IMG/VR virus record: IMGVR_UViG_3300029079_000044 | Direction: 5' to 3' (one strand) | Origin: a virus | Lineage: Duplodnaviria; Heunggongvirae; Uroviricota; Caudoviricetes | Length of the DNA: 17,538 bases | Shown here: piece after piece, positions 1-17,538 of the stretch | Position numbering within the stretch: the stretch's first letter is position 1 | How the letters are laid out: every line of letters begins with the position of its first letter | Notes under the pieces: generated by a model | Told to the model about the DNA's origin: nothing | The model's input: only the letters and a program-made list of their open reading frames with translations | Databases searched by the model: none | Translations under genes and position numbers: made by a program

Positions 1-1789
1 CGCCTTCCATTTTCTCCGGATCATCTTCCTGAACTTCAACCTGATACTCTTCATCGAATGTTTCCTGGTATGTTGCGTCGCCCATTACCGCGCCACAATC
101 AGGGCAGTTGCCGCCGCCGGTCTGACCGCAGGCGGTGCAGACTTTTTCCACTTCCTGTTGCGCCACTGATTCAGGCTGTTTCGTTTCTGGCTCGTTTTGT
201 AACGCATTTGGGCTGTTTTGTTCCGCTTTTTGGTAGTTCCGTTCCGATTCATGCTGGTTCTGGTTCACAGAATCGCGGGTCTGGATCCCCTTAACCCATT
301 TCGGATCATTCGGGTCACTAATCCCTTCAACAAATTCACCACGTGATGCAGTAAGCAACTTATCGGCGTCAGGCTGGATGATATTGGCTGCCTGCATAAT
401 GTTGTTTACTTCGTCAGCGGTAACTTTCATCGGCTCTGGTTGTTCTGAATCTTCAGCGGTATCTACATTTTGCGGTAAGCCCGTGTATGTGCCATTTTTT
501 CGGGCAAAATATTCTTCTTTTGTGATTTCAGTGGCGCCAGCAGCCAGTGCCTTATCCAGACCAGAAAGTTTGTTTGCGCGACCGTATTTTTCTCCGTCCT
601 TATCTGCGAAGAGGAAATAGAACGGCCCCTCACGCTCTACAGATGGTTCAGCTTCCGGCGCGGTTTCATTTTTTGGGATATCAGATACCTCAGTTTCCAC
701 TGCATCAGTTTGTGTTTCTGATGACTGGAGAACATCAACAGTGCCCAGGTCTGTTTCTTCATTCTCAAACACGCCCTTTGTCGTCAGGTATTCGCAGATA
801 TATTTGTTCAGTGCTACGGGATCTTTGTGAATGTCGATCGGACGTTCACGGACAAGGCCAAAAATAGTTTGGCGGTCGTAGCGAAGGGCATCAGGCTGTT
901 TGCGCATTGATGCCGAGATACGCTTCCAGTCTTCGCGGTCGTTATCGATAACTTCATTTTTTGCCCAGCGATGGATGCTGCCGTCAATGTTTCCGGCATC
1001 CACATCACCAGGCCAGAGAGCGTAGGCCAGTTCGTCATCCAGTGTTTTCCATGTCTGCTTGTATTCGCGATGAATGGCAGCAATGACCGGGCTGATTTTT
1101 CCTGTTGAATTTTCAGTGTACTGTTGATTGGCTCTGGCGCGGGCGAGATCAACAACAGACGTGTATTTTCCGGTTTCCTTGCGTTCACCTTCGCGACGTT
1201 TTTTCCAGATGCGCATCTCTGCCTGAATTTCGGGCCATTTAGCACCAGGAATACATTTATGCTTAACCCACCCAATGGCGTGCAACTTAAGCTCCGGATA
1301 CATGGCGTTAACTTCTGGCATTTTCATCAACGCTTCAACGATATGTCCGTCGAATGTTGCCATGTCTTCCTGCAACAATTCCTGTGCGCTAATAACCATA
1401 TCAACGGTGATGTTTTCACATGTGTCGAACTTAACCATGACAGCGTTCTGTACTTCAGGGGCCAGCTTGTCAAAAGTGACGTTCATCGGATCGGATTCAG
1501 TCTCAACCGGGACAAAAGAAGCAGACTCCTCATCCCAGCGGTTTTCCTGCATATATTCAGCATCCCATGAATCGAGGGCAGGGCGGGGTATGCCAGGTTT
1601 ATCCTCGCAGACAATAAATTTATAAGCGCAGTCCTGAGCAGCCGGATAATGTTCCAGGAATTGCCAGTGAAATTTTGCTCGAGCACGGCGTTCGTCGCCA
1701 GCTTCAATGGCTGTAGCTACAGCCACAGCGCTATCTTCTTTTATGGCCTGTTCGTCAGGAATAGCAGCGCAAATAAAGATTTTACTCAT
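1..1789 (-). CDS. recE: RecE-like exodeoxyribonuclease VIII, N-terminal ~596 codons; the gene continues past the left edge of the window
   Basis: Uninterrupted minus-strand frame from ATG at 1789 ([14 protein letters not shown]...) to position 1; GAGG about 10 nt upstream of the ATG. Contains a [16 protein letters not shown] Cys cluster and an [26 protein letters not shown] segment that I recall from RecE. Absent from the ORF track only because no stop lies inside the window. Confidence 0.6.
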
Positions 1790-1869
1790 TGTGTTTTAAC
1801 CTCATTACAGATTTCAGGGTGAACGAATCCCTGCCATTGCTGGCATATAAAAATGAAACTGGATATTAA

Positions 1870-2073
1870 TTACGGCGCTGTTTTTAATCCTGCCGGGATT
1901 TCGTTATTATCCTGGTGAATAACTTTATCGACCGGGTAACAGTTACCGGGAATTTTCTGTTCGGTTGCTGCAGTCACACACTCCTGCATTGTCCTGTGAA
2001 CACTGACTGCAATATCAACTGGCTCTCCGGAAACAAGAAAAACTGTCAGAACAAGTGCAAATGCTGTATTCAT
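1870..2073 (-). CDS. ydfD: YdfD-like small protein with hydrophobic N-terminus (67 aa from internal Met of the 85-aa track ORF)
   Basis: ATG at 2073 overlaps the dicB TGA stop (ATGA coupling); N-terminal hydrophobic stretch AFALVLTVFLVSG; position directly after dicB as in the Qin dicB operon. Confidence 0.5.
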   Translation of the reverse strand: MNTAFALVLTVFLVSGEPVDIAVSVHRTMQECVTAATEQKIPGNCYPVDKVIHQDNNEIPAGLKTAP

Positions 2074-2258
2074 TGCCAGCATCCTTTTTGTATCGGACGT
2101 AAACGGGCCAGCATTGAAAGAATGCATATTTTATTTAATAGCTCCCGTTCGTGTTTTCTCTTGTTAATGGCATCTTCAGTAAATACAGGGTTACTGATAG
2201 TGACACCAATTTCAAAACAACCTTCAGACGTATTAACGTTTGGTAATAACGTTTCCAT
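2070..2258 (-). CDS. dicB: Cell division inhibitor DicB (62 aa)
   Basis: Internal Met of the 2070..2363 track ORF gives METLLPNVNTSEGCFEIGVTISNPVFTEDAINKRK...; GAGGA 7 nt upstream of the ATG; lies immediately downstream of the DicF sRNA as in Qin. Confidence 0.7.
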   Translation of the reverse strand: METLLPNVNTSEGCFEIGVTISNPVFTEDAINKRKHERELLNKICILSMLARLRPIQKGCWQ

Positions 2259-2432
2259 TATCGCGTCCTCAACAATGAATTTTGTGATGCGGTGCCTGGT
2301 GCTTCCAGGTGACGTTAACCAGTTAACAATTAACGCCGGATACAGAGAATCCACCCATAACACTGTTTTTGGTTTTAACTGTTCCGCGTGCGCTCAGCCG
2401 CATTCACCGCATCACAAAATTCACTTTAAAAA

Positions 2433-2485
2433 GGGCGGCAGAGCAGTCACGGAGTAAAACTGATACCGCCAAACGTCACCAGAAA
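2433..2485 (-). ncRNA. dicF: DicF small RNA (ftsZ-targeting), 53 nt
   Basis: Reverse complement reads TTTCTGGTGACGTTTGGCGGTATCAGTTTTACTCCGTGACTGCTCTGCCGCCC followed by TTTTT, matching the DicF sequence as I recall it, including the GGCGG...CCGCC enclosing stem and 3' U-run. Confidence 0.8.
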
Positions 2486-2825
2486 ATTGATAACAGAGGG
2501 CGTTGCAGCGGGGTTGTCACTTAAGCGTATGGTCAACCTGACAACCCGGTGTCCTCAACGGGGAAGGAATAACCCCGCCATACTCACCGCCGCGCCATTT
2601 CGCGGATTGCCACAACCGGAAGCGCACGGTCGACGAAAATTTAACGACAGGCTATCTATGAACCAGCTACCTCGCCGTGCGCTTTCGCGTTATGGTCTGA
2701 CCTTTCAGGGAAATATCCTTTCAGTAAACTGTCTGTGCCGGATGCTCACCCGTGTCCGGCGCACGCACTCCACCTCATCCGTGGAGAACTCCTTAATTAC
2801 CAACCTTAGCTTCGTTGGTTAGCTA

Positions 2826-3044
2826 TTAACGCGGGTATGTAATCATTCTGGCAATGCTTAATGCCGCTGCTTTTTCCAGATTAGTGATATCCTGCTCCAG
2901 AGCGGACAGATTTTCAGCCTGCTTAGCCCTGGCTTCATTGGCCCATTTCAGATCCTGCGCTGCATTAATTTTCTGGTGCATCCACTCATAAAGTTCATCA
3001 TCGGTATAGTCTGGCGCGATGATGACGGGTTCTCGTTTCTGCAT
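2826..3044 (-). CDS. ydfC: YdfC-like small protein (72 aa)
   Basis: Track ORF; GAGGA upstream of ATG at 3044; size and position match ydfC of the Qin dicB operon. Confidence 0.55.
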   Translation of the reverse strand: MQKREPVIIAPDYTDDELYEWMHQKINAAQDLKWANEARAKQAENLSALEQDITNLEKAAALSIARMITYPR

Positions 3045-3073
3045 ACTGATTCCTCGCGGTGCTGTTTCGCTTA

Positions 3074-3202
3074 TCAGCCGTTAGATTTTGCCGAACTGGA
3101 AAGCGCCTGTTTAAATTCGTTGAAGCTGAGAGCTTCTTCGCCTTCGGCAAGACCTTCGAAGTATTCTTCGTAAGCCTTTTCCATGATTGTGTCGAAATCC
3201 AT
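3074..3202 (-). CDS. ydfB: YdfB-like small acidic protein (42 aa, MDFDTIMEKAYEEYFEGLAEGEEALSFNEFKQALSSSAKSNG)
   Basis: Hand-translated minus-strand ORF below the track length cutoff; AGGTGAG Shine-Dalgarno 7 nt upstream; abuts the ydfA-like stop; size matches ydfB. Confidence 0.45.
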   Translation of the reverse strand: MDFDTIMEKAYEEYFEGLAEGEEALSFNEFKQALSSSAKSNG

Positions 3203-3203
3203 A

Positions 3204-3359
3204 TCACTCACCTGAGTTTCTTTCCAGCCAGCGACGGGCACCATTTTCGGTTTTAAACGTTTTGCTTTTGTTATACGTCATCGCGGTGAACGTACCGTCC
3301 TGGTTGGGGAACACGCCACATACCAGAGATTCGCTGTTGCCAAGATCGATAGTATCCAT
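3204..3359 (-). CDS. ydfA: YdfA-like small protein (51 aa from internal Met of the 78-aa track ORF)
   Basis: Internal ATG at 3359 preceded by GAGG at 5-nt spacing; MDTIDLGNSESLVCGVFPNQDGTFTAMTYNKSKTFKTENGARRWLERNSGE; first gene of the leftward operon. Confidence 0.5.
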   Translation of the reverse strand: MDTIDLGNSESLVCGVFPNQDGTFTAMTYNKSKTFKTENGARRWLERNSGE

Positions 3360-3529
3360 GCTGACCTCATTTCCCCTTAACGCCGGGGTAGCGGAACAAA
3401 AACCTGCTGCATAGTTATTAAAGTTGAACCCTGCCGTCATGTTCTTACGCCTCGGGCTGGCTACTTAACCCCTGACCACTGCCTGGTAACTCGAAGTATT
3501 GCCCTGCATTCTGTGGGGCGGGGTGGTGG

Positions 3530-3585
3530 CAGGTATATAATGTACTTTGCGTTCATTGTTGTAAAGTACTTTTAGTACATTTTGT
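3530..3585. promoter_or_regulatory. OL/PL-like operator-promoter region of the leftward early operon
   Basis: Clustered AGTACT/TGTACT motifs (aatgtactttg; aaagtacttttagtacatt) plus a TATAAT-like block (gtatataatg) between the repressor stop and ydfA. Confidence 0.4.
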
Positions 3586-3655
3586 GTGTAAAAAAATGAG
3601 ATGGGATAAAGTGAAGCACAAACCCGGAGGAAGGCGCTACCGGATTTATGCTGGT

Positions 3656-4075
3656 TTAAGAGGCTTTTTGTTTTTTCTTTCGTGCTAACTCTTCGTAAAT
3701 TGCATTGTACTTCTGTTTTTTCTCTTCAAGAGTTTTTAAAAGTTCATCTGTCTCACTGTCAGGGAGCTCGTCCAGAAGGTCAATGATGATTTTTTGTCTT
3801 GGATTTAACTCCTGATAGAAACGTACCTGTCCACTTTCTTCTGTATCCTCTCCCAAAAGATAGGTTGGTGTTGTTCCTATTAGTGTTGCTAATTCCCTTA
3901 ATTTCTCCCGGCGAGGAATTGTTTCGCCATTAAACCATTTGCTAACCGCTTTTGGTGTTAATTTCATTCGACGGGCAATTTCTGCCTGCCTTCCATGTTG
4001 TTCATAACCAGCGTTTTCACAGGCTAGCGCAAGCCTACTGGCGAACTCTTTACGCGCTTTATCTTCATGAACCAT
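3656..4075 (-). CDS. XRE-family HTH immunity repressor (cI analogue, DicA/RacR-like), 139 aa
   Basis: Track ORF; N-terminal HTH-like segment (EIARRMKLTPKAVSKWFNGE) and acidic/helical C-terminus; divergent from the cro-like gene, with operator repeats on both sides. Confidence 0.75.
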   Translation of the reverse strand: MVHEDKARKEFASRLALACENAGYEQHGRQAEIARRMKLTPKAVSKWFNGETIPRREKLRELATLIGTTPTYLLGEDTEESGQVRFYQELNPRQKIIIDLLDELPDSETDELLKTLEEKKQKYNAIYEELARKKKQKAS

Positions 4076-4094
4076 AAGTTCAATGATATTCGCT

Positions 4095-4150
4095 CTTGAA
4101 TGTACTGTCAGTTCTGTTATAGCATGTACTCAAAGTTCACATTGTGAGGG
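4095..4150. promoter_or_regulatory. OR-like divergent operator-promoter region between the repressor and the cro-like gene
   Basis: TTGAAT -35-like hexamer, two ATGTACT motifs (4100 and 4126) matching the OL repeats, and a TCACAttgTGA palindrome. Confidence 0.4.
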
Positions 4151-4154
4151 TGAT

Positions 4155-4409
4155 ATGAACCAGAAAACACTTGAAGATGTAATCAAAACTGTTCGCGTTG
4201 CTGTTGTGGCCGACGTTTGTGGTGTCAGCCAAAGAGCAATCTATAAATGGATGGATAACGGAAAATTGCCTCGCACAGAATATACCGGCGAAACAAATTA
4301 CGCTGAAAAAATCGCTCTTGCATCAAACGGATTATTTTCTGCCGATGCAATTTTAACTATTGGCAGGAATAAAACTACTACGAAAAAGCTGATGGGAGTT
4401 GATTCATGA
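4155..4409 (+). CDS. Cro-like HTH regulator, YdaS/DicC family (84 aa)
   Basis: Internal ATG at 4155 preceded by GAGGG; HTH-like segment VCGVSQRAIYKWMDNGKLP; stop overlaps the next start (ATGA). Confidence 0.6.
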   Translation: MNQKTLEDVIKTVRVAVVADVCGVSQRAIYKWMDNGKLPRTEYTGETNYAEKIALASNGLFSADAILTIGRNKTTTKKLMGVDS

Positions 4410-4831
4410 AAATCAAGCATGAACACATCCGCATGGCGATGAATGCCTGGGCGCGTCCTGATGGCGAAAAAGTTCCAGCAGCTGGAATAACCCAGGCTTA
4501 TTTTGAGTTGGGTATGACGTTCCCAGAACTGTATGACGACAGCCATCCGGAAGCCCTGGCTCGCAATACCCAGAAAATTTTCCGCTGGGTAGAGAAAGAC
4601 ACCCCTGATGCTGTTGAAAAAATGCAGGCTCTGTTACCGGCGATCGAAAAGGCGATGCCGCCTTTGCTGGTGGCCCGTATGCGCAGCCACAGTTCTGAAT
4701 ATTATCGTGAGATCGTCGAACGGAGGGATCGGCTGGTGAAGGATGTCGATGATTTTGTTGCGTCAGCGGTTGTTTTGTATGACCAGATGAATCGCGGCGG
4801 CCCGGCAGGGAATGCTGTGGTGATGCACTAA
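4406..4831 (+). CDS. ydaT: YdaT-like protein (cII-analogue / putative toxin family), 141 aa
   Basis: Track ORF starting MKIKHEHI..., the N-terminus I associate with the YdaT family; translationally coupled to the upstream cro-like gene. Confidence 0.65.
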   Translation: MKIKHEHIRMAMNAWARPDGEKVPAAGITQAYFELGMTFPELYDDSHPEALARNTQKIFRWVEKDTPDAVEKMQALLPAIEKAMPPLLVARMRSHSSEYYREIVERRDRLVKDVDDFVASAVVLYDQMNRGGPAGNAVVMH

Positions 4832-4853
4832 AAGCACGGTGTTCGGGGGTTTT

Positions 4854-5816
4854 ATGAGCAGCAAGCTTCATGGTCTTGTCTGGGAAGGGTGCGCCTTCAC
4901 CGGCATGATCTTATCCAGGGTGGCGGTTATGGCCCGTCTTGCAGACTACAGCAATGACGAGGGCGTGTCATGGCCTGCCATTGAAACTATCCGGCGTCAG
5001 ATCGGTGCAAGAAGTGAATCCACAGTGAAATCGGCTATTGCAGAACTGGCGAAAGAGGGCTGGCTGACGAAGGAAGAGCGTAAGGTCGGTGGGCGTAATG
5101 TAAGCAATATCTATCGGCTTAATGTGGAAAAACTCGAAGCAGCTGCGGCGGCGGCGCGTGAGTCATATAAACCGAAAAGAAAAATTAGCCCGGCAAAAAA
5201 TGACCCGTTAACAGTTGACCCGTCAAATATTGACCCCTCAACGGTTGACCCGTCAAATTTTGATGGATCAACTGTTGATAAAAAACTGCCGATTAGGGGG
5301 GCGATGATTGACCCCGATCCGTCAGTATTAAAACCTGATCCGTCAGATAAAAGATCTTCTTGTCCGGACGCTTCGCAACCGGACCCGCAGACGGCTGAAC
5401 AGGATTTTTTAACCCGACACCCTGACGCGGTTGTGTTCAGTGCGAAAAAACGCCAGTGGGGAAGTCAGGAAGATTTGGTGTGCGCACAGTGGATCTGGGG
5501 ACGAATCGTGAGTCTTTACGAGCAGGCGGCCAGCGATGATGGCGAGATCACTAGACCGAAAGAACCCAACTGGACAGCATGGGCCAATGACGTTCGCACA
5601 ATGCGGATGCTGGATGGCAGAACTCACAGACAAATTTGTGAAATGTTTGGGCGTCTCCAGCGGGATTCGTTCTGGGTAAAAAACATCATGAGTCCGGCAA
5701 AACTCCGGGAAAAATGGGATGAACTGGTTATCCGCCTGGGGCGTTCGCCTGCGCAGCGTTGCGTGAATCACATTTCTGAACCGGACACTGAAATTCCGCC
5801 GGGCTTCAGGGGGTAA
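4854..5816 (+). CDS. Replication initiator, lambda O-like (winged-helix N-terminus, pentapeptide-repeat linker, C-terminal domain)
   Basis: Track ORF (4839 start; the ATG at 4854 is preferred because of GGGGG upstream); N-terminal helix-turn-helix-like region; DPxxV/DPSxI repeats encoded by in-gene iterons. Confidence 0.6.
   Translation: MSSKLHGLVWEGCAFTGMILSRVAVMARLADYSNDEGVSWPAIETIRRQIGARSESTVKSAIAELAKEGWLTKEERKVGGRNVSNIYRLNVEKLEAAAAAARESYKPKRKISPAKNDPLTVDPSNIDPSTVDPSNFDGSTVDKKLPIRGAMIDPDPSVLKPDPSDKRSSCPDASQPDPQTAEQDFLTRHPDAVVFSAKKRQWGSQEDLVCAQWIWGRIVSLYEQAASDDGEITRPKEPNWTAWANDVRTMRMLDGRTHRQICEMFGRLQRDSFWVKNIMSPAKLREKWDELVIRLGRSPAQRCVNHISEPDTEIPPGFRG
5200..5274. repeat. Five tandem ~15-bp-phased iterons (core TTGACCCGTCAA, internally palindromic TTGAC/GTCAA): candidate origin of replication inside the initiator gene
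   Basis: atgacccgttaa (5200), ttgacccgtcaa (5215), ttgacccctcaa (5230), ttgacccgtcaa (5245), ttgatggatcaa (5260); a further degenerate copy near 5308. Confidence 0.55.
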
Positions 5817-5856
5817 GTGTTAATTTCTGGTCATGAGGTAATTTTCAGGAGGGCTT

Positions 5857-6282
5857 GTGGCAAAAGTTTTTACACAAGAAGAGCGGGAGAAAATTAAAGG
5901 GCAGGTTGTTGAACTCGTACGCCAGAGTGGGCGCGAGACGTTACGACAACTGGAAACTAAAACTGGGGCAACAAGATATCTGATGAGCGTTCTGGCCAGA
6001 GAACTGGTTGCCAGTGGCGATGTATACAACTCTGGTTACGGGTTATTCCCGTCTGAACAGGCGCGTAAGGACTGGCAAAATGCTCGCAAAAAACTCTCAA
6101 GGGCAAAGGTGAAGAAACCTGCAGTGGTTGATCCGGACCTTATCTGGTCGTTACCAGACGGCGAAATACGCCGCTACGACAGGCGCCTGAATATAATCTG
6201 TCGCGAGTGCCGGAAGAGCGAAGCTATGCAGCGTGTACTGGCATTTTATCAAGGAAATGTTAGGTATTTTAGACGTTACTAG
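5857..6282 (+). CDS. Hypothetical protein (141 aa), basic C-terminus; possible DNA-binding
   Basis: GTG start with AGGAGG at about 5 nt upstream; track ORF; no recognisable motif. Confidence 0.5.
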   Translation: MAKVFTQEEREKIKGQVVELVRQSGRETLRQLETKTGATRYLMSVLARELVASGDVYNSGYGLFPSEQARKDWQNARKKLSRAKVKKPAVVDPDLIWSLPDGEIRRYDRRLNIICRECRKSEAMQRVLAFYQGNVRYFRRY

Positions 6283-6435
6283 ATTAAAGAGCATTAGTTC
6301 AGATGTGAATTGACATTTTCATGGCGCAGGGTAGAGCCAGCGTGGTTGTCCGCTTTGCGTCAAAACCAGATATTACCAGATTTAGACATATATTCCCGAT
6401 AGCCCTGCTCTGATGCTACACTCTGTGCTATTTTC

Positions 6436-7122
6436 ATGACCCCAATAAAAATATTTATGACTATTGCTGATTTCAAACGGCCTAAATTGGAGCTCCCAAA
6501 CGGGGCAAACAAACTACTACTGCACTCTTGCTGTGCTCCATGTTCCGGTGAAGTGATGGAGGCGCTTCAGGCCTCGGGAATCGACTACACCATCTTTTTC
6601 TACAACCCGAACATTCATCCTCAGAAAGAGTATTTAATTCGTAAGGATGAAAATATTCGCTTTGCTGAACAACACGGCGTGCCGTTTATCGATGCTGATT
6701 ACGACACCGACAACTGGTTTGAACGTGCCAAAGGAATGGAATGGGAGCCTGAGAGGGGGATCCGTTGTACCATGTGTTTTGACATGCGTTTTGAGCGGAC
6801 AGCGTTGTACGCTGCTGAAAATGGTTTCAGTGTGATCAGCAGTTCACTGGGCATTTCACGCTGGAAAAATATGCAGCAGGTTAACGAGTGTGGGCGGCGA
6901 GCTGTTGCGCATTATCCGGGTATGGTGTACTGGGATTATAACTGGCGCAAGCAGGGCGGCTCGTCCCGTATGATTGAAATCAGCAAGCGCGAAAAATTCT
7001 ATCAGCAGGAATATTGTGGCTGTGTGTATTCTCTGCGCGATACCAATCTACACCGCAAATCTCAGGGACGCCCTCTTATCAAAATTGGTCAACTCCACTA
7101 CGATAAAGAAGAGAAGGAGTGA
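6436..7122 (+). CDS. queH: QueH-like protein (DUF208; putative epoxyqueuosine reductase), 228 aa
   Basis: [11 protein letters not shown] motif near the N-terminus plus downstream RCTMCF and CGC Cys motifs, as I recall for DUF208/QueH. Start is uncertain because no clear Shine-Dalgarno precedes 6436 or 6457. Confidence 0.65.
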
Positions 7123-7154
7123 TTTTATGGAGCACCTTTCTTATTGATTTCATA

Positions 7155-7224
7155 TTGGCGAGGTAGCGGGAGTTAAGTAAAATTGCTGCGGGTGCTTGAG
7201 GTTGTCTGTCTCAGGCATCCGCAG
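7155..7224 (+). promoter_or_regulatory. Promoter-like element (TTGGCG, 17 nt, TAAAAT) followed by conserved hairpin motif copy A
   Basis: -35 at 7155-7160 and -10 at 7178-7183; hairpin 7186-7224 (CTGCGGGTGCTTGAGGT / loop / TCTCAGGCATCCGCAG) with G-U wobble pairs only on the plus strand; sits at the left boundary of the AT-rich cassette. Confidence 0.4.
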
Positions 7225-7330
7225 AAAAATCAGCAAAATGCTCGTTTTATGCACAATTGTAGGATGGTAATCTGATGCATAATTATTCGAAATAACATAA
7301 AATACTAGACGTGTAGGCTGTGGGGTAGTT

Positions 7331-7945
7331 ATGAGAGTAAATAAACTACATTTAGGTGCTAGAGTTTCGCTATTTATAGTGTCATACCTTCCCCTATTCT
7401 TTATCATGTGTTTTGTGCAATTGTATACTTATAGAAGCTATTTAAATTGGAAAGGTATAAGTGTTGAATCATTAACTATTTTCTTTAAATACTTTGGCGC
7501 GGTCAGTGTCATTGGTGTATTATCATTATTTGGTATTGTAGGATTAACAATTTTTTTAAAAAATATAAAACGTCGATGCGCCACTAGTGGTAGAACTGTA
7601 AGAGTTATAGATATTGAAAATAAAAACAATGAATCAATAAGCTATCTTTTTACATATATAATTCCGTTTGTATTTCAGGATCTATCCACTTTAACTAATG
7701 TTATACCTATAGCAATATTGTTAACGGTAACGGCTTTAATATATATTAATTCAAGCATGATACTTATAAATCCTACAATAAGTATTAATTATACTTTATA
7801 TCAAGTTACATATTTGGATTTAGAAAGCGACAAAAAACGCACTGGTATGGTTTTGACTAAATCAAAGTATTTGGAGGAAGATGATCTTCTTGATGTTGAG
7901 GACGTGGGCCCAAAACTTTTTTATGCTGAATCCCATAAGGAATGA
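7331..7945 (+). CDS. Integral membrane protein with about 4 predicted TM helices and an acidic C-terminal tail (204 aa); first gene of the AT-rich cassette, KwaA-like architecture
   Basis: Track ORF; hydrophobic segments LFIVSYLPLFFIMCFVQLY, AVSVIGVLSLFGIVGLTIFL, YLFTYIIPFVF, VIPIAILLTVTALIYI; GGGG upstream of the ATG; stop overlaps the next start. Confidence 0.7.
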   Translation: MRVNKLHLGARVSLFIVSYLPLFFIMCFVQLYTYRSYLNWKGISVESLTIFFKYFGAVSVIGVLSLFGIVGLTIFLKNIKRRCATSGRTVRVIDIENKNNESISYLFTYIIPFVFQDLSTLTNVIPIAILLTVTALIYINSSMILINPTISINYTLYQVTYLDLESDKKRTGMVLTKSKYLEEDDLLDVEDVGPKLFYAESHKE

Positions 7946-8970
7946 AAATGTTAAAGCTTGAAGAATTATTAGAGTATGCTGAGCAACTTAAGGATGATGA
8001 TGCGGCGAAAATATCGTTGTATTTCATTACTAGACATCTTAAAGCGGGTATGAGTAGAACCGCAAGAGTTGTTGATAAATTCGATTTTAAAATCATTAAA
8101 GCTCCAATCGCTCCAGATATTGCTAAATTTTTTAAGTATACTTTATCAAACCAGATTATTTCTCATGCTTCGAAAGATGATATTGTGATGAAAAAGTATA
8201 CTGTTATTGATGATGATATTGATAATAAGATTTATGCCTATGCTATGAATAACGCGATATCGTTTTCAAAAGTTATTAATAACGATATAAAGAATGATAA
8301 ACCAGTTGTACTTACCTCTCTTGCTGAGGTTCAGAATGATTTGTGGGCCTATTGTATTAAAGTCCAAAAGGGGGCTGACGTCACTTATTCTTTCCGAAAA
8401 ATCAGCAGGGGGAAAGTCACAACAAATGAACCACAAAATATGACTCAGCGCGTATTCGCTTTGTTTGATAAAACAGATAAAGAGTTAAGATCATTTGATG
8501 GCAGCGCAGTCAATTTTGATGACAAAATCGATTGTGTTTATATAAAAGATCAATTTTATGTATTTCATAAGAAAAGTTTTGAGGCTATTGTAGGCTTGGA
8601 GGTTGAGTTTACAGAAGCTGCACAAAAAACATTAAATACAATTAAAGAACTTGATCTTATTGAAGGTTTAGATGTTATTGAACAAGCTATTCTTCATAAG
8701 CCATCACTGAGAAAAATTCTCACTCATATCGCTGAGAAAGGTAACCATACGGTTCTGGAAAAGAATGATGTTCAAGCTATGAATGATGTGCTAAAAATGT
8801 TTCAGAACGAAGAGTTTAAGACCAATGAGCATGGTAAATTAGTCATAGAAGATGAGAGGCAAGGAAGAAACTTTCTCAAACTGTTAAATGATTATTATAA
8901 ACAAGGCATGACTACAAAAAAATACTATGGTACGGATAGCGGAAATGTGATTAACCCTATTAAGGCGTAA
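7942..8970 (+). CDS. Soluble 342-aa protein of unknown function, translationally coupled to the upstream membrane protein; candidate defence effector/sensor (KwaB-like size)
   Basis: Track ORF; ATGA start/stop overlap at 7942-7945; AT-rich codon usage unlike the flanking genes; no catalytic motif recognisable by eye. Confidence 0.7.
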   Translation: MKMLKLEELLEYAEQLKDDDAAKISLYFITRHLKAGMSRTARVVDKFDFKIIKAPIAPDIAKFFKYTLSNQIISHASKDDIVMKKYTVIDDDIDNKIYAYAMNNAISFSKVINNDIKNDKPVVLTSLAEVQNDLWAYCIKVQKGADVTYSFRKISRGKVTTNEPQNMTQRVFALFDKTDKELRSFDGSAVNFDDKIDCVYIKDQFYVFHKKSFEAIVGLEVEFTEAAQKTLNTIKELDLIEGLDVIEQAILHKPSLRKILTHIAEKGNHTVLEKNDVQAMNDVLKMFQNEEFKTNEHGKLVIEDERQGRNFLKLLNDYYKQGMTTKKYYGTDSGNVINPIKA

Positions 8971-9198
8971 AGCATATACTATATCTGGAACTGAAATACC
9001 AGCCGCCATCAGAAAGAACTGATGGGGCTTACAAATAGTAAGTAAATATAAAATGTTAAGGTATTTTTCATGCAAAAATGAAAATCATTGGCACAAATTA
9101 GAAACTAAGTAAATTGCTAATACTAATAACTTATTATTCTACTTACTATTTGCATGGAGTTGTTGTGAATTGCTGGAAAGGTGGGTAATGTTTTTGTA

Positions 9199-9237
9199 GA
9201 ATCACGGCGGGTGCTTGAGGCTATCTGCCTCGGGCAC
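9199..9237 (+). promoter_or_regulatory. Conserved -10-like hexamer (TAGAAT) plus hairpin motif copy B
   Basis: GCGGGTGCTTGAGGCTATCTGCCTCGGGCA at 9207-9236 is 26/30 identical to copy A at 7188-7217; forms an 11-bp stem GTGCTTGAGGC/GCCTCGGGCAC with loop tatct; sits at the right boundary of the AT-rich cassette. Confidence 0.4.
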
Positions 9238-9399
9238 GAACACCAAAGGCAGATAGAGAAAAGCCCCAGTTAACATTACGCGTCCTGCAAGACGCTTAAC
9301 ATTAATCTGAGGCCAATTTCATGCTAGACACATGTAGGTTAGCCTCTTACGTGCCGAAAGGCACGGAGAAGCAGGCTATTGTTAACACCAAGCTGTAAT

Positions 9400-10900
9400 G
9401 TCCCCTTTGAACCATTCTAAAATGTCCCCAGACAATTCTCTGGGGGATTTTTCATGATCAAAGAGACTGTTACGATGAGTCATAAGGAACTCCACCGACT
9501 TCAGATTATTCAGGAACAAGCTGCGGCACGCATTGGCATTTCTATTCGGCAGGTTAAACGTCTGGTGCAACGGTATAGAAATGAAGGGCCTTCTGGTCTG
9601 GTTTCCCACCGACGTGGAAAGCGTCCTAATAATTCCTTTTCTACTGAATTCAGAGCAACAGTAATTTCACTCCTCAAAGGCCGTTACGCTGATTTTGGAC
9701 CTACGTTTGCGTGCGAAAAATTGCGCGAGATACACGGTTTATCTTTATCCGTTGAAACTCTCAGAAAGTGGATGATAGAAGAGGGGTTATGGCGTGAACG
9801 CCGTCGTAAAATTGCCCGTATATATCAACGCCGCATGCGACGACCATCTTACGGTGAACTGATCCAGATTGATGGCTCACCTCATGACTGGTTTGAAAAT
9901 CGAGGCCCCAGATGTACACTGATCGTTTTCATTGATGATGCCACCAGTGCGTTGATGGCGTTGCGTTTTGTGCCTGCTGAAACAACCCGGGCTTACATGG
10001 AAACCCTCCGGGGTTACCTTAATGATCATGGCGTACCGCTCGCTCTCTACTCTGATAGACACAGTATATTCAGGGTAAATAACCCAGAGCGGGAAGGTGA
10101 GCTGACCCAGTTCACTCGTGCGATAAAGACACTGGGCATCGAGCCAATCCATGCCAACAGCCCGCAGGCAAAAGGGCGGGTAGAGCGCGCCAATCAGACA
10201 CTACAGGACAGGCTGGTCAAAGAAATGCGGCTTCAGAATATCAGTGATATTGAAACAGCAAATGCATGGTTGCCGACCTTTATTGAAGCCTATAACAACC
10301 GGTTCGCTACGTCGCCTCGTACTACTGATAATGCTCATCTTGATGTGCACCATTCTGAAGAGGAACTGGGTTATATCTTCAGCCTACAGGCGAAGCGCGT
10401 TCTGTCTAAAAATCTCACTTTCCAGTACAAAAGCAGTGCGTTTCAGGTACGCAGTGAGGGCCGGGGATATCGACTTAGGCATTCGGTTGTTACTGTATGC
10501 GAGAACTTTGACGGTGAAATTAACGTTCTGTATGACGGGAAAGCGCTGGGCTGGGAAAAGTATGTTGATGGCCCGGAGCCTATACCACTGGATGATGAAA
10601 AGAGTGTCCATGAACGAGTGGATAATGCCCGTATTGATTTACGCTCAAAATACTATGTTAAACCTAAAGCTGACCATCCCTGGCTTACGCGCCGAACGCA
10701 AAGTCATCAGCAAGTTAAGCCCCCGAAGTTACCTAAAAAGAAGCCTGATCCCGATAAAAAAGATTGAAACCAAGATCGATTCGGTTGAGTGCATATCCAT
10801 TCATAGGGTAGATTCTTAAGTCGCGTTTCTGGTGTTCATTTTCGGGTGGTTTGTTACTTGTTTTACCGGGGATATGCCAGAAACGCGCTGAGTCAGTCTG
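9400..10900 (+). mobile_element. Insertion sequence carrying one DDE transposase gene (IS481/ISNCY-like); ends approximate
   Basis: Single 437-aa transposase ORF; terminal inverted repeats could not be resolved by eye, so these bounds are a guess of ORF plus about 50-130 bp each side. Confidence 0.35.
9454..10767 (+). CDS. DDE transposase with N-terminal HTH and rve integrase core (IS481/ISNCY-family-like), 437 aa
   Basis: Track ORF; N-terminal HTH (ARIGISIRQVKRLVQRYRNEG); catalytic-triad candidates in IQIDGS, YSDRHS and KGRVERANQTLQ; lysine/proline-rich basic C-terminus. Confidence 0.8.
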   Translation: MIKETVTMSHKELHRLQIIQEQAAARIGISIRQVKRLVQRYRNEGPSGLVSHRRGKRPNNSFSTEFRATVISLLKGRYADFGPTFACEKLREIHGLSLSVETLRKWMIEEGLWRERRRKIARIYQRRMRRPSYGELIQIDGSPHDWFENRGPRCTLIVFIDDATSALMALRFVPAETTRAYMETLRGYLNDHGVPLALYSDRHSIFRVNNPEREGELTQFTRAIKTLGIEPIHANSPQAKGRVERANQTLQDRLVKEMRLQNISDIETANAWLPTFIEAYNNRFATSPRTTDNAHLDVHHSEEELGYIFSLQAKRVLSKNLTFQYKSSAFQVRSEGRGYRLRHSVVTVCENFDGEINVLYDGKALGWEKYVDGPEPIPLDDEKSVHERVDNARIDLRSKYYVKPKADHPWLTRRTQSHQQVKPPKLPKKKPDPDKKD

Positions 10901-11203
10901 GGCGGTGCGCGTAATGAGGCGTTATGGTAAATAGCCTATGCTAATGTCCGCTAAGAGCAAGAAGCGGAAGTTGGCAGTTTTGTGGACTGTCCCCACAAAA
11001 GTGACTACAGAAATAGTTGCAATTCATAATTGATCATGGGTTGTCAGTTAAACTCGTGGCGATTTAAATAGACTAATTGGGAGTGCGTCCATTACTTATA
11101 TCTTGTAATGTTAACTATCAGAAATGATACAAAGATAATATGTCTTTAAAGAAAAGGCTGATGGCGAAAAGTGGCCCGATGAGGGCCACAATACGGCTGT
11201 CAC

Positions 11204-11536
11204 TTAGACGTAAATATCAATGGTGCCAGCGGTATTTGTATCGTCTTTTTTCTCTTCTTTTTTATCAGGCTGAACTGTCGCGTCTTCATTCTTTTTCTCT
11301 GCCTGCTGCCTTAACAACTGCTCCAGTTGAGCCCAGAGGCTTTCAATTTGCTTCTGTACCAATGCAGCCATTTCTTTTTTCTGCTGTGTCGTCATCCCCT
11401 CTTCCGATGAGATTTTCCCAAGCTTTTCAGTCAGCACCTGAATTTGTCTTGTGATTTTGGCTATTTCTGATGTTCCTTCCGGGGCGGAGTTGTTTGAAAT
11501 AACGGTTGAGGTATTTCCCTGAATTGTGACAGACAT
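11204..11536 (-). CDS. flxA: FlxA-like protein (110 aa)
   Basis: Track ORF MSVTIQGNTS...; AGGAG Shine-Dalgarno; preceded by a near-consensus sigma-28 promoter; position next to relB as in Qin. Confidence 0.7.
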   Translation of the reverse strand: MSVTIQGNTSTVISNNSAPEGTSEIAKITRQIQVLTEKLGKISSEEGMTTQQKKEMAALVQKQIESLWAQLEQLLRQQAEKKNEDATVQPDKKEEKKDDTNTAGTIDIYV

Positions 11537-11559
11537 AGATTTCTCCTTTTAAAAAAGCA

Positions 11560-11586
11560 CTATCGGCATGCACAAAAAAATCTTTA
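11560..11586 (-). promoter_or_regulatory. Sigma-28 (FliA) class-3 promoter for flxA
   Basis: Minus strand reads TAAAGATT, 11 nt, GCCGATAG against the consensus TAAAGTTT-N11-GCCGATAA; the -10 element lies about 24 nt upstream of the flxA ATG. Confidence 0.6.
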
Positions 11587-11738
11587 ATCGTATTTCTTGT
11601 GTCATTAATTGTTTGATGTTCAGATTGTTTTCCTCGCGGGCTGGCGCGCCTCAGAAAGTAAAGCTTGTTGACAGGGGTAAACGTTCGGCAATAATTTTCT
11701 GCCGCATGCGGGTGTTGCATAAAACGTGTTACGTTCCT

Positions 11739-12044
11739 TTATCGACAGTTCAGGTCACCGCTCACCCGCCGACGAGAAAGCAACACTGACATGCTAAAGC
11801 AAAAAATAGATGAATAAGTTGAGTTGTGCATATGTAGCCTGACCGTCACAAAGTATATGGTGTCTGTACCAGTAAGATGATGGCCGGACTCTTTAAAAAC
11901 GAGCTGACCTGCACAATACAGGATGGACTTAGCAATGGCTGCTCCTGGCACAAAGCGGACAGTGATCACCGTTCTTACGACTACTTTCTGACTTCCTTCG
12001 TGACTTGCCCTAAGCATGTTGTAGTGCGATACTTGTAATGACAT
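11739..12044 (-). CDS. YdfV-like hypothetical ORF (101 aa), doubtful
   Basis: Track ORF with size and position like ydfV between flxA and relB; no convincing Shine-Dalgarno; start lies inside the relBE promoter/operator. Confidence 0.3.
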   Translation of the reverse strand: MSLQVSHYNMLRASHEGSQKVVVRTVITVRFVPGAAIAKSILYCAGQLVFKESGHHLTGTDTIYFVTVRLHMHNSTYSSIFCFSMSVLLSRRRVSGDLNCR

Positions 12045-12060
12045 TTGTAATTACAAGAGG
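12004..12060 (+). promoter_or_regulatory. relBE promoter and relO operator
   Basis: TTGCCC, 17 nt, GATACT, then repeated TTGTAAT/ATTACAA hexads (cttgtaatgacatttgtaattacaag) directly upstream of relB. Confidence 0.6.
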
Positions 12061-12068
12061 TGTAAGAC

Positions 12069-12308
12069 ATGGGTAGCATTAACCTGCGTATTGACGATGA
12101 ACTTAAAGCGCGTTCTTACGCCGCGCTTGAAAAAATGGGTGTAACTCCTTCTGAAGCGCTTCGTCTCATGCTCGAGTATATCGCTGACAATGAACGCTTG
12201 CCGTTCAAACAGACACTCCTGAGTGATGAAGATGCTGAACTTGTGGAGATAGTGAAAGAACGGCTTCGTAATCCTAAGCCAGTACGTGTGACGCTGGATG
12301 AACTCTGA
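12069..12308 (+). CDS. relB: RelB antitoxin (79 aa)
   Basis: MGSINLRIDDELKARSYA...PKPVRVTLDEL matches RelB as I recall it; AGAGG Shine-Dalgarno; TGATG overlap with relE. Confidence 0.9.
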   Translation: MGSINLRIDDELKARSYAALEKMGVTPSEALRLMLEYIADNERLPFKQTLLSDEDAELVEIVKERLRNPKPVRVTLDEL

Positions 12309-12595
12309 TGGCGTATTTTCTGGATTTTGACGAGCGGGCACTAAAGGAATGGCGAAAGCTGGGCTCGACGGTACGTGAACAGTTGAAAAAGAAGCTGGTT
12401 GAAGTACTTGAGTCACCCCGGATTGAAGCAAACAAGCTCCGTGGTATGCCTGATTGTTACAAGATTAAGCTCCGGTCTTCAGGCTATCGCCTTGTATACC
12501 AGGTTATAGACGAGAAAGTTGTCGTTTTCGTGATTTCTGTTGGGAAAAGAGAACGCTCGGAAGTATATAGCGAGGCGGTCAAACGCATTCTCTGA
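12308..12595 (+). CDS. relE: RelE mRNA interferase toxin (95 aa)
   Basis: MAYFLDFDERALKEWRKLGSTVR...VYSEAVKRIL matches RelE as I recall it. Confidence 0.9.
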   Translation: MAYFLDFDERALKEWRKLGSTVREQLKKKLVEVLESPRIEANKLRGMPDCYKIKLRSSGYRLVYQVIDEKVVVFVISVGKRERSEVYSEAVKRIL

Positions 12596-12666
12596 ACCAA
12601 AGCATGACATCTCTGTTTCGCACCGAAGGTGACACTTCTGCTTTGCGTTGACAGGAGAAGCAGGCT

Positions 12667-12822
12667 ATGAAGCAGCAAAAGGCGATGTTAATCGCCCTGA
12701 TCGTCATCTGTTTAACCGTCATAGTGACGGCACTGGTAACGAGGAAAGACCTCTGCGAGGTACGAATCCGAACCGGCCAGACGGAGGTCGCTGTCTTCAC
12801 AGCTTACGAACCTGAGGAGTAA
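12667..12822 (+). CDS. hokD: Hok-family membrane toxin HokD/RelF (51 aa)
   Basis: Hand-translated MKQQKAMLIALIVICLTVIVTALVTRKDLCEVRIRTGQTEVAVFTAYEPEE; below the track length cutoff; follows relE as in the relBEF operon. Confidence 0.8.
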   Translation: MKQQKAMLIALIVICLTVIVTALVTRKDLCEVRIRTGQTEVAVFTAYEPEE

Positions 12823-12890
12823 GAGACCCGGCGGGGGAGAAATCCCTCGCCACCTCTGATGTGGCAGGCATCCTCAACGCACCCGCACTT

Positions 12891-12917
12891 AACCCGCTTC
12901 GGCGGGTTTTTGTTTTT
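12891..12917 (+). terminator. Rho-independent terminator after hokD
   Basis: aaCCCGCttcgGCGGGtttttgttttt: GC stem, 4-nt loop, U-run. Confidence 0.6.
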
Positions 12918-12930
12918 ATTTTCAACGCGT

Positions 12931-12960
12931 TTGAAGTTCTGGACGGTGCCGGAATAGAAT
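12931..12960 (+). promoter_or_regulatory. Sigma-70-like promoter upstream of rem
   Basis: TTGAAG, 18 nt, TAGAAT. Confidence 0.4.
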
Positions 12961-13038
12961 CAAAAATACTTAAGTAGCGCGCAGGGATAAGAGGGATGGT
13001 CCCTTAAAGGGGAGAGCTAATTATCCGGAAGGATTCTG

Positions 13039-13290
13039 ATGATGAACATCGAAGAACTGCGTAAAATTTTTTGTGAAGATGGCCTCTATGCTGTGTGCGT
13101 TGAAAATGGAAATCTTGTTAGTCATTACCGCATTATGTGTTTGCGAAAGAATGGGGCTGCGTTAATTAATTTTGTGGATGCTCGGGTCACGGACGGATTT
13201 ATCTTGCGCGAAGGTGAGTTTGTCACTTCATTACAGGCATTGAAAGAGATCGGAATAAAAGCTGGCTTTTCTGCTTTTTCAGGAGAATAA
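13039..13290 (+). CDS. rem: Rem-like small protein (83 aa)
   Basis: Track ORF; size and position (between hokD and ydfU) as in Qin. Confidence 0.5.
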   Translation: MMNIEELRKIFCEDGLYAVCVENGNLVSHYRIMCLRKNGAALINFVDARVTDGFILREGEFVTSLQALKEIGIKAGFSAFSGE

Positions 13291-13356
13291 ACTCATCTAC
13301 AATCTTGCGCGGGGCTGAACTCCCGCTGAGTAACACCGTGCCACCGGAGAAAACCG

Positions 13357-13635
13357 ATGGCACGCAACGCAAAATATTACAATTCTGATAATTCGCCCGT
13401 TCTTGCCTGCACGCACGGGCGGTATTCTCACGCATTCAAGTCTGAATGGTTCCAGCACCCTCCATGCACTGCAGAACAGGCCGAATGGCTGATTCATTCT
13501 TACCGCAGGCGCGGGTTCGAGGTTAAGAAAGCTCTCAGTCTCGACTATCGGCACTGGATAATCTCTGTCAGGCTGCCTTATTCCGAACGCCCACCACGTG
13601 CGTCCCGCACTTTCCAGCAACGGATCTGGAGGTAA
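13357..13635 (+). CDS. Hypothetical Cys/His-containing protein (92 aa)
   Basis: Track ORF; GGAG 7 nt upstream of the ATG; its TAA stop lies 1 nt before the GTG start of the next gene. Confidence 0.45.
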   Translation: MARNAKYYNSDNSPVLACTHGRYSHAFKSEWFQHPPCTAEQAEWLIHSYRRRGFEVKKALSLDYRHWIISVRLPYSERPPRASRTFQQRIWR

Positions 13636-13636
13636 C

Positions 13637-14686
13637 GTGCGGGTATTACTTAGACCTGTTCTGGTGCCTGAGCTTGGGCTGGTGGTCCTTAAGCCGGGCC
13701 GTGAATCCATACAGATATTTCATAATCCTCGAGTGCTGGTGGAACCGGAACCAAAAAGCATGCGTAATCTGCCATCCGGAGTCGTTCCTGCCGTTCGCCA
13801 GCCGCTGGCGGAAGACAAAACATTGCTGCCGTTTTTTAGTAACGAACGGGTGATTCGTGCTGCTGGCGGCGTTGGCGCATTGTCCGACTGGCTATTACGT
13901 CATGTTACATCCTGCCAGTGGCCTAATGGCGATTACCATCACACTGAAACAGTCATTCACCGTTATGGTACCGGCGCAATGGTGTTGTGCTGGCACTGCG
14001 ACAACCAACTGCGTGACCAGACATCGGAATCACTGGAGCTGCTTGCTCAACAAAATCTGACAGCATGGGTGATTGACGTCATCCGTCACGCAATAAGCGG
14101 TACGCAGGAGCGGGAATTATCTTTGGCTGAATTATCCTGGTGGGCGGTCTGCAATCAGGTGGTGGATGCACTACCTGAGGCTGTATCGCGTCGTTCGCTG
14201 GGATTACCAGCGGAAAAAATCTGCTCGGTGTACCGCGAAAGCGACATCGTACCGGGAGAGCAGACCGCCACCAGCATATTGAAACAACGCACAAAAAATC
14301 TTGCACCGTTGCCTTACGCCCACCAGCAACAAAAATCACCACAGGAAAAGACGGTGGTAAGCATCACCGTTGATCCAGAGTCTCCGGAATCTTTCATGAA
14401 GCTGCCTAAACGTCGCCGCTGGGTTAAGGAGAAATACACACGTTGGGTTAAGACACAGCCGTGTGCTTGCTGCGGTATGCCAGCCGACGATCCGCATCAT
14501 CTGATTGGTCACGGGCAGGGCGGAATGGGAACAAAAGCACATGATCTCTTTGTGTTGCCTTTGTGCAGAAAGCATCACAACGAGCTGCATACGGATACAG
14601 TGGCATTTGAAGATAAGTATGGCTCCCAACTGGAGCTGATATTTCGTTTTATCGATCGCGCGCTGGCAATTGGCGTACTGGCGTAA
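13637..14686 (+). CDS. ydfU: YdfU-like DUF968 protein (349 aa from GTG)
   Basis: Track ORF 13598..14686 trimmed to the GTG at 13637, which is preceded by GGAGG; length then matches ydfU as I recall it; C-terminal Cys/His cluster (CACCGMPADDPHHLIGHG...CRKHHNELH). Confidence 0.6.
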   Translation: MRVLLRPVLVPELGLVVLKPGRESIQIFHNPRVLVEPEPKSMRNLPSGVVPAVRQPLAEDKTLLPFFSNERVIRAAGGVGALSDWLLRHVTSCQWPNGDYHHTETVIHRYGTGAMVLCWHCDNQLRDQTSESLELLAQQNLTAWVIDVIRHAISGTQERELSLAELSWWAVCNQVVDALPEAVSRRSLGLPAEKICSVYRESDIVPGEQTATSILKQRTKNLAPLPYAHQQQKSPQEKTVVSITVDPESPESFMKLPKRRRWVKEKYTRWVKTQPCACCGMPADDPHHLIGHGQGGMGTKAHDLFVLPLCRKHHNELHTDTVAFEDKYGSQLELIFRFIDRALAIGVLA

Positions 14687-14699
14687 GTGGAGAACGAGC

Positions 14700-15452
14700 A
14701 TGAACCTTGAAGCCTTACCAAAATATTACTCCCCAAAATCTCCAAAATTGAGCGATGACGCTCCAGCGACAGGCACCGGTTGTTTAACAATTACGGATGT
14801 AATGGCAGCGCAGGGGATGGTGCAGTCGAAAGCACCACTTGGGTTGGCCTTATTTCTGGCAAAAGTTGGTGTTCAGGACCCTCAGTTTGCGATTGAAGGC
14901 CTGCTAAATTACGCGATGGCACTGGATAACCCGACATTGAACAAATTGAGTGAAGAAATCCGGTTACAGATTATTCCTTACCTCGTGAGTTTTGCCTTTG
15001 CTGATTACTCCAGGTCTGCGGCAAGTAAGGCTCGCTGTGAGCATTGTTCAGGTACGGGATTTTATAATGTATTGCGCGAAGTGGTGAAACACTACAGACG
15101 CGGGGAATCTGTAATCAAGGAAGAATGGGTGAAGGAACTATGTCAGCATTGCCATGGTAAGGGCGAAGCCAGCACAGCGTGCAGAGGGTGTAAGGGTAAA
15201 GGGATTGTTCTGGATGAAAAAAGAACCCGGTTTCATGGCGTACCGGTATATAAGATTTGTGGGCGTTGTAATGGAAACCGGTTTAGTCGTTTACCGACCA
15301 CGCTGGCACGACGTCATGTCCAGAAGCTGGTACCAGACCTGACCGATTATCAGTGGTATAAGGGGTATGCGGACGTCATTGGTAAACTGGTAACAAAGTG
15401 CTGGCAGGAAGAAGCATACGCGGAAGCGCAATTGAGGAAGGTGACGAGATAA
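14700..15452 (+). CDS. quuQ: Late-gene antiterminator Q (QuuQ-like, 250 aa) with CxxC zinc-finger motifs
   Basis: ATG at 14700 preceded by GGAG at 7-nt spacing; CEHCSGTG, CQHCHGKG, CRGCKGKG and CGRCNG motifs; followed by a late promoter and terminator. Confidence 0.75.
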   Translation: MNLEALPKYYSPKSPKLSDDAPATGTGCLTITDVMAAQGMVQSKAPLGLALFLAKVGVQDPQFAIEGLLNYAMALDNPTLNKLSEEIRLQIIPYLVSFAFADYSRSAASKARCEHCSGTGFYNVLREVVKHYRRGESVIKEEWVKELCQHCHGKGEASTACRGCKGKGIVLDEKRTRFHGVPVYKICGRCNGNRFSRLPTTLARRHVQKLVPDLTDYQWYKGYADVIGKLVTKCWQEEAYAEAQLRKVTR

Positions 15453-15483
15453 ATGATTTTTGCTGAAGATGGCGACATGATGT

Positions 15484-15512
15484 TTGCATTTTTCAAAAAA
15501 TATGGATAAAAT
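15484..15512 (+). promoter_or_regulatory. PR'-like late promoter (Q-utilisation region)
   Basis: TTGCAT, 17 nt, TAAAAT, 32 bp after the Q stop. Confidence 0.5.
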
Positions 15513-15560
15513 TTTTTCAACGATGGGCTTTGTATACCCGACGTTAAGAAAAAGTAGAAA

Positions 15561-15590
15561 ACCCGCTGATGAGCGGGTTTTGTGCTTTAA
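15561..15590. terminator. tR'-like intrinsic terminator, potentially bidirectional
   Basis: aaaACCCGCtgatgaGCGGGTtttgtgcttt; A-run before and U-run after the stem. Confidence 0.6.
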
Positions 15591-15873
15591 ATGGGGCAAT
15601 GGTAATGTTGAATCTCATCCCGGGACTCATGTCTGTTAACTTATTATTTAGCTGGTGACTTGGTTATTTGCCTGATGTTTAAAATGTTTTCTTCCAGTAC
15701 AATGTCCCTAAACACAATGAGTCTGCTTATTATATTATTAGCAGAGCTATTACGGCCAAAGTACAGCATAAGCTTTTAAAGCCAATCAACCAGTCATCAA
15801 GACAGACGGGGTTATTCATAAAAACTCTCCATGTGTGATCCGATGGGGCCTGAAATTAAAGCTTTAATATAGC

Positions 15874-16086
15874 TCATGAAAGGTAAACATTGGCAGCTGA
15901 AGGGCCACGCAGACCATTTATCCGGCAAAATTCCACGCGTAATCCGGTGGTAATTTCTTCTGCATCGCGGAGATTGAGCGCTGAAACATGAAGCTGGACA
16001 TCGATACGACCATCGGATGGGGTGATAAGACCCTTGCCGCTTTTGCCGTCAAAGGTTTTGACAATTCCTGTCATTTTACGGGACAA
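15874..16086 (-). CDS. cspF: Cold-shock-like protein CspF/CspH type (70 aa); apparent TTG start
   Basis: [26 protein letters not shown]... cold-shock domain; start codon reads TTG with AAGGAA 5 nt upstream. Confidence 0.7.
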
Positions 16087-16386
16087 AAAAATTCCTTAAT
16101 ACTGATAACTTGGCGCACTATACACACGTTCCTGAAGAAAGCTATAGTTTTTTGATGGGGTTGAAGATGGCTGGATGTCTAAAATAAACATTGCTTCATA
16201 TGTTCAACTATGCGTTAATGATTGCGTCGGTTTGAAGAACAGACGATATACGAAGTAGTTTACTAAAGCAGTTCTCATTTCAGGTGTTATTCACTTATTC
16301 CTTCTTTGAGTCTCTCCAATTAAGTACGAAGTCGTTTCTGTTATGCAAACCATTTATGCCGAAAGGCTCAAGTTAAGGAATGTAGA

Positions 16387-16602
16387 ATGTCAAATAAAAT
16401 GACTGGTTTAGTAAAATGGTTTAACGCTGATAAAGGTTTCGGCTTTATTTCTCCTGTTGATGGTAGTAAAGATGTGTTTGTGCATTTTTCTGCGATTCAG
16501 AATGATAATTATCGAACCTTATTTGAAGGTCAAAAGGTTACCTTCTCTGTAGAGAGTGGTGCTAAAGGTCCTGCGGCAGCAAATGTTATAATTACCGATT
16601 AA
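16387..16602 (+). CDS. cspB: Cold-shock protein CspB-like (71 aa)
   Basis: [51 protein letters not shown]...; AAGGA Shine-Dalgarno. Confidence 0.8.
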
Positions 16603-16802
16603 AATCCAGGACTCGACTGTATACGATAACGAAGATGGCTGATGCCTGAGTAGAGATGCAGATAGAGTAATGGATATAGAATCCCATTTTGTGGTGAAGT
16701 ACAGGTTTGCTGTATGAATAGTTTAATAGCAGAAGCTAACTGCTGGCATAGTAAAACAAAGTGCGTAAGTGGGTGACTCCCACAAAAAGCACCACAATCT
16801 CA

Positions 16803-16826
16803 AACCCGCTCAGGCGGGTTTTTTCT
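16803..16826 (+). terminator. Rho-independent terminator after cspB
   Basis: aaCCCGCtcagGCGGGttttttct. Confidence 0.6.
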
Positions 16827-16881
16827 TATCTGATTTAAATATATTATTAAAATATCAAAGCTCTTGATAAGTAATCAAAAA

Positions 16882-17052
16882 TCAGGCAACAGCTTTAAGA
16901 TTTGTTTGGAATACTTTGTTGCAATGAGGGCAGATTAAAAGGGCACCTTTTTGTACTCTGGAAAAACTGTGTTCTGATTCTTGGGTGCAGTTTGGGCAGG
17001 AGCATTTAACGAGATAATTACGGCGTGATTTTGAGTCTTTACGTTCTGACAT
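16882..17052 (-). CDS. Small zinc-ribbon protein (CxxC...CxxC), 56 aa from internal Met; possibly YdfK/YnaE-like
   Basis: Internal ATG at 17052 has AGGAA about 6 nt upstream whereas the track start at 17112 has none; CPNC and CPHC motifs. Confidence 0.4.
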   Translation of the reverse strand: MSERKDSKSRRNYLVKCSCPNCTQESEHSFSRVQKGALLICPHCNKVFQTNLKAVA

Positions 17053-17538
17053 AGGCTTTTCCTGTGTAAATGGTCGTATACAATACACTAAATAACAAAA
17101 CATATCGCGCATTATTATTTAATACATGGTTTTTAACCCTATTATTTTAAATTTCTGTTTTTTAGTGTTGTTGTGAACAATGTTTGCTGTAAAAACTAAC
17201 CCGTAGACTCCGATCTTTTCAAACATACTGCACCATTCGCGCACATCGGGGTGAGGATATGAAATCCATTGATAATAACAACTGGCGTCGCCTGTGGCAC
17301 ATCGGCCTGTAATGCTGGTTTCTGGGCATTGCCGGAACTCCGTCACATTTCAAGATTAAAGAAGAGAGGCGTAAGACTGCGAGAGATGAATGATGCCGCC
17401 ATCATTACGCAAGACTGTTGCGGTTGCTATTACTTCCAAAAATCGTTATTTCCCTCAGAGTGAGGAGCAGAAAAAGAGAATATGAGACAGGAATGCTCCT
17501 CTTATAACTGGACTTGGTGACTAAAATTTTGCAGGCCC

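What the first reader, a model, noticed from the sequence alone, without database searches (positions are those of the whole stretch)
1..3440. Chimeric leftward early operon: Qin-type ydfABC-dicF-dicB-ydfD fused to a Rac-type recE
The gene order ydfA, ydfB, ydfC, DicF sRNA, DicB, ydfD matches the Qin dicB operon as I recall it, yet it continues into a long RecE-like exonuclease gene as in Rac, and the rightward side carries ydaS/ydaT-like genes (Rac-type) rather than dicC alone. This looks like an intact relative of the degraded K-12 Qin and Rac prophages. DicF and DicB are both intact cell-division inhibitors, so derepression would be expected to cause filamentation.
Basis: partly seen in the sequence, partly recalled or inferred. 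Interest (0 to 1): 0.35.

Follow-up and report, generated by a model that had tools for sequence, protein, structure and literature searches.

The report
Ordinary Qin-type dicBF prophage operon
This is the well-known dicB/DicF cell-division-inhibitor operon of Qin-type E. coli prophages, here with its last gene (the exonuclease gene ydfE, broken by an insertion element in K-12) still whole as far as the window shows; more than half of complete E. coli genomes have this layout, and it is not a Qin-Rac fusion.

Summary
On the minus strand the window carries ydfA, ydfB, ydfC, DicF (53/53 identical to K-12), dicB, ydfD and then an open exonuclease gene that runs off the left edge.

The "chimera with Rac recE" reading does not hold. 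Window 1023-3397 aligns with K-12 Qin at 97% right up to the IS2E that truncates the K-12 pseudogene ydfE. Exonuclease nt 101-767 is 667/667 identical to ydfE. The long gene is therefore the intact native last gene of the Qin operon.

It resembles Rac RecE only in a central segment (36.7% aa). It lacks RecE's N-terminal domain and fails the RecE equivalog threshold.

The catalytic domain lies just beyond the window. In 13 of 13 contigs that share the window's diagnostic sequences exactly, and in 3,609 of 5,426 complete E. coli genomes, the gene continues into a DnaQ-like 3'-5' exonuclease domain followed by xis and int; in the three relatives whose flank was read the prophage adjoins rspB (the Qin site), with no recT.

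Real YdfE::RecE hybrids with recT at the Rac site exist but are rare (8 of 5,426), so this is not excluded for the window (about 4%).

On the right side, a YdaT-family gene is present but a YdaS-family gene is not; K-12 Qin's ydfX is itself YdaT-like.

Filamentation on derepression is a sound inference. Already known; low interest.

The parts
2..1789 (-). First 596 codons of the ydfE-type exonuclease gene (Pfam YdfE_N + YdfE_C in relatives). It runs off the left edge, and the nuclease domain is not in the window.
   Evidence: No stop codons. 97.3% aa identity to the K-12 YdfE pseudogene over aa 1-257, and nt 101-767 are 667/667 identical. PHROG 2082 positions 1-596 of 823, 1,382 bits. Nt 101-1789 identical to the 823-aa gene of E. 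coli EC77. Contains CxxC-x8-CxxC ([16 protein letters not shown]) near the window edge.
1870..2073 (-). ydfD (DUF1482 lysis protein), 67 aa. Its start overlaps the dicB stop (ATGA).
   Evidence: 93.7% identity to K-12 YdfD over 63 aa, plus 4 extra C-terminal residues. PF07358. PHROG 1092.
2070..2258 (-). dicB, 62-aa cell-division inhibitor.
   Evidence: Pfam DicB 1-62/62, 127 bits. NCBIfam CellDivInhibDicB 132.7 bits against a cutoff of 100. 88.7% identity to K-12. The exact sequence is seen on at least 1,000 contigs.
2433..2485 (-). DicF small RNA, ending in a GC stem and a T-run.
   Evidence: Rfam RF00039 76.7 bits (gathering score 48), model 1-52/52. 53/53 identical to K-12 dicF. T-run read.
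2486..2825 (-). Untranslated spacer between ydfC and DicF. It includes the 5' part of the 190-nt RNase III precursor described in K-12.
   Evidence: 96.8% identical to K-12; the 137 nt next to DicF are 98.5% identical. The processing itself is from the literature (PMC10448788).
2826..3044 (-). ydfC, 72 aa, function unknown.
   Evidence: 98.6% identity to K-12 YdfC. PHROG 1744.
3074..3202 (-). ydfB, 42 aa, function unknown.
   Evidence: 97.6% identity to K-12 YdfB.
3204..3359 (-). ydfA (DUF1391), 51 aa. The ORF can also start at 3440 (78 aa).
   Evidence: 94.1% identity to K-12 YdfA and 83.7% to Rac YdaF. PF07151.
3537..3580 (-). Candidate leftward (PL/dicBp-like) promoter TTTACA-17-CATTAT, overlapped by two operator-like repeats 24 nt apart.
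   Evidence: Promoter scan. Repeat family ATGTACTnnnnGTTC at 3540, 4100 and 4124, plus a palindrome at 3564-3580. 6 of the 8 AGTACWT sites in the window lie in these two intergenic regions. Function is inferred.
3656..4075 (-). cI/DicA-position repressor (HTH_3), of a different immunity type from K-12 DicA.
   Evidence: 28.6% identity to DicA. NCBIfam DicA 56.8 bits against a cutoff of 101. Annotated 'CI repressor' in phage Tritos.
4100..4138 (.). Two operator-like repeats, 24 nt apart, between the repressor gene and the cro-like gene.
4083..4409 (+). cro-position HTH gene (PGAP starts it at about 4158).
   Evidence: No YdaS or P22_Cro Pfam match; only a weak HTH_17 match. PHROG 35 'transcriptional repressor'.
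4406..4831 (+). YdaT-family, CII-position gene.
   Evidence: PF06254 37.8 bits against a cutoff of 21. 30.6% identity to Rac YdaT and 37.9% to Qin YdfX. PHROG 163 'CII-like'.

Best explanation
Window 1-3440 is the early-left (dicBF) operon of a Qin-type lambdoid prophage in its undamaged form.

How it most likely works:
- A cI-position repressor (3656-4075) binds paired operators at the leftward promoter (about 3537-3580) and between cI and cro (4100-4138), keeping the operon silent in the lysogen.
- On derepression, one transcript runs ydfA-ydfB-ydfC, a spacer, DicF, dicB, ydfD and the exonuclease gene, probably on into xis and int beyond the window.
- DicB recruits MinC to the division ring and also blocks ManYZ-dependent phage DNA entry. 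YdfD is a lysis protein held in check by DicB. The net result is filamentation and exclusion of some phages.
- The long gene is the intact form of K-12's ydfE, not an imported Rac recE. It shares only a central scaffold with RecE, including a CxxC..CxxC patch. Just beyond the window it most probably ends in a DnaQ-like 3'-5' exonuclease domain with no RecT partner.

Shown here: the gene content, the identities and the distribution.
Inferred: the promoter and operators, co-transcription through the DicF terminator, the phenotypes (from K-12 work) and the nuclease head (from relatives).
For: Match to K-12 Qin:
- One 2,376-nt alignment of window 1023-3397 at 97.0%, ending exactly at IS2E.
- Per-feature identities of 94-100%, with DicF 53/53 and exonuclease nt 101-767 at 667/667.
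- The same layout (int-xis-exonuclease-ydfD-dicB-DicF-ydfCBA-repressor) next to rspB in LR-24 and EC77, and the same gene order in the phage Tritos record.

Distribution:
- 2,855 of 5,426 complete E. coli genomes hold at least 80% of window 1-3700.
- 40 phage records match, including the plaque-forming phage Tritos (PMC9928086).

Nuclease head:
- The Tritos and EC77 proteins have PF16473 at aa 642-813 (226 bits) and no DUF3799.
- The junction into the DnaQ-like tail is in 3,609 of 5,426 genomes; the junction into the PD-(D/E)XK tail is in 8.
- All 11 IMG/VR contigs with the window's first 100 nt exactly, and both contigs that share its distinctive 5' patch and extend left of the window, continue into the DnaQ-like tail.
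- Best PHROG is the 823-aa family.

Regulation and phenotype come from the literature: PMC10448788, PMC5069750, PMC6832061. Operator repeats and the promoter-like site.
Against: - The nuclease domain and everything downstream lie outside the window.
- The two known gene types diverge only about 10-40 nt beyond position 1, so the type is inferred from relatives.
- The top protein-database hits at 98% identity are 900-aa PD-(D/E)XK hybrids. However, EC77's 823-aa gene is identical to the window over nt 101-1789.
- The repressor is not DicA, so K-12 regulatory details (Rem, DicC) may not carry over.
- The DicB allele differs from K-12 at 7 of 62 residues and is untested.
- The promoter scan found no more sites than expected by chance (3 found against 4.9 expected).
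Confidence: 0.9

Rival explanations
1. The window's gene is one of the rare genuine hybrids: the YdfE 5' two-thirds joined to the 3' third of Rac recE (PD-(D/E)XK 5'-3' exonuclease), followed by recT, rcbA, xisR and intR at the ttcA (Rac) site. That would make the reader's 'chimera' essentially right.
For: - Such hybrids exist. L006 and L007 carry dicB-ydfD, a 900-aa YdfE_N/YdfE_C/DUF3799 protein, RecT, the Rac integrase and ttcA. Their DNA from the junction onward, together with a lower-identity stretch just before it, aligns with K-12 Rac at 97.5-98.4%.
- The 900-aa proteins are 96-98% identical to the window's 596 aa.
- Crossovers fall in a conserved patch that straddles the window edge.
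- L007 also shares the window's flxA-relBE-hokD-rem-ydfU block.
Against: - Only 8 of 5,426 complete genomes have this junction, and at 92-94% identity.
- The window shows the Qin-type bases at the sites where L007 has already switched to Rac-type. It also carries two bases near its end that, among the six relatives aligned, only the 823-aa EC77 gene shares.
- In 13 of 13 exact-match contigs the gene continues into the DnaQ-like tail.
Confidence: 0.04
2. The operon is an inert relic of a cryptic prophage: the ORFs are intact by chance or recent descent, but it is never expressed or has no role.
For: - In K-12 no natural inducing signal was found for years, and the operon is tightly repressed (PMC5069750, PMC6832061).
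- The window contains an ISNCY transposase gene and a split hok/sok locus, which are signs of decay elsewhere in the element.
Against: - All six ORFs and DicF are intact, whereas K-12's copy is damaged.
- The same operon is carried by plaque-forming phage Tritos (PMC9928086).
- DicF accumulates in stationary phase, and Rem induces the operon in K-12 (PMC10448788).
- The exact protein alleles recur on about 700 to more than 1,000 contigs.
Confidence: 0.06

Closest known systems
dicBF operon of the K-12 cryptic prophage Qin (ydfABC-dicF-dicB-ydfDE)
   Same: Same genes in the same order and on the same strand, 94-100% nt identity feature by feature. DicF is identical, and ydfE nt 101-767 is identical.
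   Different: - ydfE is not interrupted by IS2E here.
- The promoter/operator region and the repressor belong to another immunity type (28.6% identity to DicA).
- The stretch from dicB through the first 100 nt of the exonuclease gene is a divergent patch (90-95%).
- YdfD is 4 aa longer.

Qin-site prophages of other E. coli strains and phage Tritos (LF82 prophage 3), mEp460/Ev081-like phages
   Same: Full layout int-xis-823-aa exonuclease-ydfD-dicB-DicF-ydfCBA-cI-cro-YdaT-like. 96.6-97.7% nt identity over window 1-4820 for Tritos and LR-24.
   Different: The replication and moron region to the right differs (QueH, Kiwa, ISNCY and the relBE block here). No complete genome in the collection covers more than 85% of the window.
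Rac prophage early-left operon (ydaG-ydaF-sieB...kilS-kilR-ydaE-racC-recE-recT)
   Same: - Parallel architecture: a DUF1391 gene, then a small RNA, then a small division inhibitor, then a long exonuclease gene.
- Short homologous patches: ydfA/ydaF 87%, the leader 87%, the DicF-dicB spacer against the kilS-kilR spacer 80%, and the central exonuclease region 77%.
   Different: - The division inhibitor (KilR against DicB) and the small RNA are unrelated in sequence.
- RecE has an Exonuc_VIII N-terminal domain, a PD-(D/E)XK head and a RecT partner. None of these is seen here or in the closest relatives.
DnaQ-like 3'-5' nucleases in lambdoid recombination modules (Genome Res 2025, PMC12315714)
   Same: The closest relatives of the window's gene end in a DnaQ/Rv2179c-like domain and sit at the position of the recombination-module nuclease.
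   Different: The domain is fused to a long YdfE_N/YdfE_C scaffold, and no annealing protein lies next to it. Its role is unknown. The domain itself is outside the window.

Membership tests
Qin-type dicBF operon | Co-linear ydfA-ydfB-ydfC-dicF-dicB-ydfD(-ydfE) on one strand | tested here: met
   all seven features are present in order on the minus strand, within a single 97% alignment to K-12 Qin.
Qin-type dicBF operon | DicF RNA reaching the Rfam gathering score | tested here: met
   76.7 bits against 48, full model. 53/53 identical to K-12.
Qin-type dicBF operon | DicB protein family membership | tested here: met
   PF05358 127 bits. NCBIfam NF049927 132.7 bits against a cutoff of 100.
Qin-type dicBF operon | Repression of the operon promoter by DicA | tested here: not met
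   The repressor at the DicA position is 28.6% identical to DicA and scores 56.8 bits against the DicA subfamily cutoff of 101. A repressor of a different immunity type takes its place, and operator-like repeats are present.
Qin-type dicBF operon | Filamentation on derepression | not testable with these tools
   Inferred from K-12 experiments (PMC10448788, PMC5069750).
RecE / exonuclease VIII (Rac type) | N-terminal Exonuc_VIII domain (PF06630) | tested here: not met
   Rac RecE scores 327 bits; the window protein and the Tritos protein give no match.
RecE / exonuclease VIII (Rac type) | Whole-protein NCBIfam equivalog NF007259 (cutoff 1,269 bits) | tested here: not met
   237.7 bits for the window part and 290.8 bits for the full-length Tritos relative; only model positions 271-602 are matched.
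RecE / exonuclease VIII (Rac type) | C-terminal PD-(D/E)XK nuclease domain (DUF3799, PF12684) | not testable with these tools
   The domain would lie beyond window position 1. All 13 contigs that share the window's diagnostic sequences exactly, and 3,609 of 5,426 complete genomes, have a DnaQ-like domain instead. Eight genomes have DUF3799.
RecE / exonuclease VIII (Rac type) | Adjacent recT partner gene | not testable with these tools
   Outside the window. Absent in Tritos, LR-24 and EC77, where the exonuclease gene is followed by xis and int. Present only in the rare hybrids L006 and L007.
Rac-type racR-ydaS-ydaT immunity module | YdaS family protein (PF15943) at the cro position | tested here: not met
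   Rac YdaS scores 107.7 bits; window 4083-4409 gives no match. BLASTP finds no hit to YdaS or DicC.
Rac-type racR-ydaS-ydaT immunity module | YdaT family protein (PF06254) | tested here: met
   37.8 bits against a cutoff of 21, and 30.6% identity to Rac YdaT. This is not Rac-specific: K-12 Qin YdfX is 37.9% identical and weakly YdaT-like (19 bits).

The most novel reading that the evidence does not exclude
The exonuclease gene may end, just beyond the window, in the Rac recE PD-(D/E)XK head followed by recT. That would be a true Qin/Rac recombinant of the kind found in L006 and L007.

More generally, YdfE-type and RecE-type genes may share a central scaffold whose conserved CxxC..CxxC-coding patch acts as a crossover point. 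Such crossovers would swap a 3'-5' DnaQ-like head (with the Qin integrase) for a 5'-3' RecE head (with recT and the Rac integrase). Because Rac and Qin lie in opposite orientation on either side of the replication terminus, crossovers of this kind could also invert the terminus region.
Probability: 0.04. Interest if true: 0.3.

Novelty: already known. Interest (0 to 1): 0.12.

Why it matters
It matters little as a discovery. The dicBF operon, its continuation into ydfE, its spread among E. coli prophages and its division-inhibition and phage-exclusion roles are all published. The undamaged layout is present in more than half of complete E. coli genomes.

Two points are of modest use:
- K-12's ydfE is the stump of a very common 811-826-aa protein. 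That protein has a RecE-like scaffold but a DnaQ-like 3'-5' nuclease head and no RecT partner, and its function is unknown. It is often mislabelled 'exonuclease VIII'.
- The repressor here is not DicA, so K-12 regulatory findings (DicA, DicC, Rem) should not be carried over to such prophages without a test.

Tried and rejected
- Finding the source genome. The best complete E. coli genome covers only 85% of the window. An exact 100-nt search of the GTDB representative genomes found nothing. The left flank therefore had to be inferred from relatives.
- Using the top protein-database hits to type the gene. The 98%-identical hits are 900-aa PD-(D/E)XK hybrids. I rejected it after fine alignment showed that the two gene types are identical up to the window edge, and that EC77's 823-aa gene matches the window perfectly, and after the junction counts.
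- The local Pfam copy lacks YdfE_N and YdfE_C, so the window fragment gave 'no families'. Those names come from precomputed hits.
- My own slips:
  - translated the exonuclease gene in the wrong frame; corrected.
  - Searches used ydfD coordinates 1870-2061, four codons short of the true start at 2073. The 'not in the collection' result for YdfD is therefore void.
- The promoter and terminator scan is not significant on its own: 3 promoter-like sites against 4.9 expected. I rely on the operator repeats instead.
- I did not predict a structure for the 596-aa fragment, because the catalytic domain is outside the window.
Full report
**What is in the sequence**

On the minus strand of window 1-3440 the ORF list, Rfam and protein comparisons give the following, reading right to left:
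- ydfA at 3204-3359 (alternative start at 3440).
- ydfB at 3074-3202.
- ydfC at 2826-3044.
- A 340-nt untranslated spacer.
- DicF at 2433-2485.
- dicB at 2070-2258.
- ydfD at 1870-2073, whose start overlaps the dicB stop in ATGA.
- After a 79-nt gap, an ATG at 1789 that opens a reading frame of 596 codons with no stop, running off the left edge.

DicF reaches 76.7 bits against a gathering score of 48 and is 53/53 identical to K-12 dicF. The small proteins are 94% (YdfA), 97.6% (YdfB), 98.6% (YdfC), 88.7% (DicB) and 93.7% (YdfD) identical to their K-12 counterparts. DicB matches its Pfam and NCBIfam models end to end.

**Is the long gene a Rac-type recE fused to a Qin operon? No.**

BLASTN of the window against the K-12 Qin region gives one alignment, window 1023-3397 against NC_000913 1,648,470-1,650,844, at 97.0%. 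It stops exactly where IS2E begins in K-12.

In K-12, ydfD is followed by the pseudogene ydfE, which IS2E cuts after codon 257. The window's protein is 97.3% identical to YdfE over those 257 codons, and nucleotides 101-767 of the gene are 667/667 identical. Published work already describes the K-12 transcript as ydfABC-dicF-dicB-ydfDE (PMC10448788, PMC11430063). So the long gene is the native last gene of the Qin operon, seen here without the insertion.

**Comparison with Rac RecE**

- DNA similarity is limited to window 1-365 at 77%.
- Protein similarity is limited to aa 262-596 against RecE 278-562, at 36.7%.
- RecE's N-terminal Exonuc_VIII domain is absent.
- The NCBIfam RecE equivalog scores 238 bits against a cutoff of 1,269.
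- The best PHROG is an 823-position exonuclease family (1,382 bits); the RecE-type family scores 197 bits.

**The nuclease domain lies outside the window, and two versions exist**

Close relatives come in two forms that are identical up to about gene nt 1,790-1,820. That is 10-40 nt beyond the window edge.

The common form:
- It is 811-826 aa long.
- It ends in an Rv2179c/DnaQ-like 3'-5' exonuclease domain (PF16473, 226 bits in the Tritos protein).
- It is followed directly by an excisionase gene and an integrase gene. In E. coli LR-24 and EC77 these adjoin rspB, the Qin attachment site; phage Tritos has the same gene order.

The rare form:
- It is 900 aa long.
- It switches to the 3' third of Rac recE (PD-(D/E)XK, DUF3799).
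- It is followed by recT, rcbA, xisR, intR and ttcA. DNA from the switch onward, together with a lower-identity stretch just before it, aligns with K-12 Rac at 97.5-98.4%.

Junction-spanning queries find the DnaQ-type junction in 3,609 of 5,426 complete E. coli genomes. They find the RecE-type junction in 8.

Evidence for which form the window has:
- The window is identical to the EC77 823-aa gene over nt 101-1789. This includes two bases near the end that, among the six relatives aligned, only EC77 shares.
- It shows Qin-type bases where hybrid L007 has already switched to Rac-type.
- All 11 IMG/VR contigs that contain the window's first 100 nt exactly continue into the DnaQ-like tail. So do both contigs that share its distinctive 5' patch and extend left of the window.

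I put the chance that the window's gene is the DnaQ type at about 95%.

**The right-hand side**

The repressor at the DicA position (3656-4075) is only 28.6% identical to DicA and falls below the DicA family cutoff. The alignment to K-12 breaks at 3397, so this prophage has a different immunity region.

The cro-position ORF does not match the YdaS or P22_Cro families. The next ORF (4406-4831) is a YdaT-family, CII-like protein, 30.6% identical to Rac YdaT. That does not make it Rac-type: K-12 Qin's ydfX, next to dicC, is 37.9% identical to it and is itself a weak YdaT-family match.

**How the operon is probably controlled**

A 15-nt motif, ATGTACTnnnnGTTC, occurs at 3540, 4100 and 4124, and a related palindrome lies at 3564-3580. 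In both intergenic regions the two sites are 24 nt apart. Six of the eight AGTACWT sites in the whole window lie there.

The left pair overlaps a promoter-like TTTACA-17-CATTAT on the minus strand (3565-3537). The right pair overlaps another such site between the repressor and cro genes. This is the usual OL/OR layout of lambdoid phages. It is inferred here, not shown.

From K-12 work:
- DicB with MinC blocks division and also blocks ManYZ-dependent phage entry (PMC6832061).
- Within the intact operon, DicB causes most of the filamentation (PMC5069750).

DicF and its 137-nt upstream precursor region are 100% and 98.5% conserved, and dicB is intact. It remains untested for this DicB allele, which differs from K-12 at 7 residues but is itself seen on at least 1,000 contigs.

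**How common and how new**

At least 80% of window 1-3700 is present in 2,855 of 5,426 complete E. coli genomes. Forty phage records match, among them phage Tritos, which forms plaques (PMC9928086).

Already in the literature:
- The spread of dicBF among E. coli prophages (PMC5069750).
- The size diversity of Qin-site prophages (PMC6379469).
- DnaQ-like nucleases in lambdoid recombination modules (PMC12315714).

Pfam already has YdfE_N and YdfE_C families. Nothing here is new in kind.

**Verdict**

The 'Qin operon fused to Rac recE' interpretation is not supported. The 'intact relative of K-12 Qin' interpretation is supported. This is an ordinary, already known element, and interest is low.

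Noticed in passing
window 2274-2438: The stretch from the 3' end of DicF through the dicB leader is 80% identical to the K-12 Rac spacer between the 3' end of the kilS small RNA and kilR. Both prophages thus place a small RNA, then a homologous leader, then a small division inhibitor, although DicF and kilS, and DicB and KilR, are themselves unrelated in sequence.
   Followed up: partly
window 13039-13290 (rem) and 3656-4075 (repressor): The antirepressor gene rem lies in a 4.4-kb block that is 99.95% identical to K-12 Qin (window 10583-14941). The repressor here is only 28.6% identical to DicA, which is Rem's known target (PMC10448788). Whether Rem can still derepress this operon is open.
   Followed up: no
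window 7331-8970: A complete Kiwa anti-phage pair sits in the prophage: KwaA at 7331-7945 (337 bits) and KwaB at 7942-8970 (527 bits). An epoxyqueuosine reductase gene, queH, lies at 6436-7122, named from the EC77 annotation.
   Followed up: partly
window 9209-9380 and 12667-12822: The Rfam sok match (105.6 bits) is about 3.3 kb from hokD. In LR-24 and Tritos the two pieces are adjacent. Here the hok/sok locus therefore appears to be split by an insertion carrying an ISNCY transposase gene, ydfW, flxA, ydfV and relBE.
   Followed up: partly
L006 1632-5136; L007 8357-11849 (relatives, not the window): Rare hybrid genes join the 5' two-thirds of ydfE to the 3' third of Rac recE, followed by recT and the Rac integrase at ttcA. 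They occur in 8 of 5,426 complete genomes. The two hybrids have different crossover points. Both lie in a conserved patch that codes a CxxC-x8-CxxC motif and straddles the window's left edge.
   Followed up: yes
window 1690-2260: A divergent patch, 90-95% identical to K-12, runs from dicB through ydfD to the first 100 nt of the exonuclease gene. The DNA around it is 97-100% identical. In this patch YdfD has 4 extra C-terminal residues because TAA is replaced by AAA, and DicB differs from K-12 at 7 of 62 residues.
   Followed up: partly
window 3372-3526: The leader upstream of ydfA matches the Rac leader upstream of ydaG at 87%, but has no match in K-12 Qin. This small Rac-like patch borders the immunity region.
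   Followed up: no
window 16226-16644: There is a full-length match to the cspA thermoregulator RNA family (162 bits), spanning the cspB homologue (16387-16602) and its leader, as in K-12 Qin.
   Followed up: no

What the first reader, a model, noticed from the sequence alone, without database searches (positions are those of the whole stretch)
5200..5320. Five 15-bp-phased palindromic iterons inside the replication initiator gene (candidate ori)
TTGACCCGTCAA-type units recur at 5200, 5215, 5230, 5245 and 5260 with strict 15-bp phasing, encoding a DPxxV pentapeptide repeat in the initiator linker, and are followed by an A-rich stretch (gataaaaaactgcc). This parallels the lambda ori-within-O arrangement but with shorter, internally palindromic iterons (TTGAC/GTCAA).
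Basis: partly seen in the sequence, partly recalled or inferred. Interest (0 to 1): 0.4.

Follow-up and report, generated by a model that had tools for sequence, protein, structure and literature searches.

The report
Replication origin inside prophage initiator gene
A run of five 15-bp palindromic repeats in the middle of an E. coli prophage's lambda-O-like replication gene is conserved as DNA rather than as protein, so it is very probably that prophage's replication origin: a new sequence family built on the familiar lambda plan.

Summary
Five 15-bp-phased units (5200-5271, core TTGACCCGTCAA) lie in frame in gene 4854-5816, and the motif occurs nowhere else in the window. The gene encodes a winged-helix N-domain, a disordered linker and a C-domain homologous to lambda O. 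The array starts at codon 116; lambda's own iterons occupy codons 117-145.

Comparison of 86 non-identical homologs from many Enterobacterales genera shows selection on the DNA, not the peptide. Ser codons in the repeats are about 91% TCA or TCT, against 9-16% elsewhere in the same genes. Same-codon identity is 0.82 in the linker and 0.37 in the N-domain, and the linker is higher in all 1,483 pairs. In the window's clade the motif appears in both orientations, encoding DPS or EGS.

The repeats travel with the N-domain type whatever the C-domain. mEp460 has the same C-domain, another N-domain and different repeats. The conserved block runs from about 5189 to 5386 and includes a conserved GATC cluster.

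There is no convincing AT-rich unwinding region and no P-like gene. Binding and origin function are inferred, not shown.

Verdict: candidate ori supported; new member of the ori-within-initiator kind; moderate interest.

The parts
4854..5816 (+). Replication initiator gene (320 aa): winged-helix N-domain, repeat-encoding linker, lambda-O-like C-domain, DnaT-like C-terminal tail
   Evidence: ORF and translation. Pfam HTH_36 over aa 25-71. phrog_391 'replication initiation O-like' at E 2e-115. BLASTP against lambda O: aa 182-300 versus 171-277, 39% identity, E 5e-26.
4854..5170 (+). Coding region of the N-terminal winged-helix DNA-binding domain, the presumed iteron reader
   Evidence: AlphaFold2 model with mean pLDDT 82, topology H-H-H-H plus a beta-hairpin wing plus a helix at 91-105, and confidence falling after about residue 106. 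Foldseek returns MarR/ArsR/PadR-type dimeric wHTH regulators with TM 0.5-0.6.
5162..5199 (.). Moderately A-rich leader 5' of the array (60-65% A+T); one possible melting region
   Evidence: Composition scan. Present only in the window's clade.
5200..5211 (+). Iteron 1 (ATGACCCGTTAA, degenerate)
5215..5226 (+). Iteron 2 (TTGACCCGTCAA)
5230..5241 (+). Iteron 3 (TTGACCCCTCAA)
5245..5256 (+). Iteron 4 (TTGACCCGTCAA)
5260..5271 (-). Iteron 5 in inverted orientation (top strand TTGATGGATCAA, bottom strand TTGATCCATCAA); contains GATC at 5266
   Evidence: The G-rich centre encodes DGS instead of DPS.
5275..5286 (+). Degenerate sixth unit (TTGATAAAAAAC) with an A6 tract at 5280-5285
   Evidence: Sequence. 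The period-30 TRF row extends to 5278.
5308..5360 (.). Most conserved DNA block: TTGACCCC, GATCCGTCAG twice (5316-5325 and 5337-5346, 21 bp apart) and AGATCT; GATC at 5316, 5337 and 5353
   Evidence: Nearly invariant at third codon positions across genera. The Asp codon at the 'GGDPSV' anchor is GAT in 84 of 84 genes.
5362..5384 (.). Imperfect inverted repeat GTCCGG-N11-CCGGAC at the 3' edge of the conserved block
   Evidence: Sequence and family comparison. The repeat is conserved, but arm complementarity is inconsistent across homologs, so its significance is open.

Best explanation
The repeats are the initiator-binding sites (iterons) of this lambdoid prophage's replication origin, embedded in the linker-coding part of the initiator's own gene as in lambda ori/O.

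Proposed mechanism:
1. Dimers of the initiator's N-terminal winged-helix domain recognise each TTGA-N4-TCAA dyad. There are five units at 15-bp phasing, in either orientation, plus two related GATCCGTCAG sites 21 bp apart.
2. Cooperative occupancy builds an O-some-like nucleoprotein complex. This complex distorts and opens neighbouring DNA, either the A-rich leader at 5162-5199 or the moderately A+T-rich GATC block at about 5320-5360.
3. The lambda-O-like C-domain then brings in the host DnaB helicase. It would do so through a DnaC-like loader where one is encoded (some relatives), or through host factors where none is (this window).
4. The conserved GATC cluster suggests Dam/SeqA control.

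What is shown: the repeat anatomy, the homology and domain architecture, the nucleotide-level constraint, the linkage between N-domain type and repeat type, and the positional equivalence with lambda.

What is inferred: binding, dimer stoichiometry, the site of melting, the route of helicase recruitment and the role of methylation.
For: 1. The gene is a lambda-O-type initiator. Its N-domain is modelled as a winged helix followed by a disordered linker.

2. The array occupies codons 116-141. Lambda's four iterons, found here with the same tool, occupy codons 117-145 of O.

3. The constraint is on nucleotides. In 86 non-identical homologs (458 units), the second Ser is TCA in 419 of 458 and the first Ser is TCT in 201 of 222. 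The same codons make up 15.5% and 8.9% of Ser codons elsewhere in the same genes. Lys is AAA in 220 of 220 and Glu is GAA in 43 of 43. Invariant residues of the adjacent N-domain have scrambled codons, with a mean top-codon fraction of 0.52. The pairwise same-codon fraction is 0.82 in the linker against 0.37 in the N-domain, and the linker is higher in 1,483 of 1,483 pairs. Third positions are 0.8-1.0 conserved even where the amino acid varies.

4. In the window's clade (Escherichia, Erwinia, Mixta, Morganella, Edwardsiella), TTGA-N4-TYAA occurs 29 times, all within nt 270-560 of the gene. Centres are C-rich (encoding DPS) or the complementary G-rich (encoding EGS or DGS). This is the same DNA site in both orientations with different peptides.

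5. The repeats travel with the N-domain. Fifteen-bp arrays are present with three different C-domain types. mEp460 has the same C-domain but another N-domain, and has five different repeats spaced 23-24 bp at the same place. Iteron arms differ between N-domain clades.

6. Copy number varies by whole units among E. coli strains, +30 bp and -15 bp.

7. The motif is confined to 5200-5346 within the 17.5-kb window.

8. A 15,977-bp circular E. coli record consists only of this prophage early region, including the initiator and the array. This is weak evidence because the assembly is probably error-prone.
Against: - No experiment is available here: no binding, footprint or replication assay.
- There is no lambda-like 40-bp A+T-rich unwinding element. 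The maximum is 65% A+T in 40 bp.
- DnaA boxes appear only as 1-mismatch matches at about chance frequency.
- A 15-bp centre-to-centre spacing (about 1.4 helical turns) is unusual for iterons, which usually sit about two turns apart. The binding geometry is therefore unclear.
- Complementarity of the inner base pair (unit positions 6 and 9) is barely above expectation, 201 observed against 183 expected. Only TGA...TCA is a firmly conserved dyad.
- No P-like or DnaC-like gene follows the initiator in this window.
- Units and genes are not phylogenetically independent. This is mitigated by the within-pair comparison.
Confidence: 0.75

Rival explanations
1. The repeats are initiator-binding sites, but they serve mainly for autoregulation or copy control (a transcriptional roadblock in the initiator's own gene, or handcuffing). 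Initiation would take place elsewhere in the prophage.
For: The same nucleotide-level constraint and N-domain linkage would be expected for any cognate binding site. No strong A+T-rich region or DnaA boxes lie next to the array.
Against: No other copy or cluster of the motif exists in the 17.5-kb window. The position equals that of the proven lambda ori. The conserved block extends about 110 bp beyond the array and carries a GATC cluster, a feature known from origins such as oriC and P1 oriR (established knowledge).
Confidence: 0.1
2. The conserved DNA is a cis-element for something other than the initiator. Candidates are a site for a host or other phage protein (SeqA/Dam, IHF-like factors, the DUF977 HTH protein), or a conserved junction that promotes recombinational shuffling of N- and C-domain modules.
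For: Mosaic joints do fall here. Window and mEp460 homology begins at about 5349, and three C-domain types are joined after the same block. The GATC cluster is conserved.
Against: The repeat type follows the N-domain clade, not the downstream gene or the C-domain. A recombination junction does not explain dyad-symmetric 15-bp units kept in either orientation, nor third-position conservation across genera beside a saturated N-domain.
Confidence: 0.08
3. It is simply a repetitive, disordered pentapeptide linker (DPSxx) with no DNA-level role. The DNA repeat would be a by-product of recent tandem duplication.
For: The repeats are in frame and copy number changes by whole units. The region is predicted to be disordered.
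Against: Synonymous sites are far more conserved than in the flanking domain. The peptide itself is not conserved (DPS versus EGS or DGS; SD[PATGVR]SK) while the DNA dyad is. Asp-codon choice splits sharply, GAC 146:1 in the array against GAT 84 of 84 at the anchor.
Confidence: 0.04

Closest known systems
Bacteriophage lambda ori-lambda within gene O (and its Stx-phage versions with six iterons)
   Same: The origin lies inside the initiator gene, in the segment between the DNA-binding N-domain and the C-domain (codons 116-141 here, 117-145 in lambda). There are four to six dyad-symmetric iterons. The C-domain is homologous (39% identity, E 5e-26). Gene order is repressor, cro-like, cII/YdaT-like, initiator. 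Background on lambda and Stx ori comes from PMC6022878 and PMC7466680.
   Different: The N-domain is not the Phage_rep_O/TIGR01610 family: lambda O hits that model at 5e-39 and this protein does not hit it. The iterons are 12-bp dyads at 15-bp phasing and occur in both orientations; lambda has 19-20-bp units at 20-24 bp. There is no 39-40-bp high-A+T region. A conserved GATC cluster is present. No P gene follows.
Phage mEp460 initiator (same C-domain, different N-domain)
   Same: The C-terminal half is 86.6% identical in DNA. Repeats sit at the same position in the gene (codons about 111-153). There is no P-like gene, and a DUF977/LygF-type gene follows.
   Different: The N-domain is different and the repeats are different: five copies with core GGTCAAAATGA spaced 23-24 bp. 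This shows that repeat type follows N-domain type.
Replisome organisers of Gram-positive phages with ori inside their own gene (for example SPP1 G38P/oriL and lactococcal TP901-1 rep); this rests on my own knowledge
   Same: The C-region matches DnaD-like or replisome-organizer PHROGs (phrog_2514, phrog_4880), and the initiator-binding repeats lie within the initiator gene.
   Different: The hosts, repeat sequences and partner proteins differ. No direct comparison was made here.
Iteron origins with GATC clusters (P1 oriR, E. coli oriC 13-mers, Vibrio cholerae chromosome II/RctB); this rests on my own knowledge plus the abstract of PMC3401445
   Same: An iteron array sits next to a cluster of conserved GATC sites. 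The GATC pairs are 21 and 16 bp apart, which is compatible with SeqA binding.
   Different: There are no convincing DnaA boxes. The initiator is not a RepA/RctB-type protein. Dependence on methylation is untested.

Membership tests
Lambda-type ori embedded in an O-type initiator gene | The cis-element lies inside the initiator ORF, between the DNA-binding domain and the C-terminal domain | tested here: met
   The array occupies codons 116-141 of a 320-codon gene. The N-domain model ends at about residue 106. Lambda iterons occupy codons 117-145.
Lambda-type ori embedded in an O-type initiator gene | Four or more repeated sites with internal dyad symmetry | tested here: met
   Five units TTGA-N4-TCAA plus a degenerate sixth. 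Among 86 homologs, 0 to 7 copies per gene, most often 3-5.
Lambda-type ori embedded in an O-type initiator gene | C-terminal domain homologous to lambda O (the P-interaction domain) | tested here: met
   BLASTP 39% identity over 119 aa, E 5e-26; tblastn E 1e-18.
Lambda-type ori embedded in an O-type initiator gene | N-terminal domain of the Phage_rep_O family (TIGR01610) | tested here: not met
   Lambda O scores 5.4e-39 against TIGR01610 and the window protein gives no hit. Pfam assigns HTH_36 instead.
Lambda-type ori embedded in an O-type initiator gene | An adjacent A+T-rich unwinding region of about 40 bp | tested here: not met
   The maximum is 65% A+T in any 40-bp window between 5150 and 5400.
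Lambda-type ori embedded in an O-type initiator gene | A P-type helicase-loader gene immediately downstream | tested here: not met
   A DUF977 gene follows at 5857. Relatives L002 and L004 carry a 248-aa DnaC-like ATPase instead of P.
Lambda-type ori embedded in an O-type initiator gene | The initiator binds the repeats, and the fragment supports initiator-dependent replication | not testable with these tools
   Needs EMSA or footprinting and a plasmid replication assay.
Cis-acting DNA element as opposed to a coding repeat | Synonymous sites are more conserved than in flanking coding sequence, and the motif is kept when the peptide changes | tested here: met
   (0.82 against 0.37, 1,483 of 1,483 pairs). 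One search shows the two orientations encoding DPS and EGS.
Cognate initiator-iteron pair | Repeat sequence covaries with the DNA-binding domain, independently of the rest of the protein | tested here: met
   Three C-domain types occur with the same repeat type. The same C-domain with another N-domain has other repeats. Iteron arms are clade-specific. Only three clades were available, so the statistical power is modest.
Plasmid-type iteron origin (RepA/pi/TrfA class) | A Rep protein with tandem winged-helix domains, 17-22-bp direct iterons about two turns apart, and DnaA boxes | tested here: not met
   There is a single wHTH domain, the phasing is 15 bp, and DnaA boxes occur only at chance level.
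Dam/SeqA-controlled origin | A cluster of conserved GATC sites in the origin | tested here: met
   Four GATC in 5266-5356. In the family, density is about 17 per kb at nt 390-570 against about 1.8 per kb upstream. The anchor Asp codon is GAT in 84 of 84 genes. The functional consequence is untested.

The most novel reading that the evidence does not exclude
This is a P-less version of lambda-type initiation. A winged-helix initiator would polymerise on contiguous 15-bp dyads, which may point either way, so that no AT-rich element is needed. Firing would be gated by a conserved Dam/SeqA GATC block. The host helicase would be recruited through a C-terminal tail copied from the host primosomal protein DnaT (AQRCVNHISEPDTEIPPGFRG against the DnaT C-terminus) rather than through a phage loader.
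Probability: 0.2. Interest if true: 0.6.

Novelty: new member of a known kind. Interest (0 to 1): 0.4.

Why it matters
This initiator N-half with its repeats matches in 1,885 of 5,426 complete E. coli genomes; 1,517 cover at least 80% of the query. These include O104:H4 and O157:H7 strains. Relatives occur in SfII, SfIV, phiP27, phiNP and many Klebsiella and Yersinia phages. RefSeq nevertheless annotates the gene only as 'helix-turn-helix domain-containing protein'.

Defining the origin would:
- give a handle for detecting and blocking prophage replication, which is relevant to Stx and serotype-converting phages;
- supply a compact replicon for vectors with a new specificity;
- provide a clean natural example of a DNA site dictating the sequence of the protein linker that overlaps it.

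The principle, an origin inside the O gene, has been known since lambda. The conceptual gain is therefore modest.

Tried and rejected
- Complementarity of the inner palindrome pair (third base of the Asp/Glu codon against third base of the next codon) was only 201 observed against 183 expected. The TTGAC/GTCAA five-bp arms are therefore not supported family-wide; only TGA-N4-TCA is.
- No AT-rich unwinding element was found.
- DnaA boxes appeared only as three 1-mismatch matches (about one expected by my arithmetic), and there was no IHF consensus.
- No Rfam family lies in the region. No promoter-like or terminator-like site lies in the array. I saw no long overlapping ORF in other frames across 5200-5390.
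- The inverted repeat GTCCGG-N11-CCGGAC is conserved, but its arm complementarity is inconsistent across homologs, so I do not claim a structure.
- The IMG/VR scan returned almost only identical copies and was of no use for divergence analysis. The GTDB genome scan supplied the diversity.
- The protein database search returned only short or partial N-domain entries. These were used only to build the alignment for structure prediction.
- Four literature searches found no description of this iteron family. The library lacks most older subscription-journal papers, for example the Weigel & Seitz 2006 review, so a prior in-silico mention cannot be excluded.
- The function of the DnaT tail could not be established from PMC13377028.

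Full report
**1. What is there**

The window is a lambdoid prophage early region. Genes were identified with Pfam and PHROGs. Gene order around the finding is:
- repressor, 3656-4075, minus strand
- Cro/YdaS-like, 4083-4409
- YdaT/CII-like, 4406-4831
- a 320-codon ORF, 4854-5816
- DUF977/Ren-like, 5857-6282
- QueH-like, 6436-7122

The 963-bp ORF is 100% identical to genes in many complete E. coli genomes, including O104:H4 outbreak strains. RefSeq calls it only 'helix-turn-helix domain-containing protein'.

**2.

Tandem Repeats Finder reports a period-15 array of about 5 copies at 5180/5189-5263. It also reports a period-30 reading that reaches 5278. TTGACCCGTCAA-type units sit at 5200, 5215, 5230, 5245 and 5260. 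That search gave 8 matches against 1.45 expected, and none of 200 shuffles reached 8. The only match outside the array is a chance-level 2-mismatch hit at 16075.

The units are in frame from codon 116 and read NDPLT-VDPSN-IDPST-VDPSN-FDGST. Each core is an inverted repeat, TTGA-N4-TCAA. The fifth unit matches better on the bottom strand.

**3. The host gene is a modular lambda-O-type initiator**

- The whole protein matches phrog_391 'replication initiation O-like' at E 2e-115.
- Residues 25-71 match Pfam HTH_36.
- Residues 182-300 align with lambda O residues 171-277 at 39% identity, E 5e-26.
- An AlphaFold2 model of residues 1-115 (pLDDT 82) is a winged helix followed by one helix. Confidence collapses after about residue 106.
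- Foldseek returns dimeric MarR/ArsR/PadR-type winged-helix DNA binders.
- The N-domain is not lambda's. TIGR01610 hits lambda O at 5e-39 but does not hit this protein.

With the same repeat finder, lambda's four iterons fall at codons 117-145 of O. That is essentially the same place in the gene as this array.

**4. Is the repeat a DNA element or only a repetitive peptide?**

I collected homologs of the N-domain from phages, E. coli genomes and one genome per species. This gave 86 non-identical genes spanning Escherichia, Klebsiella-group genera, Erwinia, Edwardsiella, Morganella, Providencia, Proteus, Yersinia, Rahnella and others. N-domain identity to the window ranges from 54 to 100%.

85 of 86 carry at least one motif copy, and 82 carry at least two. 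The modal spacing is 15 bp, in 144 of 232 intervals.

*Codon usage.* Counts are over 458 units.

| Codon in repeat units | Count | Share of that residue's codons elsewhere in the same genes |
|---|---|---|
| second Ser = TCA | 419/458 | 15.5% |
| first Ser = TCT | 201/222 | 8.9% |
| Lys = AAA | 220/220 | not measured |
| Glu = GAA | 43/43 | not measured |

Invariant residues in the adjoining N-domain have scrambled codons, with a mean top-codon fraction of 0.52.

*Control for shared ancestry.* For every pair of genes with N-domain identity of 80% or less, I compared the fraction of identical residues that use the same codon. It is 0.37 in the N-domain and 0.82 in the linker block. The linker is higher in all 1,483 pairs.

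*Per-column view.* Third positions are 0.8-1.0 conserved from the start of the array to '...CAACCGGAC', even where the amino acid is only about 50% conserved.

*Both orientations.* In the window's own clade (11 genes from five genera), TTGA-N4-TYAA occurs 29 times. All 29 lie within nt 270-560 of the gene. The centres are either C-rich (CCCG, CCCC or CCCA, peptide DPS) or the complementary G-rich (GGGG, GGGA or TGGA, peptide EGS, EGL or DGS). This is the same DNA site in either orientation, encoding different peptides.

A purely protein-level repeat is therefore effectively excluded.

**5. The repeats belong to the N-domain**

Fifteen-bp arrays of about 4 copies occur at the same position in PhiR49_1, Eeyore, YeP3 and Stx2_KH16-043, although these carry three unrelated C-domain types.

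mEp460 shows the converse. Its C-terminal half is 86.6% identical to the window in DNA, but it has a different N-domain. It carries five different repeats (core GGTCAAAATGA, spacing 23-24 bp) at codons about 111-153.

Iteron arms also differ between N-domain clades:
- window clade: TTGA..TCAA
- main clade: TCTGAC..TCAAAA
- KH16-043 clade: TCTGAACCTTCAGAA

Among E. coli strains the array varies by whole units, +30 bp and -15 bp.

**6. The element is larger than reported**

The conserved DNA block runs from about 5189 to 5386. After the five units come, in order:
- a degenerate sixth unit with an A6 tract (5275-5286)
- a G6 run
- a nearly invariant segment (5308-5360) containing TTGACCCC, two GATCCGTCAG sites 21 bp apart, and AGATCT
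- an imperfect inverted repeat GTCCGG-N11-CCGGAC (5362-5384)

GATC sites lie at 5266, 5316, 5337 and 5353. Across the family, GATC density is about 17 per kb at nt 390-570 of the gene, against about 1.8 per kb upstream.

Asp-codon choice splits sharply. Before a C-starting codon it is GAC 146:1 inside the array. At the 'GGDPSV' anchor it is GAT in 84 of 84 genes, which creates GATC. The GATC sites are therefore themselves selected, which points to Dam/SeqA involvement. That last step is an inference from what is known of oriC and P1 oriR.

**7. What does not fit lambda**

- There is no high-A+T unwinding region. The maximum is 65% A+T per 40 bp. The 'A-rich stretch' is only an A6 tract.
- DnaA boxes occur only as 1-mismatch matches at about chance frequency.
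- The 15-bp phasing is about 1.4 helical turns, not about 2.
- No P-like gene follows. Relatives L002 and L004, with the same initiator, have a 248-aa DnaC-like ATPase next. The window, L003, PhiR49_1 and mEp460 do not. PhiR49_1 and mEp460 are deposited as complete phage genomes, which suggests a phage-encoded loader is dispensable.
- The initiator's last 21 residues match the extreme C-terminus of host DnaT. This explains the 'primosomal protein I' annotations and suggests a host-recruitment handle. Its role is unknown.

**8. Mechanism proposed**

Winged-helix dimers bind the TTGA-N4-TCAA dyads and the related GATCCGTCAG sites. They assemble an O-some-like complex that opens flanking DNA. The lambda-O-like C-domain then recruits DnaB, through a DnaC-like loader or through host factors. 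GATC methylation state modulates firing.

Shown: the anatomy, the homology, the DNA-level selection and the linkage between domain and repeat.

Inferred: binding, stoichiometry, the melting site, the recruitment route and the role of methylation.

Confidence that these repeats are the origin's iterons is 0.75.

**9. Supporting curiosity**

PLSDB holds a 15,977-bp circular E. coli 'plasmid' (NZ_CP148542.1). It consists only of this prophage's early-to-lysis region, with the initiator, the same array and a DnaC-like gene. No replicon type is listed for it. It resembles a natural lambda-dv. However, frameshifts in ydaT and in the initiator suggest an error-prone assembly, so I give it little weight.

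**10. Novelty**

The principle, an origin embedded in the linker-coding part of an O-type initiator gene, is textbook for lambda and Stx phages (PMC6022878, PMC7466680). I found no description of this iteron family or its GATC block in the searchable literature, but that library is incomplete. I rate it a new member of a known kind. Interest is moderate because of its prevalence and the unusually clean evidence for DNA-over-protein selection.

Noticed in passing
window 5751-5813 (last 21 codons of the initiator): The C-terminal tail AQRCVNHISEPDTEIPPGFRG matches the extreme C-terminus of E. coli DnaT, primosomal protein I (PDB 2ru8, 6aep, 9zbt; NCBIfam DnaT positions 159-179). An IPxGFRG tail is also present in homologs with a different C-domain (L007). 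It may be a host-primosome or helicase recruitment handle, and it explains the 'primosomal protein I' annotations.
   Followed up: partly
window 5817-5857, compared with L002 2500-3246 and L004 2455-3201: No helicase-loader gene follows the initiator in the window; DUF977 comes next. E. coli relatives with the same initiator carry a 248-aa DnaC-like ATPase there. PhiR49_1 and mEp460, deposited as complete phage genomes, also lack one.
   Followed up: partly
L171 (NZ_CP148542.1, 15,977 bp circular): An E. coli 'plasmid' record consists solely of this prophage's region from repressor to lysis genes, including the initiator, the identical 15-bp array and a DnaC-like gene. No replicon type is listed for it. 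It resembles lambda-dv, but ydaT and the initiator are frameshifted, probably through sequencing errors.
   Followed up: partly
L006 2699-2828 (phage mEp460): An initiator with the same C-domain but a different N-domain carries five repeats (core GGTCAAAATGA) spaced 23-24 bp at the equivalent gene position, plus two TACAGAGAATA(C/A)AA copies 24 bp apart. This is probably that phage's ori.
   Followed up: partly
window 5362-5384: An imperfect inverted repeat GTCCGG-N11-CCGGAC lies at the 3' edge of the conserved block. It is also shared with mEp460. Variants in homologs sometimes keep complementarity (GTCAGGC/GCCTGAC) and sometimes do not.
   Followed up: partly
window 2433-2484 (-), 9209-9380 (+), 16226-16644 (+): Rfam hits above gathering score: DicF antisense RNA, sok antitoxin RNA (a hok/sok-type module), and a full-length cspA thermoregulator 5' UTR.
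   Followed up: no
window 6436-7122 (+): A prophage-borne QueH-like epoxyqueuosine reductase gene (Pfam PF02677, E 1e-65) lies just downstream of the replication module.
   Followed up: no
phage phiP27 (AJ298298.1 / NC_003356.1) 10334-10675: phiP27 encodes a type-A N-domain of the KH16-043 clade, 49% identical to the window. PMC7466680 describes the O protein and ori of 'P27' as lambda-like with six iterons. The two may be different phages, or the plasmid used there may derive from another replicon.
   Followed up: no

What the first reader, a model, noticed from the sequence alone, without database searches (positions are those of the whole stretch)
6436..7122. Prophage-borne QueH-like (DUF208) gene
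The [11 protein letters not shown] motif and additional Cys motifs suggest the Fe-S epoxyqueuosine reductase QueH family. E. coli normally makes this step with the cobalamin-dependent QueG, so a phage-carried QueH-type enzyme is non-canonical cargo. It stands alone here, without queC/D/E or a tgt/dpdA-like gene, which favours a role in tRNA queuosine maturation (decoding of NAU/NAC codons) over DNA 7-deazaguanine modification, but either is possible. It lies directly upstream of the AT-rich cassette but has typical G+C and its own upstream region, so it is probably a separate moron.
Basis: partly seen in the sequence, partly recalled or inferred. Interest (0 to 1): 0.55.

Follow-up and report, generated by a model that had tools for sequence, protein, structure and literature searches.

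The report
Prophage-borne B12-independent queuosine reductase QueH
This is an intact, well-conserved copy of the known iron-sulfur enzyme QueH, which finishes the tRNA base queuosine without vitamin B12; it rides as a stand-alone cargo gene on a lambda-like E. coli prophage whose host already has the B12-dependent enzyme QueG, so it is a real but fairly ordinary and already-annotated gene in a little-discussed location.

Summary
The ORF ending at 7122 is a full-length QueH (PF02677, 221 bits, E 1e-65). It has all six family-invariant cysteines, and its predicted fold matches T. maritima QueH (TM 0.85). Comparative data place the true start at ATG 6457 (221 aa), not 6436.

The gene lies in a Qin/Rac-type lambdoid prophage, directly after the DUF977/Ren-like gene that ends the replication module. 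It is found in 995 of 5426 complete E. coli genomes, and RefSeq already names it QueH. All 5426 genomes also carry queG, so carriers have both enzymes.

Copies in different prophage backbones are under strong purifying selection (dN/dS 0.04-0.07). A conserved extended -10 motif (TGCTACACT, 6414-6422) travels with the gene across prophage, IncF-plasmid and chromosomal contexts. The AT-rich cassette downstream is a Kiwa defence system and is separable from queH: only about 16% of carriers have it.

No queC/D/E, tgt or dpdA gene accompanies queH, not even in the complete phage HannyBb. The best reading is a self-promoted cargo gene that converts host oQ-tRNA to Q-tRNA independently of cobalamin. 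Enzyme activity and expression were not tested here.

Verdict: a new mobile-element member of a known enzyme family, of moderate to low interest.

The parts
6457..7122 (+). queH coding sequence (221 aa plus stop), a cobalamin-independent epoxyqueuosine reductase
   Evidence: Pfam PF02677 at 221.5 bits. Matches T. maritima QueH 7lc5 at E 8e-22. All six family-invariant Cys and the other invariant residues are present. Predicted fold matches 7lc5 with TM 0.85 normalised to the target. PGAP annotates this start. dN/dS is 0.04-0.07.
6436..6456 (+).
   Evidence: ATG 6436 is replaced by ATT, with an in-frame TAA, in GPEC657 and in a Salmonella plasmid copy. The ATG at 6457 is invariant.
6414..6422 (+). 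Conserved extended -10 promoter-like motif TGcTACACT, 35-43 nt upstream of the start codon
   Evidence: TGCTACA[AC]T-like motifs sit at the same offset in prophage, IncF-plasmid and chromosomal copies, although the surrounding upstream sequence is otherwise unrelated. The simple -35/-10 scan did not report it because there is no -35 match. Promoter function is inferred.
7186..7224 (+). 16-bp hairpin 64 nt after the stop codon with no U-tract; function uncertain
   Evidence: RNA fold gives -43.1 kcal/mol for 7120-7260, z -2.7. The terminator scan found none. Sequence homology with non-Kiwa prophages ends inside or just after this hairpin.

Best explanation
The gene encodes a functional QueH, the [4Fe-4S]/iron enzyme that reduces epoxyqueuosine (oQ) to queuosine (Q) at position 34 of tRNA-Asn/Asp/His/Tyr without cobalamin. 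It is a discrete cargo gene of lambdoid prophages, inserted right after the replication module. It probably has its own extended -10 promoter, and it also lies in the direction of early-right transcription.

It needs no partner genes, because the host supplies oQ-tRNA through FolE, QueDECF, Tgt and QueA. E. coli cannot make B12 de novo, and its own oQ reductase QueG is cobalamin-dependent. A lysogen would therefore complete Q whether or not cobalamin is available.

Shown here: family membership, intact catalytic residues, fold, purifying selection, stand-alone mobile context, and coexistence with queG. Inferred: enzyme activity in E. coli, expression in the lysogen, and any benefit under B12 limitation.
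For: Family and fold:
- Full-length PF02677 match and homology to crystallised T. maritima QueH.
- Six Cys invariant in 63/63 diverse family representatives are all present. The seventh position is Cys, as in 59/63; T. maritima has Asp13 there.
- The AlphaFold model (pLDDT 74, pTM 0.76) has QueH structures as its top five PDB hits, rmsd 2.4-2.8 A.
- 75-91% identity to QueH copies in non-phage contexts (chromosomal where the contig is long enough to tell) across Proteobacteria, in genome records that carry no annotation.

Selection and distribution:
- dN/dS is 0.04-0.07 between prophage alleles with dS 0.09-0.41.
- queH is in 995/5426 complete E. coli genomes and queG in 5426/5426.
- It sits in the same slot after DUF977 in Qin-like, Rac-site, O157 and E. 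coli B prophages and in phage HannyBb.
- It is also stand-alone cargo on IncF plasmids of Klebsiella and Salmonella, which points to a host-level rather than phage-specific function.
- The extended -10 motif is conserved in all of these contexts.

Literature:
- The oQ-to-Q step by QueG depends on cobalamin, and a K-12 queG knockout accumulates oQ (PMC4646009).
- QueH is the cobalamin-independent alternative (PMC5615194; PMC6461909).
- QueG and QueH coexist in S. aureus with different expression patterns (PMC13443448).
Against: - No activity, expression or tRNA-modification data exist for this gene. I found no paper on it.
- No NCBIfam model matched.
- There is no recognisable Shine-Dalgarno sequence and no -35 element, and no canonical terminator.
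- The promoter is inferred from conservation only.
- The physiological difference between oQ and Q is poorly defined, so any benefit from the redundancy is speculative.
- The structure model is of only moderate confidence.
Confidence: 0.78

Rival explanations
1. The gene serves the phage, not the host. It would be transcribed from the early-right operon during lytic growth or induction, pushing host tRNA from oQ to Q. That could tune decoding of NAU/NAC codons in phage genes, or manipulate a Q-dependent host response to infection. This partly overlaps with the main explanation.
For: The gene is co-oriented with cro, the replication genes and Q, and sits between the replication genes and the antiterminator. 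A 2026 preprint reports that phage infection of Shewanella induces queG, lowers oQ, raises Q, and that Q promotes phage resistance and NAT-codon translation (10.64898/2026.03.05.709803). So the oQ-to-Q step can be a regulated node during infection.
Against: The same gene with the same upstream motif is cargo on conjugative IncF plasmids and lies in non-phage contexts in other Enterobacterales, chromosomal where the contig is long enough to tell. Phage genes show no special NAT bias: 0.56-0.57 against 0.53 in a K-12 sample. Many carriers are defective prophages, such as the E. coli B and Qin-like remnants, yet the gene stays under purifying selection.
Confidence: 0.12
2. The enzyme works on phage or host DNA as part of a 7-deazaguanine DNA modification pathway, not on tRNA.
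For: Phages are known to use preQ0-derived bases in DNA (PMC6884629). QueH chemistry acts on a 7-deazaguanine derivative.
Against: No dpdA/tgt, queC, queD, queE or queA homologue is annotated in the window, in related prophages, or in the complete 45-kb genome of phage HannyBb. To my knowledge none of the known DNA 7-deazaguanines carries the epoxide that QueH reduces. Carriage on plasmids and chromosomes argues for a host tRNA substrate. Hutinet et al. found no Q-specific genes (QueA, QueG, QueH) in the DNA-modifying viruses they surveyed.
Confidence: 0.03
3. The gene is a functionless passenger, a decaying remnant captured from another enterobacterium and carried along by prophage recombination.
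For: It is redundant with the universal queG. It lacks an obvious ribosome-binding site. Many host prophages are defective.
Against: dN/dS is 0.04-0.07, as low as between the non-prophage copies of Scandinavium and Enterobacter (0.03). 985 of 995 copies are near full length, and every sampled copy is annotated as an intact QueH. All invariant residues are retained. The upstream motif is conserved.
Confidence: 0.05
4. QueH is a functional partner of the adjacent Kiwa (KwaA/KwaB) defence cassette or another defence system.
For: It sits immediately upstream of a slot that holds Kiwa, an NgoMIV-type R-M system or hok in different strains. The exact protein allele of this window was followed by Kiwa in all 10 contigs sampled.
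Against: Only 155 of about 995 queH genomes have the queH-kwaA junction. QueH matches no PADLOC model. G+C differs sharply, 48% against 32%. Homology between Kiwa and non-Kiwa prophages breaks just after queH. Kiwa is described as a two-gene system.
Confidence: 0.02

Closest known systems
QueH (DUF208, PF02677), cobalamin-independent tRNA epoxyqueuosine(34) reductase; crystal structures of Thermotoga maritima QueH (7lc5, 7lc7, 9deu)
   Same: Full-length domain match, six invariant Cys, other invariant residues (N52, Y59, R62, E99, R103, K137, Q184, G188), and the same predicted fold.
   Different: Only about 30% identical to the crystallised enzyme. It has Cys where T. maritima has Asp13; Cys is the majority form, 59/63. 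It carries a roughly 25-residue C-terminal tail. It is encoded on a prophage in a host that also has QueG, not in a que operon or as the sole oQ reductase.
QueH copies in non-phage (mostly chromosomal) contexts in other Enterobacterales and Proteobacteria (Scandinavium, Kluyvera, Enterobacter, Erwinia, Serratia, Providencia, Photorhabdus, Pseudomonas, Sphingomonas)
   Same: 75-91% amino-acid identity over the full length. The closest ones share the TGCTACA[AC]T upstream motif.
   Different: Those copies show no homologue of this window's prophage genes (DUF977, YdaT and others) within about 8 kb. In Escherichia the gene is tied to the DUF977 end of lambdoid replication modules.
[quoted passage not shown]
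   Same: Catalyses the same reaction. It is present in every genome that carries this queH.
   Different: Unrelated fold and cofactor. QueG needs cobalamin (PMC4646009); QueH does not (PMC5615194).
Lambdoid-phage 'morons' and lysogenic-conversion cargo genes
   Same: A single gene with presence/absence polymorphism among related prophages, a likely promoter of its own, and no role in phage replication or morphogenesis.
   Different: No canonical terminator and no compositional contrast with the phage backbone. The same cassette also occurs on plasmids and chromosomes.
Phage 7-deazaguanine DNA-modification clusters (DpdA with FolE/QueD/QueE/QueC and others)
   Same: Both belong to queuosine/7-deazaguanine metabolism carried by phages.
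   Different: None of the signature genes is present. A 2019 survey found no QueA, QueG or QueH in the viruses it analysed (PMC6884629).

Membership tests
QueH / DUF208 (PF02677) | Significant full-length match to the family profile | tested here: met
   221.5 bits against a cut-off of 23.5, profile positions 1-174 of 175.
QueH / DUF208 (PF02677) | Six conserved cysteines (CC...C-x2-C...C-G-C) that hold the [4Fe-4S] cluster and the adjacent metal | tested here: met
   C25, C26, C104, C107, C187 and C189 (221-aa numbering) are invariant in 63/63 diverse representatives and align with T. maritima C9, C10, C87, C90, C169 and C171.
QueH / DUF208 (PF02677) | Residue at the CCAP-x position (Asp13 in T. 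maritima, the site of a deposited D13N mutant) | tested here: met
   Cys29 here. Cys is found in 59/63 representatives and Asp in 4/63. The D13N entry 9dco is listed. The residue's precise role is recalled from memory because the paper is not held.
QueH / DUF208 (PF02677) | QueH fold (adenine-nucleotide alpha-hydrolase-like core) | tested here: met
   The top five PDB matches are T. maritima QueH structures, TM 0.82-0.87 normalised to the target and rmsd 2.4-2.8 A. The next hits (TtuA, LarE) are far weaker. The model is of moderate confidence, pLDDT 73.9.
QueH / DUF208 (PF02677) | Binds a [4Fe-4S] cluster and reduces oQ-tRNA to Q-tRNA without cobalamin | not testable with these tools
   Needs biochemistry or LC-MS of tRNA nucleosides.
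QueH / DUF208 (PF02677) | Curated NCBIfam model hit | tested here: inconclusive
   No NCBIfam family matched at E <= 0.01, yet RefSeq names the protein 'epoxyqueuosine reductase QueH'. That library may simply hold no HMM for the family.
Phage moron (autonomous cargo gene) | Presence/absence polymorphism at a fixed site among related prophages | tested here: met
   Present in 995/5426 genomes, in every sampled context directly after DUF977. Flanks are mosaic on both sides.
Phage moron (autonomous cargo gene) | Own promoter | tested here: inconclusive
   A conserved extended -10 motif sits at 6414-6422 in all contexts, but there is no -35, the consensus scan did not report it, and there are no transcript data.
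Phage moron (autonomous cargo gene) | Own terminator | tested here: not met
   No terminator-like sites in 5700-7500. There is only a strong hairpin without a U-tract at 7186-7224.
Phage 7-deazaguanine DNA-modification system | DpdA/TGT-like transglycosylase plus preQ0 synthesis genes in the same element | tested here: not met
   None is annotated or detected by precomputed Pfam hits in the window-equivalent regions or in the whole HannyBb genome.
Known anti-phage defence systems (PADLOC) | Match to a defence-protein model | tested here: not met
   QueH has 0 PADLOC families. Its neighbours match KwaA at 1e-101 and KwaB at 5e-159.

The most novel reading that the evidence does not exclude
Mobile elements of Enterobacteriaceae (lambdoid prophages in Escherichia, IncF plasmids in Klebsiella and Salmonella) spread a self-promoted QueH cassette. 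The cassette would uncouple the last step of queuosine synthesis from cobalamin supply. A prophage would thereby reprogramme the oQ/Q state of host tRNAs, changing NAU/NAC decoding and Q-dependent traits such as stress response, biofilm and possibly the outcome of superinfection. That would be lysogenic conversion acting on the tRNA epitranscriptome.
Probability: 0.3. Interest if true: 0.6.

Novelty: new member of a known kind. Interest (0 to 1): 0.35.

Why it matters
If the gene is active, about one in five sequenced E. coli strains can finish queuosine without vitamin B12, while K-12, where the pathway was worked out, cannot. These strains include ST131 and APEC O18, some O157:H7 and O111 strains, and the laboratory strains B REL606, C and ATCC 8739. 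That would be a strain-dependent difference in tRNA modification carried by prophages and plasmids. It bears on studies of Q-dependent translation, metal and oxidative stress phenotypes, and cobamide ecology in the gut. It would also correct the published impression that viruses carry no Q-specific genes. The enzyme family, its chemistry and the gene's annotation are already known, so the advance would be in distribution and physiology, not a new mechanism.

Tried and rejected
- Riboswitch or other known RNA element upstream of queH (for example preQ1 or cobalamin): none in 6150-7450, even at E <= 1.
- Canonical sigma-70 promoter and intrinsic terminator scans: nothing convincing on the + strand near the gene. 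The promoter proposal rests on comparative conservation instead.
- tRNA genes for Asn, Asp, His or Tyr on the element: none in the window.
- Codon-bias test for a phage-translation role: NAT fractions are 0.57 (early genes) and 0.56 (HannyBb late genes) against 0.53 (K-12 sample). This is not informative. Kiwa's 0.86 only reflects its AT-richness.
- Defence-system membership of QueH: no PADLOC hit.
- Literature: no paper on a prophage or plasmid QueH in E. coli. The two key QueH papers and Frey 1988 are not held. Statements about which QueH proteins were validated experimentally, and about metal ligands, are therefore from memory or from citing papers.
- Cultured phages with QueH: only one convincing case, HannyBb. 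The other 'phage' hits are short unannotated virome contigs or records of 280-380 kb, and I did not examine either kind further.
- Conserved chromosomal synteny around queH in other Enterobacterales: none found. Neighbourhoods vary, and the most frequent apparent neighbour in the ORF clustering appears to be a spurious ORF on the opposite strand overlapping queH.
- The minus-strand ORF 7150-7407 and other overlapping ORFs: no support, and I treated them as spurious.

Full report
**Observation.** The window has an uninterrupted + strand ORF at 6436..7122 (228 aa). Its translation matches Pfam PF02677 (QueH, formerly DUF208) across the entire model at E 1.1e-65 and 221.5 bits, against a gathering score of 23.5. 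It also matches the crystallised Thermotoga maritima QueH (7lc5) at E 8e-22.

**Start codon.** One coordinate needs correcting. RefSeq/PGAP starts the gene at the second ATG, 6457 (221 aa), in every related genome I opened. Alignments show why. ATG 6457 is invariant. ATG 6436 is replaced by ATT, followed by an in-frame TAA, in strain GPEC657 and in a Salmonella plasmid copy.

**Family membership.**
- I aligned 63 full-length representatives drawn from a search of 1.84 billion cluster representatives.
- Six cysteines are invariant in 63/63 and all are present here: C25, C26, C104, C107, C187 and C189 in 221-aa numbering. They align with T. maritima C9, C10, C87, C90, C169 and C171.
- The other invariant residues are present too: N52, Y59, R62, E99, R103, K137, Q184 and G188.
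- The position after CCAP is Cys in 59/63 and Asp in 4/63. T. maritima has the minority Asp13, for which a D13N mutant structure is deposited. The E. coli protein has the majority form.
- An AlphaFold2 model built on 31 homologues is of moderate confidence (pLDDT 73.9, pTM 0.76).
- Its five best PDB matches are all T. maritima QueH structures, with TM 0.82-0.87 normalised to the target and rmsd 2.4-2.8 A. The next matches (TtuA, LarE) are much weaker.
- No NCBIfam model matched. I regard this as uninformative, because RefSeq itself names the protein QueH.

**Genomic context.**
- The window is a Qin/Rac-type lambdoid prophage.
- Its gene order is exonuclease, ydfD, dicB, DicF RNA, ydfA, repressor, cro-like gene, YdaT, an O-like replication protein, and DUF977 (PHROG 'Ren-like exclusion protein').
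- Next come queH, KwaA and KwaB, a sok RNA, an ISNCY transposase, flxA, relBE and hokD.
- It ends with rem, ydfU, the Q antiterminator and cspB/F.
- queH is co-oriented with the early-right operon.
- No queC, queD, queE, queA, tgt or dpdA gene is present in the window, in near-identical annotated regions, or in the complete 45-kb genome of the related temperate phage HannyBb.

**Distribution.**
- queH is found at 90% nucleotide identity or more in 995 of 5426 complete E. coli genomes. 985 copies are near full length, and every sampled row is annotated 'epoxyqueuosine reductase QueH'.
- Carriers include ST131, APEC O18, E. coli 042, some O157:H7 and O111 strains, and the laboratory strains B REL606, ATCC 11303, C and ATCC 8739.
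- The chromosomal queG of K-12 is present in 5426/5426 genomes, so every carrier has both enzymes.
- In every context examined, queH lies directly after the DUF977 gene. These contexts were a Qin-like element, a prophage at the Rac site, a prophage next to tRNA-Ser/mtfA, an O157:H7 prophage, the defective E. coli B element, E. albertii and phage HannyBb.
- The next slot downstream is variable. It holds Kiwa in the window, an NgoMIV-type restriction-modification pair in O157:H7 Z1723, hokD in O18 and E. coli B, and a DUF1971 gene in GPEC657.
- Homology between these elements breaks within a few bases of the queH stop codon, or just after a hairpin at 7186-7224.
- Only 155 genomes have the queH-kwaA junction of this window.
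- queH and the AT-rich cassette are therefore separate modules. This agrees with their G+C of 47.9% and 31.8% and with the cassette's strong KwaA and KwaB matches.

**Origin and mobility.**
- The closest relatives outside Escherichia are in Scandinavium, Kluyvera and Enterobacter (88-91% amino-acid identity).
- A broad set of Enterobacterales and other Proteobacteria follows at 75-86%.
- None of these loci has a homologue of the window's prophage genes (DUF977, YdaT and others) within about 8 kb.
- The same gene is also stand-alone cargo in accessory regions of conjugative IncF plasmids, with 99 Klebsiella records and one Salmonella copy at 96% identity.
- Among cultured phages I found only HannyBb.
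- PHROGs holds the family as phrog_3217, 'unknown function'.
- A 2019 survey of viral 7-deazaguanine genes stated that no QueA, QueG or QueH homologues were found in the viruses it analysed (PMC6884629).
- I found no paper that discusses a prophage- or plasmid-borne QueH.

**Evidence that the gene is maintained for function.**
- Nei-Gojobori dN/dS between prophage alleles is 0.04-0.07 at dS 0.09-0.41.
- That is the same range as between the non-prophage copies of Scandinavium and Enterobacter, 0.03.
- A short motif, TGCTACACT at 6414-6422, is an extended -10 of the TGnTAnnnT type. It lies 35-43 nt upstream of the start codon.
- It is retained as TGCTACA[AC]T or a close variant in prophage, plasmid and chromosomal copies.
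- In those copies the remaining upstream sequence, and even the spacer to the ATG, are unrelated.
- This is the best evidence that the gene carries its own promoter, but it is an inference.
- The generic promoter scan did not report the motif because there is no -35 match. No intrinsic terminator was found, and there is no evident Shine-Dalgarno sequence.
- No known riboswitch or other Rfam element lies near the gene.

**Mechanism.**
- Shown: the protein has every sequence and fold feature of QueH.
- Established knowledge:
  - QueH is a cobalamin-independent oQ reductase (PMC5615194; PMC6461909).
  - The QueG step depends on cobalamin, and a K-12 yjeS/queG knockout accumulates oQ (PMC4646009).
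  - E. coli takes up but does not synthesise cobalamin de novo (general knowledge).
- Inferred: in a lysogen, host enzymes up to QueA produce oQ-tRNA. The prophage QueH then reduces it to Q-tRNA even when cobalamin is scarce, which makes full Q modification independent of B12.
- Coexistence of QueG and QueH with different expression patterns has been described in S. aureus (PMC13443448).
- Plasmid and chromosomal carriage of the same cassette favours a host-level benefit over a phage-specific one.

**Rivals.**
- *Phage-centred role (about 0.12).* The idea is that the gene boosts Q during lytic growth or alters a Q-dependent response to infection, and I cannot exclude it. A 2026 preprint reports that phage infection of Shewanella induces queG, shifts oQ to Q, and that Q promotes phage resistance. 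However, phage genes show no special NAU bias, and defective prophages keep the gene intact.
- *DNA-modification role (about 0.03).* This is very unlikely because no transglycosylase or preQ0 genes accompany queH, even in a complete phage.
- *Decaying passenger (about 0.05).* The dN/dS values and the intactness of the copies contradict this.
- *Partnership with Kiwa (about 0.02).* The 16% co-occurrence and the absence of any defence-model match contradict this.

**Comparison and novelty.** By every computational test available, this is a member of the QueH family, and RefSeq already annotates it as such. What the literature I could search does not describe is its systematic carriage by lambdoid prophages, at a fixed site after the replication module and next to a variable defence slot, and by IncF plasmids, in hosts that already have QueG. 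I classify it as a new (mobile-element) member of a known kind. Interest is moderate to low, 0.35. A specialist in queuosine or cobamide biology would find the strain-dependent, prophage-borne B12 bypass worth a simple experiment. REL606 or E. coli C against K-12 offers a ready test. It does not reveal a new mechanism.

Noticed in passing
window 7331-8970 (+): The AT-rich cassette (31.8% G+C) is a Kiwa anti-phage system: KwaA (204 aa, PADLOC PDLC00212, E 1e-101) and KwaB (342 aa, PDLC00223, E 5e-159). The junction with queH is present in 155 of 5426 complete E. coli genomes.
   Followed up: partly
window about 7123-7330, and the equivalent sites in L001, L004, L005 and L006: The slot immediately 3' of queH is a variable cargo site. 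It holds Kiwa here, an NgoMIV-type cytosine methyltransferase plus endonuclease in O157:H7 Z1723, hokD in O18 and E. coli B, and a DUF1971 gene in GPEC657. It looks like a defence and addiction hotspot at the end of the replication module.
   Followed up: partly
window 9209-9380 (+) and 9454-10767 (+): An Rfam sok antitoxin RNA (105.6 bits) lies just after Kiwa and is followed by an ISNCY-family transposase ORF (437 aa). The hok/sok locus appears to be interrupted or displaced by the IS.
   Followed up: no
window 2433-2484 (-) and 16226-16644 (+): A DicF antisense sRNA (76.7 bits) and a cspA-type thermoregulator 5' UTR (162 bits, upstream of cspB) are typical Qin-prophage features and confirm the element's identity.
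   Followed up: no
window 7186-7224 (+): A perfect 16-bp hairpin (with one G-U pair) lies 64 nt after the queH stop, with no following U-tract. The outer part of the stem is specific to Kiwa-bearing elements, and the inner part is shared with O18 and O157 prophages. Its function is unknown; it may be a transcript end or a recombination joint.
   Followed up: partly
L004 (E. coli B-ZidR), NC_012967.1 REL606, NZ_CP029371.1 (E. coli C), ATCC 8739: Common laboratory strains of the B, C and Crooks lineages carry an intact queH allele (about 94% nucleotide identity to the window), preceded by a truncated methyltransferase fragment and followed by hokD. The K-12 queG knockout accumulates oQ (PMC4646009), which implies K-12 has no functional backup reductase; I did not confirm directly that K-12 lacks queH. 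Q/oQ status may therefore differ between standard lab strains in B12-free media.
   Followed up: partly
L088 (K. pneumoniae IncF plasmid NZ_CP040995.1) and L089 (Salmonella IncFII plasmid NZ_CP024167.1): queH (91-96% amino-acid identity), with the same upstream TGCTACACT motif, is stand-alone cargo on conjugative plasmids. 99 Klebsiella plasmid records match.
   Followed up: partly
L090-L099 (contigs encoding the identical QueH protein): The exact QueH allele of this window is followed by Kiwa in 10 of 10 sampled contigs. Upstream, the immunity and replication modules differ (S24-peptidase repressor versus HTH-only repressor; IstB/DnaC-like plus DUF1627 versus O-like only). This shows that the queH-Kiwa block recombines between prophage backbones.
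   Followed up: no
L011 (Enterobacter sp. ECC-175 chromosome): Here queH lies just downstream of icd (isocitrate dehydrogenase). The 3' end of icd is a classic lambdoid/e14 attachment site, so this 'chromosomal' copy may also sit in a degraded island.
   Followed up: no

What the first reader, a model, noticed from the sequence alone, without database searches (positions are those of the whole stretch)
7155..9258. Two copies of a promoter-proximal hairpin motif sit exactly at the two edges of the AT-rich cassette
GCGGGTGCTTGAGGTTGTCTGTCTCAGGCA (7188-7217) and GCGGGTGCTTGAGGCTATCTGCCTCGGGCA (9207-9236) are 26/30 identical and in the same orientation. Each folds into a 10-11-bp stem (copy A extended by an outer CTGCGG/CCGCAG stem), and the differences between copies keep pairing through G-U wobbles that are valid only for the plus-strand RNA. 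Each is preceded by a good -10 hexamer (TAAAAT at 7178; TAGAAT at 9199) and a shared AATTGCTG block. Composition switches to AT-rich right after copy A and back to normal just before copy B. This could be a 5' leader hairpin shared by paralogous moron promoters (an RNA stability, processing or antitermination element), or an attL/attR-like footprint of the cassette insertion.
Basis: seen in the sequence. Interest (0 to 1): 0.6.

Follow-up and report, generated by a model that had tools for sequence, protein, structure and literature searches.

The report
Duplicated hok toxin leader flanking Kiwa
The two repeats are the promoter and first 30 bases of a well-known prophage toxin mRNA (hok), present twice because a Kiwa anti-phage cassette sits inside that toxin locus; this is ordinary prophage mosaicism with a small twist.

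Summary
Units 7177-7217 and 9196-9236 are 41-nt direct repeats (80% identical; 26/30 in the core) that bracket an AT-rich block. Neither unit is a new element.

- **Copy B** is the true 5' end of a hokD/hokW-type type I toxin mRNA leader. It matches Rfam RF01794 at 9209-9380 with 105.6 bits.
- **Copy A** is a stub of a second hok allele: the promoter plus bases +1 to +29. Its homology to hok ends at 7217/7218.
- **The AT-rich block** is a Kiwa defence operon (kwaA, kwaB).

Related E. coli prophages have the empty site, QueH followed by a single hok locus. The Kiwa module occurs in 156 of 5,426 complete E. coli genomes and always carries both copies. It is found on two prophage backbones, and the crossover points fall inside the hok sequences.

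In about 135 other phage contigs the motif is always followed by the normal hok leader. It is therefore not a general moron leader and not an att site.

I infer, but have not shown, that copy A supplies Kiwa with a constitutive promoter and a 5'-terminal hairpin. I also infer that the two copies serve as homology arms for moving the cassette between prophages.

The parts
6457..7122 (+). queH (epoxyqueuosine reductase), the left neighbour of the hok locus in this prophage type
   Evidence: Pfam QueH E 1e-65. RefSeq annotation of the identical region in strain DP051.
7155..7183 (+). Copy A promoter: -35 TTGGCG (7155-7160), 17-nt spacer, -10 TAAAAT (7178-7183). The start at G7190 is predicted by homology.
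   Evidence: Promoter scan gives 9/12, the best site between queH and kwaA. Collinear with the hok promoter of the empty-site strain N39.
7177..7217 (+). Copy A of the repeat: -10 region plus the first 28 nt of a hok mRNA (tac element and its local complement). Homology to hok ends at 7217/7218.
   Evidence: (D3). A full-length hok allele that differs at one base in +1..+29 exists in IMG/VR.
7190..7220 (+). Copy A hairpin. It sits at the very 5' end of the predicted transcript: 12 bp including three G-U pairs. The last two C residues come from the inserted DNA.
   Evidence: Fold -18.3 kcal/mol, z -4.8.
7218..7330 (+). Cassette-borne AT-rich leader upstream of kwaA. It holds a weaker promoter-like site (TGCATA-16-TAAAAT, 7276-7303).
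   Evidence: Identical in all carriers examined. Not conserved in Kiwa loci of other genera. Relaxed promoter scan.
7331..7945 (+). kwaA (Kiwa membrane component)
   Evidence: PADLOC KwaA E 1.3e-101.
7942..8970 (+). kwaB (Kiwa DUF4868 component)
   Evidence: PADLOC KwaB E 5.3e-159. Pfam KwaB E 3.7e-16.
8971..9195 (+). AT-rich 3' flank of the cassette. It has no intrinsic terminator. It supplies the -35-like TGGAAA (9174-9179) for the copy B promoter.
9196..9236 (+). Copy B of the repeat: -10 TAGAAT (9197-9202) and the first 28 nt of the hok leader. Predicted start at G9209.
   Evidence: Homology of all other hok loci to the window starts at 9196.
9209..9380 (+). Complete hok mRNA 5' leader (tac stem, ucb, mok region) up to the hok start codon, where it is cut off
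   Evidence: Rfam RF01794, 105.6 bits, E 1.7e-23, model positions 1-157 of 157. Aligns with intact hokD and hokW loci.
9259..9329 (-). Sok-like antisense RNA gene. The position is transferred from the sokW annotation of phage 933W and was not tested here.
   Evidence: 933W annotates sokW at +51..+121 of the homologous leader.
9381..12653 (.). A block of about 3.3 kb (ISNCY transposase-like ORF, ydfW, flxA, ydfV, relB, relE) inserted in the hok start codon. It is flanked by a 15-nt duplication, GGAGAAGCAGGCTAT, at 9365-9379 and 12654-12668.
12667..12822 (+). hokD ORF (51 aa), separated from its own leader
   Evidence: Pfam HOK_GEF in sister contigs.
12872..12884 (+). fbi element CCTCAACGCACCC. 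It is complementary to the GGGTGCTTGAGG found at the 5' end of both copies.
   Evidence: Read from the sequence. The role of tac/fbi is described in PMC9841398.

Best explanation
The repeated unit is the core promoter (-10) and the first roughly 29 nt of a hok-family type I toxin mRNA.

Shown:
- Copy B starts a complete hok leader.
- Copy A is only a stub. It carries the hok promoter plus the tac element and the adjacent complement that together form the known 'metastable' 5' hairpin. It is then joined at 7217/7218 to foreign AT-rich DNA carrying the Kiwa defence operon kwaAB.
- Related prophages without Kiwa have one hok locus directly after queH.
- The module [stub - kwaAB - second hok promoter and leader] occurs as one nearly invariant unit in 156 E. 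coli genomes.
- It sits on at least two prophage backbones, and its ends merge into the resident hok sequences at different points.

Inferred:
- The structure arose from two illegitimate joints between different phage genomes, and the two joints overlapped by 41 nt on the hok sequence. The left parent contributed hok allele A up to +29. The right parent contributed hok allele B from -13. This explains why the copies differ by ordinary hok polymorphisms.
- The arrangement persisted because it leaves a complete hok/sok locus downstream of Kiwa.
- It also places Kiwa behind a constitutive hok promoter that does not depend on the phage repressor. The resulting transcript would start with a fully paired 5'-terminal hairpin, a form that generally protects E. 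coli mRNAs from 5'-end-dependent decay.
- The stub lacks the Sok target, so Kiwa would escape Sok control.
- The two hok copies also act as homology arms that let the cassette move between hok-bearing lambdoid prophages.
For: Identity:
- RF01794 hit at 9209-9380, well above the gathering score.
- The model's final AUG aligns with the hokD start codon in intact loci.
- The homologous places are annotated hokD, or hokW/mokW/sokW in phage 933W.
- The tac/fbi pairing and the metastable tac hairpin are described in PMC9841398.

Empty site:
- Strain N39 has queH, one promoter plus leader, then hokD.

Stub:
- Homology of copy A to hok stops after GGCAT.
- Copy A gives no Rfam hit on its own.

Cargo:
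- KwaA E 1e-101 and KwaB E 5e-159.

One module:
- 156 of 5,426 genomes carry it, all at 99% identity or more, with one place per genome.
- Copy A is present in all of them.
- All 5 metagenome contigs and all 9 IMG/VR contigs with the cassette have copy A.

Mobility by homology:
- Strain CEA224S carries the module behind a DUF551 gene, with a 933W-type hok promoter and TAGAAT. It becomes identical to the window from the 5' leader onward.
- On the right side, the carriers are identical up to about 9285 and then carry different hok alleles.
- 40 carriers have an intact hokD directly after copy B.

Allelic origin of the differences:
- Each of the four core differences is a polymorphism seen among full-length hok leaders.
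- One full-length allele matches copy A at 29 of 30 positions and shares TAAAAT.

Promoter and hairpin:
- Best sigma-70 match upstream of kwaA.
- Stable 5'-terminal hairpin.
Against: - No transcript data were available, so promoter use and any stabilising effect are not shown.
- A second, weaker promoter-like site lies 28 nt upstream of kwaA inside the cassette and could be the working promoter.
- Some carriers, such as WP3-S18-ESBL-09, have G to A at +5 of copy A. This breaks a G-C pair, so the hairpin is not strictly conserved.
- No donor context for the cassette flanks was found, so the order of events is a reconstruction.
- The copy B discriminator CACGGC was not seen in any other hok allele sampled.
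Confidence: 0.8

Rival explanations
1. Copy A is an inert relic. Kiwa is transcribed from its own promoter inside the cassette (for example TGCATA-16-TAAAAT, 7276-7303) or by read-through from the phage early operon. The stub hairpin has no role.
For: - A promoter-like site scoring 8/12 lies 28 nt before the kwaA ATG.
- Kiwa operons of other genera work without any hok sequence.
- A natural G-to-A variant breaks a pair of the copy A hairpin in some carriers.
- The polymorphisms of copy A are simply inherited from hok alleles, so they are not evidence of selection on the stub.
Against: - The copy A promoter is the best consensus match upstream of kwaA and is an intact copy of a promoter that serves hok elsewhere.
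- There is no terminator between it and kwaA.
- Every carrier found retains it.
Confidence: 0.35
2. The repeats are attL/attR-like sites or a target-site duplication left by a site-specific recombinase or transposase that inserted the cassette.
For: The repeats are direct, lie exactly at the two composition boundaries, and are imperfect palindromes.
Against: - The unit is 41 nt long and only 80% identical, while the cassette itself varies by less than 1% among 156 genomes.
- The differences are standing hok polymorphisms.
- No integrase or transposase belongs to the module. The ISNCY-like ORF downstream belongs to a separate insertion that also occurs without Kiwa. It is absent from 40 carriers.
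- The cassette was found in no other target.
- Exchange points lie at different positions inside the hok sequence.
Confidence: 0.03
3. The motif is a general 5' leader module (antitermination, processing or stability element) shared by promoters of different moron genes in lambdoid prophages.
For: Two copies stand upstream of different genes in this window, each behind a -10 hexamer.
Against: Across the IMG/VR contigs and the fetched loci, 37 distinct variants were found. Every instance continues into the canonical hok leader partner GGCAGAYAGAG...GCCCC, except the Kiwa-linked stub. The element is covered by the hok/sok Rfam model.
Confidence: 0.03
4. The 41 nt were duplicated in place from a single hok allele when the cassette entered. 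The copies later diverged by mutation or by gene conversion from other hok loci in the genome.
For: - E. coli genomes hold up to 9 hok-like places that could donate patches.
- The left part of copy A changes with the backbone.
Against: - Eight differences in 41 nt contrast with under 1% variation of the 2-kb cassette.
- The cassette-proximal part of copy A and all of copy B are constant in every carrier examined.
Confidence: 0.1

Closest known systems
hok/sok type I toxin-antitoxin loci of lambdoid prophages (hokD/relF of Qin, hokW-mokW-sokW of phage 933W); Rfam RF01794
   Same: Copy B and its downstream 172 nt are a full member:
- same promoter -10 and same first bases;
- tac element, long tac stem and mok region;
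- 92-98% DNA identity to annotated loci.

Both copies form the tac 'metastable' hairpin and are complementary to the fbi element at 12872-12884.
   Different: In this window the leader is cut from the hokD ORF at the start codon by a 3.3-kb insertion. Copy A holds only the promoter and +1..+29. It lacks the tac-stem partner, the Sok target, mok and hok, and it is fused to a Kiwa operon.
Morons of lambdoid phages: extra genes carrying their own promoter, inserted between conserved phage genes. This concept is from my own knowledge of the phage literature and was not looked up here.
   Same: The block is AT-rich and foreign. It lies between queH and the hok to Q region, is expressed independently of the phage early operon, and carries a host-benefit function (anti-phage defence).
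   Different: The best promoter in front of the cargo is not cassette-borne. It is a copy of the neighbouring toxin gene's promoter and leader. No terminator closes the cassette.
5'-terminal stem-loop mRNA stabilisers in E. coli, for example the ompA 5' UTR. This is from my own knowledge and was not tested here.
   Same: The predicted kwaAB transcript would start with a hairpin that leaves no unpaired 5' nucleotides.
   Different: No half-life data exist. The hairpin is inherited from a toxin mRNA, where its known job is to delay translation and Sok binding during transcription.
Kiwa defence system (KwaA/KwaB)
   Same: Two-gene operon: a membrane KwaA and a DUF4868 KwaB, with strong profile matches. 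Kiwa is often carried on prophages (PMC11785009).
   Different: Nothing differs in the proteins. The point of note is the location inside a hok locus.

Membership tests
hok mRNA 5' leader (Rfam RF01794 'sok/CssrC') | Covariance-model score above the gathering threshold (59 bits) | tested here: met
   Copy B region 9209-9380 scores 105.6 bits, E 1.7e-23, with the full model matched.
hok mRNA 5' leader (Rfam RF01794 'sok/CssrC') | The same test applied to copy A | tested here: not met
   No RF01794 match in 7100-7400 even at E up to 10. Only the first roughly 29 nt are hok-like. Copy A is a fragment, not a member.
hok/sok type I toxin-antitoxin locus | tac element at the mRNA 5' end that pairs with a complement immediately downstream (metastable hairpin) | tested here: met
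   Both copies fold: -20.9 and -18.3 kcal/mol, z -5.9 and -4.8. The hairpin is paired in 99.3% of cells across 29 variants, with only Watson-Crick to G-U changes. The feature is described in PMC9841398.
hok/sok type I toxin-antitoxin locus | Long tac stem (5' end paired with GGCAGAYAGAG...GCCCC about 40 nt downstream) | tested here: met
   Met for copy B: -31.2 kcal/mol, 95.9% of cells paired, with an A-U to G-C compensatory pair in 6 variants. Not met for copy A, where the partner is absent.
hok/sok type I toxin-antitoxin locus | fbi element at the mRNA 3' end complementary to tac | tested here: met
   CCTCAACGCACCC at 12872-12884 is complementary to GGGTGC-TTGAGG with one bulge. In this window it lies on a separate transcription unit.
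hok/sok type I toxin-antitoxin locus | mok/hok reading frames directly after the leader | tested here: not met
   In this window the leader ends at GGCTAT|T (9380) and the hokD ORF lies 3.3 kb away. The frames are contiguous in 40 of the 156 Kiwa carriers and in empty-site strains.
hok/sok type I toxin-antitoxin locus | Sok antisense RNA gene with its own promoter | not tested
   The position (9259-9329, minus strand) is transferred from the 933W sokW annotation. The promoter scan listed no minus-strand site there at 9/12.
hok/sok type I toxin-antitoxin locus | Transcription start at the first G of GGGTGC | not testable with these tools
   Supported only by the -10 hexamer ending 6 nt upstream of that G and by the Rfam model starting there.
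Site-specific att sites or transposon target duplication | Cognate recombinase or transposase, identical core at both ends, same element at other targets | tested here: not met
   No recombinase is in the module. The copies are 80% identical. The cassette is found only in hok loci.
Intrinsic terminator | GC-rich hairpin followed by a U run | tested here: not met
   The terminator scan reports nothing at either copy. Copy A is followed by AAAAATCAGC.
Kiwa defence system | Adjacent kwaA (membrane protein) and kwaB (DUF4868) genes | tested here: met
   PADLOC KwaA E 1.3e-101 and KwaB E 5.3e-159. Pfam KwaB.

The most novel reading that the evidence does not exclude
The hok stub is not debris but a selected expression and mobility module. 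A toxin gene's promoter and 5'-terminal hairpin have been co-opted to give a defence operon constitutive expression in lysogens, independent of both Sok and the phage repressor. The pair of hok leaders forms a portable recombination cassette that turns hok loci of lambdoid prophages into exchange points for defence genes. A more remote variant: read-through kwaAB-hok transcripts close on themselves through tac(A)-fbi pairing, which would tie Kiwa mRNA fate to hok-type 3' processing.
Probability: 0.25. Interest if true: 0.45.

Novelty: new member of a known kind. Interest (0 to 1): 0.25.

Why it matters
This explains a puzzling pair of structured repeats as parts of a textbook toxin-antitoxin locus. 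It gives a clean example, with an empty site for comparison, of how a defence cassette becomes embedded in a prophage and then spreads between backbones by homologous exchange. If the stub promoter drives Kiwa, it would show that regulatory parts of a type I toxin can be reused to express immunity genes in lysogens. It would also point to hok loci as places to look for further cargo. It does not open a new class of element.

Tried and rejected
- **tRNA or tmRNA:** none in the window.
- **Intrinsic terminator at either copy:** none.
- **Known RNA family at copy A:** only chance-level hits, SprD at E 1.5 and MIR821 at E 8.9.
- **put-like or other antitermination leader:** considered from memory. 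I dropped it once copy B proved to be the hok leader and the motif never preceded other cargo.
- **Copy B keeps a diverged hok -35 region:** the MAFFT alignment suggested this, but a shuffle test found no significant similarity upstream of 9196, so I withdrew the idea.
- **Search for a donor of the cassette flanks:**
  - phages and plasmids held no Kiwa DNA apart from a 68% Vibrio match;
  - one genome per species gave only coding-region homologues in Yersinia, Symbiopectobacterium and 'Martelella', with no hok motif;
  - a metagenome scan returned 5 contigs, all with copy A.
- **Primer tables of the Kiwa paper:** I wanted to see whether a 'native promoter' clone includes copy A, but no supplements are held.
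- **K-12 MG1655 as a reference for the leader half:** the leader is absent there, deleted together with the replication genes.
Full report
**1. The observation**

The repeat finder extends them to 41 nt, at 7177-7217 and 9196-9236. They are 80% identical, lie in the same orientation, and form the longest two-copy direct repeat in the window (D3).

Both units fold into stable hairpins as plus-strand RNA:
- Copy B forms an 11-bp stem (-20.9 kcal/mol, z -5.9).
- Copy A forms a 12-bp stem (-18.3 kcal/mol, z -4.8), or 16 bp with the outer CTGCGG/CCGCAG stem (-27.9 kcal/mol, z -7.0).
- The minus strand of copy A is weaker (-18.6 kcal/mol).

Each unit follows a promoter-like site that matches 9 of 12 consensus positions: TTGGCG-17-TAAAAT at 7155-7183 and TGGAAA-17-TAGAAT at 9174-9202. 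GC content drops to 0.26-0.35 between the copies.

Two details need correcting. TAGAAT starts at 9197, not 9199. The 'shared AATTGCTG block' is out of register between the copies and is not homologous.

**2. What copy B is**

An Rfam scan matches the whole of family RF01794 ('sok/CssrC') at 9209-9380 on the plus strand, with 105.6 bits against a gathering score of 59. The match begins exactly at the GGGTGC of copy B.

The final AUG of the model aligns with the hokD start codon in intact loci. In this orientation the model therefore describes the hok mRNA leader. The homologous places in E. coli genomes are annotated hokD. In phage 933W they are annotated hokW, mokW and sokW.

The literature on hok describes three relevant features (PMC9841398):
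- a 5' 'tac' element;
- its pairing with a 3' 'fbi' element;
- a transient metastable structure in which tac pairs with a complement immediately downstream.

Across 29 distinct natural variants it is paired in 99.3% of cells. Its three variable pairs switch only between Watson-Crick and G-U. The alternative long tac stem is also kept, with 95.9% of cells paired and one A-U to G-C compensatory pair in six variants. The fbi complement of both copies lies at 12872-12884, downstream of the hokD ORF.

**3. What copy A is**

Strain N39 provides an empty site: queH, then one promoter and leader, then hokD. Aligned to it, the window is collinear from queH through the -35, the -10 and the first roughly 29 nt of the leader. 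It then departs at GGCAT|CCGCAG, at 7217/7218.

On the right side, homology to every other hok locus resumes at 9196, between the -35 and the -10. The flank upstream of 9196 has no significant similarity to hok promoters.

Copy A is therefore a stub of a hok locus. It gives no Rfam match on its own.

**4. What lies between the copies**

The two AT-rich genes are kwaA (7331-7945, PADLOC E 1.3e-101) and kwaB (7942-8970, E 5.3e-159). Together they form a Kiwa anti-phage system.

Kiwa homologues in Yersinia, Symbiopectobacterium and a genome labelled Martelella share only the coding region, 7331-8963. They carry no hok motif.

**5. Distribution**

- The 1,978-bp insert occurs in 156 of 5,426 complete E. 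coli genomes. It appears once per genome, always on the chromosome, and always at 99% identity or more.
- Copy A with its junction is present in all of these genomes.
- It is also present in all 5 metagenome contigs and all 9 IMG/VR contigs that carry the cassette.
- 40 carriers have an intact hokD immediately after copy B. The rest have the split form seen in this window.
- One complete genome (CEA224S), two IMG/VR contigs and one metagenome contig carry the module on a different backbone. There a DUF551 gene lies upstream, followed by a 933W-type hok promoter with TAGAAT. These sequences become identical to the window only from the 5' leader onward.
- On the right side, all carriers are identical up to about 9285 and then carry different hok alleles.

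The ends of the module thus blend into the resident hok sequences at variable points. That is the signature of homologous exchange, not of site-specific recombination.

**6. Is the motif a general leader?**

Two scans of IMG/VR returned about 135 contigs carrying the motif, in 37 distinct variants. Every instance continues into the canonical hok leader except the Kiwa-linked stub. The motif does not recur upstream of other cargo.

**7. Why the copies differ**

Each of the four core differences is a polymorphism seen among full-length hok leaders. One full-length allele matches copy A at 29 of 30 positions and shares the TAAAAT hexamer.

Eight differences in 41 nt, next to a cassette that varies by less than 1%, argue against a fresh duplication. 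I infer two illegitimate joints between different phage genomes that overlapped by 41 nt on the hok sequence.

The separate 3.3-kb insertion at the hok start codon shows the same pattern. It is flanked by a 15-nt duplication, GGAGAAGCAGGCTAT, at 9365-9379 and 12654-12668.

**8. How it probably works (inference)**

Copy A is the best sigma-70 match between queH and kwaA, and no terminator lies between it and kwaA. By homology, transcription would start at G7190. The RNA would then begin with a fully paired hairpin, which is the form known to protect E. coli mRNAs. That last point is from my own knowledge and was not tested here. The stub lacks the Sok target, so Sok would not act on this transcript.

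Three points count against this reading:
- A weaker promoter-like site lies at 7276-7303.
- Some carriers have a G-to-A change at +5 that breaks a pair of the hairpin.
- There are no transcript data.

The outer CTGCGG/CCGCAG stem lies mostly upstream of the predicted start. It could form only in read-through RNA.

**9. Comparison and verdict**

Copy B is a member of a known family. Copy A is a fragment of that family, reused at a cassette boundary. The att-site reading and the general-moron-leader reading are not supported.

A literature search for Kiwa together with hok found no paper describing this arrangement.

The finding is sound as an observation but ordinary in kind. It is a known toxin leader, present twice because a defence cassette lies within the locus.

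Noticed in passing
window 9365-9380 and 12654-12669: The hok locus is split exactly in its start codon (GGCTAT|T) by a block of about 3.3 kb: an ISNCY transposase-like ORF, ydfW, flxA, ydfV and relBE. The block is flanked by a 15-nt duplication of the hok ribosome-binding region. The hokD ORF (12667-12822) now sits behind relBE, as in the K-12 relBEF operon. The orphaned leader half survives upstream here, but it is absent from K-12 MG1655. The same leader-ISNCY junction occurs without Kiwa in strain EC590.
   Followed up: partly
window 2433-2484 (-): DicF small RNA, 76.7 bits. With dicA/dicC-like genes nearby, it marks the window as a Qin-like lambdoid prophage.
   Followed up: no
window 16226-16644 (+): cspA-type thermoregulator leader plus a cold-shock gene, 162 bits, downstream of the Q antiterminator gene (14670-15452).
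   Followed up: no
window 5180-5276: Four 15-nt spaced repeats of TTGACCCGTC-like units plus an inverted copy, inside the O-like replication gene at 4839-5816 (D1 and I1). They are probably the prophage origin iterons.
   Followed up: no
window 7207-7223 and 12860-12876: The copy A junction TGTCTCAGGCATCCGCA is 82% identical to TGTGGCAGGCATCCTCA in the hokD 3' UTR, just before fbi (D5). Part of copy A's side is a complement of tac, which may explain some of the likeness. A role of this similarity in forming the joint cannot be excluded.
   Followed up: no
L133 (E. coli WP3-S18-ESBL-09) 2601-2646, equivalent to window 7194: A G-to-A change at +5 of copy A (GGGTACTTGAGG) breaks a G-C pair of the hairpin. 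About 20 of the 156 carriers differ at one base in 7177-7222, but which base was checked in only two of them.
   Followed up: partly
window 9203-9208: The discriminator of copy B reads CACGGC. Every other hok allele sampled has TGCTGC, GACTGC, GGCTGC or TACTGC. The -35 of this promoter is supplied by the inserted AT-rich DNA. Copy B is therefore a hybrid promoter whose strength may differ from normal hok promoters.
   Followed up: no
L129 (contig JAGZPX010000007.1): A contig filed under a Veillonella parvula metagenome bin carries the E. coli queH-Kiwa-hokD prophage segment at 99% identity. This is most likely a binning error.
   Followed up: no

What the first reader, a model, noticed from the sequence alone, without database searches (positions are those of the whole stretch)
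7331..8970. AT-rich two-gene cassette (4-TM membrane protein plus coupled 342-aa protein): candidate anti-phage defence or exclusion module in the prophage cargo region
From about 7130 to 9200 the sequence is visibly much more AT-rich (roughly one-third G+C by eye) than the ~50% G+C flanks, which indicates foreign origin. It carries exactly two genes: a 204-aa protein with about four transmembrane helices and an acidic tail, and a 342-aa soluble protein whose ATG overlaps the upstream stop (ATGA), implying a stoichiometric pair. The cassette sits in the nin-like accessory slot between the replication module and Q, where lambdoid phages typically carry defence morons. The architecture (about 200-aa 4-TM protein followed by an about 320-aa partner) is what I recall for Kiwa (KwaA plus DUF4868 KwaB), but I cannot verify homology by eye; it could equally be an undescribed membrane-anchored system.
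Basis: partly seen in the sequence, partly recalled or inferred. Interest (0 to 1): 0.8.

Follow-up and report, generated by a model that had tools for sequence, protein, structure and literature searches.

The report
Kiwa anti-phage system in Qin-like prophage
The AT-rich two-gene insert is a Kiwa anti-phage defence system (membrane protein KwaA plus DNA-binding KwaB) carried by a Qin-like E. coli prophage; the system is already described and already annotated in public genomes, so the finding is correct but ordinary.

Summary
An AT-rich block (32% G+C, flanks 46-48%) carries two co-oriented genes. They encode a 204-aa membrane protein and a soluble partner of 340 aa; the conserved start is 7948, not the ATGA-overlapping 7942.

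The Kiwa guess is also right.
- Both proteins match PADLOC KwaA and KwaB models over their full length (E 1e-101 and 5e-159).
- KwaB passes Pfam's KwaB/DUF4868 threshold.
- AlphaFold models of both proteins find only the solved Kiwa structures in the PDB (KwaA TM 0.79-0.82, KwaB 0.60-0.68).

It is a divergent gammaproteobacterial subtype. It shares 14-23% identity with the structurally solved O55:H7 system and falls below NCBIfam's equivalog cut-offs.

The identical cassette is in 156 of 5,426 complete E. coli genomes, always at this site. RefSeq already labels it KwaB-like, and newer records label the partner "KwaA family".

New detail: a 2,019-bp insertion lies inside the sok/hokD leader just downstream of queH, bounded by a 41-nt imperfect repeat of the hok promoter and 5' stem-loop. 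Related prophages (e.g. NCTC9022) show the empty site. kwaAB probably reads from a captured hok promoter.

The mechanism is inferred from published Kiwa work and was not tested here. Novelty: already known. Interest is low.

The parts
7155..7183 (+). Sigma-70-like promoter (TTGGCG-17-TAAAAT). It is the resident hokD promoter and the likely promoter of kwaAB.
   Evidence: Promoter scan. The sequence is identical to the hokD upstream region in the empty-site prophage NCTC9022. Its function is inferred.
7177..7217 (+). Left copy of the 41-nt direct repeat: the hok -10 region, a 14-nt core GCGGGTGCTTGAGG (7188-7201) and a variant 5' stem-loop.
   Evidence: the repeat finder family D1, 80% identity, spacing 2019. 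Alignment to the empty site. Core coordinates. I checked by eye that the five differences in the stem keep it base-paired.
7202..9220 (+). The 2,019-bp inserted segment relative to the empty site. The boundaries assume the crossover fell in the 14-nt core; the register is ambiguous within the repeat.
   Evidence: NCTC9022 positions 3389-3418 match both window 7188-7217 and 9207-9236. G+C is 0.32.
7331..7945 (+). kwaA: a 204-aa membrane protein with four TM helices and a cytoplasmic beta-rich domain formed from the TM2-TM3 loop plus an acidic C-terminus.
   Evidence: PADLOC KwaA PDLC00212, E 1.3e-101, residues 1-203 of 204. AF2 model with pLDDT 80. Foldseek hit to 9mrx_A, E 7.7e-12, TM 0.79/0.82. 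Homologues carry PF28043 KwaA.
7937..7941 (+). Shine-Dalgarno sequence AAGGA for kwaB, inside the 3' end of kwaA.
   Evidence: Sequence read. Spacing to ATG 7948 is 6 nt.
7948..8970 (+). kwaB: a 340-aa soluble protein with an N-terminal alpha/beta domain and a C-terminal DUF4868 domain.
   Evidence: PADLOC KwaB PDLC00223, E 5.3e-159. Pfam PF16162, 60.1 bits against a cut-off of 26.3. AF2 model with pLDDT 80. The top six Foldseek PDB hits are all KwaB, E 4.7e-13 to 3e-10.
9196..9236 (+). Right copy of the 41-nt direct repeat: a variant hok promoter -10 (TAGAAT), the core at 9207-9220, and the resident hok 5' stem-loop.
   Evidence: A promoter-like site lies at 9174-9202.
9209..9380 (+). The sok/hok leader region. 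It is now cut off from the hokD coding sequence (12667-12822) by a 3.27-kb IS1202-family element.
   Evidence: Rfam RF01794 sok, 105.6 bits against a gathering score of 59, full model. It is 99.4% identical to the NCTC9022 hokD leader.

Best explanation
The cassette is a complete type-I-architecture Kiwa defence system (kwaA-kwaB) of a divergent gammaproteobacterial subtype. It is carried as a moron by a Qin-like lambdoid prophage of E. coli.

Shown here:
- Two intact adjacent genes belong to the KwaA and KwaB families by sequence profile and by predicted fold.
- Both genes are under strong purifying selection across the subtype.
- The pair is a discrete 2-kb insertion into the sok/hokD leader downstream of queH.

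Inferred from published work on other Kiwa systems (PMC11785009):
- KwaA tetramers in the inner membrane hold KwaB dimers in a supercomplex.
- Phage attachment or DNA ejection (or conjugation) perturbs the membrane, and KwaA senses this.
- KwaB then binds the incoming DNA through its DUF4868 domain. This stalls replication and blocks late transcription without killing the cell.
- The phage DNA mimic Gam can inhibit KwaB.

Inferred from anatomy: kwaAB is transcribed from the captured hokD promoter (7155-7183), through a hok-type 5' stem-loop and a leader of roughly 140 nt (assuming the transcript starts at about 7188). kwaB translation is coupled to kwaA through a Shine-Dalgarno sequence inside the kwaA 3' end.
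For: - Profiles: PADLOC KwaA gives 1.3e-101 and KwaB 5.3e-159, both end to end, plus 11 and 7 further KwaA/KwaB sub-models.
- Pfam KwaB PF16162 is above threshold.
- PDB sequence search finds only KwaA and KwaB.
- The AF2 models (pLDDT 80 each) hit only solved Kiwa chains at E<0.1. KwaA matches 9mrx_A with TM 0.79/0.82 and rmsd 3.4 over 208 columns. KwaB matches 9mrx_D, 9mtn and 9nyu with TM 0.58-0.68 over ~345 columns.
- The low-confidence KwaB loop at 164-175 corresponds to the flexible DE loop of the solved protein.
- Of the four published DNA-contact residues that the phmmer alignment covers, three are retained (D169/K187/R233 map to D, K and R). I mapped these by eye from the alignment using the residue list.
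- The gene pair keeps identical spacing in E. coli, Vibrio cholerae and Aeromonas.
- dN is 0.09-0.15 with dS saturated; dN/dS is 0.03-0.04 where it could be computed.
- The cassette is >=99.6% identical and intact in 156 genomes.
- The empty site and the flanking repeat are documented.
- RefSeq names the genes 'Kiwa anti-phage protein KwaB-like domain-containing protein' and 'KwaA family protein'.
Against: - No phenotype was tested here.
- Sequence identity to the only structurally solved Kiwa (O55:H7) is just 14-23%. The proteins fall below NCBIfam's equivalog cut-offs (81 against 100 bits for KwaA, 58 against 200 for KwaB), so transfer of mechanistic detail is not guaranteed.
- One of the four mapped DNA-contact residues is not conserved (R167 maps to N).
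- I could not establish whether any of the five functionally tested systems (ECOR8, ECOR12, ECOR49, D9, Ralstonia) belongs to this subtype. By residue checks, ECOR49 does not.
- The promoter assignment rests on a consensus scan whose hit count is not above the shuffled background (13 found, 10.7 expected).
- AT-rich DNA in E. coli is often silenced by H-NS (general knowledge).
Confidence: 0.9

Rival explanations
1. The genes are Kiwa by descent but are inert cargo here. They would be silenced (for example by H-NS on the AT-rich DNA) or too weakly expressed in a grounded prophage, and would give the host no protection.
For: - G+C is 0.32 in a 0.47 background.
- Apart from the borrowed hok promoter, no promoter stands out above the shuffled expectation.
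- The surrounding prophage carries IS insertions and a disrupted hokD locus.
Against: - Both ORFs are intact and >=99.6% identical in all 156 carriers.
- The subtype is under strong purifying selection.
- Published Kiwa operons defend from their native promoters (PMC11785009).
Confidence: 0.12
2. It is a Kiwa-family pair that acts by a different route from the characterised O55:H7 and ECOR systems. Examples would be KwaA opening as a pore (abortive infection) or a block to DNA entry (superinfection exclusion), with KwaB acting as a regulator rather than a DNA clamp.
For: - Identity to the solved proteins is only 14-23%.
- The proteins fall below the NCBIfam equivalog cut-offs.
- DNA-contact residue R167 is not conserved.
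- The published work notes a channel-like KwaA architecture and different phage specificities among variants.
Against: - The full-length folds of both partners are retained.
- Three of the four mappable DNA-contact residues are retained.
- Published variants from different phylogenetic clusters all protected, and the Kiwa system assayed did so without abortive infection.
Confidence: 0.1
3. It is not a defence system at all. It would be a phage-lifecycle or toxin-antitoxin-like moron associated with the hok/sok locus.
For: It lies inside a type I toxin-antitoxin leader and next to relBE.
Against: - Neither protein matches any toxin-antitoxin, lysis or structural family. Both match only Kiwa models.
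- The same pair occurs without any hok element in other hosts and contexts.
Confidence: 0.02

Closest known systems
Kiwa of E. coli O55:H7 RM12579 (KwaA P0DW45, KwaB P0DW46; PDB 9mrg, 9mrr, 9mrx, 9mtn, 9nyu). First described by Doron et al. 2018 (from my own knowledge); mechanism and structures in PMC11785009.
   Same: - The operon is two genes, kwaA then kwaB.
- KwaA has four TM helices and a cytoplasmic beta-domain built from the TM2-TM3 loop and the C-terminus.
- KwaB has an N-terminal alpha/beta domain and a DUF4868 domain.
- Predicted folds superpose over the full length (TM 0.79-0.82 for KwaA, 0.60-0.68 for KwaB).
- Both are associated with mobile elements.
   Different: - Identity is only 22-23% for KwaA and 14-16% for KwaB.
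- Both proteins are longer here (204 against 195 aa; 340 against 315 aa).
- They score below the NCBIfam equivalog cut-offs built around the O55-type.
- DNA-contact residue R167 is replaced by N.
- Phage specificity is unknown.
The same Kiwa subtype (PADLOC KwaA PDLC00212 / KwaB PDLC00223) in other Gammaproteobacteria. Examples are a Vibrio cholerae lambdoid prophage (L007), an Aeromonas veronii chromosomal islet (L009), and an E. coli hlyE-adjacent recombinase element (L004).
   Same: - Proteins are 76-86% identical.
- Gene lengths and the 2-nt kwaA-kwaB spacing are the same in L004 and L009; in the V. cholerae locus L007 the called kwaA is 207 aa and overlaps kwaB by 7 nt.
- All copies are AT-rich (29-34% G+C) whatever the host.
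- In V. cholerae the pair also sits between the early/replication genes and the lysis genes of a prophage.
   Different: - Homology stops at the coding sequences. The hok-derived flanks and the non-coding 7218-7330 and 8971-9195 are unique to the Qin-like insertion.
- The insertion sites differ.
hok/sok type I toxin-antitoxin locus (hokD/relF of the Qin prophage; Rfam RF01794).
   Same: The cassette is bounded by two copies of the hok promoter and 5' stem-loop. The intact leader is found in empty-site prophages.
   Different: The relationship is one of insertion target, not function. The Kiwa genes have no homology to Hok, and the Sok-complementary part of the leader lies downstream of the cassette, not in the predicted kwaAB transcript.

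Membership tests
Kiwa defence system | Two adjacent, co-oriented genes, kwaA followed by kwaB. | tested here: met
   kwaA is at 7331-7945 and kwaB at 7948-8970 on the same strand, with a 2-nt gap. The arrangement is conserved in homologous loci.
Kiwa defence system | The first protein matches KwaA profiles. | tested here: met
   PADLOC PDLC00212 gives E 1.3e-101 over residues 1-203, and 11 other KwaA models also match. Homologues carry Pfam PF28043 KwaA. That model is not in the local Pfam copy.
Kiwa defence system | [quoted passage not shown] | tested here: met
   The AF2 model has helices at 8-33, 45-86, 99-114 and 121-140. Kyte-Doolittle analysis finds three strong segments; the third helix is weaker and contains Q116 and D117. 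No dedicated topology predictor was available.
Kiwa defence system | KwaA has a cytoplasmic beta-barrel formed by intracellular loop 1 and the C-terminus. | tested here: met
   The model has strands at 88-97, 155-163, 169-176, 186-193 and 196-201. It superposes on 9mrx_A with TM 0.79/0.82 and rmsd 3.4 A. It has five strands where the solved protein has six.
Kiwa defence system | KwaB carries the DUF4868/KwaB domain (PF16162). | tested here: met
   60.1 bits against a gathering score of 26.3, residues 132-319. PADLOC PDLC00223 gives E 5.3e-159 over the full length.
Kiwa defence system | KwaB has the full-length fold: an N-terminal Rossmann-like domain plus the DUF4868 domain. | tested here: met
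   The top six Foldseek PDB hits are all KwaB (E 4.7e-13 to 3.2e-10, ~345 aligned columns, TM 0.58-0.68). The next hit has E 0.39.
Kiwa defence system | The DNA-contact residues of the KwaB channel are conserved (R142, R167, K187, R233, N134, D169 in O55:H7). | tested here: inconclusive
   The phmmer alignment covers four of the six. D169, K187 and R233 align to D, K and R, and R167 aligns to N. N134 and R142 lie outside the aligned stretch. The alignment is at low identity.
Kiwa defence system | KwaA tetramers and KwaB dimers assemble into a supercomplex. | not testable with these tools
   No multimer prediction was available. It would need AF3 or AF2-multimer modelling, or co-purification.
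Kiwa defence system | Anti-phage (and anti-conjugation) phenotype that requires both genes. | not testable with these tools
   Needs plaque and conjugation assays. Shown for other Kiwa operons in PMC11785009.
Kiwa, O55:H7-type equivalogs (NCBIfam NF041622 KwaA / NF041623 KwaB) | Score at or above the curated equivalog cut-off. | tested here: not met
   KwaA scores 81.1 against 100 bits and KwaB 58.4 against 200 bits. The locus is a Kiwa-family member but not of the O55:H7 equivalog group.
hok/sok type I toxin-antitoxin locus (flanks only) | The sok/hok leader RNA is contiguous with a hok ORF. | tested here: not met
   The Rfam sok match at 9209-9380 is above the gathering score. However, the hokD ORF lies 3.27 kb away at 12667-12822, behind an IS1202-family element. 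The left copy is only a 41-nt fragment.

The most novel reading that the evidence does not exclude
This divergent gammaproteobacterial Kiwa subtype, with only about 15-23% identity to the solved system, may have its own trigger or target specificity. In this prophage it may also have acquired hok-type expression control by inserting behind the hokD promoter and 5' stem-loop. That would make it a natural case of a defence operon wired to a toxin-antitoxin promoter. I could not show that any functionally tested Kiwa belongs to this subtype.
Probability: 0.15. Interest if true: 0.4.

Novelty: already known. Interest (0 to 1): 0.2.

Why it matters
The locus adds no new kind of system. Kiwa is among the commonest defence systems, and this exact cassette is already labelled in RefSeq and covered by dedicated PADLOC models. 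Three things have modest practical value.
- It confirms that architecture-based reading of raw sequence can correctly call a defence system.
- It gives a clean before-and-after pair: the empty site in NCTC9022-type prophages against the filled site in 156 genomes. This shows a defence moron landing in a toxin-antitoxin leader of a lambdoid prophage and probably borrowing its promoter.
- It identifies a divergent Kiwa subtype, spread across Escherichia, Klebsiella, Vibrio, Aeromonas, Shewanella and others, that would be a useful comparator for how far the published KwaA-sensing and KwaB-DNA-binding mechanism generalises.

Tried and rejected
- Phage database: megablast of the cassette found no match. 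The element is seen only in bacterial chromosomes.
- Donor search: I looked for a circular or contiguous 'right end + core + left end' junction in 5,426 E. coli genomes. None exists; all 156 carriers have the same split arrangement. A Campbell-type origin therefore stays a hypothesis.
- Travelling flanks: I tested whether the hok-like flanks move with the cassette. They do not. In the 80%-identical E. coli copy next to hlyE, homology starts a few bases before the kwaA ATG and ends at the kwaB stop.
- Target-site duplication: I considered the 30-41-nt flanking repeat as a transposition footprint. I rejected this as the simplest reading, because the copies differ at 5 of 16 stem-loop positions while the flanks are 98-100% conserved, and because the cassette has no transposase. 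Recombination between diverged hok leaders fits better.
- Identity with tested systems: I tried to decide whether this is the ECOR8, ECOR12 or D9 system tested in PMC11785009. No supplementary tables are held, no accession is given in the text, and a full-text search for the RefSeq protein accessions found nothing. ECOR49 is excluded by residue checks, because KwaA 76-78 and KwaB residue 21 differ.
- Pfam: the local copy has no KwaA model, and only a sub-threshold LrgA hit appeared, which I discarded.
- Terminator scan: none was found directly after kwaB. The only hit, at 9425-9446, lies inside the IS left end.
Full report
**Observation**

The sliding G+C profile falls from about 0.46-0.50 to 0.26-0.36 between roughly 7200 and 9150 and then recovers. 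Measured on the exact segment, G+C is 0.319 for 7218-9195, against 0.475 for 1-7176 and 0.456 for 9237-17538. Third-position G+C is 0.22 and 0.29 in the two genes, against 0.44-0.52 in neighbouring genes.

Long ORFs in such AT-rich DNA are not a chance product. With the local base frequencies a stop codon is expected at 8.4% of codons, so the probability of no stop is 1.6e-8 for 204 codons and 1e-13 for 340. The longest open frame in 500 shuffles averaged 79 codons (maximum 168), against 343 observed.

One detail needs correcting. The ATGA overlap exists, but the conserved start of the second gene is the ATG at 7948.
- Nearly all homologues are 340 aa.
- The PADLOC model starts at residue 3 of the 342-aa reading.
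- RefSeq uses this start.
- AAGGA at 7937-7941 lies 6 nt upstream of it.

**Identity**

Both proteins match Kiwa models from end to end.
- KwaA: PADLOC PDLC00212, E 1.3e-101, residues 1-203.
- KwaB: PADLOC PDLC00223, E 5.3e-159, residues 3-341. Many weaker hits go to other KwaA/KwaB sub-models and to nothing else.
- Pfam PF16162 (KwaB, formerly DUF4868) scores 60.1 bits against a threshold of 26.3.
- NCBIfam's equivalog models, built around the O55:H7-type system, match but stay below their cut-offs (81 against 100 bits; 58 against 200 bits).

A sequence search of the PDB finds only KwaA and KwaB chains, weakly (E about 1e-5 to 1e-6). This is therefore a divergent subtype.

I built alignments of 50 and 52 homologues and predicted both structures. 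Mean pLDDT was 80 for each.
- The KwaA model has four long helices (8-33, 45-86, 99-114, 121-140), one strand in the TM2-TM3 loop and four C-terminal strands. This is the layout described for solved KwaA, with four TM helices and a beta-barrel formed by intracellular loop 1 plus the C-terminus.
- Foldseek against the PDB returned seven hits at E<0.001 for KwaA. All are KwaA, the best being 9mrx_A (E 7.7e-12, TM 0.79/0.82).
- It returned six hits at E<0.001 for KwaB. All are KwaB (E 4.7e-13 to 3e-10, TM 0.58-0.68, about 345 aligned columns). The next hits have E>0.3.
- The only very low-confidence stretch of the KwaB model (164-175) coincides with the flexible DE loop of the solved protein.

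From the phmmer alignment and the residue list in the paper, three of the four mappable DNA-contact residues are retained (D169, K187, R233). R167 is replaced by N.

**Distribution and selection**

The cassette occurs in 156 of 5,426 complete E. coli genomes. It is present once per genome, always chromosomal, at 99.6-100% identity, and always with the same junctions. RefSeq already names the second gene 'Kiwa anti-phage protein KwaB-like domain-containing protein'. The newest records name the first 'KwaA family protein'.

The subtype is found in Klebsiella, Aeromonas, Vibrio, Shewanella, Edwardsiella, Photobacterium, Pseudoalteromonas, Plesiomonas, Pseudomonas and others. The pair keeps the same lengths and the 2-nt spacing in two of three different contexts; in the V. 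cholerae locus the called kwaA is 207 aa and overlaps kwaB by 7 nt:
- next to hlyE, beside a tyrosine-recombinase element, in another E. coli;
- between the early region and the lysis genes of a Vibrio cholerae prophage, next to a gene whose product has a Shedu-type SduA_C domain;
- as a bare two-gene islet in Aeromonas veronii.

All copies are AT-rich (29-34% G+C). Non-synonymous divergence is 0.09-0.15 while synonymous sites are saturated, and dN/dS is 0.03-0.04 where it could be computed.

**Context and insertion site**

The window is a Qin-like lambdoid prophage. It carries DicF, dicB, a repressor/cro pair, O- and P-like replication genes, queH, relBE, hokD, rem, ydfU, a Q-like antiterminator and cspB/cspF.

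A synthetic junction query lacking the insert found 741 genomes in which queH is followed directly by the sok/hokD locus. In NCTC9022 the order is queH-hokD-rem-ydfU-Q.

Aligning that empty site with the two borders shows the following.
- The resident sequence follows the left border up to a 14-nt core, GCGGGTGCTTGAGG (7188-7201).
- It then continues as the right border, from the second core copy (9207-9220).
- The cassette is bracketed by a 41-nt imperfect direct repeat (7177-7217 and 9196-9236, 80% identity, spacing 2,019 nt).
- This repeat is the -10 region and 5' stem-loop of the hok mRNA. Rfam places a full-length sok-family match at 9209-9380.
- The five differences in the left copy's stem preserve base pairing (my reading of the sequence). 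The left copy therefore looks like a genuine diverged hok leader rather than a decayed target duplication.

The simplest reading is recombination between two diverged hok leaders. I found no donor or circular junction among E. coli genomes, and the flanks do not travel with the genes elsewhere.

A consequence, by inference, is that the resident hokD promoter (TTGGCG-17-TAAAAT, 7155-7183) now points into kwaA.

**Mechanism**

Nothing here measures function. The mechanism is transferred from PMC11785009.
- KwaA tetramers and KwaB dimers form a membrane supercomplex.
- Activation occurs at phage attachment or DNA-ejection sites.
- KwaB binds DNA through DUF4868, stalling replication and late transcription without abortive infection.
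- Gam inhibits KwaB and is partitioned between KwaB and RecBCD.

Conservation of both folds supports the transfer. The low identity and the NCBIfam result are reasons for caution. I could not determine whether any assayed Kiwa (ECOR8, ECOR12, D9) is of this subtype.

**Verdict**

The system is already known and already annotated, so interest is low. The only fresh points are the insertion into the hok leader, with a documented empty site, and the divergence of the subtype.

Noticed in passing
window 9380-12653 (direct repeats at 9365-9379 and 12654-12668): The block carrying an intact IS1202/ISNCY-family transposase (9454-10767), flxA, ydfV and relBE looks like a single 3.27-kb transposon inserted exactly at the hokD start codon. 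It is flanked by a 15-nt direct repeat, GGAGAAGCAGGCTAT. Its ends are imperfect inverted repeats (23/34 matches), which is the best inverted match anywhere in the window and above all 200 shuffles. It is absent from the NCTC9022 prophage. 760 E. coli genomes carry the whole block, and K-12 strains lack its first 1,203 nt. This would explain why K-12 hokD (relF) lacks its sok/mok leader and sits behind relBE. No second insertion site was found to prove mobility.
   Followed up: partly
window 9209-9380: A full-length Rfam sok/hok-leader match (105.6 bits) is now an orphan. Its hok coding sequence is 3.3 kb downstream, at 12667-12822. The second hok-type promoter (9174-9202) therefore probably drives a truncated leader RNA that runs into the IS end.
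   Followed up: partly
window 6436-7122: A prophage-borne epoxyqueuosine reductase gene (queH, DUF208 type) sits directly after the replication genes. It is widely conserved in Qin-like prophages, with a partial match in more than 4,000 E. coli genomes. It is a tRNA-modification gene in a phage accessory slot.
   Followed up: no
window 9454-10767 compared with L001 11376-12668: The transposase ORF is intact in this window (437 aa). In strains DP051 and 2900 it is annotated as a pseudogene, followed by the small 'ydfW' ORF. ydfW/intK of K-12 is therefore the C-terminal remnant of this transposase.
   Followed up: partly
window 2433-2484 (-) and 16226-16644 (+): DicF sRNA (76.7 bits) and a cspA-type thermoregulator 5'UTR upstream of the cspB-like gene (162 bits) were found by Rfam at gathering thresholds. 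Both are as expected for a Qin-like prophage.
   Followed up: no
L007 7964-8590 (Vibrio cholerae prophage): In the V. cholerae prophage that carries the same Kiwa subtype, a nearby gene (one pRha-family gene lies between) encodes a protein with a Shedu SduA_C domain. This suggests a small defence cluster in the equivalent accessory slot. A sister prophage (L008) has a KilA-N gene there instead.
   Followed up: no
window 5349-7217 compared with L002: The replication/queH segment is only 92% identical to NCTC9022, while the hok leader and the hokD-to-Q segment are 98.5-99.4% identical. The immunity region upstream of 5349 does not match at all. This is the mosaic structure typical of lambdoid prophages.
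   Followed up: no

What the first reader, a model, noticed from the sequence alone, without database searches (positions are those of the whole stretch)
9207..9400. Highly structured non-coding stretch between the cassette and the transposase gene
About 200 nt with no credible ORF but dense secondary-structure potential. Hairpin copy B (9211-9237) competes with an alternative pairing CTATCTGCCT (9221-9230) / AGGCAGATAG (9247-9256), a mutually exclusive arrangement typical of regulatory RNA switches. A 5-bp hairpin GCGTC-ctgcaa-GACGC (9280-9295) is flanked by 9-bp direct repeats TTAACATTA (9270-9278 and 9296-9304). A GNRA-tetraloop hairpin CGTGCC-gaaa-GGCACG lies at 9350-9365. A TAGAAT -10-like hexamer at 9199 could start a transcript here. 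It may be an sRNA or leader belonging to a gene displaced by the IS, or a structured 5' region of the IS itself.
Basis: seen in the sequence. Interest (0 to 1): 0.45.

Follow-up and report, generated by a model that had tools for sequence, protein, structure and literature searches.

The report
Orphaned hok/sok leader beside transposon
The structured stretch is the RNA control region (hok mRNA leader plus antisense sok gene) of the prophage toxin gene hokD, cut off from its toxin 3.3 kb away by a relBE-carrying transposon that inserts at this same spot in many different hok genes.

Summary
Window 9209-9380 is a full-length hit to Rfam RF01794 (sok/hok leader, 105.6 bits against a threshold of 59). 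It folds far better than shuffles (z = -4.6).

It is the 5' half of the Qin-prophage hokD type I toxin-antitoxin locus:
- hok promoter
- tac element, with a metastable hairpin that competes with the tac stem
- mok start
- Sok target
- the antisense sok gene

In E. coli C the same leader runs straight into hokD. Here the two are separated by a 3,274-bp element (9380-12653) that carries an IS1202-family (ISEsa1-like) transposase, flxA, ydfV and relBE. The element has TGT...ACA imperfect inverted repeats and an exact 15-bp target duplication (GGAGAAGCAGGCTAT) holding the hok ribosome-binding site and the first two bases of its ATG. hokD (relF) therefore became the third gene of the relB operon, and its regulatory leader was orphaned. 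K-12 later deleted the leader.

The RNA element is an ordinary member of a known family.

The less ordinary result is the vehicle. Elements of 2.3-12.8 kb with this transposase at the left end and relBE at the right end sit at the same position in at least a dozen different hok loci. They have 14-16-bp duplications. I found no description of this in the papers I could search.

The parts
9174..9202 (+). hok(D) mRNA promoter: -35 TGGAAA (9174-9179), 17-nt spacer, -10 TAGAAT (9197-9202)
   Evidence: Consensus scan, 9 of 12 matches. The -10 and flanking GTAGAAT are conserved in intact E. coli C and O157 loci. Function is inferred.
9207..9220 (+). tac (translational activator) element at the 5' end of the hok mRNA
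   Evidence: It pairs with the fbi element 12872-12886 downstream of hokD: 14 bp with one bulge, -27 kcal/mol, 5 of 500 shuffles as good. Start of the Rfam RF01794 match.
   Evidence: -20.9 kcal/mol, z = -5.6. It shares 9221-9230 with the long stem.
9209..9267 (+). tac stem (tac paired with the upstream complementary box), including CTATCTGCCT 9221-9230 with AGGCAGATAG 9247-9256
   Evidence: MFE and centroid structures (-29.5 kcal/mol, z = -5.1). First helix of the Rfam model.
9257..9339 (-). predicted Sok-type antisense RNA gene: a single-stranded 5' tail opposite the mok start, then a 23-bp terminator hairpin (9262-9314) and UUUUCUCU
   Evidence: Fold z = -4.6. The hairpin gives -28.2 kcal/mol on the minus strand against -17.8 on the plus strand. 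The ends are inferred, not mapped.
9344..9349 (-). putative sok -10 hexamer TAAGAG; its weak -35 overlaps the hok SD inside the duplicated 15 bp
   Evidence: Sits in the box AGCCTCTTA, conserved in most of the hok leaders examined. Not detected by the consensus promoter scan. Assigned by analogy with R1 sok from my own recollection, so this is inference.
9309..9398 (+). mok-type SD (GAGG 9309-9312) and a truncated 25-codon ORF (ATG 9321 to TAA 9396-9398) that now ends inside the transposon's left repeat
   Evidence: Translation MLDTCRLASYVPKGTEKQAIVNTKL*. In intact E. coli C the same ATG opens a 70-codon ORF in frame with hokD.
9350..9365 (+). GNRA-loop hairpin CGTGCC-GAAA-GGCACG just upstream of the hok SD; insertion occurs 14-17 nt past the end of its 3' arm
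   Evidence: Conserved with compensatory changes in other hok leaders. Distance distribution.
9365..9379 (.). left copy of the 15-bp target-site duplication GGAGAAGCAGGCTAT (hok SD plus the 'AT' of the start codon)
   Evidence: Exact repeat at 12654-12668. A single copy is present in the empty site of E. coli C.
9380..9407 (+). left terminal inverted repeat (TGTTAACACC...) of the IS1202-family element; a second transposase-site-like repeat lies at 9411-9429
   Evidence: 21 of 28 match to the reverse complement of 12626-12653, the best match in the window. Direct repeat D4.
9425..9452 (+). terminator-like hairpin plus T-run inside the element's left end, just before the transposase ATG
   Evidence: Its proposed role, stopping read-through from the hok promoter, is inferred.
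9454..10767 (+). ISNCY/IS1202-family (ISEsa1-like) transposase, 437 aa, with an in-frame 9-aa deletion in the N-terminal HTH
   Evidence: NF033594, 456 bits against a cut-off of 250. 437 of 446 residues identical to the plasmid copy apart from the gap.
11204..12044 (-). cargo genes flxA (11204-11536) and ydfV (11739-12044)
   Evidence: Annotation of the identical record. Pfam FlxA.
12069..12595 (+). relB-relE type II toxin-antitoxin module, the conserved right-end module of the element
   Evidence: Pfam RelB and ParE_toxin. Present next to the right repeat in 15 of the fetched genome and plasmid loci and in the 12.8-kb pC309-p2 element.
12626..12653 (+). right terminal inverted repeat (...TTGCGTTGACA)
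12654..12668 (.). right copy of the 15-bp duplication; it supplies the SD and the 'AT' of the ATG for hokD
12667..12822 (+). hokD (relF) toxin ORF, 51 aa, the gene that the leader at 9207-9379 used to control
   Evidence: Pfam HOK_GEF, 82.9 bits. Same protein accession WP_000813254.1 as the hokD that is contiguous with the leader in E. coli C.
12872..12917 (+). hok mRNA 3' end: fbi element (12872-12886) complementary to tac, then the terminator CCCGCTTCGGCGGG plus T-run (12893-12917)
   Evidence: Weak isrK-like Rfam hit covering the region.

Best explanation
**What it is.** Window 9174-9379 is the orphaned 5' regulatory half of the hokD/sok type I toxin-antitoxin locus of a Qin-like lambdoid prophage.

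**How the intact ancestor works.** This ancestor survives in E. coli C and in O157 prophages. Its promoter here makes a hok mRNA whose 5' tac element pairs with the 3' fbi element and keeps the mRNA closed. After 3' trimming, tac refolds onto the upstream complementary box (the 9209-9267 stem). This frees the mok ribosome-binding site and exposes the Sok target. The antisense Sok RNA, made from the minus strand, then pairs with it and triggers decay.

**What happened here.** A 3,274-bp IS1202-family transposon (9380-12653) inserted about 15 nt downstream of the conserved GNRA hairpin, exactly at the hok start codon. It carries an ISEsa1-like transposase, flxA, ydfV and relBE. The insertion duplicated the 15 bp that hold the hok SD and the 'AT' of the ATG.

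**Shown consequences.**
- The leader and the sok gene are left without a toxin ORF.
- hokD, with the duplicated SD, now lies directly downstream of relE. This gives the classical relB-relE-relF(hokD) gene order.

**Inferred consequences.**
- The hok promoter still fires and gives a toxin-less RNA of about 245 nt. That RNA lacks fbi, so it sits in the open tac-stem form. It translates a 25-codon mok' peptide and stops at the hairpin at 9425-9452.
- Sok is still made but has no cis target. The leader is therefore a relic, able at most to act in trans on closely related hok mRNAs.

**The vehicle.** It belongs to a transposon family that is site-directed to hok leaders.
For: **Identity of the RNA element**
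- Full-length RF01794 hit, 105.6 bits, E = 1.7e-23.
- Folding z-scores between -4.6 and -6.5.
- tac/fbi complementarity across the split.
- The terminator hairpin is 10 kcal/mol stronger on the minus strand.

**Empty site**
- In E. coli C the leader (96.7% identical) is contiguous with hokD, the same protein accession as the window's hokD, followed by rem.
- The O157 prophage shows the same arrangement.

**Insertion**
- Exact 15-bp duplication at 9365-9379 and 12654-12668.
- TGT...ACA ends with 21 of 28 inverted repeats, the best match in the window.

**Mobility as a unit and targeting**
- A copy 98.3% identical sits in a different, R1-type hok on plasmid pEnt261, with its own duplication GGAGAAGAAGGCCAT.
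- 24 distinct element/flank combinations (2.3-12.8 kb) with both ends in hand have exact 10-16-bp duplications, 23 of them 14-16 bp. Five further combinations have mismatched flanks.
- By my classification, 40 of 54 distinct left flanks are hok leaders (35 by the script's pattern, 5 more by eye). The junction is 14-17 nt after the hairpin where it could be measured.
- Tandem copies share one duplication.
- Hahella relatives are plain 1.45-kb IS. They have target duplications of roughly 15-17 bp whose exact length is ambiguous by 1-3 nt at the ACA end.

**K-12**
- K-12-type Qin has lost the leader and the left 1.2 kb of the element through a deletion. This would account for hokD having no upstream hok/sok control region in K-12 (my inference; I could not check how the original hokD papers describe it).

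**Prior hint**
- PMC6379469, citing Ramisetty & Santhosh 2016, states that relBE integrated into an ancestral ~70-codon hokD ORF. reproduces that 70-codon frame.
Against: - There are no expression data. Transcription of the leader and of Sok in this arrangement is inferred.
- The sok promoter was not picked up by the consensus scan because its -35 is weak. I placed it by analogy with R1.
- The window's transposase carries a 9-aa deletion in its HTH, so this copy may be immobile.
- 14 of 54 distinct flanks are not hok, so targeting is a strong preference and not absolute.
- Identical insertion positions could partly reflect spread of a few ancestral events by recombination. However, the flanking hok sequences differ.
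- I could not read the ISfinder ISEsa1 entry or Ramisetty & Santhosh 2016. The claim that 'ISEsa1' is the left arm of this transposon therefore rests only on the transposase naming by NCBI's annotation pipeline (PGAP) and on the 1.6-kb homology block.
Confidence: 0.9

Rival explanations
1. The stretch is a structured 5' untranslated or regulatory region that belongs to the insertion sequence itself.
For: It lies immediately upstream of the transposase gene, and the two travel together in about 775 E. coli genomes.
Against: The element's end is at 9380, shown by the inverted repeat and the 15-bp duplication. The leader occurs without the element, joined to hok, in E. coli C and O157. The same element is flanked by other, sequence-different hok leaders or by non-hok DNA elsewhere.
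Confidence: 0.02
2. The leader is not a mere relic. The orphan sok gene is kept because its antisense RNA neutralises closely related hok mRNAs made elsewhere in the cell, by other prophages or by incoming phages and plasmids. It would act as an anti-addiction or immunity function.
For: Most E. coli genomes carry several places that match the query containing this leader (median 2, up to 9 per genome). I saw no differences in the predicted Sok-coding part (9257-9339) between the window and the intact E. coli C locus in the alignment. The differences I saw lie outside it. hokW-sokW, a prophage hok-sok system from O157 Sp5, is a working toxin-antitoxin pair (PMC8621323). Whether it is the close relative of this leader that I fetched from O157 was not tested.
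Against: The split is evolutionarily recent: copies are at least 99% identical in many genomes. Lack of decay therefore says little. K-12-type strains lost the leader with no known consequence. There are no expression or cross-reactivity data.
Confidence: 0.15
3. The transposon exploits the leader. By always landing downstream of the hok promoter in one orientation, it borrows that promoter, and possibly Sok control, to drive or gate transposase expression. The leader would then function as the transposase's 5' control region.
For: The orientation is nearly constant, with the left repeat next to the leader. I noticed only one hok-site flank in the opposite orientation. The mok' frame reads 19 nt into the left repeat, 56 nt before the transposase ATG.
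Against: A terminator-like hairpin plus T-run sits between the leader and the transposase ATG, the usual device for insulating a transposase from outside transcription. Constant orientation is equally expected from asymmetric target recognition, as in the dif-targeting IS1202 relatives (PMC10132070). The element also sits at non-hok sites.
Confidence: 0.07
4. The coincidence of insertion sites reflects selection, not targeting. Insertions that uncouple hok from its activating leader are simply the ones that survive.
For: Other, unrelated IS (an IS3-like ISKpn8 and a ~1.1-kb IS481-like element) are also found inside hok leaders. This suggests that disrupting hok control is tolerated or favoured.
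Against: Selection would accept insertions anywhere in mok or hok. These insertions fall within a 4-nt range (14-17 nt past the hairpin) in at least a dozen different hok loci. They preserve the hok ORF with its SD. Several non-hok targets (L009, L017, L169) share a GGCA(A/T) motif at the same distance, by my reading of the flanks. Tandem insertions reuse the same site.
Confidence: 0.1

Closest known systems
hok/mok/sok (parB) of plasmid R1 and the hok mRNA family (Rfam RF01794)
   Same: The window matches the Rfam leader model over its full length. The leader architecture matches the published scheme (PMC9841398): tac at the 5' end, a metastable hairpin competing with the tac stem, a mok SD and start overlapped by the Sok target, an antisense gene with a terminator hairpin, and fbi plus a terminator after the toxin ORF.
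   Different: The locus is split. The toxin ORF and fbi lie 3.3 kb downstream, behind a transposon. The Sok terminator hairpin carries a 16-nt insertion relative to the Rfam consensus. The mok-type ATG is in frame with hok; from my recollection, R1 mok overlaps hok out of frame.
hokW-sokW of Sakai prophage 5 (E. coli O157:H7)
   Same: It is a lambdoid-prophage hok/sok locus. An O157 prophage copy I fetched has a leader 93.5% identical and a hok CDS 94.9% identical to the window's. hokW-sokW is experimentally a working type I toxin-antitoxin pair with detectable hok mRNA and Sok RNA (PMC8621323).
   Different: hokW-sokW is intact. I did not verify that the O157 copy I fetched (L003) is the Sp5 hokW itself.
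relBEF operon / hokD (relF) of E. coli K-12 Qin prophage
   Same: The same flxA-ydfV-relB-relE-hokD-rem segment is present, essentially identical. hokD is co-transcribed with relBE according to PMC5120126, citing Gotfredsen & Gerdes 1998.
   Different: K-12 has a deletion from ydfX into the transposase (ydfW is the transposase 3' end). That deletion removed the leader, sok and the left transposon end. The window keeps them, which is what makes the history readable.
IS1202 family (ISNCY), ISEsa1 and the ISTde1 subgroup
   Same: The transposase hits NF033594. The ends are TGT...ACA with imperfect terminal repeats of about 28 bp and an extra internal repeat at the left end. The 14-16-bp target duplication is close to the long (16-17 bp) class (PMC10132070; bioRxiv 10.1101/2022.12.17.520857).
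   Different: ISEsa1 is listed as 1,609 bp, with no duplication and no known target (PMC10132070). Here the 1.6-kb block is only the left arm of 2.3-12.8-kb elements that end after relBE. These elements do make duplications and prefer hok leaders. The identity of the ISfinder entry with this block was not checked.
ISAjo2/ISAba32 group (dif/pdif-targeting IS1202 relatives) and Tn7
   Same: These elements also show oriented, fixed-distance insertion next to a recognised sequence, and tandem insertions at the same site (bioRxiv 10.1101/2022.12.17.520857).
   Different: The target here is the hairpin/SD region of hok leaders rather than a XerC/D site. The duplication is ~15 bp rather than 5 bp. 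No accessory targeting protein is evident, and the recognition determinant is unknown.

Membership tests
[quoted passage not shown] | Covariance-model match to the hok leader/sok family above the curated threshold | tested here: met
   9209-9380, model positions 1-157 of 157, 105.6 bits against a gathering score of 59, E = 1.7e-23.
[quoted passage not shown] | 5' tac element complementary to a 3' fbi element located after the toxin ORF | tested here: met
   9207-9220 pairs with 12872-12886, -27 kcal/mol, 5 of 500 shuffles as good. It sits at the expected place, between the hokD stop and the terminator. The two elements are now on separate transcription units.
[quoted passage not shown] | Alternative 5' structures: a metastable hairpin against the tac/ucb stem | tested here: met
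   Hairpin 9211-9237 (-20.9 kcal/mol) and stem 9209-9267 (-29.5 kcal/mol) share 9221-9230.
[quoted passage not shown] | Antisense Sok gene with its own promoter and terminator opposite the mok start | tested here: inconclusive
   The terminator hairpin and U-tract are predicted and are strand-asymmetric in favour of the minus strand. The promoter was not found by the consensus scan. A conserved TAAGAG box was assigned by analogy only.
[quoted passage not shown] | Hok/Gef toxin ORF immediately downstream of the leader, translationally coupled to mok | tested here: not met
   The leader is followed by the transposon. The mok-type frame stops at 9398. The cognate hokD ORF (PF01848) is at 12667-12822. 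The locus is therefore a disrupted member, not a functional unit.
[quoted passage not shown] | Transcripts of both strands detectable; Sok-dependent repression | not testable with these tools
   No expression data are available. Shown only for the related hokW-sokW locus (PMC8621323).
IS1202 family (ISNCY) transposable element | Single large DDE transposase of the family | tested here: met
   NF033594, 456 bits against a cut-off of 250. HTH and rve_3 Pfam domains.
IS1202 family (ISNCY) transposable element | 5'-TGT...ACA-3' ends with imperfect terminal inverted repeats of about 24-28 bp | tested here: met
   TGTTAACACC... and ...GCGTTGACA, 21 of 28 matching, abutting the duplication.
IS1202 family (ISNCY) transposable element | Target-site duplication of a characteristic length | tested here: met
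   15 bp here. 14-16 bp in 23 distinct complete element/flank combinations, plus one of 10 bp in a tandem copy. Roughly 15-17 bp in Hahella relatives. The published long classes are 16-17 and 27-28 bp, so this is at the edge of the ISTde1 class.
IS1202 family (ISNCY) transposable element | Size 1.3-2.0 kb with only a transposase (plain IS) | tested here: not met
   The element is 3,274 bp with four passenger genes. Relatives reach 12.8 kb with nickel and chromate resistance cargo. It is a transposon or transporter IS, not a plain IS.
IS1202 family (ISNCY) transposable element | Demonstrated transposition | not testable with these tools
   Only inferred, from near-identical copies at different sites, each with its own duplication.
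relBE type II toxin-antitoxin | Adjacent RelB antitoxin and RelE/ParE-fold toxin genes | tested here: met
   PF04221 at 112 bits and PF05016 at 51 bits. Annotated relB and relE in the identical record.

The most novel reading that the evidence does not exclude
The 1.6-kb 'ISEsa1' block is the left arm of a previously undescribed family of IS1202-type transposons (2.3-12.8 kb). They have variable cargo, including Ni/chromate resistance, and a fixed relBE module at the right end. They insert site-specifically about 15 nt downstream of the conserved hairpin in hok mRNA leaders. Each insertion severs a type I toxin from its mok/Sok control and fuses it to the relBE operon. The classical relB-relE-relF operon of E. 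coli would be one such capture event.
Probability: 0.5. Interest if true: 0.65.

Novelty: new member of a known kind. Interest (0 to 1): 0.45.

Why it matters
**The stretch itself.** There is little new here. It is an unannotated but typical hok/sok leader.

**The context**
- It explains why hokD (relF) has no upstream hok/sok control region in K-12 and travels in the relB operon.
- It shows that relBE arrived on a defined transposon, not as a free-floating cassette.
- It supplies a target and a duplication length for the ISEsa1 branch of the IS1202 family, for which none were found in the 2023 survey (PMC10132070).

**Why the behaviour is unusual.** A transposon carrying a type II toxin-antitoxin module homes to type I toxin genes and rewires them. 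This is an interaction between selfish elements, and some copies of the vehicle also carry metal-resistance genes on clinical plasmids.

**Practical use.** The orphan leader marks Qin variants. It is also a candidate source of Sok RNA acting in trans.

Tried and rejected
- **Internal right end near 10972**, where homology to the plasmid 'ISEsa1-only' hits stops. No inverted-repeat match was found there. The best reverse-strand match of the left 30-mer in the whole window is at the outer end, 12624-12653. The pC309-p2 copy turned out to be a 12.8-kb element ending after relBE.
- **RNAalifold on 12 leaders**. The MAFFT alignment was poor because several leaders are truncated by other IS. Only 8 pairs were recovered, 2 with compensatory changes. 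I rely on the Rfam model for structure instead.
- **Consensus promoter scan for sok** on the minus strand found nothing.
- **A second copy of 'hairpin B'** in the window does not exist.
- **Permissive Rfam scan of 8900-13100.** It added only a sub-threshold isrK-like hit on the hokD 3' UTR and chance hits.
- **Resemblance between the right repeat and the target hairpin**, considered as a reason for targeting. An alignment by eye was unconvincing and I dropped it.
- **Literature.** Ramisetty & Santhosh 2016 is not held. Searches for ISEsa1, relBE plus hok plus transposon, and IS1202 plus target found no description of the transposon or its hok preference. The library misses most subscription journals, including Pedersen & Gerdes 1999.
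Full report
**1. Setting.** The window is identical to a Qin-like lambdoid prophage of E. coli strain 7/2. The gene order is:
- dicB, DicF RNA, cI/cro-like genes, ydaT and replication genes
- queH
- a low-GC KwaA/KwaB-like pair
- the finding
- an ISNCY transposase
- flxA, ydfV, relB, relE, hokD, rem, ydfU, Q, cspF/cspB

Rfam also recognises DicF and the cspA-type thermoregulator in the window.

**2. The observation.** The -10-like TAGAAT is at 9197-9202 rather than 9199.

The stretch is significantly structured:
- 9207-9400 gives z = -4.56.
- The 5' hairpin 9211-9237 gives z = -5.6.
- The competing long stem 9209-9267 gives z = -5.1.

The region 9262-9314, which holds the 'direct repeats' TTAACATTA, is a long quasi-palindrome. 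It folds at -28.2 kcal/mol on the minus strand but only -17.8 on the plus strand, because its centre uses G.U pairs. That asymmetry points to a minus-strand RNA.

**3. Identity.** cmscan gives a full-length match of 9209-9380 to RF01794 ('sok antitoxin, CssrC'), which models the hok mRNA leader: 105.6 bits against a gathering score of 59, E = 1.7e-23.

Read against the published hok scheme (summarised in PMC9841398), the parts are:

| Part | Coordinates | Source |
|---|---|---|
| Promoter TGGAAA-17-TAGAAT | 9174-9202 | |
| tac | 9207-9220 | |
| Metastable hairpin | 9211-9237 | |
| tac/ucb stem | 9209-9267 | |
| mok SD GAGG | 9309-9312 | |
| mok ATG | 9321 | |
| Hairpin CGTGCC-GAAA-GGCACG | 9350-9365 | |
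| hok SD GGAG | 9365-9368 | |

On the minus strand there is a Sok-like RNA. It has a free 5' tail opposite the mok start and a 23-bp terminator hairpin followed by UUUUCUCU.

The matching fbi element (12872-12886) and the terminator (12893-12917) lie after hokD, 3.5 kb away. tac and fbi form 14 pairs with one bulge.

**4. The displaced gene.** In E. coli C the same leader (96.7% identical) continues directly into hokD, followed by rem. That hokD has the same protein accession as the window's hokD at 12667-12822. An O157 prophage shows the same intact arrangement.

In the intact locus the upstream ATG is in frame with hokD and gives a 70-codon ORF. This matches the statement in PMC6379469, citing Ramisetty & Santhosh 2016, that relBE integrated into an ancestral ~70-codon hokD.

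In the window this frame reads 19 nt into foreign DNA and stops after 25 codons.

**5. What separates them.** Alignment of the window with the empty site shows that GGAGAAGCAGGCTAT is present once in E. coli C and twice in the window, at 9365-9379 and 12654-12668.

The 3,274 bp between the two copies start with TGTTAACACCAAGCTGTAATGTCCCCTT and end with the reverse complement of TGTCAACGCAAAGCAGAAGTGTCACCTT. That is 21 of 28 matching, by far the best reverse-strand match to the left end in the window.

The element encodes:
- a 437-aa ISNCY/IS1202-family transposase (NF033594, 456 bits)
- flxA and ydfV
- relBE

TGT...ACA ends, imperfect terminal repeats, an extra internal site at the left end and long duplications are the hallmarks of the IS1202 family (PMC10132070; bioRxiv 10.1101/2022.12.17.520857).

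The right copy of the duplication supplies the SD and the 'AT' of the ATG for hokD. hokD thereby became the gene after relE, the relBEF order.

K-12-type Qin carries a later deletion from ydfX into the transposase. That deletion removed the leader, sok and the left end. This would account for hokD having no upstream control region there.

**6. The element moves as a unit and prefers hok.**
- **A second hok target.** On the Enterobacter IncF plasmid pEnt261 a copy 98.3% identical lies in a different, R1-type hok (MKLPRNTLLWC...). It sits at the same position and is flanked by that locus's own 15 bp, GGAGAAGAAGGCCAT.
- **Recurring architecture.** A scan of one genome per species with the transposase, plus scans of viral and metagenome contigs with the end sequences, recovered the same plan repeatedly: left repeat, transposase, variable cargo, ydfV', relBE, right repeat. 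Lengths run from 2.3 to 12.8 kb. Exact duplications of 14-16 bp are found in 23 distinct complete element/flank combinations. One tandem copy has 10 bp, and five combinations have mismatched flanks that look recombinant or deleted.
- **The largest copy.** It is on pC309-p2 and carries ncr nickel and chr chromate resistance genes.
- **Site preference.** By my classification, 40 of 54 distinct 45-nt left flanks are hok leaders (35 by the script's pattern, 5 more by eye), from at least a dozen different hok loci. These include hokD-, hokE-, hokA-, hokC- and R1-like types. The junction lies 14-17 nt past the 3' arm of the conserved hairpin wherever it could be measured.
- **Non-hok sites.** Several non-hok targets (L009, L017, L169) carry GGCA(A/T) at the same distance, by my reading of the flanks.
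- **Tandem copies.** Two loci have tandem elements sharing one duplication. This is expected if the recognition determinant upstream of the cut survives insertion.
- **Distant relatives.** Hahella relatives (62% aa identity) are plain 1.45-kb IS with duplications of roughly 15-17 bp at unrelated sites. The duplication length is therefore a clade property, while hok preference and the relBE arm are specific to the enterobacterial branch.
- **ISEsa1.** Harmer & Hall list ISEsa1 as 1,609 bp, with no duplication and no target (PMC10132070). The 1.6-kb block shared by all these elements ends at window ~10972, with no inverted repeat there. The published unit is therefore probably the left arm of the larger transposon. 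This last point is inference, because I could not see the ISfinder sequence.

**7. How the stretch most likely works now.**

Shown:
- The leader has lost its toxin ORF and its fbi partner.
- hokD has lost its leader, mok coupling and Sok target. Sok complementarity (9257-9339) lies wholly outside the 15 bp that hokD retained.

Inferred:
- The hok promoter still produces an RNA that, lacking fbi, adopts the open tac-stem form. That RNA allows translation of the 25-codon mok' frame and ends at the hairpin plus T-run at 9425-9452 in the transposon's left end.
- Sok is still made from a promoter whose -10 (TAAGAG, 9349-9344) is intact and whose -35 lies in the duplicated 15 bp.
- With no cis target, the pair is a relic.
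- A residual trans role against related hok mRNAs is possible, because such loci are common (median 2 places per genome matching the query that contains the leader). It is untested.

**8. [quoted passage not shown] A studied prophage hok-sok system is hokW-sokW of O157 Sp5 (PMC8621323). An O157 prophage copy I fetched has a leader 93.5% identical to the window's, but I did not check that it is the Sp5 locus.

As a mobile element the insert works like the dif-targeting IS1202 relatives, with oriented, fixed-distance insertion and tandem copies. It differs in three ways: the target is different, the duplication is ~15 bp, and it carries cargo plus a conserved toxin-antitoxin arm.

**9. Verdict.** Its first interpretation, a leader or sRNA of a gene displaced by the IS, is correct. 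The alternative, that the stretch is part of the IS, is wrong.

The finding itself is ordinary biology of a known family. What is moderately interesting is what it reveals about the origin of relBEF and about a hok-homing, relBE-bearing transposon family. I did not find that family described in the searchable literature. That library lacks the two most relevant subscription papers.

Noticed in passing
window 7331-8970 (with queH at 6436-7122): A low-GC (26-35%) two-gene cassette with sub-threshold KwaA/KwaB (Kiwa-like anti-phage) matches lies between queH and the hok leader. The E. coli C prophage has only about 430 bp there. This looks like a defence-gene hotspot next to hok in lambdoid prophages.
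   Followed up: partly
window 9454-10767: The transposase is 100% identical to the plasmid copies except for an in-frame 9-aa deletion (SINRHITQE) in the N-terminal helix-turn-helix. The Qin copy may be unable to move. NCBI's annotation pipeline (PGAP) annotates it as a pseudogene plus 'ydfW'.
   Followed up: partly
L002 3126-3338 (E. coli C); window 9321 onward: In hokD-type loci the mok-like start codon is in frame with hok, giving a 70-codon ORF. It is not the overlapping out-of-frame arrangement that I recall for R1 mok.
   Followed up: partly
L085 13483-14580; also L164, L166, L193, L213, L229: A ~1.1-kb element encoding an HTH plus DDE (IS481-like) transposase sits between the leader hairpin and the hok SD in several plasmid hok loci. 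In pC309-p2 the big transposon's 15-bp duplication lies inside this element's end.
   Followed up: partly
L004 ~3900-3930; L007, L015, L021 (same relative position): The end of an IS3-like element (ISKpn8 family...TGTCCAACTTTTTGGGGTCAGTAC) abuts the mok SD region in four sequence-different hok leaders. hok leaders therefore attract at least three kinds of IS.
   Followed up: no
L021 ~7527-7590; L233 ~11700-11760: Tandem ISEsa1-type elements are separated only by the shared target duplication. This implies repeated use of one site and no target immunity.
   Followed up: partly
L020 5880-5926: One element sits at the same 15-bp hok target (GGAGAAGAAGGCCAT) but in the opposite orientation.
   Followed up: no
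L162 and L144 (same viral contig set); L123, L115: Some copies have mismatched flanks, for example hokA-like on the left and hokD on the right, or a right end fused inside the hokD ORF. This suggests recombination between two copies and adjacent deletions.
   Followed up: no
window 12831-12912: A sub-threshold Rfam isrK-like hit (25 bits, E = 0.017) covers the hokD 3' UTR, that is the fbi element and terminator.
   Followed up: partly
window 2433-2484 (-) and 16226-16644 (+): DicF sRNA and a cspA-type thermoregulator (cspB 5' UTR) are present. These are standard Qin features.
   Followed up: no
L025-L036, L050 (Hahella sp. SMD15-11): At least nine copies of a plain 1.45-kb relative (62% aa identity) are present, with duplications of roughly 15-17 bp at unrelated sites. 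This is an apparently active IS of the same clade without cargo.
   Followed up: partly

What the first reader, a model, noticed from the sequence alone, without database searches (positions are those of the whole stretch)
9400..10900. IS481/ISNCY-like insertion sequence in the cargo region; transposase start flanked by a hairpin that could sequester the ribosome-binding site
A single DDE transposase (437 aa) lies between the defence-like cassette and flxA, where further nin-region genes would be expected, so the IS may have deleted or displaced cargo, including whatever the second promoter-hairpin copy once drove. Directly upstream of the ATG, CCCCAGA-caattc-TCTGGGG (9424-9443) can pair across the only G-rich Shine-Dalgarno-like block, a common way of damping transposase translation. 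An inverted repeat GCGTTTCTGG (10823-10832) / CCAGAAACGC (10875-10884) lies downstream of the stop. I could not identify the terminal inverted repeats or a target-site duplication confidently.
Basis: partly seen in the sequence, partly recalled or inferred. Interest (0 to 1): 0.35.

Follow-up and report, generated by a model that had tools for sequence, protein, structure and literature searches.

The report
relBE transposon splitting the hokD locus
The "insertion sequence" is only the left arm of a 3.3-kb transposon that brought flxA, ydfV and the relBE toxin-antitoxin genes into a prophage hok/sok locus, and its relatives insert at a fixed distance upstream of ordinary bacterial promoters, a target choice I found no report of.

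Summary
The 437-aa DDE transposase ORF (9454-10767) is real. It is an IS1202-family (ISNCY, ISEsa1-like) gene, not IS481. It is not a 1.5-kb IS. The element runs from 9380 to 12653 (3,274 bp). It has 5'-TGT...ACA-3' imperfect inverted repeats (23/34) and a perfect 15-bp target duplication (GGAGAAGCAGGCTAT, 9365-9379 and 12654-12668). Its passengers are flxA, ydfV, relB and relE. It sits in a Qin-like prophage hok/sok locus and separates the hok mRNA leader (9209-9379, Rfam RF01794) from the hokD ORF (12667-12822). An otherwise isogenic prophage in E. coli 746 holds the uninterrupted hokD site. An IncHI2 plasmid (6.1 kb), Kosakonia (9.9 kb) and Scandinavium (4.3 kb) carry the same kind of transposon with other cargo. 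E. coli K-12 keeps only the right 2.07 kb, which includes relBE next to hokD. Across 65 independent insertions of the clade, the left end lies 15-17 bp upstream of a sigma-70 -35 hexamer in 41 (P=4e-35), and 32 of those have a -10 at 17-18 bp. In enterics the targeted promoter is Psok. The window's transposase carries a 9-aa HTH deletion and is probably immobile.

The parts
9174..9202 (+). Promoter-like site of the hok mRNA (TGGAAA-17-TAGAAT). It belongs to the target, not to the transposon, and it transcribes towards the transposon's left end.
   Evidence: Consensus scan. The predicted start, about 9209, coincides with the first base of the RF01794 match.
9209..9379 (+). hok mRNA 5' leader, the 5' half of the split hokD/sok locus. 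It ends at SD_hok plus the 'AT' of the start codon.
   Evidence: Rfam RF01794 'sok antitoxin (CssrC)', 105.6 bits against a gathering score of 59, model positions 1-157/157. It is contiguous with the hokD ORF in the empty site of E. coli 746.
9336..9364 (-). Psok, the targeted promoter. Its -35 is at 9364-9359 (GTGCCT here, TTGCCT in the empty site), followed by a 17-nt spacer and a -10 at 9341-9336 (TAACCT).
   Evidence: Read from the sequence. Position 9364 differs between the occupied and the empty site. The geometry is the same as in 41 other insertions.
9365..9379 (.). Left copy of the 15-bp target-site duplication, GGAGAAGCAGGCTAT.
   Evidence: Exact repeat of 12654-12668, abutting both transposon ends.
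9380..9413 (+). Left terminal inverted repeat (TGTTAACACCAAGCTGTAATGTCCCC...). It includes box 1, AATGTCCCC, at 9397-9405.
   Evidence: The boundary is sharp against unrelated flanks in 8 or more loci. The end is conserved in Hahella, Thiorhodospira, Arenicellales and Binatia copies. It matches the right repeat at 23/34 positions.
9419..9451 (+). Leader stem-loop. Box 2 (AATGTCCCC, 9421-9429) pairs with the SD block (GGGGGA, 9442-9447) and is followed by ATTTTTC.
   Evidence: RNAfold gives -13.7 kcal/mol. The 101-nt leader folds at -26.6 kcal/mol, z = -2.4. The scan calls it terminator-like. An equivalent stem forms in all 20 diverse relatives tested.
9454..10767 (+). IS1202-family (ISEsa1-like) DDE transposase, 437 aa, with D140, D201, E244 and Q251. 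It is an allele with a 27-bp in-frame deletion at 9515/9516 that removes 9 residues of the N-terminal HTH. PGAP splits the ORF into a pseudogene plus 'ydfW' (10618-10767).
   Evidence: The AF2 model matches IstA, TnsB and MuA by fold.
10822..10887 (.). Conserved internal inverted repeat (a 12-bp stem in relatives). Its function is unknown.
   Evidence: The sequence is conserved in 12 relatives and only 2 of 33 predicted pairs show covariation.
10943..10972 (.). Internal hairpin AATGTCCGC-N12-GCGGAAGTT (GCGGACATT in relatives). It marks the end of the conserved transposase module, after which the cargo varies. It is probably the right 'end' of ISEsa1 as catalogued.
   Evidence: Homology with relatives stops here. 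No target duplication can be found at this boundary. ISEsa1 is listed as 1609 bp with no TSD (PMC10132070).
11204..11536 (-). Passenger gene flxA.
   Evidence: Pfam PF14282 FlxA, 2.3e-14. It lies inside the inverted repeats and is absent from the empty site.
11739..12044 (-). Passenger ORF ydfV, with no family match.
   Evidence: It lies inside the inverted repeats and is absent from the empty site.
12069..12595 (+). Passenger type II toxin-antitoxin genes relB (12069-12308) and relE (12308-12595).
   Evidence: Pfam RelB 1e-32 and ParE_toxin 2.2e-13. The same arm, 98.8% identical, lies at the right end of the IncHI2 plasmid transposon.
12620..12653 (+). Right terminal inverted repeat, ...GGTGACACTTCTGCTTTGCGTTGACA-3'. 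Its tip is TTGACA.
   Evidence: The same right repeat occurs in L068, L092, L093 and L095, and as an older end in the L026 flank.
12654..12668 (.). Right copy of the 15-bp target-site duplication. It is SD_hok plus the 'AT' of the hokD start codon.
12667..12822 (+). hokD ORF, the 3' half of the split target. It now follows relBE.
   Evidence: Pfam HOK_GEF 1.2e-23. Annotated as hokD.

Best explanation
The transposase gene is the left arm of a 3,274-bp IS1202-family (ISEsa1-like) transposon, window 9380-12653. It carries flxA, ydfV and relBE as passengers. Shown: it has 5'-TGT...ACA-3' imperfect inverted repeats, repeated AATGTCCCC-type boxes and a perfect 15-bp target duplication, and there is an empty site in an isogenic prophage. 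It inserted into the hokD/sok locus of a Qin-like prophage, 15 bp upstream of the -35 hexamer of Psok. That position lies between SD_hok and the hokD ATG. The hok promoter and leader were therefore cut off from hokD, and hokD now lies directly behind relBE. Also shown: this placement is the rule for the clade. The left end sits 15-17 bp upstream of a sigma-70 -35 hexamer, with a -10 at 17-18 bp, and the transposase gene points away from the targeted promoter. Inferred: a TnsB/IstA/MuA-like DDE transposase binds the boxes, cleaves at the TGT/ACA tips and joins them to target DNA with a 15-17-bp stagger. It probably finds the site through promoter-bound RNA polymerase rather than through DNA sequence alone. 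Inferred: the stem-loop in front of the ATG pairs box 2 with the Shine-Dalgarno block. It would damp translation of read-through transcripts, or terminate them, such as those entering from the hok promoter. Inferred: this copy is probably immobile, because a 27-bp deletion fuses two helices of its N-terminal HTH.
For: Family: NF033594 at 456 bits against a cutoff of 250. D140, D201, E244 and Q251 (E+7) are invariant. The fold matches IstA, TnsB and MuA at E = 3e-14 to 2e-08. Left end: the boundary at 9380 is sharp against unrelated flanks, and the same end occurs in distant multicopy relatives. Right end and duplication: IRL/IRR match at 23/34 and the 15-bp repeat is perfect. Empty site: the joined flanks match as one 500-bp piece at 99.4% in E. 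coli 746 and six other genomes. There the prophage order is QueH, hypothetical gene, KwaB-like gene, hokD, rem, with no tnp, flxA, ydfV or relBE. Parallel elements: the IncHI2 plasmid NZ_CP055552 holds a 6,093-bp transposon with a perfect 15-bp duplication in a plasmid hok locus and a relBE arm 98.8% identical. Kosakonia holds a 9.9-kb element with parDE, gnsAB and the ars operon, a 14-15-bp duplication and a Hok ORF on the right. Scandinavium holds a 4,275-bp element with a tacAT toxin-antitoxin pair and a 15-bp duplication. Simple IS copies of 1.42-1.57 kb have 15-17-bp duplications. Target: 41 of 65 unique left flanks have the TTG of a -35 exactly 15-17 nt away (P=3.7e-35). Of these, 32 of 41 have TAnnnT at a spacer of 17-18 (P=1e-40). 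The matrix is a canonical sigma-70 promoter. Divergent tRNA genes lie 44-104 bp from the left end in 9 of 45 loci. Hairpin. Deletion allele. In the AF2 model one continuous helix, 10-27, runs across the deletion junction.
Against: Nothing here shows transposition, transposase binding or RNA polymerase dependence; these are inferences from sequence patterns. 24 of 65 flanks lack a clean TTG at the expected offset, although several of these are degenerate Psok sites or one-mismatch -35 hexamers. The right repeat has only one clear box plus one weak box, against two in the simple IS copies. The hairpin's two arms are each constrained for other reasons, as a transposase box and as the SD, so their complementarity alone does not prove an RNA function. 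MAFFT/RNAalifold found no consensus structure because the loop lengths differ. flxA and ydfV could have entered the transposon later, since the middle segment differs between copies. I could not compare with the ISfinder ISEsa1 sequence directly.
Confidence: 0.9

Rival explanations
1. A compact, stand-alone ISEsa1-type insertion sequence (about 9380-10972) sits between the defence cassette and resident prophage genes flxA-relBE.
For: Homology with many relatives stops at the hairpin near 10972. ISfinder lists ISEsa1 as 1609 bp (PMC10132070), close to 1593+27 bp here.
Against: There is no target duplication at that boundary in any locus. The 10972 end lacks the family's GTTGACA tip. The empty site lacks flxA, ydfV and relBE as well. 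A perfect duplication plus a good right repeat are found at 12653. The same architecture occurs on a plasmid, in Kosakonia and in Scandinavium.
Confidence: 0.04
2. The promoter association is not target choice. It is survivorship: insertions land at random, and only those in harmless intergenic DNA upstream of promoters persist.
For: Insertions upstream of promoters disrupt no gene. Many copies lie in intergenic DNA next to tRNA genes.
Against: Selection cannot fix the distance to 15-17 bp from the -35 hexamer or the orientation in 41 of 65 sites. New copies land on exactly the same promoter position next to older copies (L043, L026, L032/L066).
Confidence: 0.04
3. The transposase reads DNA sequence only. 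It binds TTGACA-like hexamers because they mimic the TTGACA tip of its own right end, and RNA polymerase plays no part.
For: The right repeat ends in ...GTTGACA-3'. The commonest target hexamer is TTGACA. No accessory targeting protein is encoded.
Against: Only TTG is invariant, and hexamers such as TTGCCT, TTGCAT, TTGTAT and TTGTTC are used. A -10 (TAnnnT) at exactly 17-18 bp accompanies 32 of 41 sites, which a hexamer-binding protein would not require.
Confidence: 0.3
4. The leader stem-loop has no RNA function. Its complementarity is a by-product of a C-rich transposase box lying next to a G-rich Shine-Dalgarno sequence.
For: Both arms are independently conserved as a box and as an SD. RNAalifold found no consensus structure.
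Against: The pair next to the C-run changes in step: A-U in the window, L022 and L028; G-C in L002; U-A in most distant relatives. The Kosakonia copy, which has lost the G-run, keeps an outer stem (GAAAUGUCC/GGAUAUUUC). All 20 sequences fold the SD into the stem.
Confidence: 0.3

Closest known systems
ISEsa1 and the IS1202 family (ISNCY 'IS1202 group'; Harmer, Pong & Hall 2023, PMC10132070; Siguier et al. 2022 bioRxiv 10.1101/2022.12.17.520857)
   Same: Single large DDE transposase with N-terminal HTHs. Q at E+7. Ends are 5'-TGT...ACA-3'. A second internal transposase box lies near the ends. PGAP names the intact allele 'IS1202-like element ISEsa1 family transposase'. The 15-17-bp duplication equals that of the ISTde1 subgroup.
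   Different: ISEsa1 is catalogued as a 1609-bp IS with no target duplication and no known target. Here the element is 3.3-9.9 kb with passenger genes, a distal right repeat, a 15-bp duplication and a defined target. In the papers read here, target specificity in the family is described only for the 3-6-bp-duplication group, which targets dif/xrs sites.
dif/xrs-hunting IS of the ISAjo2/ISAba32 subgroup of the IS1202 family
   Same: Same family. Oriented, fixed-distance insertion of the transposase-proximal left end next to a site occupied by a host protein (XerC/D there). No element-encoded targeting protein.
   Different: The target is a sigma-70 promoter (-35/-10) instead of a Xer site. The duplication is 15-17 bp instead of 5 bp. 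The distance is set from the -35 hexamer.
Tn7/CAST TnsB, IS21 IstA and phage Mu MuA transposases
   Same: The predicted fold (HTH domains, RNase H core, beta-barrel) matches IstA, TnsB and MuA. TGT/ACA ends with repeated internal binding sites.
   Different: No AAA+ target-selecting partner (TnsC, IstB or MuB) and no TnsD or CRISPR module is encoded. Sequence similarity to solved structures is marginal.
Ty1/Ty3 retrotransposons, which integrate upstream of Pol III genes through the transcription machinery (from general knowledge, not tested here)
   Same: Fixed-distance integration just upstream of transcription units, often tRNA genes. Gene bodies are spared.
   Different: Unrelated host domain and different integrase partners. 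Dependence on RNA polymerase is only inferred here.
IS-disrupted chromosomal hok loci and the relBE-hokD ('relBEF') locus of E. coli K-12 (recalled from Pedersen & Gerdes 1999, not read here)
   Same: hokD lies directly behind relBE and lacks its own leader and sok. K-12 is colinear with the window from 10583 onward at 99.98% identity, including the right repeat and the right duplication copy.
   Different: The window holds the complete element and the detached hok leader. This shows that relBE arrived as transposon cargo. I found no paper stating this.

Membership tests
IS1202 family (ISNCY IS1202 group) | Transposase matches the curated family model above its cutoff | tested here: met
   NF033594 transpos_ISNCY_2, 456.4 bits against a cutoff of 250, model positions 7-365/368.
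IS1202 family (ISNCY IS1202 group) | DDE triad with Q, not K/R, seven residues after the E (PMC10132070) | tested here: met
   D140, D201, E244 and Q251 are invariant in 10- and 45-sequence alignments.
IS1202 family (ISNCY IS1202 group) | Imperfect terminal inverted repeats of about 24-26 bp that begin 5'-TGT and end ACA-3' | tested here: met
   IRL TGTTAACACC... at 9380 and IRR ...GCGTTGACA at 12653, matching at 23/34.
IS1202 family (ISNCY IS1202 group) | An additional internal transposase-binding repeat near each end | tested here: inconclusive
   The left end has AATGTCCCC twice (9397-9405, 9421-9429). The right end has GGTGACAC (12628-12635) and a weaker CATGACATC (12603-12611). Binding was not tested.
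IS1202 family (ISNCY IS1202 group) | TnsB-like domain architecture (HTHs, RNase H fold, beta-barrel) | tested here: met
   AF2 model with pLDDT 72.7. Foldseek matches IstA at 3e-14, ShCAST TnsB at 4e-14, Tn7 TnsB at 1e-8 and MuA at 2e-8.
ISTde1 subgroup (15-17-bp direct repeats; Siguier et al. 2022) | Target duplication of 15-17 bp | tested here: met
   15 bp in the window, L020, L068 and L092. 15-17 bp in Thiorhodospira copies and other loci.
ISTde1 subgroup (15-17-bp direct repeats; Siguier et al. 2022) | [quoted passage not shown] | not tested
   No ISTde1 reference sequence was on hand. The Harmer tree places ISEsa1 in a separate 'no TSD' subgroup.
ISEsa1 as catalogued (1609 bp, TIR 15/22, no TSD) | Compact IS bounded about 200 bp after the transposase stop codon | tested here: not met
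   There is no duplication and no family-type tip at 10972. The true right end is at 12653. The ISfinder sequence itself could not be compared.
IS481 family | Transposase matches the curated IS481 model above its cutoff | tested here: not met
   NF033577, 125.7 bits against a cutoff of 224.
[quoted passage not shown] | hok mRNA leader structure, followed by SD_hok and a Hok/Gef ORF | tested here: met
   RF01794, 105.6 bits against 59, full length. HOK_GEF 1.2e-23. The two parts are contiguous in the empty site.
relBE type II toxin-antitoxin (cargo) | Adjacent RelB antitoxin and RelE/ParE-fold toxin genes | tested here: met
   PF04221 at 1e-32 and PF05016 at 2.2e-13. The E. coli 7/2 locus, identical to the window over 9200-11200 and holding the same 3,274-bp element, carries the K-12 RelB and RelE protein accessions.

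The most novel reading that the evidence does not exclude
This clade of IS1202-family elements selects sigma-70 promoters as its target. It inserts 15-17 bp upstream of the -35 hexamer by recognising promoter-bound RNA polymerase (sigma region 4 or alpha-CTD) rather than a DNA motif. That would be a bacterial counterpart of Pol III-guided Ty1/Ty3 integration. In Enterobacterales the preferred promoter is Psok, so these transposons repeatedly decapitate hok genes while delivering toxin-antitoxin and resistance cargo. The classic relBE(-hokD) locus of E. coli K-12 is the remnant of one such event.
Probability: 0.45. Interest if true: 0.85.

Novelty: new variant of a known kind. Interest (0 to 1): 0.72.

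Why it matters
1. It corrects the anatomy of a widespread element. It is present in about 1,170 of 5,426 complete E. coli genomes, and 578 plasmid records hold most of the transposase arm. It is annotated either as a pseudogene plus 'ydfW' or as a 1.6-kb IS with no duplication.

2. It explains how hokD lost its leader and sok and came to lie behind relBE in E. coli K-12. It also shows that relBE is mobile cargo shared between prophages and IncHI2 plasmids.

3. It suggests a target-selection mode I found no report of: oriented insertion at a fixed distance from sigma-70 promoters by a transposase with no targeting partner. This is directly testable. If RNA polymerase is the cue, it would be a new host-factor-guided transposition pathway and a possible tool for promoter-proximal insertion.

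4. It shows that hok/sok loci are recurrent landing pads for cargo-carrying transposons.

Tried and rejected
- I looked for inverted repeats and duplications within 9150-11250. Only chance-level pairs turned up.
- I looked for a target duplication at the 10972 hairpin boundary in 20 loci. None was found. The 9-mer matches in L010 and L028 were chance, because no family-type right end precedes them.
- I first read the hok leader upstream as possibly part of the mobile element. I rejected this because identity drops sharply at 9380, and because loci with unrelated left flanks share the same end.
- I considered that TGTCAA in the flank was a pseudo-end rather than a -35 hexamer. The -10 co-occurrence argues against this.
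- MAFFT/RNAalifold on the leader gave no consensus structure because the loop lengths differ. I folded the sequences one by one instead.
- RNAalifold on the internal module gave a stem without covariation.
- Sequence searches against PDB were uninformative. The fold search was informative.
- A literature search for 'CssrC' returned only unrelated papers.
- Searches for promoter targeting by IS1202, ISTde1 or ISEsa1 elements, and for relBE or hokD as transposon cargo, found nothing relevant.
Full report
**Observation**

The window is a Qin-like lambdoid prophage of E. coli. It is 100% identical over 9200-11200 to many E. coli chromosomes. The annotated gene order is dicB, a cI/cro-like region, QueH, a hypothetical gene, a KwaB-like gene, an 'ISNCY transposase' pseudogene plus ydfW, flxA, ydfV, relB, relE, hokD, rem.

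- The ORF at 9454-10767(+) encodes 437 aa.
- It matches NCBIfam NF033594 (ISNCY family transposase) at 456 bits against a cutoff of 250.
- The IS481 model reaches only 126 bits against a cutoff of 224.
- Pfam sees N-terminal HTH domains and an rve_3 core.
- The downstream inverted repeat is present at 10822-10832 and 10877-10887.

**The transposase allele**

Homologues in E. coli, Klebsiella, Citrobacter, Kosakonia and Leclercia are 446-447 aa. The window protein lacks nine residues (QES[L/I]NRHIT) after residue 19, inside the N-terminal HTH. D140, D201, E244 and the family-typical Q at E+7 are intact.

- The 27-bp deletion lies between TCAGGA repeats at 9515/9516.
- Among complete E. coli genomes, 255 records hold the intact allele and 543 hold the deleted one.
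- About 350 more are K-12-like and keep only the last 185 bp.
- There is one copy per genome, always in this context.
- In an AF2 model (pLDDT 72.7), one continuous helix (residues 10-27) runs across the deletion junction, where a helix-turn-helix is expected.
- The model matches IstA, TnsB and MuA transpososome structures.

**Ends of the element**

I compared the window with 80 related loci from genome collections.

- *Left end.* There is a sharp left boundary at 9380 (TGTTAACACCAAGCTGTAATGTCCCC...), with unrelated upstream DNA in at least eight loci. The same end occurs in multicopy relatives from Hahella, Thiorhodospira, Arenicellales and Binatia.
- *Apparent right end.* On the right, homology with many relatives stops at a hairpin near 10972. 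No target duplication exists there.
- *Ends in simple IS copies.* Multicopy relatives that are simple IS of 1.42-1.57 kb end in ...GGGTTGACA-3' and have 15-17-bp duplications.
- *True right end.* The 15 bp left of 9380 (GGAGAAGCAGGCTAT) recur exactly at 12654-12668. They are preceded there by ...GGTGACACTTCTGCTTTGCGTTGACA, which matches the left end at 23/34 positions.

The element is therefore 9380-12653, 3,274 bp. Besides the transposase gene it holds flxA, ydfV, relB and relE.

**Target and empty site**

The left flank, 9209-9379, is a full-length match to Rfam RF01794. This is the hok mRNA leader, ending at SD_hok plus 'AT'. A promoter-like site lies at 9174-9202. The right duplication copy supplies SD_hok and the ATG of hokD (12667-12822, HOK_GEF).

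- Joining the two flanks in silico gives a 500-bp sequence. It is found as one uninterrupted piece at 99.4% identity in E. coli 746 and six other genomes, and at lower identity in thousands more.
- In strain 746 the same prophage reads QueH, hypothetical gene, KwaB-like gene, hokD, rem, ydfU, ydfT, with no tnp, flxA, ydfV or relBE.
- The one difference within the leader half of the reconstructed site is at 9364. It changes the Psok -35 from TTGCCT in the empty site to GTGCCT in the occupied site.
- E. coli K-12 is colinear with the window only from 10583 onward, at 99.98% identity. It keeps the right repeat, the right duplication copy and hokD. Its relBE-hokD arrangement is thus the right 2.07 kb of this transposon next to its target.

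**Parallel elements**

- An IncHI2 plasmid of Citrobacter freundii holds a 6,093-bp version. It has a perfect 15-bp duplication (GGAGAAGAAGGCCAT) in a plasmid hok locus. It carries a nested IS110-like ISEsa2, cytochrome b and CDF genes. Its relBE arm is 98.8% identical to the window's, whereas the transposase arm is 89.6% identical.
- Kosakonia holds a 9.9-kb version between livF and a Hok ORF. It carries parDE, gnsAB and arsRDABC and has a 14-15-bp duplication.
- Scandinavium holds a 4,275-bp version with GrpB, two acyltransferases and a tacAT-like toxin-antitoxin pair, and a 15-bp duplication.
- 578 plasmid records hold most of the transposase arm.

The catalogued ISEsa1 is 1609 bp with no TSD and no known target (PMC10132070). 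It is most likely the conserved transposase module, cut at the internal hairpin. This is an inference, because I could not read the ISfinder entry.

**Target rule**

I collected 65 unique left flanks, leaving out tandem cases.

- The TTG of a -35 hexamer lies exactly 15-17 nt from the left end in 41 flanks. Background is about 1 per offset (P=3.7e-35).
- Of those 41, 27 have TAnnnT at a 17-nt spacer and 5 at 18 nt (P=1e-40).
- The position matrix is a canonical sigma-70 promoter, TTGaCa-17-TAnnnT.
- Duplications are 15 bp (18 sites), 16 bp (20 sites) or 17 bp (3 sites). They cover roughly -36 to -52.
- The transposase gene always points away from the targeted promoter.
- In 9 of 45 non-enteric loci the promoter belongs to a divergent tRNA gene 44-104 bp from the left end.
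- New copies land at the same promoter position next to older copies (L043, L026, L032/L066).
- In enterics the recurrent target is Psok (TTGCCT-17-TAACCT or TACTCT). This puts the insertion between SD_hok and the hok ATG.

A -10 at the canonical spacing accompanies the site, and only TTG of the -35 is invariant. For that reason I think recognition of promoter-bound RNA polymerase is more likely than recognition of a DNA motif. This is inference only. I found no report of such targeting.

**The hairpin**

The second AATGTCCCC box pairs with the SD block, and ATTTTTC follows.

- All 20 diverse relatives fold the SD into an equivalent stem.
- The pair next to the C-run varies in step as A-U, G-C or U-A.
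- The Kosakonia copy, which lacks the G-run, keeps an outer stem.
- Psok is antisense to hok. Every hok-targeted insertion therefore places tnp in the sense of the hok promoter, which reads straight into the left end.
- A stem that hides the SD, or terminates transcription, just before the ATG fits protection from such read-through. This is the logic known from IS10 and IS50 (general knowledge). It is inferred, not shown.

**Internal module**

The 10822-10887 inverted repeat is part of a roughly 150-bp module conserved in 12 relatives. In Kosakonia it lies after parDE rather than directly after tnp. It shows almost no covariation. Its function is unknown. It ends in the hairpin at 10943-10972, after which the cargo differs between copies.

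**Verdict**

The interpretation as a compact IS that displaced cargo is wrong.

- The feature is a cargo-carrying IS1202-family transposon that split hokD and delivered relBE.
- Confidence in this anatomy is high.
- The promoter-targeting rule is strongly supported statistically. Its mechanism is open.
- This copy is probably a fixed, immobile relic.

Noticed in passing
window 7179-7220: A truncated copy of the hok promoter and 5' leader start (TAAAAT ... GCGGGTGCTTGAGGTTGTCTGTCTCAGGCATCCGC) lies upstream of the hypothetical gene plus the KwaB-like gene. It shares 14 exact bases with 9207-9220.
   Followed up: partly
window 9364: In the occupied site the Psok -35 reads GTGCCT. In the empty site of E. 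coli 746 it reads TTGCCT. This is the only difference within the leader half of the 500-bp reconstructed site, and it fits decay of sok once it was cut off from hokD.
   Followed up: partly
window 10815-10972: A conserved internal module of about 150 bp. It has a 12-bp stem (GCGTTTCTGGYG/CGYCAGAAACGC), the motif GTGCGCGTAATG..GTTATGGTAAAT, and a terminal hairpin AATGTCCGC-N12-GCGGACATT. It is conserved as sequence in 12 relatives and lies after parDE in Kosakonia. Its function is unknown.
   Followed up: partly
L011-L017, L025 and L092 (for example L092 15738-17300); L093 18284-19522: An IS110-like element (ISEsa2) sits at the same point inside the internal hairpin (GAGCGAGA|TATAGTCATTCG) in several plasmid copies whose left flanks differ. 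A second IS110-type gene lies next to the right repeat in Kosakonia. This looks like site-specific IS110 insertion into this transposon.
   Followed up: no
window 12648-12653 with 9380-9401: If the two ends were abutted in a circle, the right tip TTGACA, 16 nt and then TAATGT (box 1) would form a junction promoter. This is the hallmark of copy-out-paste-in IS. The same holds in Hahella and Thiorhodospira copies.
   Followed up: no
L026 2890-2927; L043 right flank; L032/L066; L041 and L040 right ends: Repeated hits on one promoter: a new copy next to an older right end plus the hok start (L026), next to a degenerate older left end (L043), and tandem copies (L032). In L040 and L041 a short piece of the right end is duplicated.
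   Followed up: partly
L025 2897-2927: Here the left end abuts the hok SD, ATG and ORF in inverted orientation. This suggests an inversion between two copies rather than a primary insertion.
   Followed up: no
window 9454-10767 (E. coli 7/2 locus L001 9255-10568): PGAP splits this one uninterrupted ORF into an 'ISNCY transposase, incomplete, missing C-terminus' pseudogene and a separate 49-aa 'protein YdfW'. ydfW is just the last 49 codons of the transposase. In K-12, ydfW is part of the 185-bp remnant.
   Followed up: yes
window 2433-2484 (-) and 16226-16644 (+): DicF antisense RNA (76.7 bits) and a cspA-type thermoregulator leader upstream of cspB (162 bits). Both are ordinary features of Qin-like prophages.
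   Followed up: no
L068 6275-7020; L093 11360-11882; window 12069-12595: A type II toxin-antitoxin pair lies inside each cargo-carrying copy examined: relBE or tacAT near the right repeat, and parDE next to tnp. This suggests that addiction modules stabilise these transposons.
   Followed up: partly

What the first reader, a model, noticed from the sequence alone, without database searches (positions are those of the whole stretch)
15453..15590. Compact late promoter and terminator immediately after Q
A near-consensus promoter (TTGCAT, 17 nt, TAAAAT at 15484-15512) is followed about 50 nt later by a strong intrinsic terminator (15561-15590), the arrangement expected for a PR'/qut/tR' unit making a short terminated RNA unless Q modifies the polymerase. 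The cold-shock genes cspF/cspB lie between this unit and the expected lysis genes, as in Qin. The terminator has an A-run on one side and a U-run on the other, so it could act in both directions.
Basis: partly seen in the sequence, partly recalled or inferred. Interest (0 to 1): 0.35.

Follow-up and report, generated by a model that had tools for sequence, protein, structure and literature searches.

The report
Qin prophage late promoter-terminator cassette
Just after the prophage's Q gene sits a lambda-type late promoter, pause signal and terminator that make a 67-nucleotide RNA in E. coli K-12, an ordinary arrangement for such phages, with one less familiar feature: a conserved hairpin at the very start of the RNA.

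Summary
The window is the Qin prophage: 99.6% identical to K-12 up to position 16677, diverged after that.

Q (14700-15452) belongs to the lambda Q family, not the 82 or 21 families. Downstream lie TTGCAT, 17 nt, TAAAAT, 6 nt, then AACGATGGG. That last element is identical in sequence and spacing to lambda PR' +1 to +9, the sigma70-dependent pause element.

Published K-12 genome-wide data map onto it:
- a start site at 15519
- one of the strongest sigma70-associated pauses in the genome, at 15535/15536
- a Term-seq 3' end at C15585 in all three growth conditions, giving a 67-nt RNA

The Q-end, promoter and terminator module is shared with active phages (SfV, mEp460, Ayreon, 2H10, an Stx1 phage). 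Their homology stops at the hairpin, which keeps its pairing through compensatory changes.

Q-dependent read-through was not tested. Use of the terminator in the opposite direction fits the sequence but shows no 3' end in Term-seq.

This is a new member of a known kind. Short leaders are the rule in this family (P22, phi80); lambda's 194-nt RNA is the exception.

One addition: the first 4-5 transcript bases pair with a segment at about +13 to +27 in 94 of 95 distinct family leaders, and the two sides covary. I did not find this described.

The parts
14700..15452 (+). Q antiterminator gene (ydfT/quuQ), 250 aa, lambda Q family, with a 47-48-aa insertion carrying two extra CxxCxGxG motifs
   Evidence: Pfam PF03589 E=3.6e-54 plus DnaJ_CXXCXGXG. 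33% identity to lambda Q end to end. Annotated ydfT in K-12.
15484..15489 (+). -35 element TTGCAT of the late promoter
   Evidence: Sequence. Invariant in 12 phages. The same hexamer is annotated as the pR' -35 in phi80.
15490..15506 (+). 17-nt spacer TTTTCAAAAAATATGGA, candidate Q-binding element
   Evidence: By position, as in lambda (paper PMC9388147) and the phi80 annotation. 11 of 17 bases match lambda's spacer, counted by eye from the alignment. TGG near the -10 is shared by lambda, phi80 and Qin. Binding not tested.
15507..15512 (+). -10 element TAAAAT
   Evidence: Sequence. TAAAAT, TAAGAT or TAGGAT in relatives.
15519..15527 (+). Start site (A15519) and sigma-dependent pause element AACGAT followed by GGG
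   Evidence: Identical to lambda PR' +1 to +9. Start site NC_000913.2 1640446(-), as used in PMC7876045, maps to 15519.
15532..15536 (+). sigma70-associated pause positions in vivo: 15535 and 15536 strong, 15532 weaker
   Evidence: RNET-seq in a greAB deletion strain: 1640429 scores 6881 (12th row of the table), 1640430 scores 5783, and 1640433 scores 1875.
15519..15545 (+). 5'-terminal hairpin of the leader RNA: nt 1-4 pair with nt 24-27, and nt 6-9 pair with nt 19-22
   Evidence: Minimum-free-energy fold. 99% of cells paired in Qin-type variants. The two sides covary across the lambda Q family.
15546..15557 (+). A-rich linker. On the minus strand this is the T-rich tract that follows the hairpin.
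   Evidence: Sequence. The A-rich version occurs only in loci with a convergent cspF.
15558..15581 (.). Terminator hairpin tR' AAAACCCGCT-GATG-AGCGGGTTTT
   Evidence: 5 of 7 pairs show changes on both sides across 26 variants. Annotated as a terminator in SfV and Ayreon.
15519..15585 (+). 67-nt terminated leader RNA with its 3' end at C15585
   Evidence: Term-seq 3' end U00096.3 1642356(-) in LB OD 0.4 (103,591 reads), in LB OD 2.0 (55,368 reads) and in a third listing of the same coordinate, which by the three-sheet layout is M63. It is classed 'orphan'. The printed sequence equals window 15535-15595.
15730..15819 (-). ynfS, a 29-aa small-protein gene convergent with the unit
   Evidence: Coordinates and peptide in PMC6001520.
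15874..16086 (-). cspF, convergent. A possible user of the hairpin on the minus strand.
   Evidence: Pfam CSD. Annotation.
16387..16602 (+). cspB with its cspA-type thermoregulator leader, co-oriented cargo gene

Best explanation
This is the late-gene control cassette of the Qin prophage, of the lambda type.

Shown:
- sigma70 RNA polymerase starts at A15519.
- It pauses at about +17/+18 with sigma70 still attached. The non-template AACGAT at +1 to +6 looks like a -10 element.
- Transcripts end at C15585, right after the hairpin, giving a 67-nt RNA in all three growth conditions tested.

Inferred:
- When Q (ydfT) is made, it binds the spacer between -35 and -10 and loads onto the paused polymerase.
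- The modified polymerase then reads through tR'. It continues through antisense ynfS and cspF, through cspB, and through the next terminator at 16802 into the lysis genes.
- The cassette moves between phages as one module that ends at the hairpin.
- The RNA's 5'-terminal hairpin probably protects the 5' end or fixes the folded RNA outside the Q nozzle.
For: - Q belongs to the lambda Q family.
- Promoter geometry and the pause element match lambda exactly: 17-nt spacer, 6 nt, then AACGATGGG.
- Start site and sigma70 pauses come from PMC7876045.
- The 3' end comes from PMC7815308.
- The module is conserved in SfV, mEp460, Ayreon, 2H10 and Stx-phage records. In 29 of 35 matching phage records the match falls in the 80-90% identity band, and those listed end at or a few bases after the hairpin's last base.
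- The hairpin shows compensatory changes.
- The phi80 record annotates the same layout: pR', a Q site, then a terminator about 50 nt on.
- K-12 has holin, lysozyme and spanin genes downstream.
- The cassette definition is given in PMC9388147.
Against: - No experiment here or in the papers read shows that this Q acts at this site.
- The -35-like TTGACT next to the pause element, which lambda uses for sigma region 4, is absent. It reads TTTTTC here.
- The plus-strand U tract is interrupted (UUUUGUGCUUU), and the scan did not call it a terminator on that strand.
- A same-strand 3' end at 15753 in stationary phase has more reads than tR' (87,904 against 55,368), so termination may be leaky without Q.
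- In this window the holin gene is decayed, so the cassette may no longer control a working lysis operon.
- Mapping the start site to the window uses a version 2 to version 3 coordinate offset of 1976 recalled from memory. An error there would shift the start by about a base.
Confidence: 0.85

Rival explanations
1. The hairpin is mainly, or also, the terminator of the convergent ynfS/cspF transcription on the minus strand, so it works as a bidirectional terminator that shields Q from antisense transcription.
For: - On the minus strand the hairpin is followed by UUUUCUACUUUUUCUU, and it is listed first among the terminator-like sites in the scan.
- The minus-strand fold has z = -5.0.
- The A-rich upstream tract occurs only in the 37 loci that carry a convergent cspF.
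Against: - The same hairpin position is kept in phages that have no convergent gene.
- Term-seq lists no 3' end on that strand near the hairpin in three conditions.
- The link between the A tract and cspF rests on one or two lineages, so it may simply reflect shared descent.
Confidence: 0.3
2. The 67-nt RNA is itself a trans-acting regulatory small RNA, as StxS is for Stx phages. The promoter-terminator pair is kept in a decayed prophage for that reason.
For: - The RNA is detected in every Term-seq condition.
- It has hairpins at both ends and an A-rich single-stranded linker.
- 'cspF.ydfT.IGR' is a node in the Hfq RIL-seq data, with a value of 70 that I read as chimeric fragments (column headers not seen).
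- There is a precedent in PMC7547250.
- Q and the cassette are intact here while the holin is not.
Against: - The RIL-seq-based predictor gives it a small-RNA probability of 0.0024.
- No target is known.
- The linker is not conserved among phages that share the module.
- No Rfam family matches. The isrK hit scores 16.6 bits against a gathering score of 50.
Confidence: 0.12
3. The promoter-like hexamers and the hairpin lie next to each other by chance, with no joint function.
For: The hexamers alone are at chance level in the window.
Against: - The pause element is identical to lambda's and in register.
- The start site, pause and 3' end have all been mapped.
- The region is conserved as a module.
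Confidence: 0.01

Closest known systems
Phage lambda Q / PR' / qut / tR' (6S RNA)
   Same: - The Q family is the same (PF03589, 33% identity).
- The promoter has the same 17-nt spacer.
- 6 nt after the -10 comes an identical AACGATGGG.
- There is a sigma70-dependent pause near +16 to +18.
- A terminated leader RNA is made whenever the promoter fires.
   Different: - The leader is 67 nt, not 194 nt.
- The -35 is TTGCAT, not TTGACT.
- The upstream half of the spacer differs, which probably sets Q specificity.
- There is no TTGACT element beside the pause element.
- Q carries a 47-48-aa zinc-motif insertion.
- Cold-shock genes lie between the terminator and the lysis genes.
Phage phi80 gp17 (Q) with its annotated pR', Q site and terminator; also P22 gp23
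   Same: - The family is the same.
- phi80 Q is also long (269 aa).
- phi80 has TTGCAT as its -35.
- phi80's terminator is annotated about 50 nt after the -10.
- P22 has a hairpin and T tract at a similar distance, by my reading of the sequence.
- Both leaders carry the 5' pairing.
   Different: - The pause element in phi80 is AACGCT.
- The first half of the spacer differs in sequence.
- Q identity is only 33-37%.
StxS (Stx-phage small RNA made from PR' to tR') and Gifsy-1 IsrK
   Same: All are short RNAs made by a late promoter and its terminator in a lysogen (PMC7547250).
   Different: - No regulatory role or target is known here.
- StxS is cut from a longer precursor by RNase E.
- The Rfam isrK match is at chance level.

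Membership tests
Lambda-type Q-dependent late regulatory cassette | A Q gene of the lambda Q family (PF03589) immediately upstream | tested here: met
   E=3.6e-54. Full-length alignment to lambda Q. The Q stop codon lies 67 nt before +1.
Lambda-type Q-dependent late regulatory cassette | An active sigma70 promoter just after Q | tested here: met
   Hexamers. The published start site, 1640446(-), maps to 15519.
Lambda-type Q-dependent late regulatory cassette | A -10-like pause element at +1 to +6, with a sigma70-dependent promoter-proximal pause | tested here: met
   AACGAT is identical to lambda's. The sigma70-affinity RNET-seq pause 16-17 nt from the start is the 12th row of the table.
Lambda-type Q-dependent late regulatory cassette | A Q-binding element between -35 and -10 that Q binds | tested here: inconclusive
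   The position and partial similarity fit lambda and phi80. Among close relatives the spacer is only slightly better conserved than its flanks. There is no binding assay.
Lambda-type Q-dependent late regulatory cassette | An intrinsic terminator downstream that ends transcription when Q is absent | tested here: met
   The hairpin shows compensatory changes. The Term-seq 3' end at 15585 is listed three times, once per condition sheet.
Lambda-type Q-dependent late regulatory cassette | Q-dependent read-through into the late genes | not testable with these tools
   Lysis genes lie downstream in K-12, and the holin is a pseudogene in this window. From memory, lambda qin recombinants (Espion et al. 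1983; only the citation was seen) suggest the region can drive late genes.
Lambda PR' itself (sigma region 4 site) | A -35-like TTGACT one base upstream of the pause element | tested here: not met
   It reads TTTTTC here. Only lambda and P22 have TTGACT among the family members compared.
Bidirectional intrinsic terminator | A hairpin flanked by an A tract and a T tract, lying between convergent genes | tested here: met
Bidirectional intrinsic terminator | RNA 3' ends on both strands at the hairpin | tested here: inconclusive
   The plus-strand 3' end is seen. None is listed on the other strand, but expression of cspF and ynfS in those cultures is unknown.
Late-promoter-derived regulatory small RNA (StxS type) | Hfq binding and trans targets | tested here: inconclusive
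   It is a RIL-seq node with a value of 70 that I read as chimeric fragments, but its predicted small-RNA probability is 0.0024.

The most novel reading that the evidence does not exclude
The hairpin formed by the very first bases of the late RNA is a selected, previously unremarked part of lambda-family late leaders. Bases 3 and 4 of the sigma pause element covary with a segment at about +13 to +27 (AACG with CGTT, AATG with CATT, AACA with TGTT, AAGA or AAGG with TCTT). It may work in either of two ways. It may act as a 5'-end cap against RppH and RNase E. Or it may act as a fold that forms once the RNA has passed through the Q nozzle and locks Q onto the elongation complex.
Probability: 0.3. 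Interest if true: 0.6.

Novelty: new member of a known kind. Interest (0 to 1): 0.33.

Why it matters
- It names three anonymous features of the K-12 transcriptome: a start site, one of the strongest sigma70 pauses in the genome, and an 'orphan' 3' end. Together they are the Qin prophage late promoter, pause site and terminator. The pause paper's main text never mentions prophages.
- The same module sits about 500 nt upstream of stx1 in one Stx phage, so its read-through is likely relevant to toxin expression there.
- The 5' pairing, if functional, would add an RNA element to the textbook picture of the Q loading site. It can be tested with a few point mutants.

Tried and rejected
- Rfam at gathering threshold finds nothing in the unit. 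At permissive thresholds only generic hairpin or leader hits appear. The isrK hit (16.6 bits, E 0.09-0.3) spans the RNA but matches only generic stems, so I rejected it as homology.
- The small ORFs over the unit (15484-15639 on the plus strand, 15644-15769 on the minus strand) have no Pfam match. A peptide starting at the ATG inside AACGATGGG is unlikely, because relatives with AACAGT or AACACT at that position lack the ATG.
- My idea that K-12 start site 576452 (pause rows 2 and 4 of the table) is the DLP12 late promoter could not be verified. My coordinate transfer landed inside a porin gene, so I dropped it.
- The SEnd-seq paper on bidirectional terminators was not available.
- Full-text searches for quuQ/ydfT, and for a description of a leader stem-loop, found nothing relevant. 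Older subscription literature could not be searched.
- Spacer conservation as evidence for a Q site is weak among relatives that are at least 94% identical.

Full report
**What the window is.** Positions 12300-16677 are 99.6% identical, without gaps, to the E. coli K-12 MG1655 Qin prophage. The gene order is relBE, hokD, rem, ydfU, ydfT (Q), ynfS, cspF, cspB. After 16677 the window diverges (88% identity up to 17332). No complete E. coli genome matches the last 200 bases or so.

**Checking the observation.**
- TTGCAT (15484-15489), a 17-nt spacer and TAAAAT (15507-15512) match the consensus at only 8 of 12 positions. The window holds as many promoter-like sites as shuffled sequence does (33 against 29.5). 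The hexamers alone therefore prove nothing.
- The hairpin at 15558-15581 is the first-listed terminator-like site in the window, but the scan called it on the minus strand only. On the plus strand the four T's pair with the four A's, and what follows is GTGCTTT.

**What it is.**
- Q (14700-15452, 250 aa) is a lambda-family Q (Pfam PF03589, E=3.6e-54). It is 33% identical to lambda Q from end to end.
- It has a 47-48-aa insertion carrying two extra CxxCxGxG motifs.
- The right reference is therefore lambda, not phages 82 or 21. According to PMC9388147 those belong to unrelated Q families.
- Aligned with the lambda PR' sequence read from NC_001416, the region has the same geometry: -35, 17 nt, -10, 6 nt.
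- It then has an identical TCAACGATGGG at 15517-15527. In lambda, AACGAT at +1 to +6 is the -10-like element that causes the sigma70-dependent pause where Q loads (established knowledge; cassette described).

**Experimental support from published K-12 data.**
- *Coordinate link.* ynfS coordinates in PMC6001520, together with the K-12 annotation, give U00096.3 = 1657941 minus the window position.
- *3' end.* Term-seq (PMC7815308) lists a 3' end at 1642356(-), classed 'orphan'. It has 103,591 reads in LB OD 0.4 and 55,368 in LB OD 2.0. The coordinate is listed a third time, which by the three-sheet layout is the M63 sheet.
- The sequence printed for that 3' end equals window 15535-15595, which puts the end at C15585. 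This also checks the mapping independently.
- *Start and pause.* RNET-seq of sigma70-bound polymerase (PMC7876045, NC_000913.2 coordinates) lists pauses at 1640429 (score 6881, 12th row of the table) and 1640430 (score 5783).
- These pauses lie 17 and 16 nt from the nearest dRNA-seq start site, 1640446(-). A weaker pause at 1640433 is also listed.
- With the version 2 to version 3 offset of 1976 (from memory), the start site is A15519, the first A of AACGAT. The pauses are at 15535/15536.
- The RNA is therefore 15519-15585, 67 nt. That paper's main text never mentions prophages, so the identity of this site seems not to have been pointed out there.

**Comparative support.**
- The segment 15440-15581 is shared by 35 phage records, including SfV, mEp460, Ayreon, 2H10, Stx2c and Stx2k phages, and an Stx1 phage.
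- In 29 of these records the match falls in the 80-90% identity band. Those listed end at or a few bases after the hairpin's last base.
- SfV and Ayreon annotate a terminator at that position.
- In a 12-phage alignment the -35, most of the spacer and AACGATGGGCTTT are invariant, and the sequences after the T tract are unrelated. Q end, promoter and terminator therefore travel as one module, with variable cargo behind it: cspF/cspB, a DNA methylase, stx1 or a holin.
- Among 26 distinct variants, 5 of the 7 hairpin pairs show changes on both sides (for example CCTCGC-TTCG-GCGGGG and ACTCGC/GCGAGT). This exceeds the shuffles and all slid controls.

**How it most likely works.**
- Shown: initiation at 15519, a sigma70-associated pause at about +17/+18, and termination at +67.
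- Inferred from family membership: Q binds the spacer and loads onto the paused complex. The modified polymerase then ignores tR' and the terminator at 16802, and reaches the lysis genes, which K-12 still has.
- The upstream half of the spacer differs among lambda, phi80 and Qin, while TGG next to the -10 is shared. This fits a variable specificity half-site plus a common contact, but it is inference only.
- The TTGACT that lambda uses for sigma region 4 is absent here.

**Compactness is not unusual.** P22, phi80, HK225, an Stx2a phage, YeP3 and a Proteus phage all have a hairpin and T tract within about 30-70 nt of the predicted start. The phi80 record annotates pR', a Q site and the terminator in just this layout. 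Lambda's 194-nt leader is the outlier.

**Open points.**
- *Bidirectional use.* The A-rich tract before the hairpin occurs only in the 37 loci with a convergent cspF, and the minus-strand fold is good.
- Against that, these loci represent one or two lineages, and no minus-strand 3' end is listed near the hairpin.
- *Read-through.* In LB OD 2.0 a same-strand 3' end at 15753 has more reads than tR'. This could mean leaky termination, low-level Q, or RNA processing.
- *Regulatory RNA.* The intergenic region appears in Hfq RIL-seq data but scores very low as a small RNA.
- *Decay.* In this window the holin gene has lost its start and an internal piece.

**An extra finding inside the unit.**
- The predicted fold of the 67-nt RNA (-26.2 kcal/mol, z = -5.6) pairs nt 1-4 with nt 24-27 and nt 6-9 with nt 19-22.
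- I collected Q loci related to phi80, SF6, YeP3, an Erwinia phage and a Proteus phage, and placed +1 from the -35, -10 and pause-element pattern.
- In 94 of 95 distinct leaders, at least 4 consecutive pairs start at +1. Swapping downstream segments among leaders gives at most 78 of 95 in 2000 trials. Shuffling each leader's own downstream segment gives a mean of 26.
- The two sides covary:

| First four bases | Leaders with the matching complement |
|---|---|
| AACG | 55 of 59 have CGTT |
| AACA | 15 of 16 have TGTT |
| AATG | 15 of 16 have CATT |
| AAGG or AAGA | 4 of 4 have TCTT |

- Mismatched combinations are few. Several promoter classes each contain more than one type, so the switch happened more than once.
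- The loop length varies: the partner of +1 lies between +13 and +32. This argues for an RNA helix rather than a protein-binding DNA palindrome.
- A helix that starts at the first nucleotide is what 5'-end protection from RppH and RNase E requires (established knowledge). PMC9388147 also remarks that RNA folding after extrusion would lock Q onto the complex.
- I found no description of this helix, but older literature could not be searched.

**Verdict.** The finding is correct and well supported. It is a new member of a known kind: a lambda-type late control cassette whose parts are already visible, unnamed, in K-12 genome-wide data. Interest is modest. The conserved 5' helix is the one element that may be new.

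Noticed in passing
window 15519-15545; loci L094-L379: The first 4-5 transcript bases (part of the sigma pause element) pair with a segment at about +13 to +27 in 94 of 95 distinct lambda-Q-family late leaders. The two sides show compensatory switches: AACG with CGTT, AATG with CATT, AACA with TGTT, and AAGA with TCTT.
   Followed up: yes
L094 (phi80), L095 (P22), L097, L099, L100, L101: In this Q family the first hairpin and T tract usually lies 30-70 nt after the predicted start. Lambda's 194-nt leader is the exception.
   Followed up: partly
window 15753 (+): Term-seq lists a second same-strand 3' end (U00096.3 1642188) only in LB OD 2.0. It has more reads than tR', lies 8 nt after a small hairpin (15722-15727 with 15740-15745), and is antisense to ynfS. 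It could be read-through or a processing product.
   Followed up: no
window 17257-17400 and 17340-17538: The holin gene is a pseudogene here, with no intact start and an internal deletion relative to K-12 EssD. The last 200 bases or so of the window match no complete E. coli genome.
   Followed up: partly
window 15045-15188 (Q residues 116-163): Relative to lambda Q, this Q has a 47-48-aa insertion with two extra CxxCxGxG motifs, giving a DnaJ-like zinc-finger match. phi80 and many relatives are similarly long.
   Followed up: partly
L011 (phage Lys8385Vzw) 1580-2081: The same promoter-terminator module lies about 500 nt upstream of stx1A in an Stx phage, so this cassette type likely controls Shiga toxin there.
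   Followed up: partly
window 12891-12908, 15558-15581, 16802-16821: Three terminator-like hairpins in the window share nearly the same stem, (A)ACCCGC...GCGGGT(T).
   Followed up: no
window 15546-15561: The linker AAGAAAAAGUAGAAAA is rich in A-R-N triplets (my reading as a possible Hfq distal-face motif). The region is a minor node in Hfq RIL-seq data.
   Followed up: partly
window 2433-2484 (-), 9209-9380 (+), 16226-16644 (+): Rfam finds DicF, a sok antitoxin RNA and the cspA-type thermoregulator of cspB. All are known Qin features.
   Followed up: no
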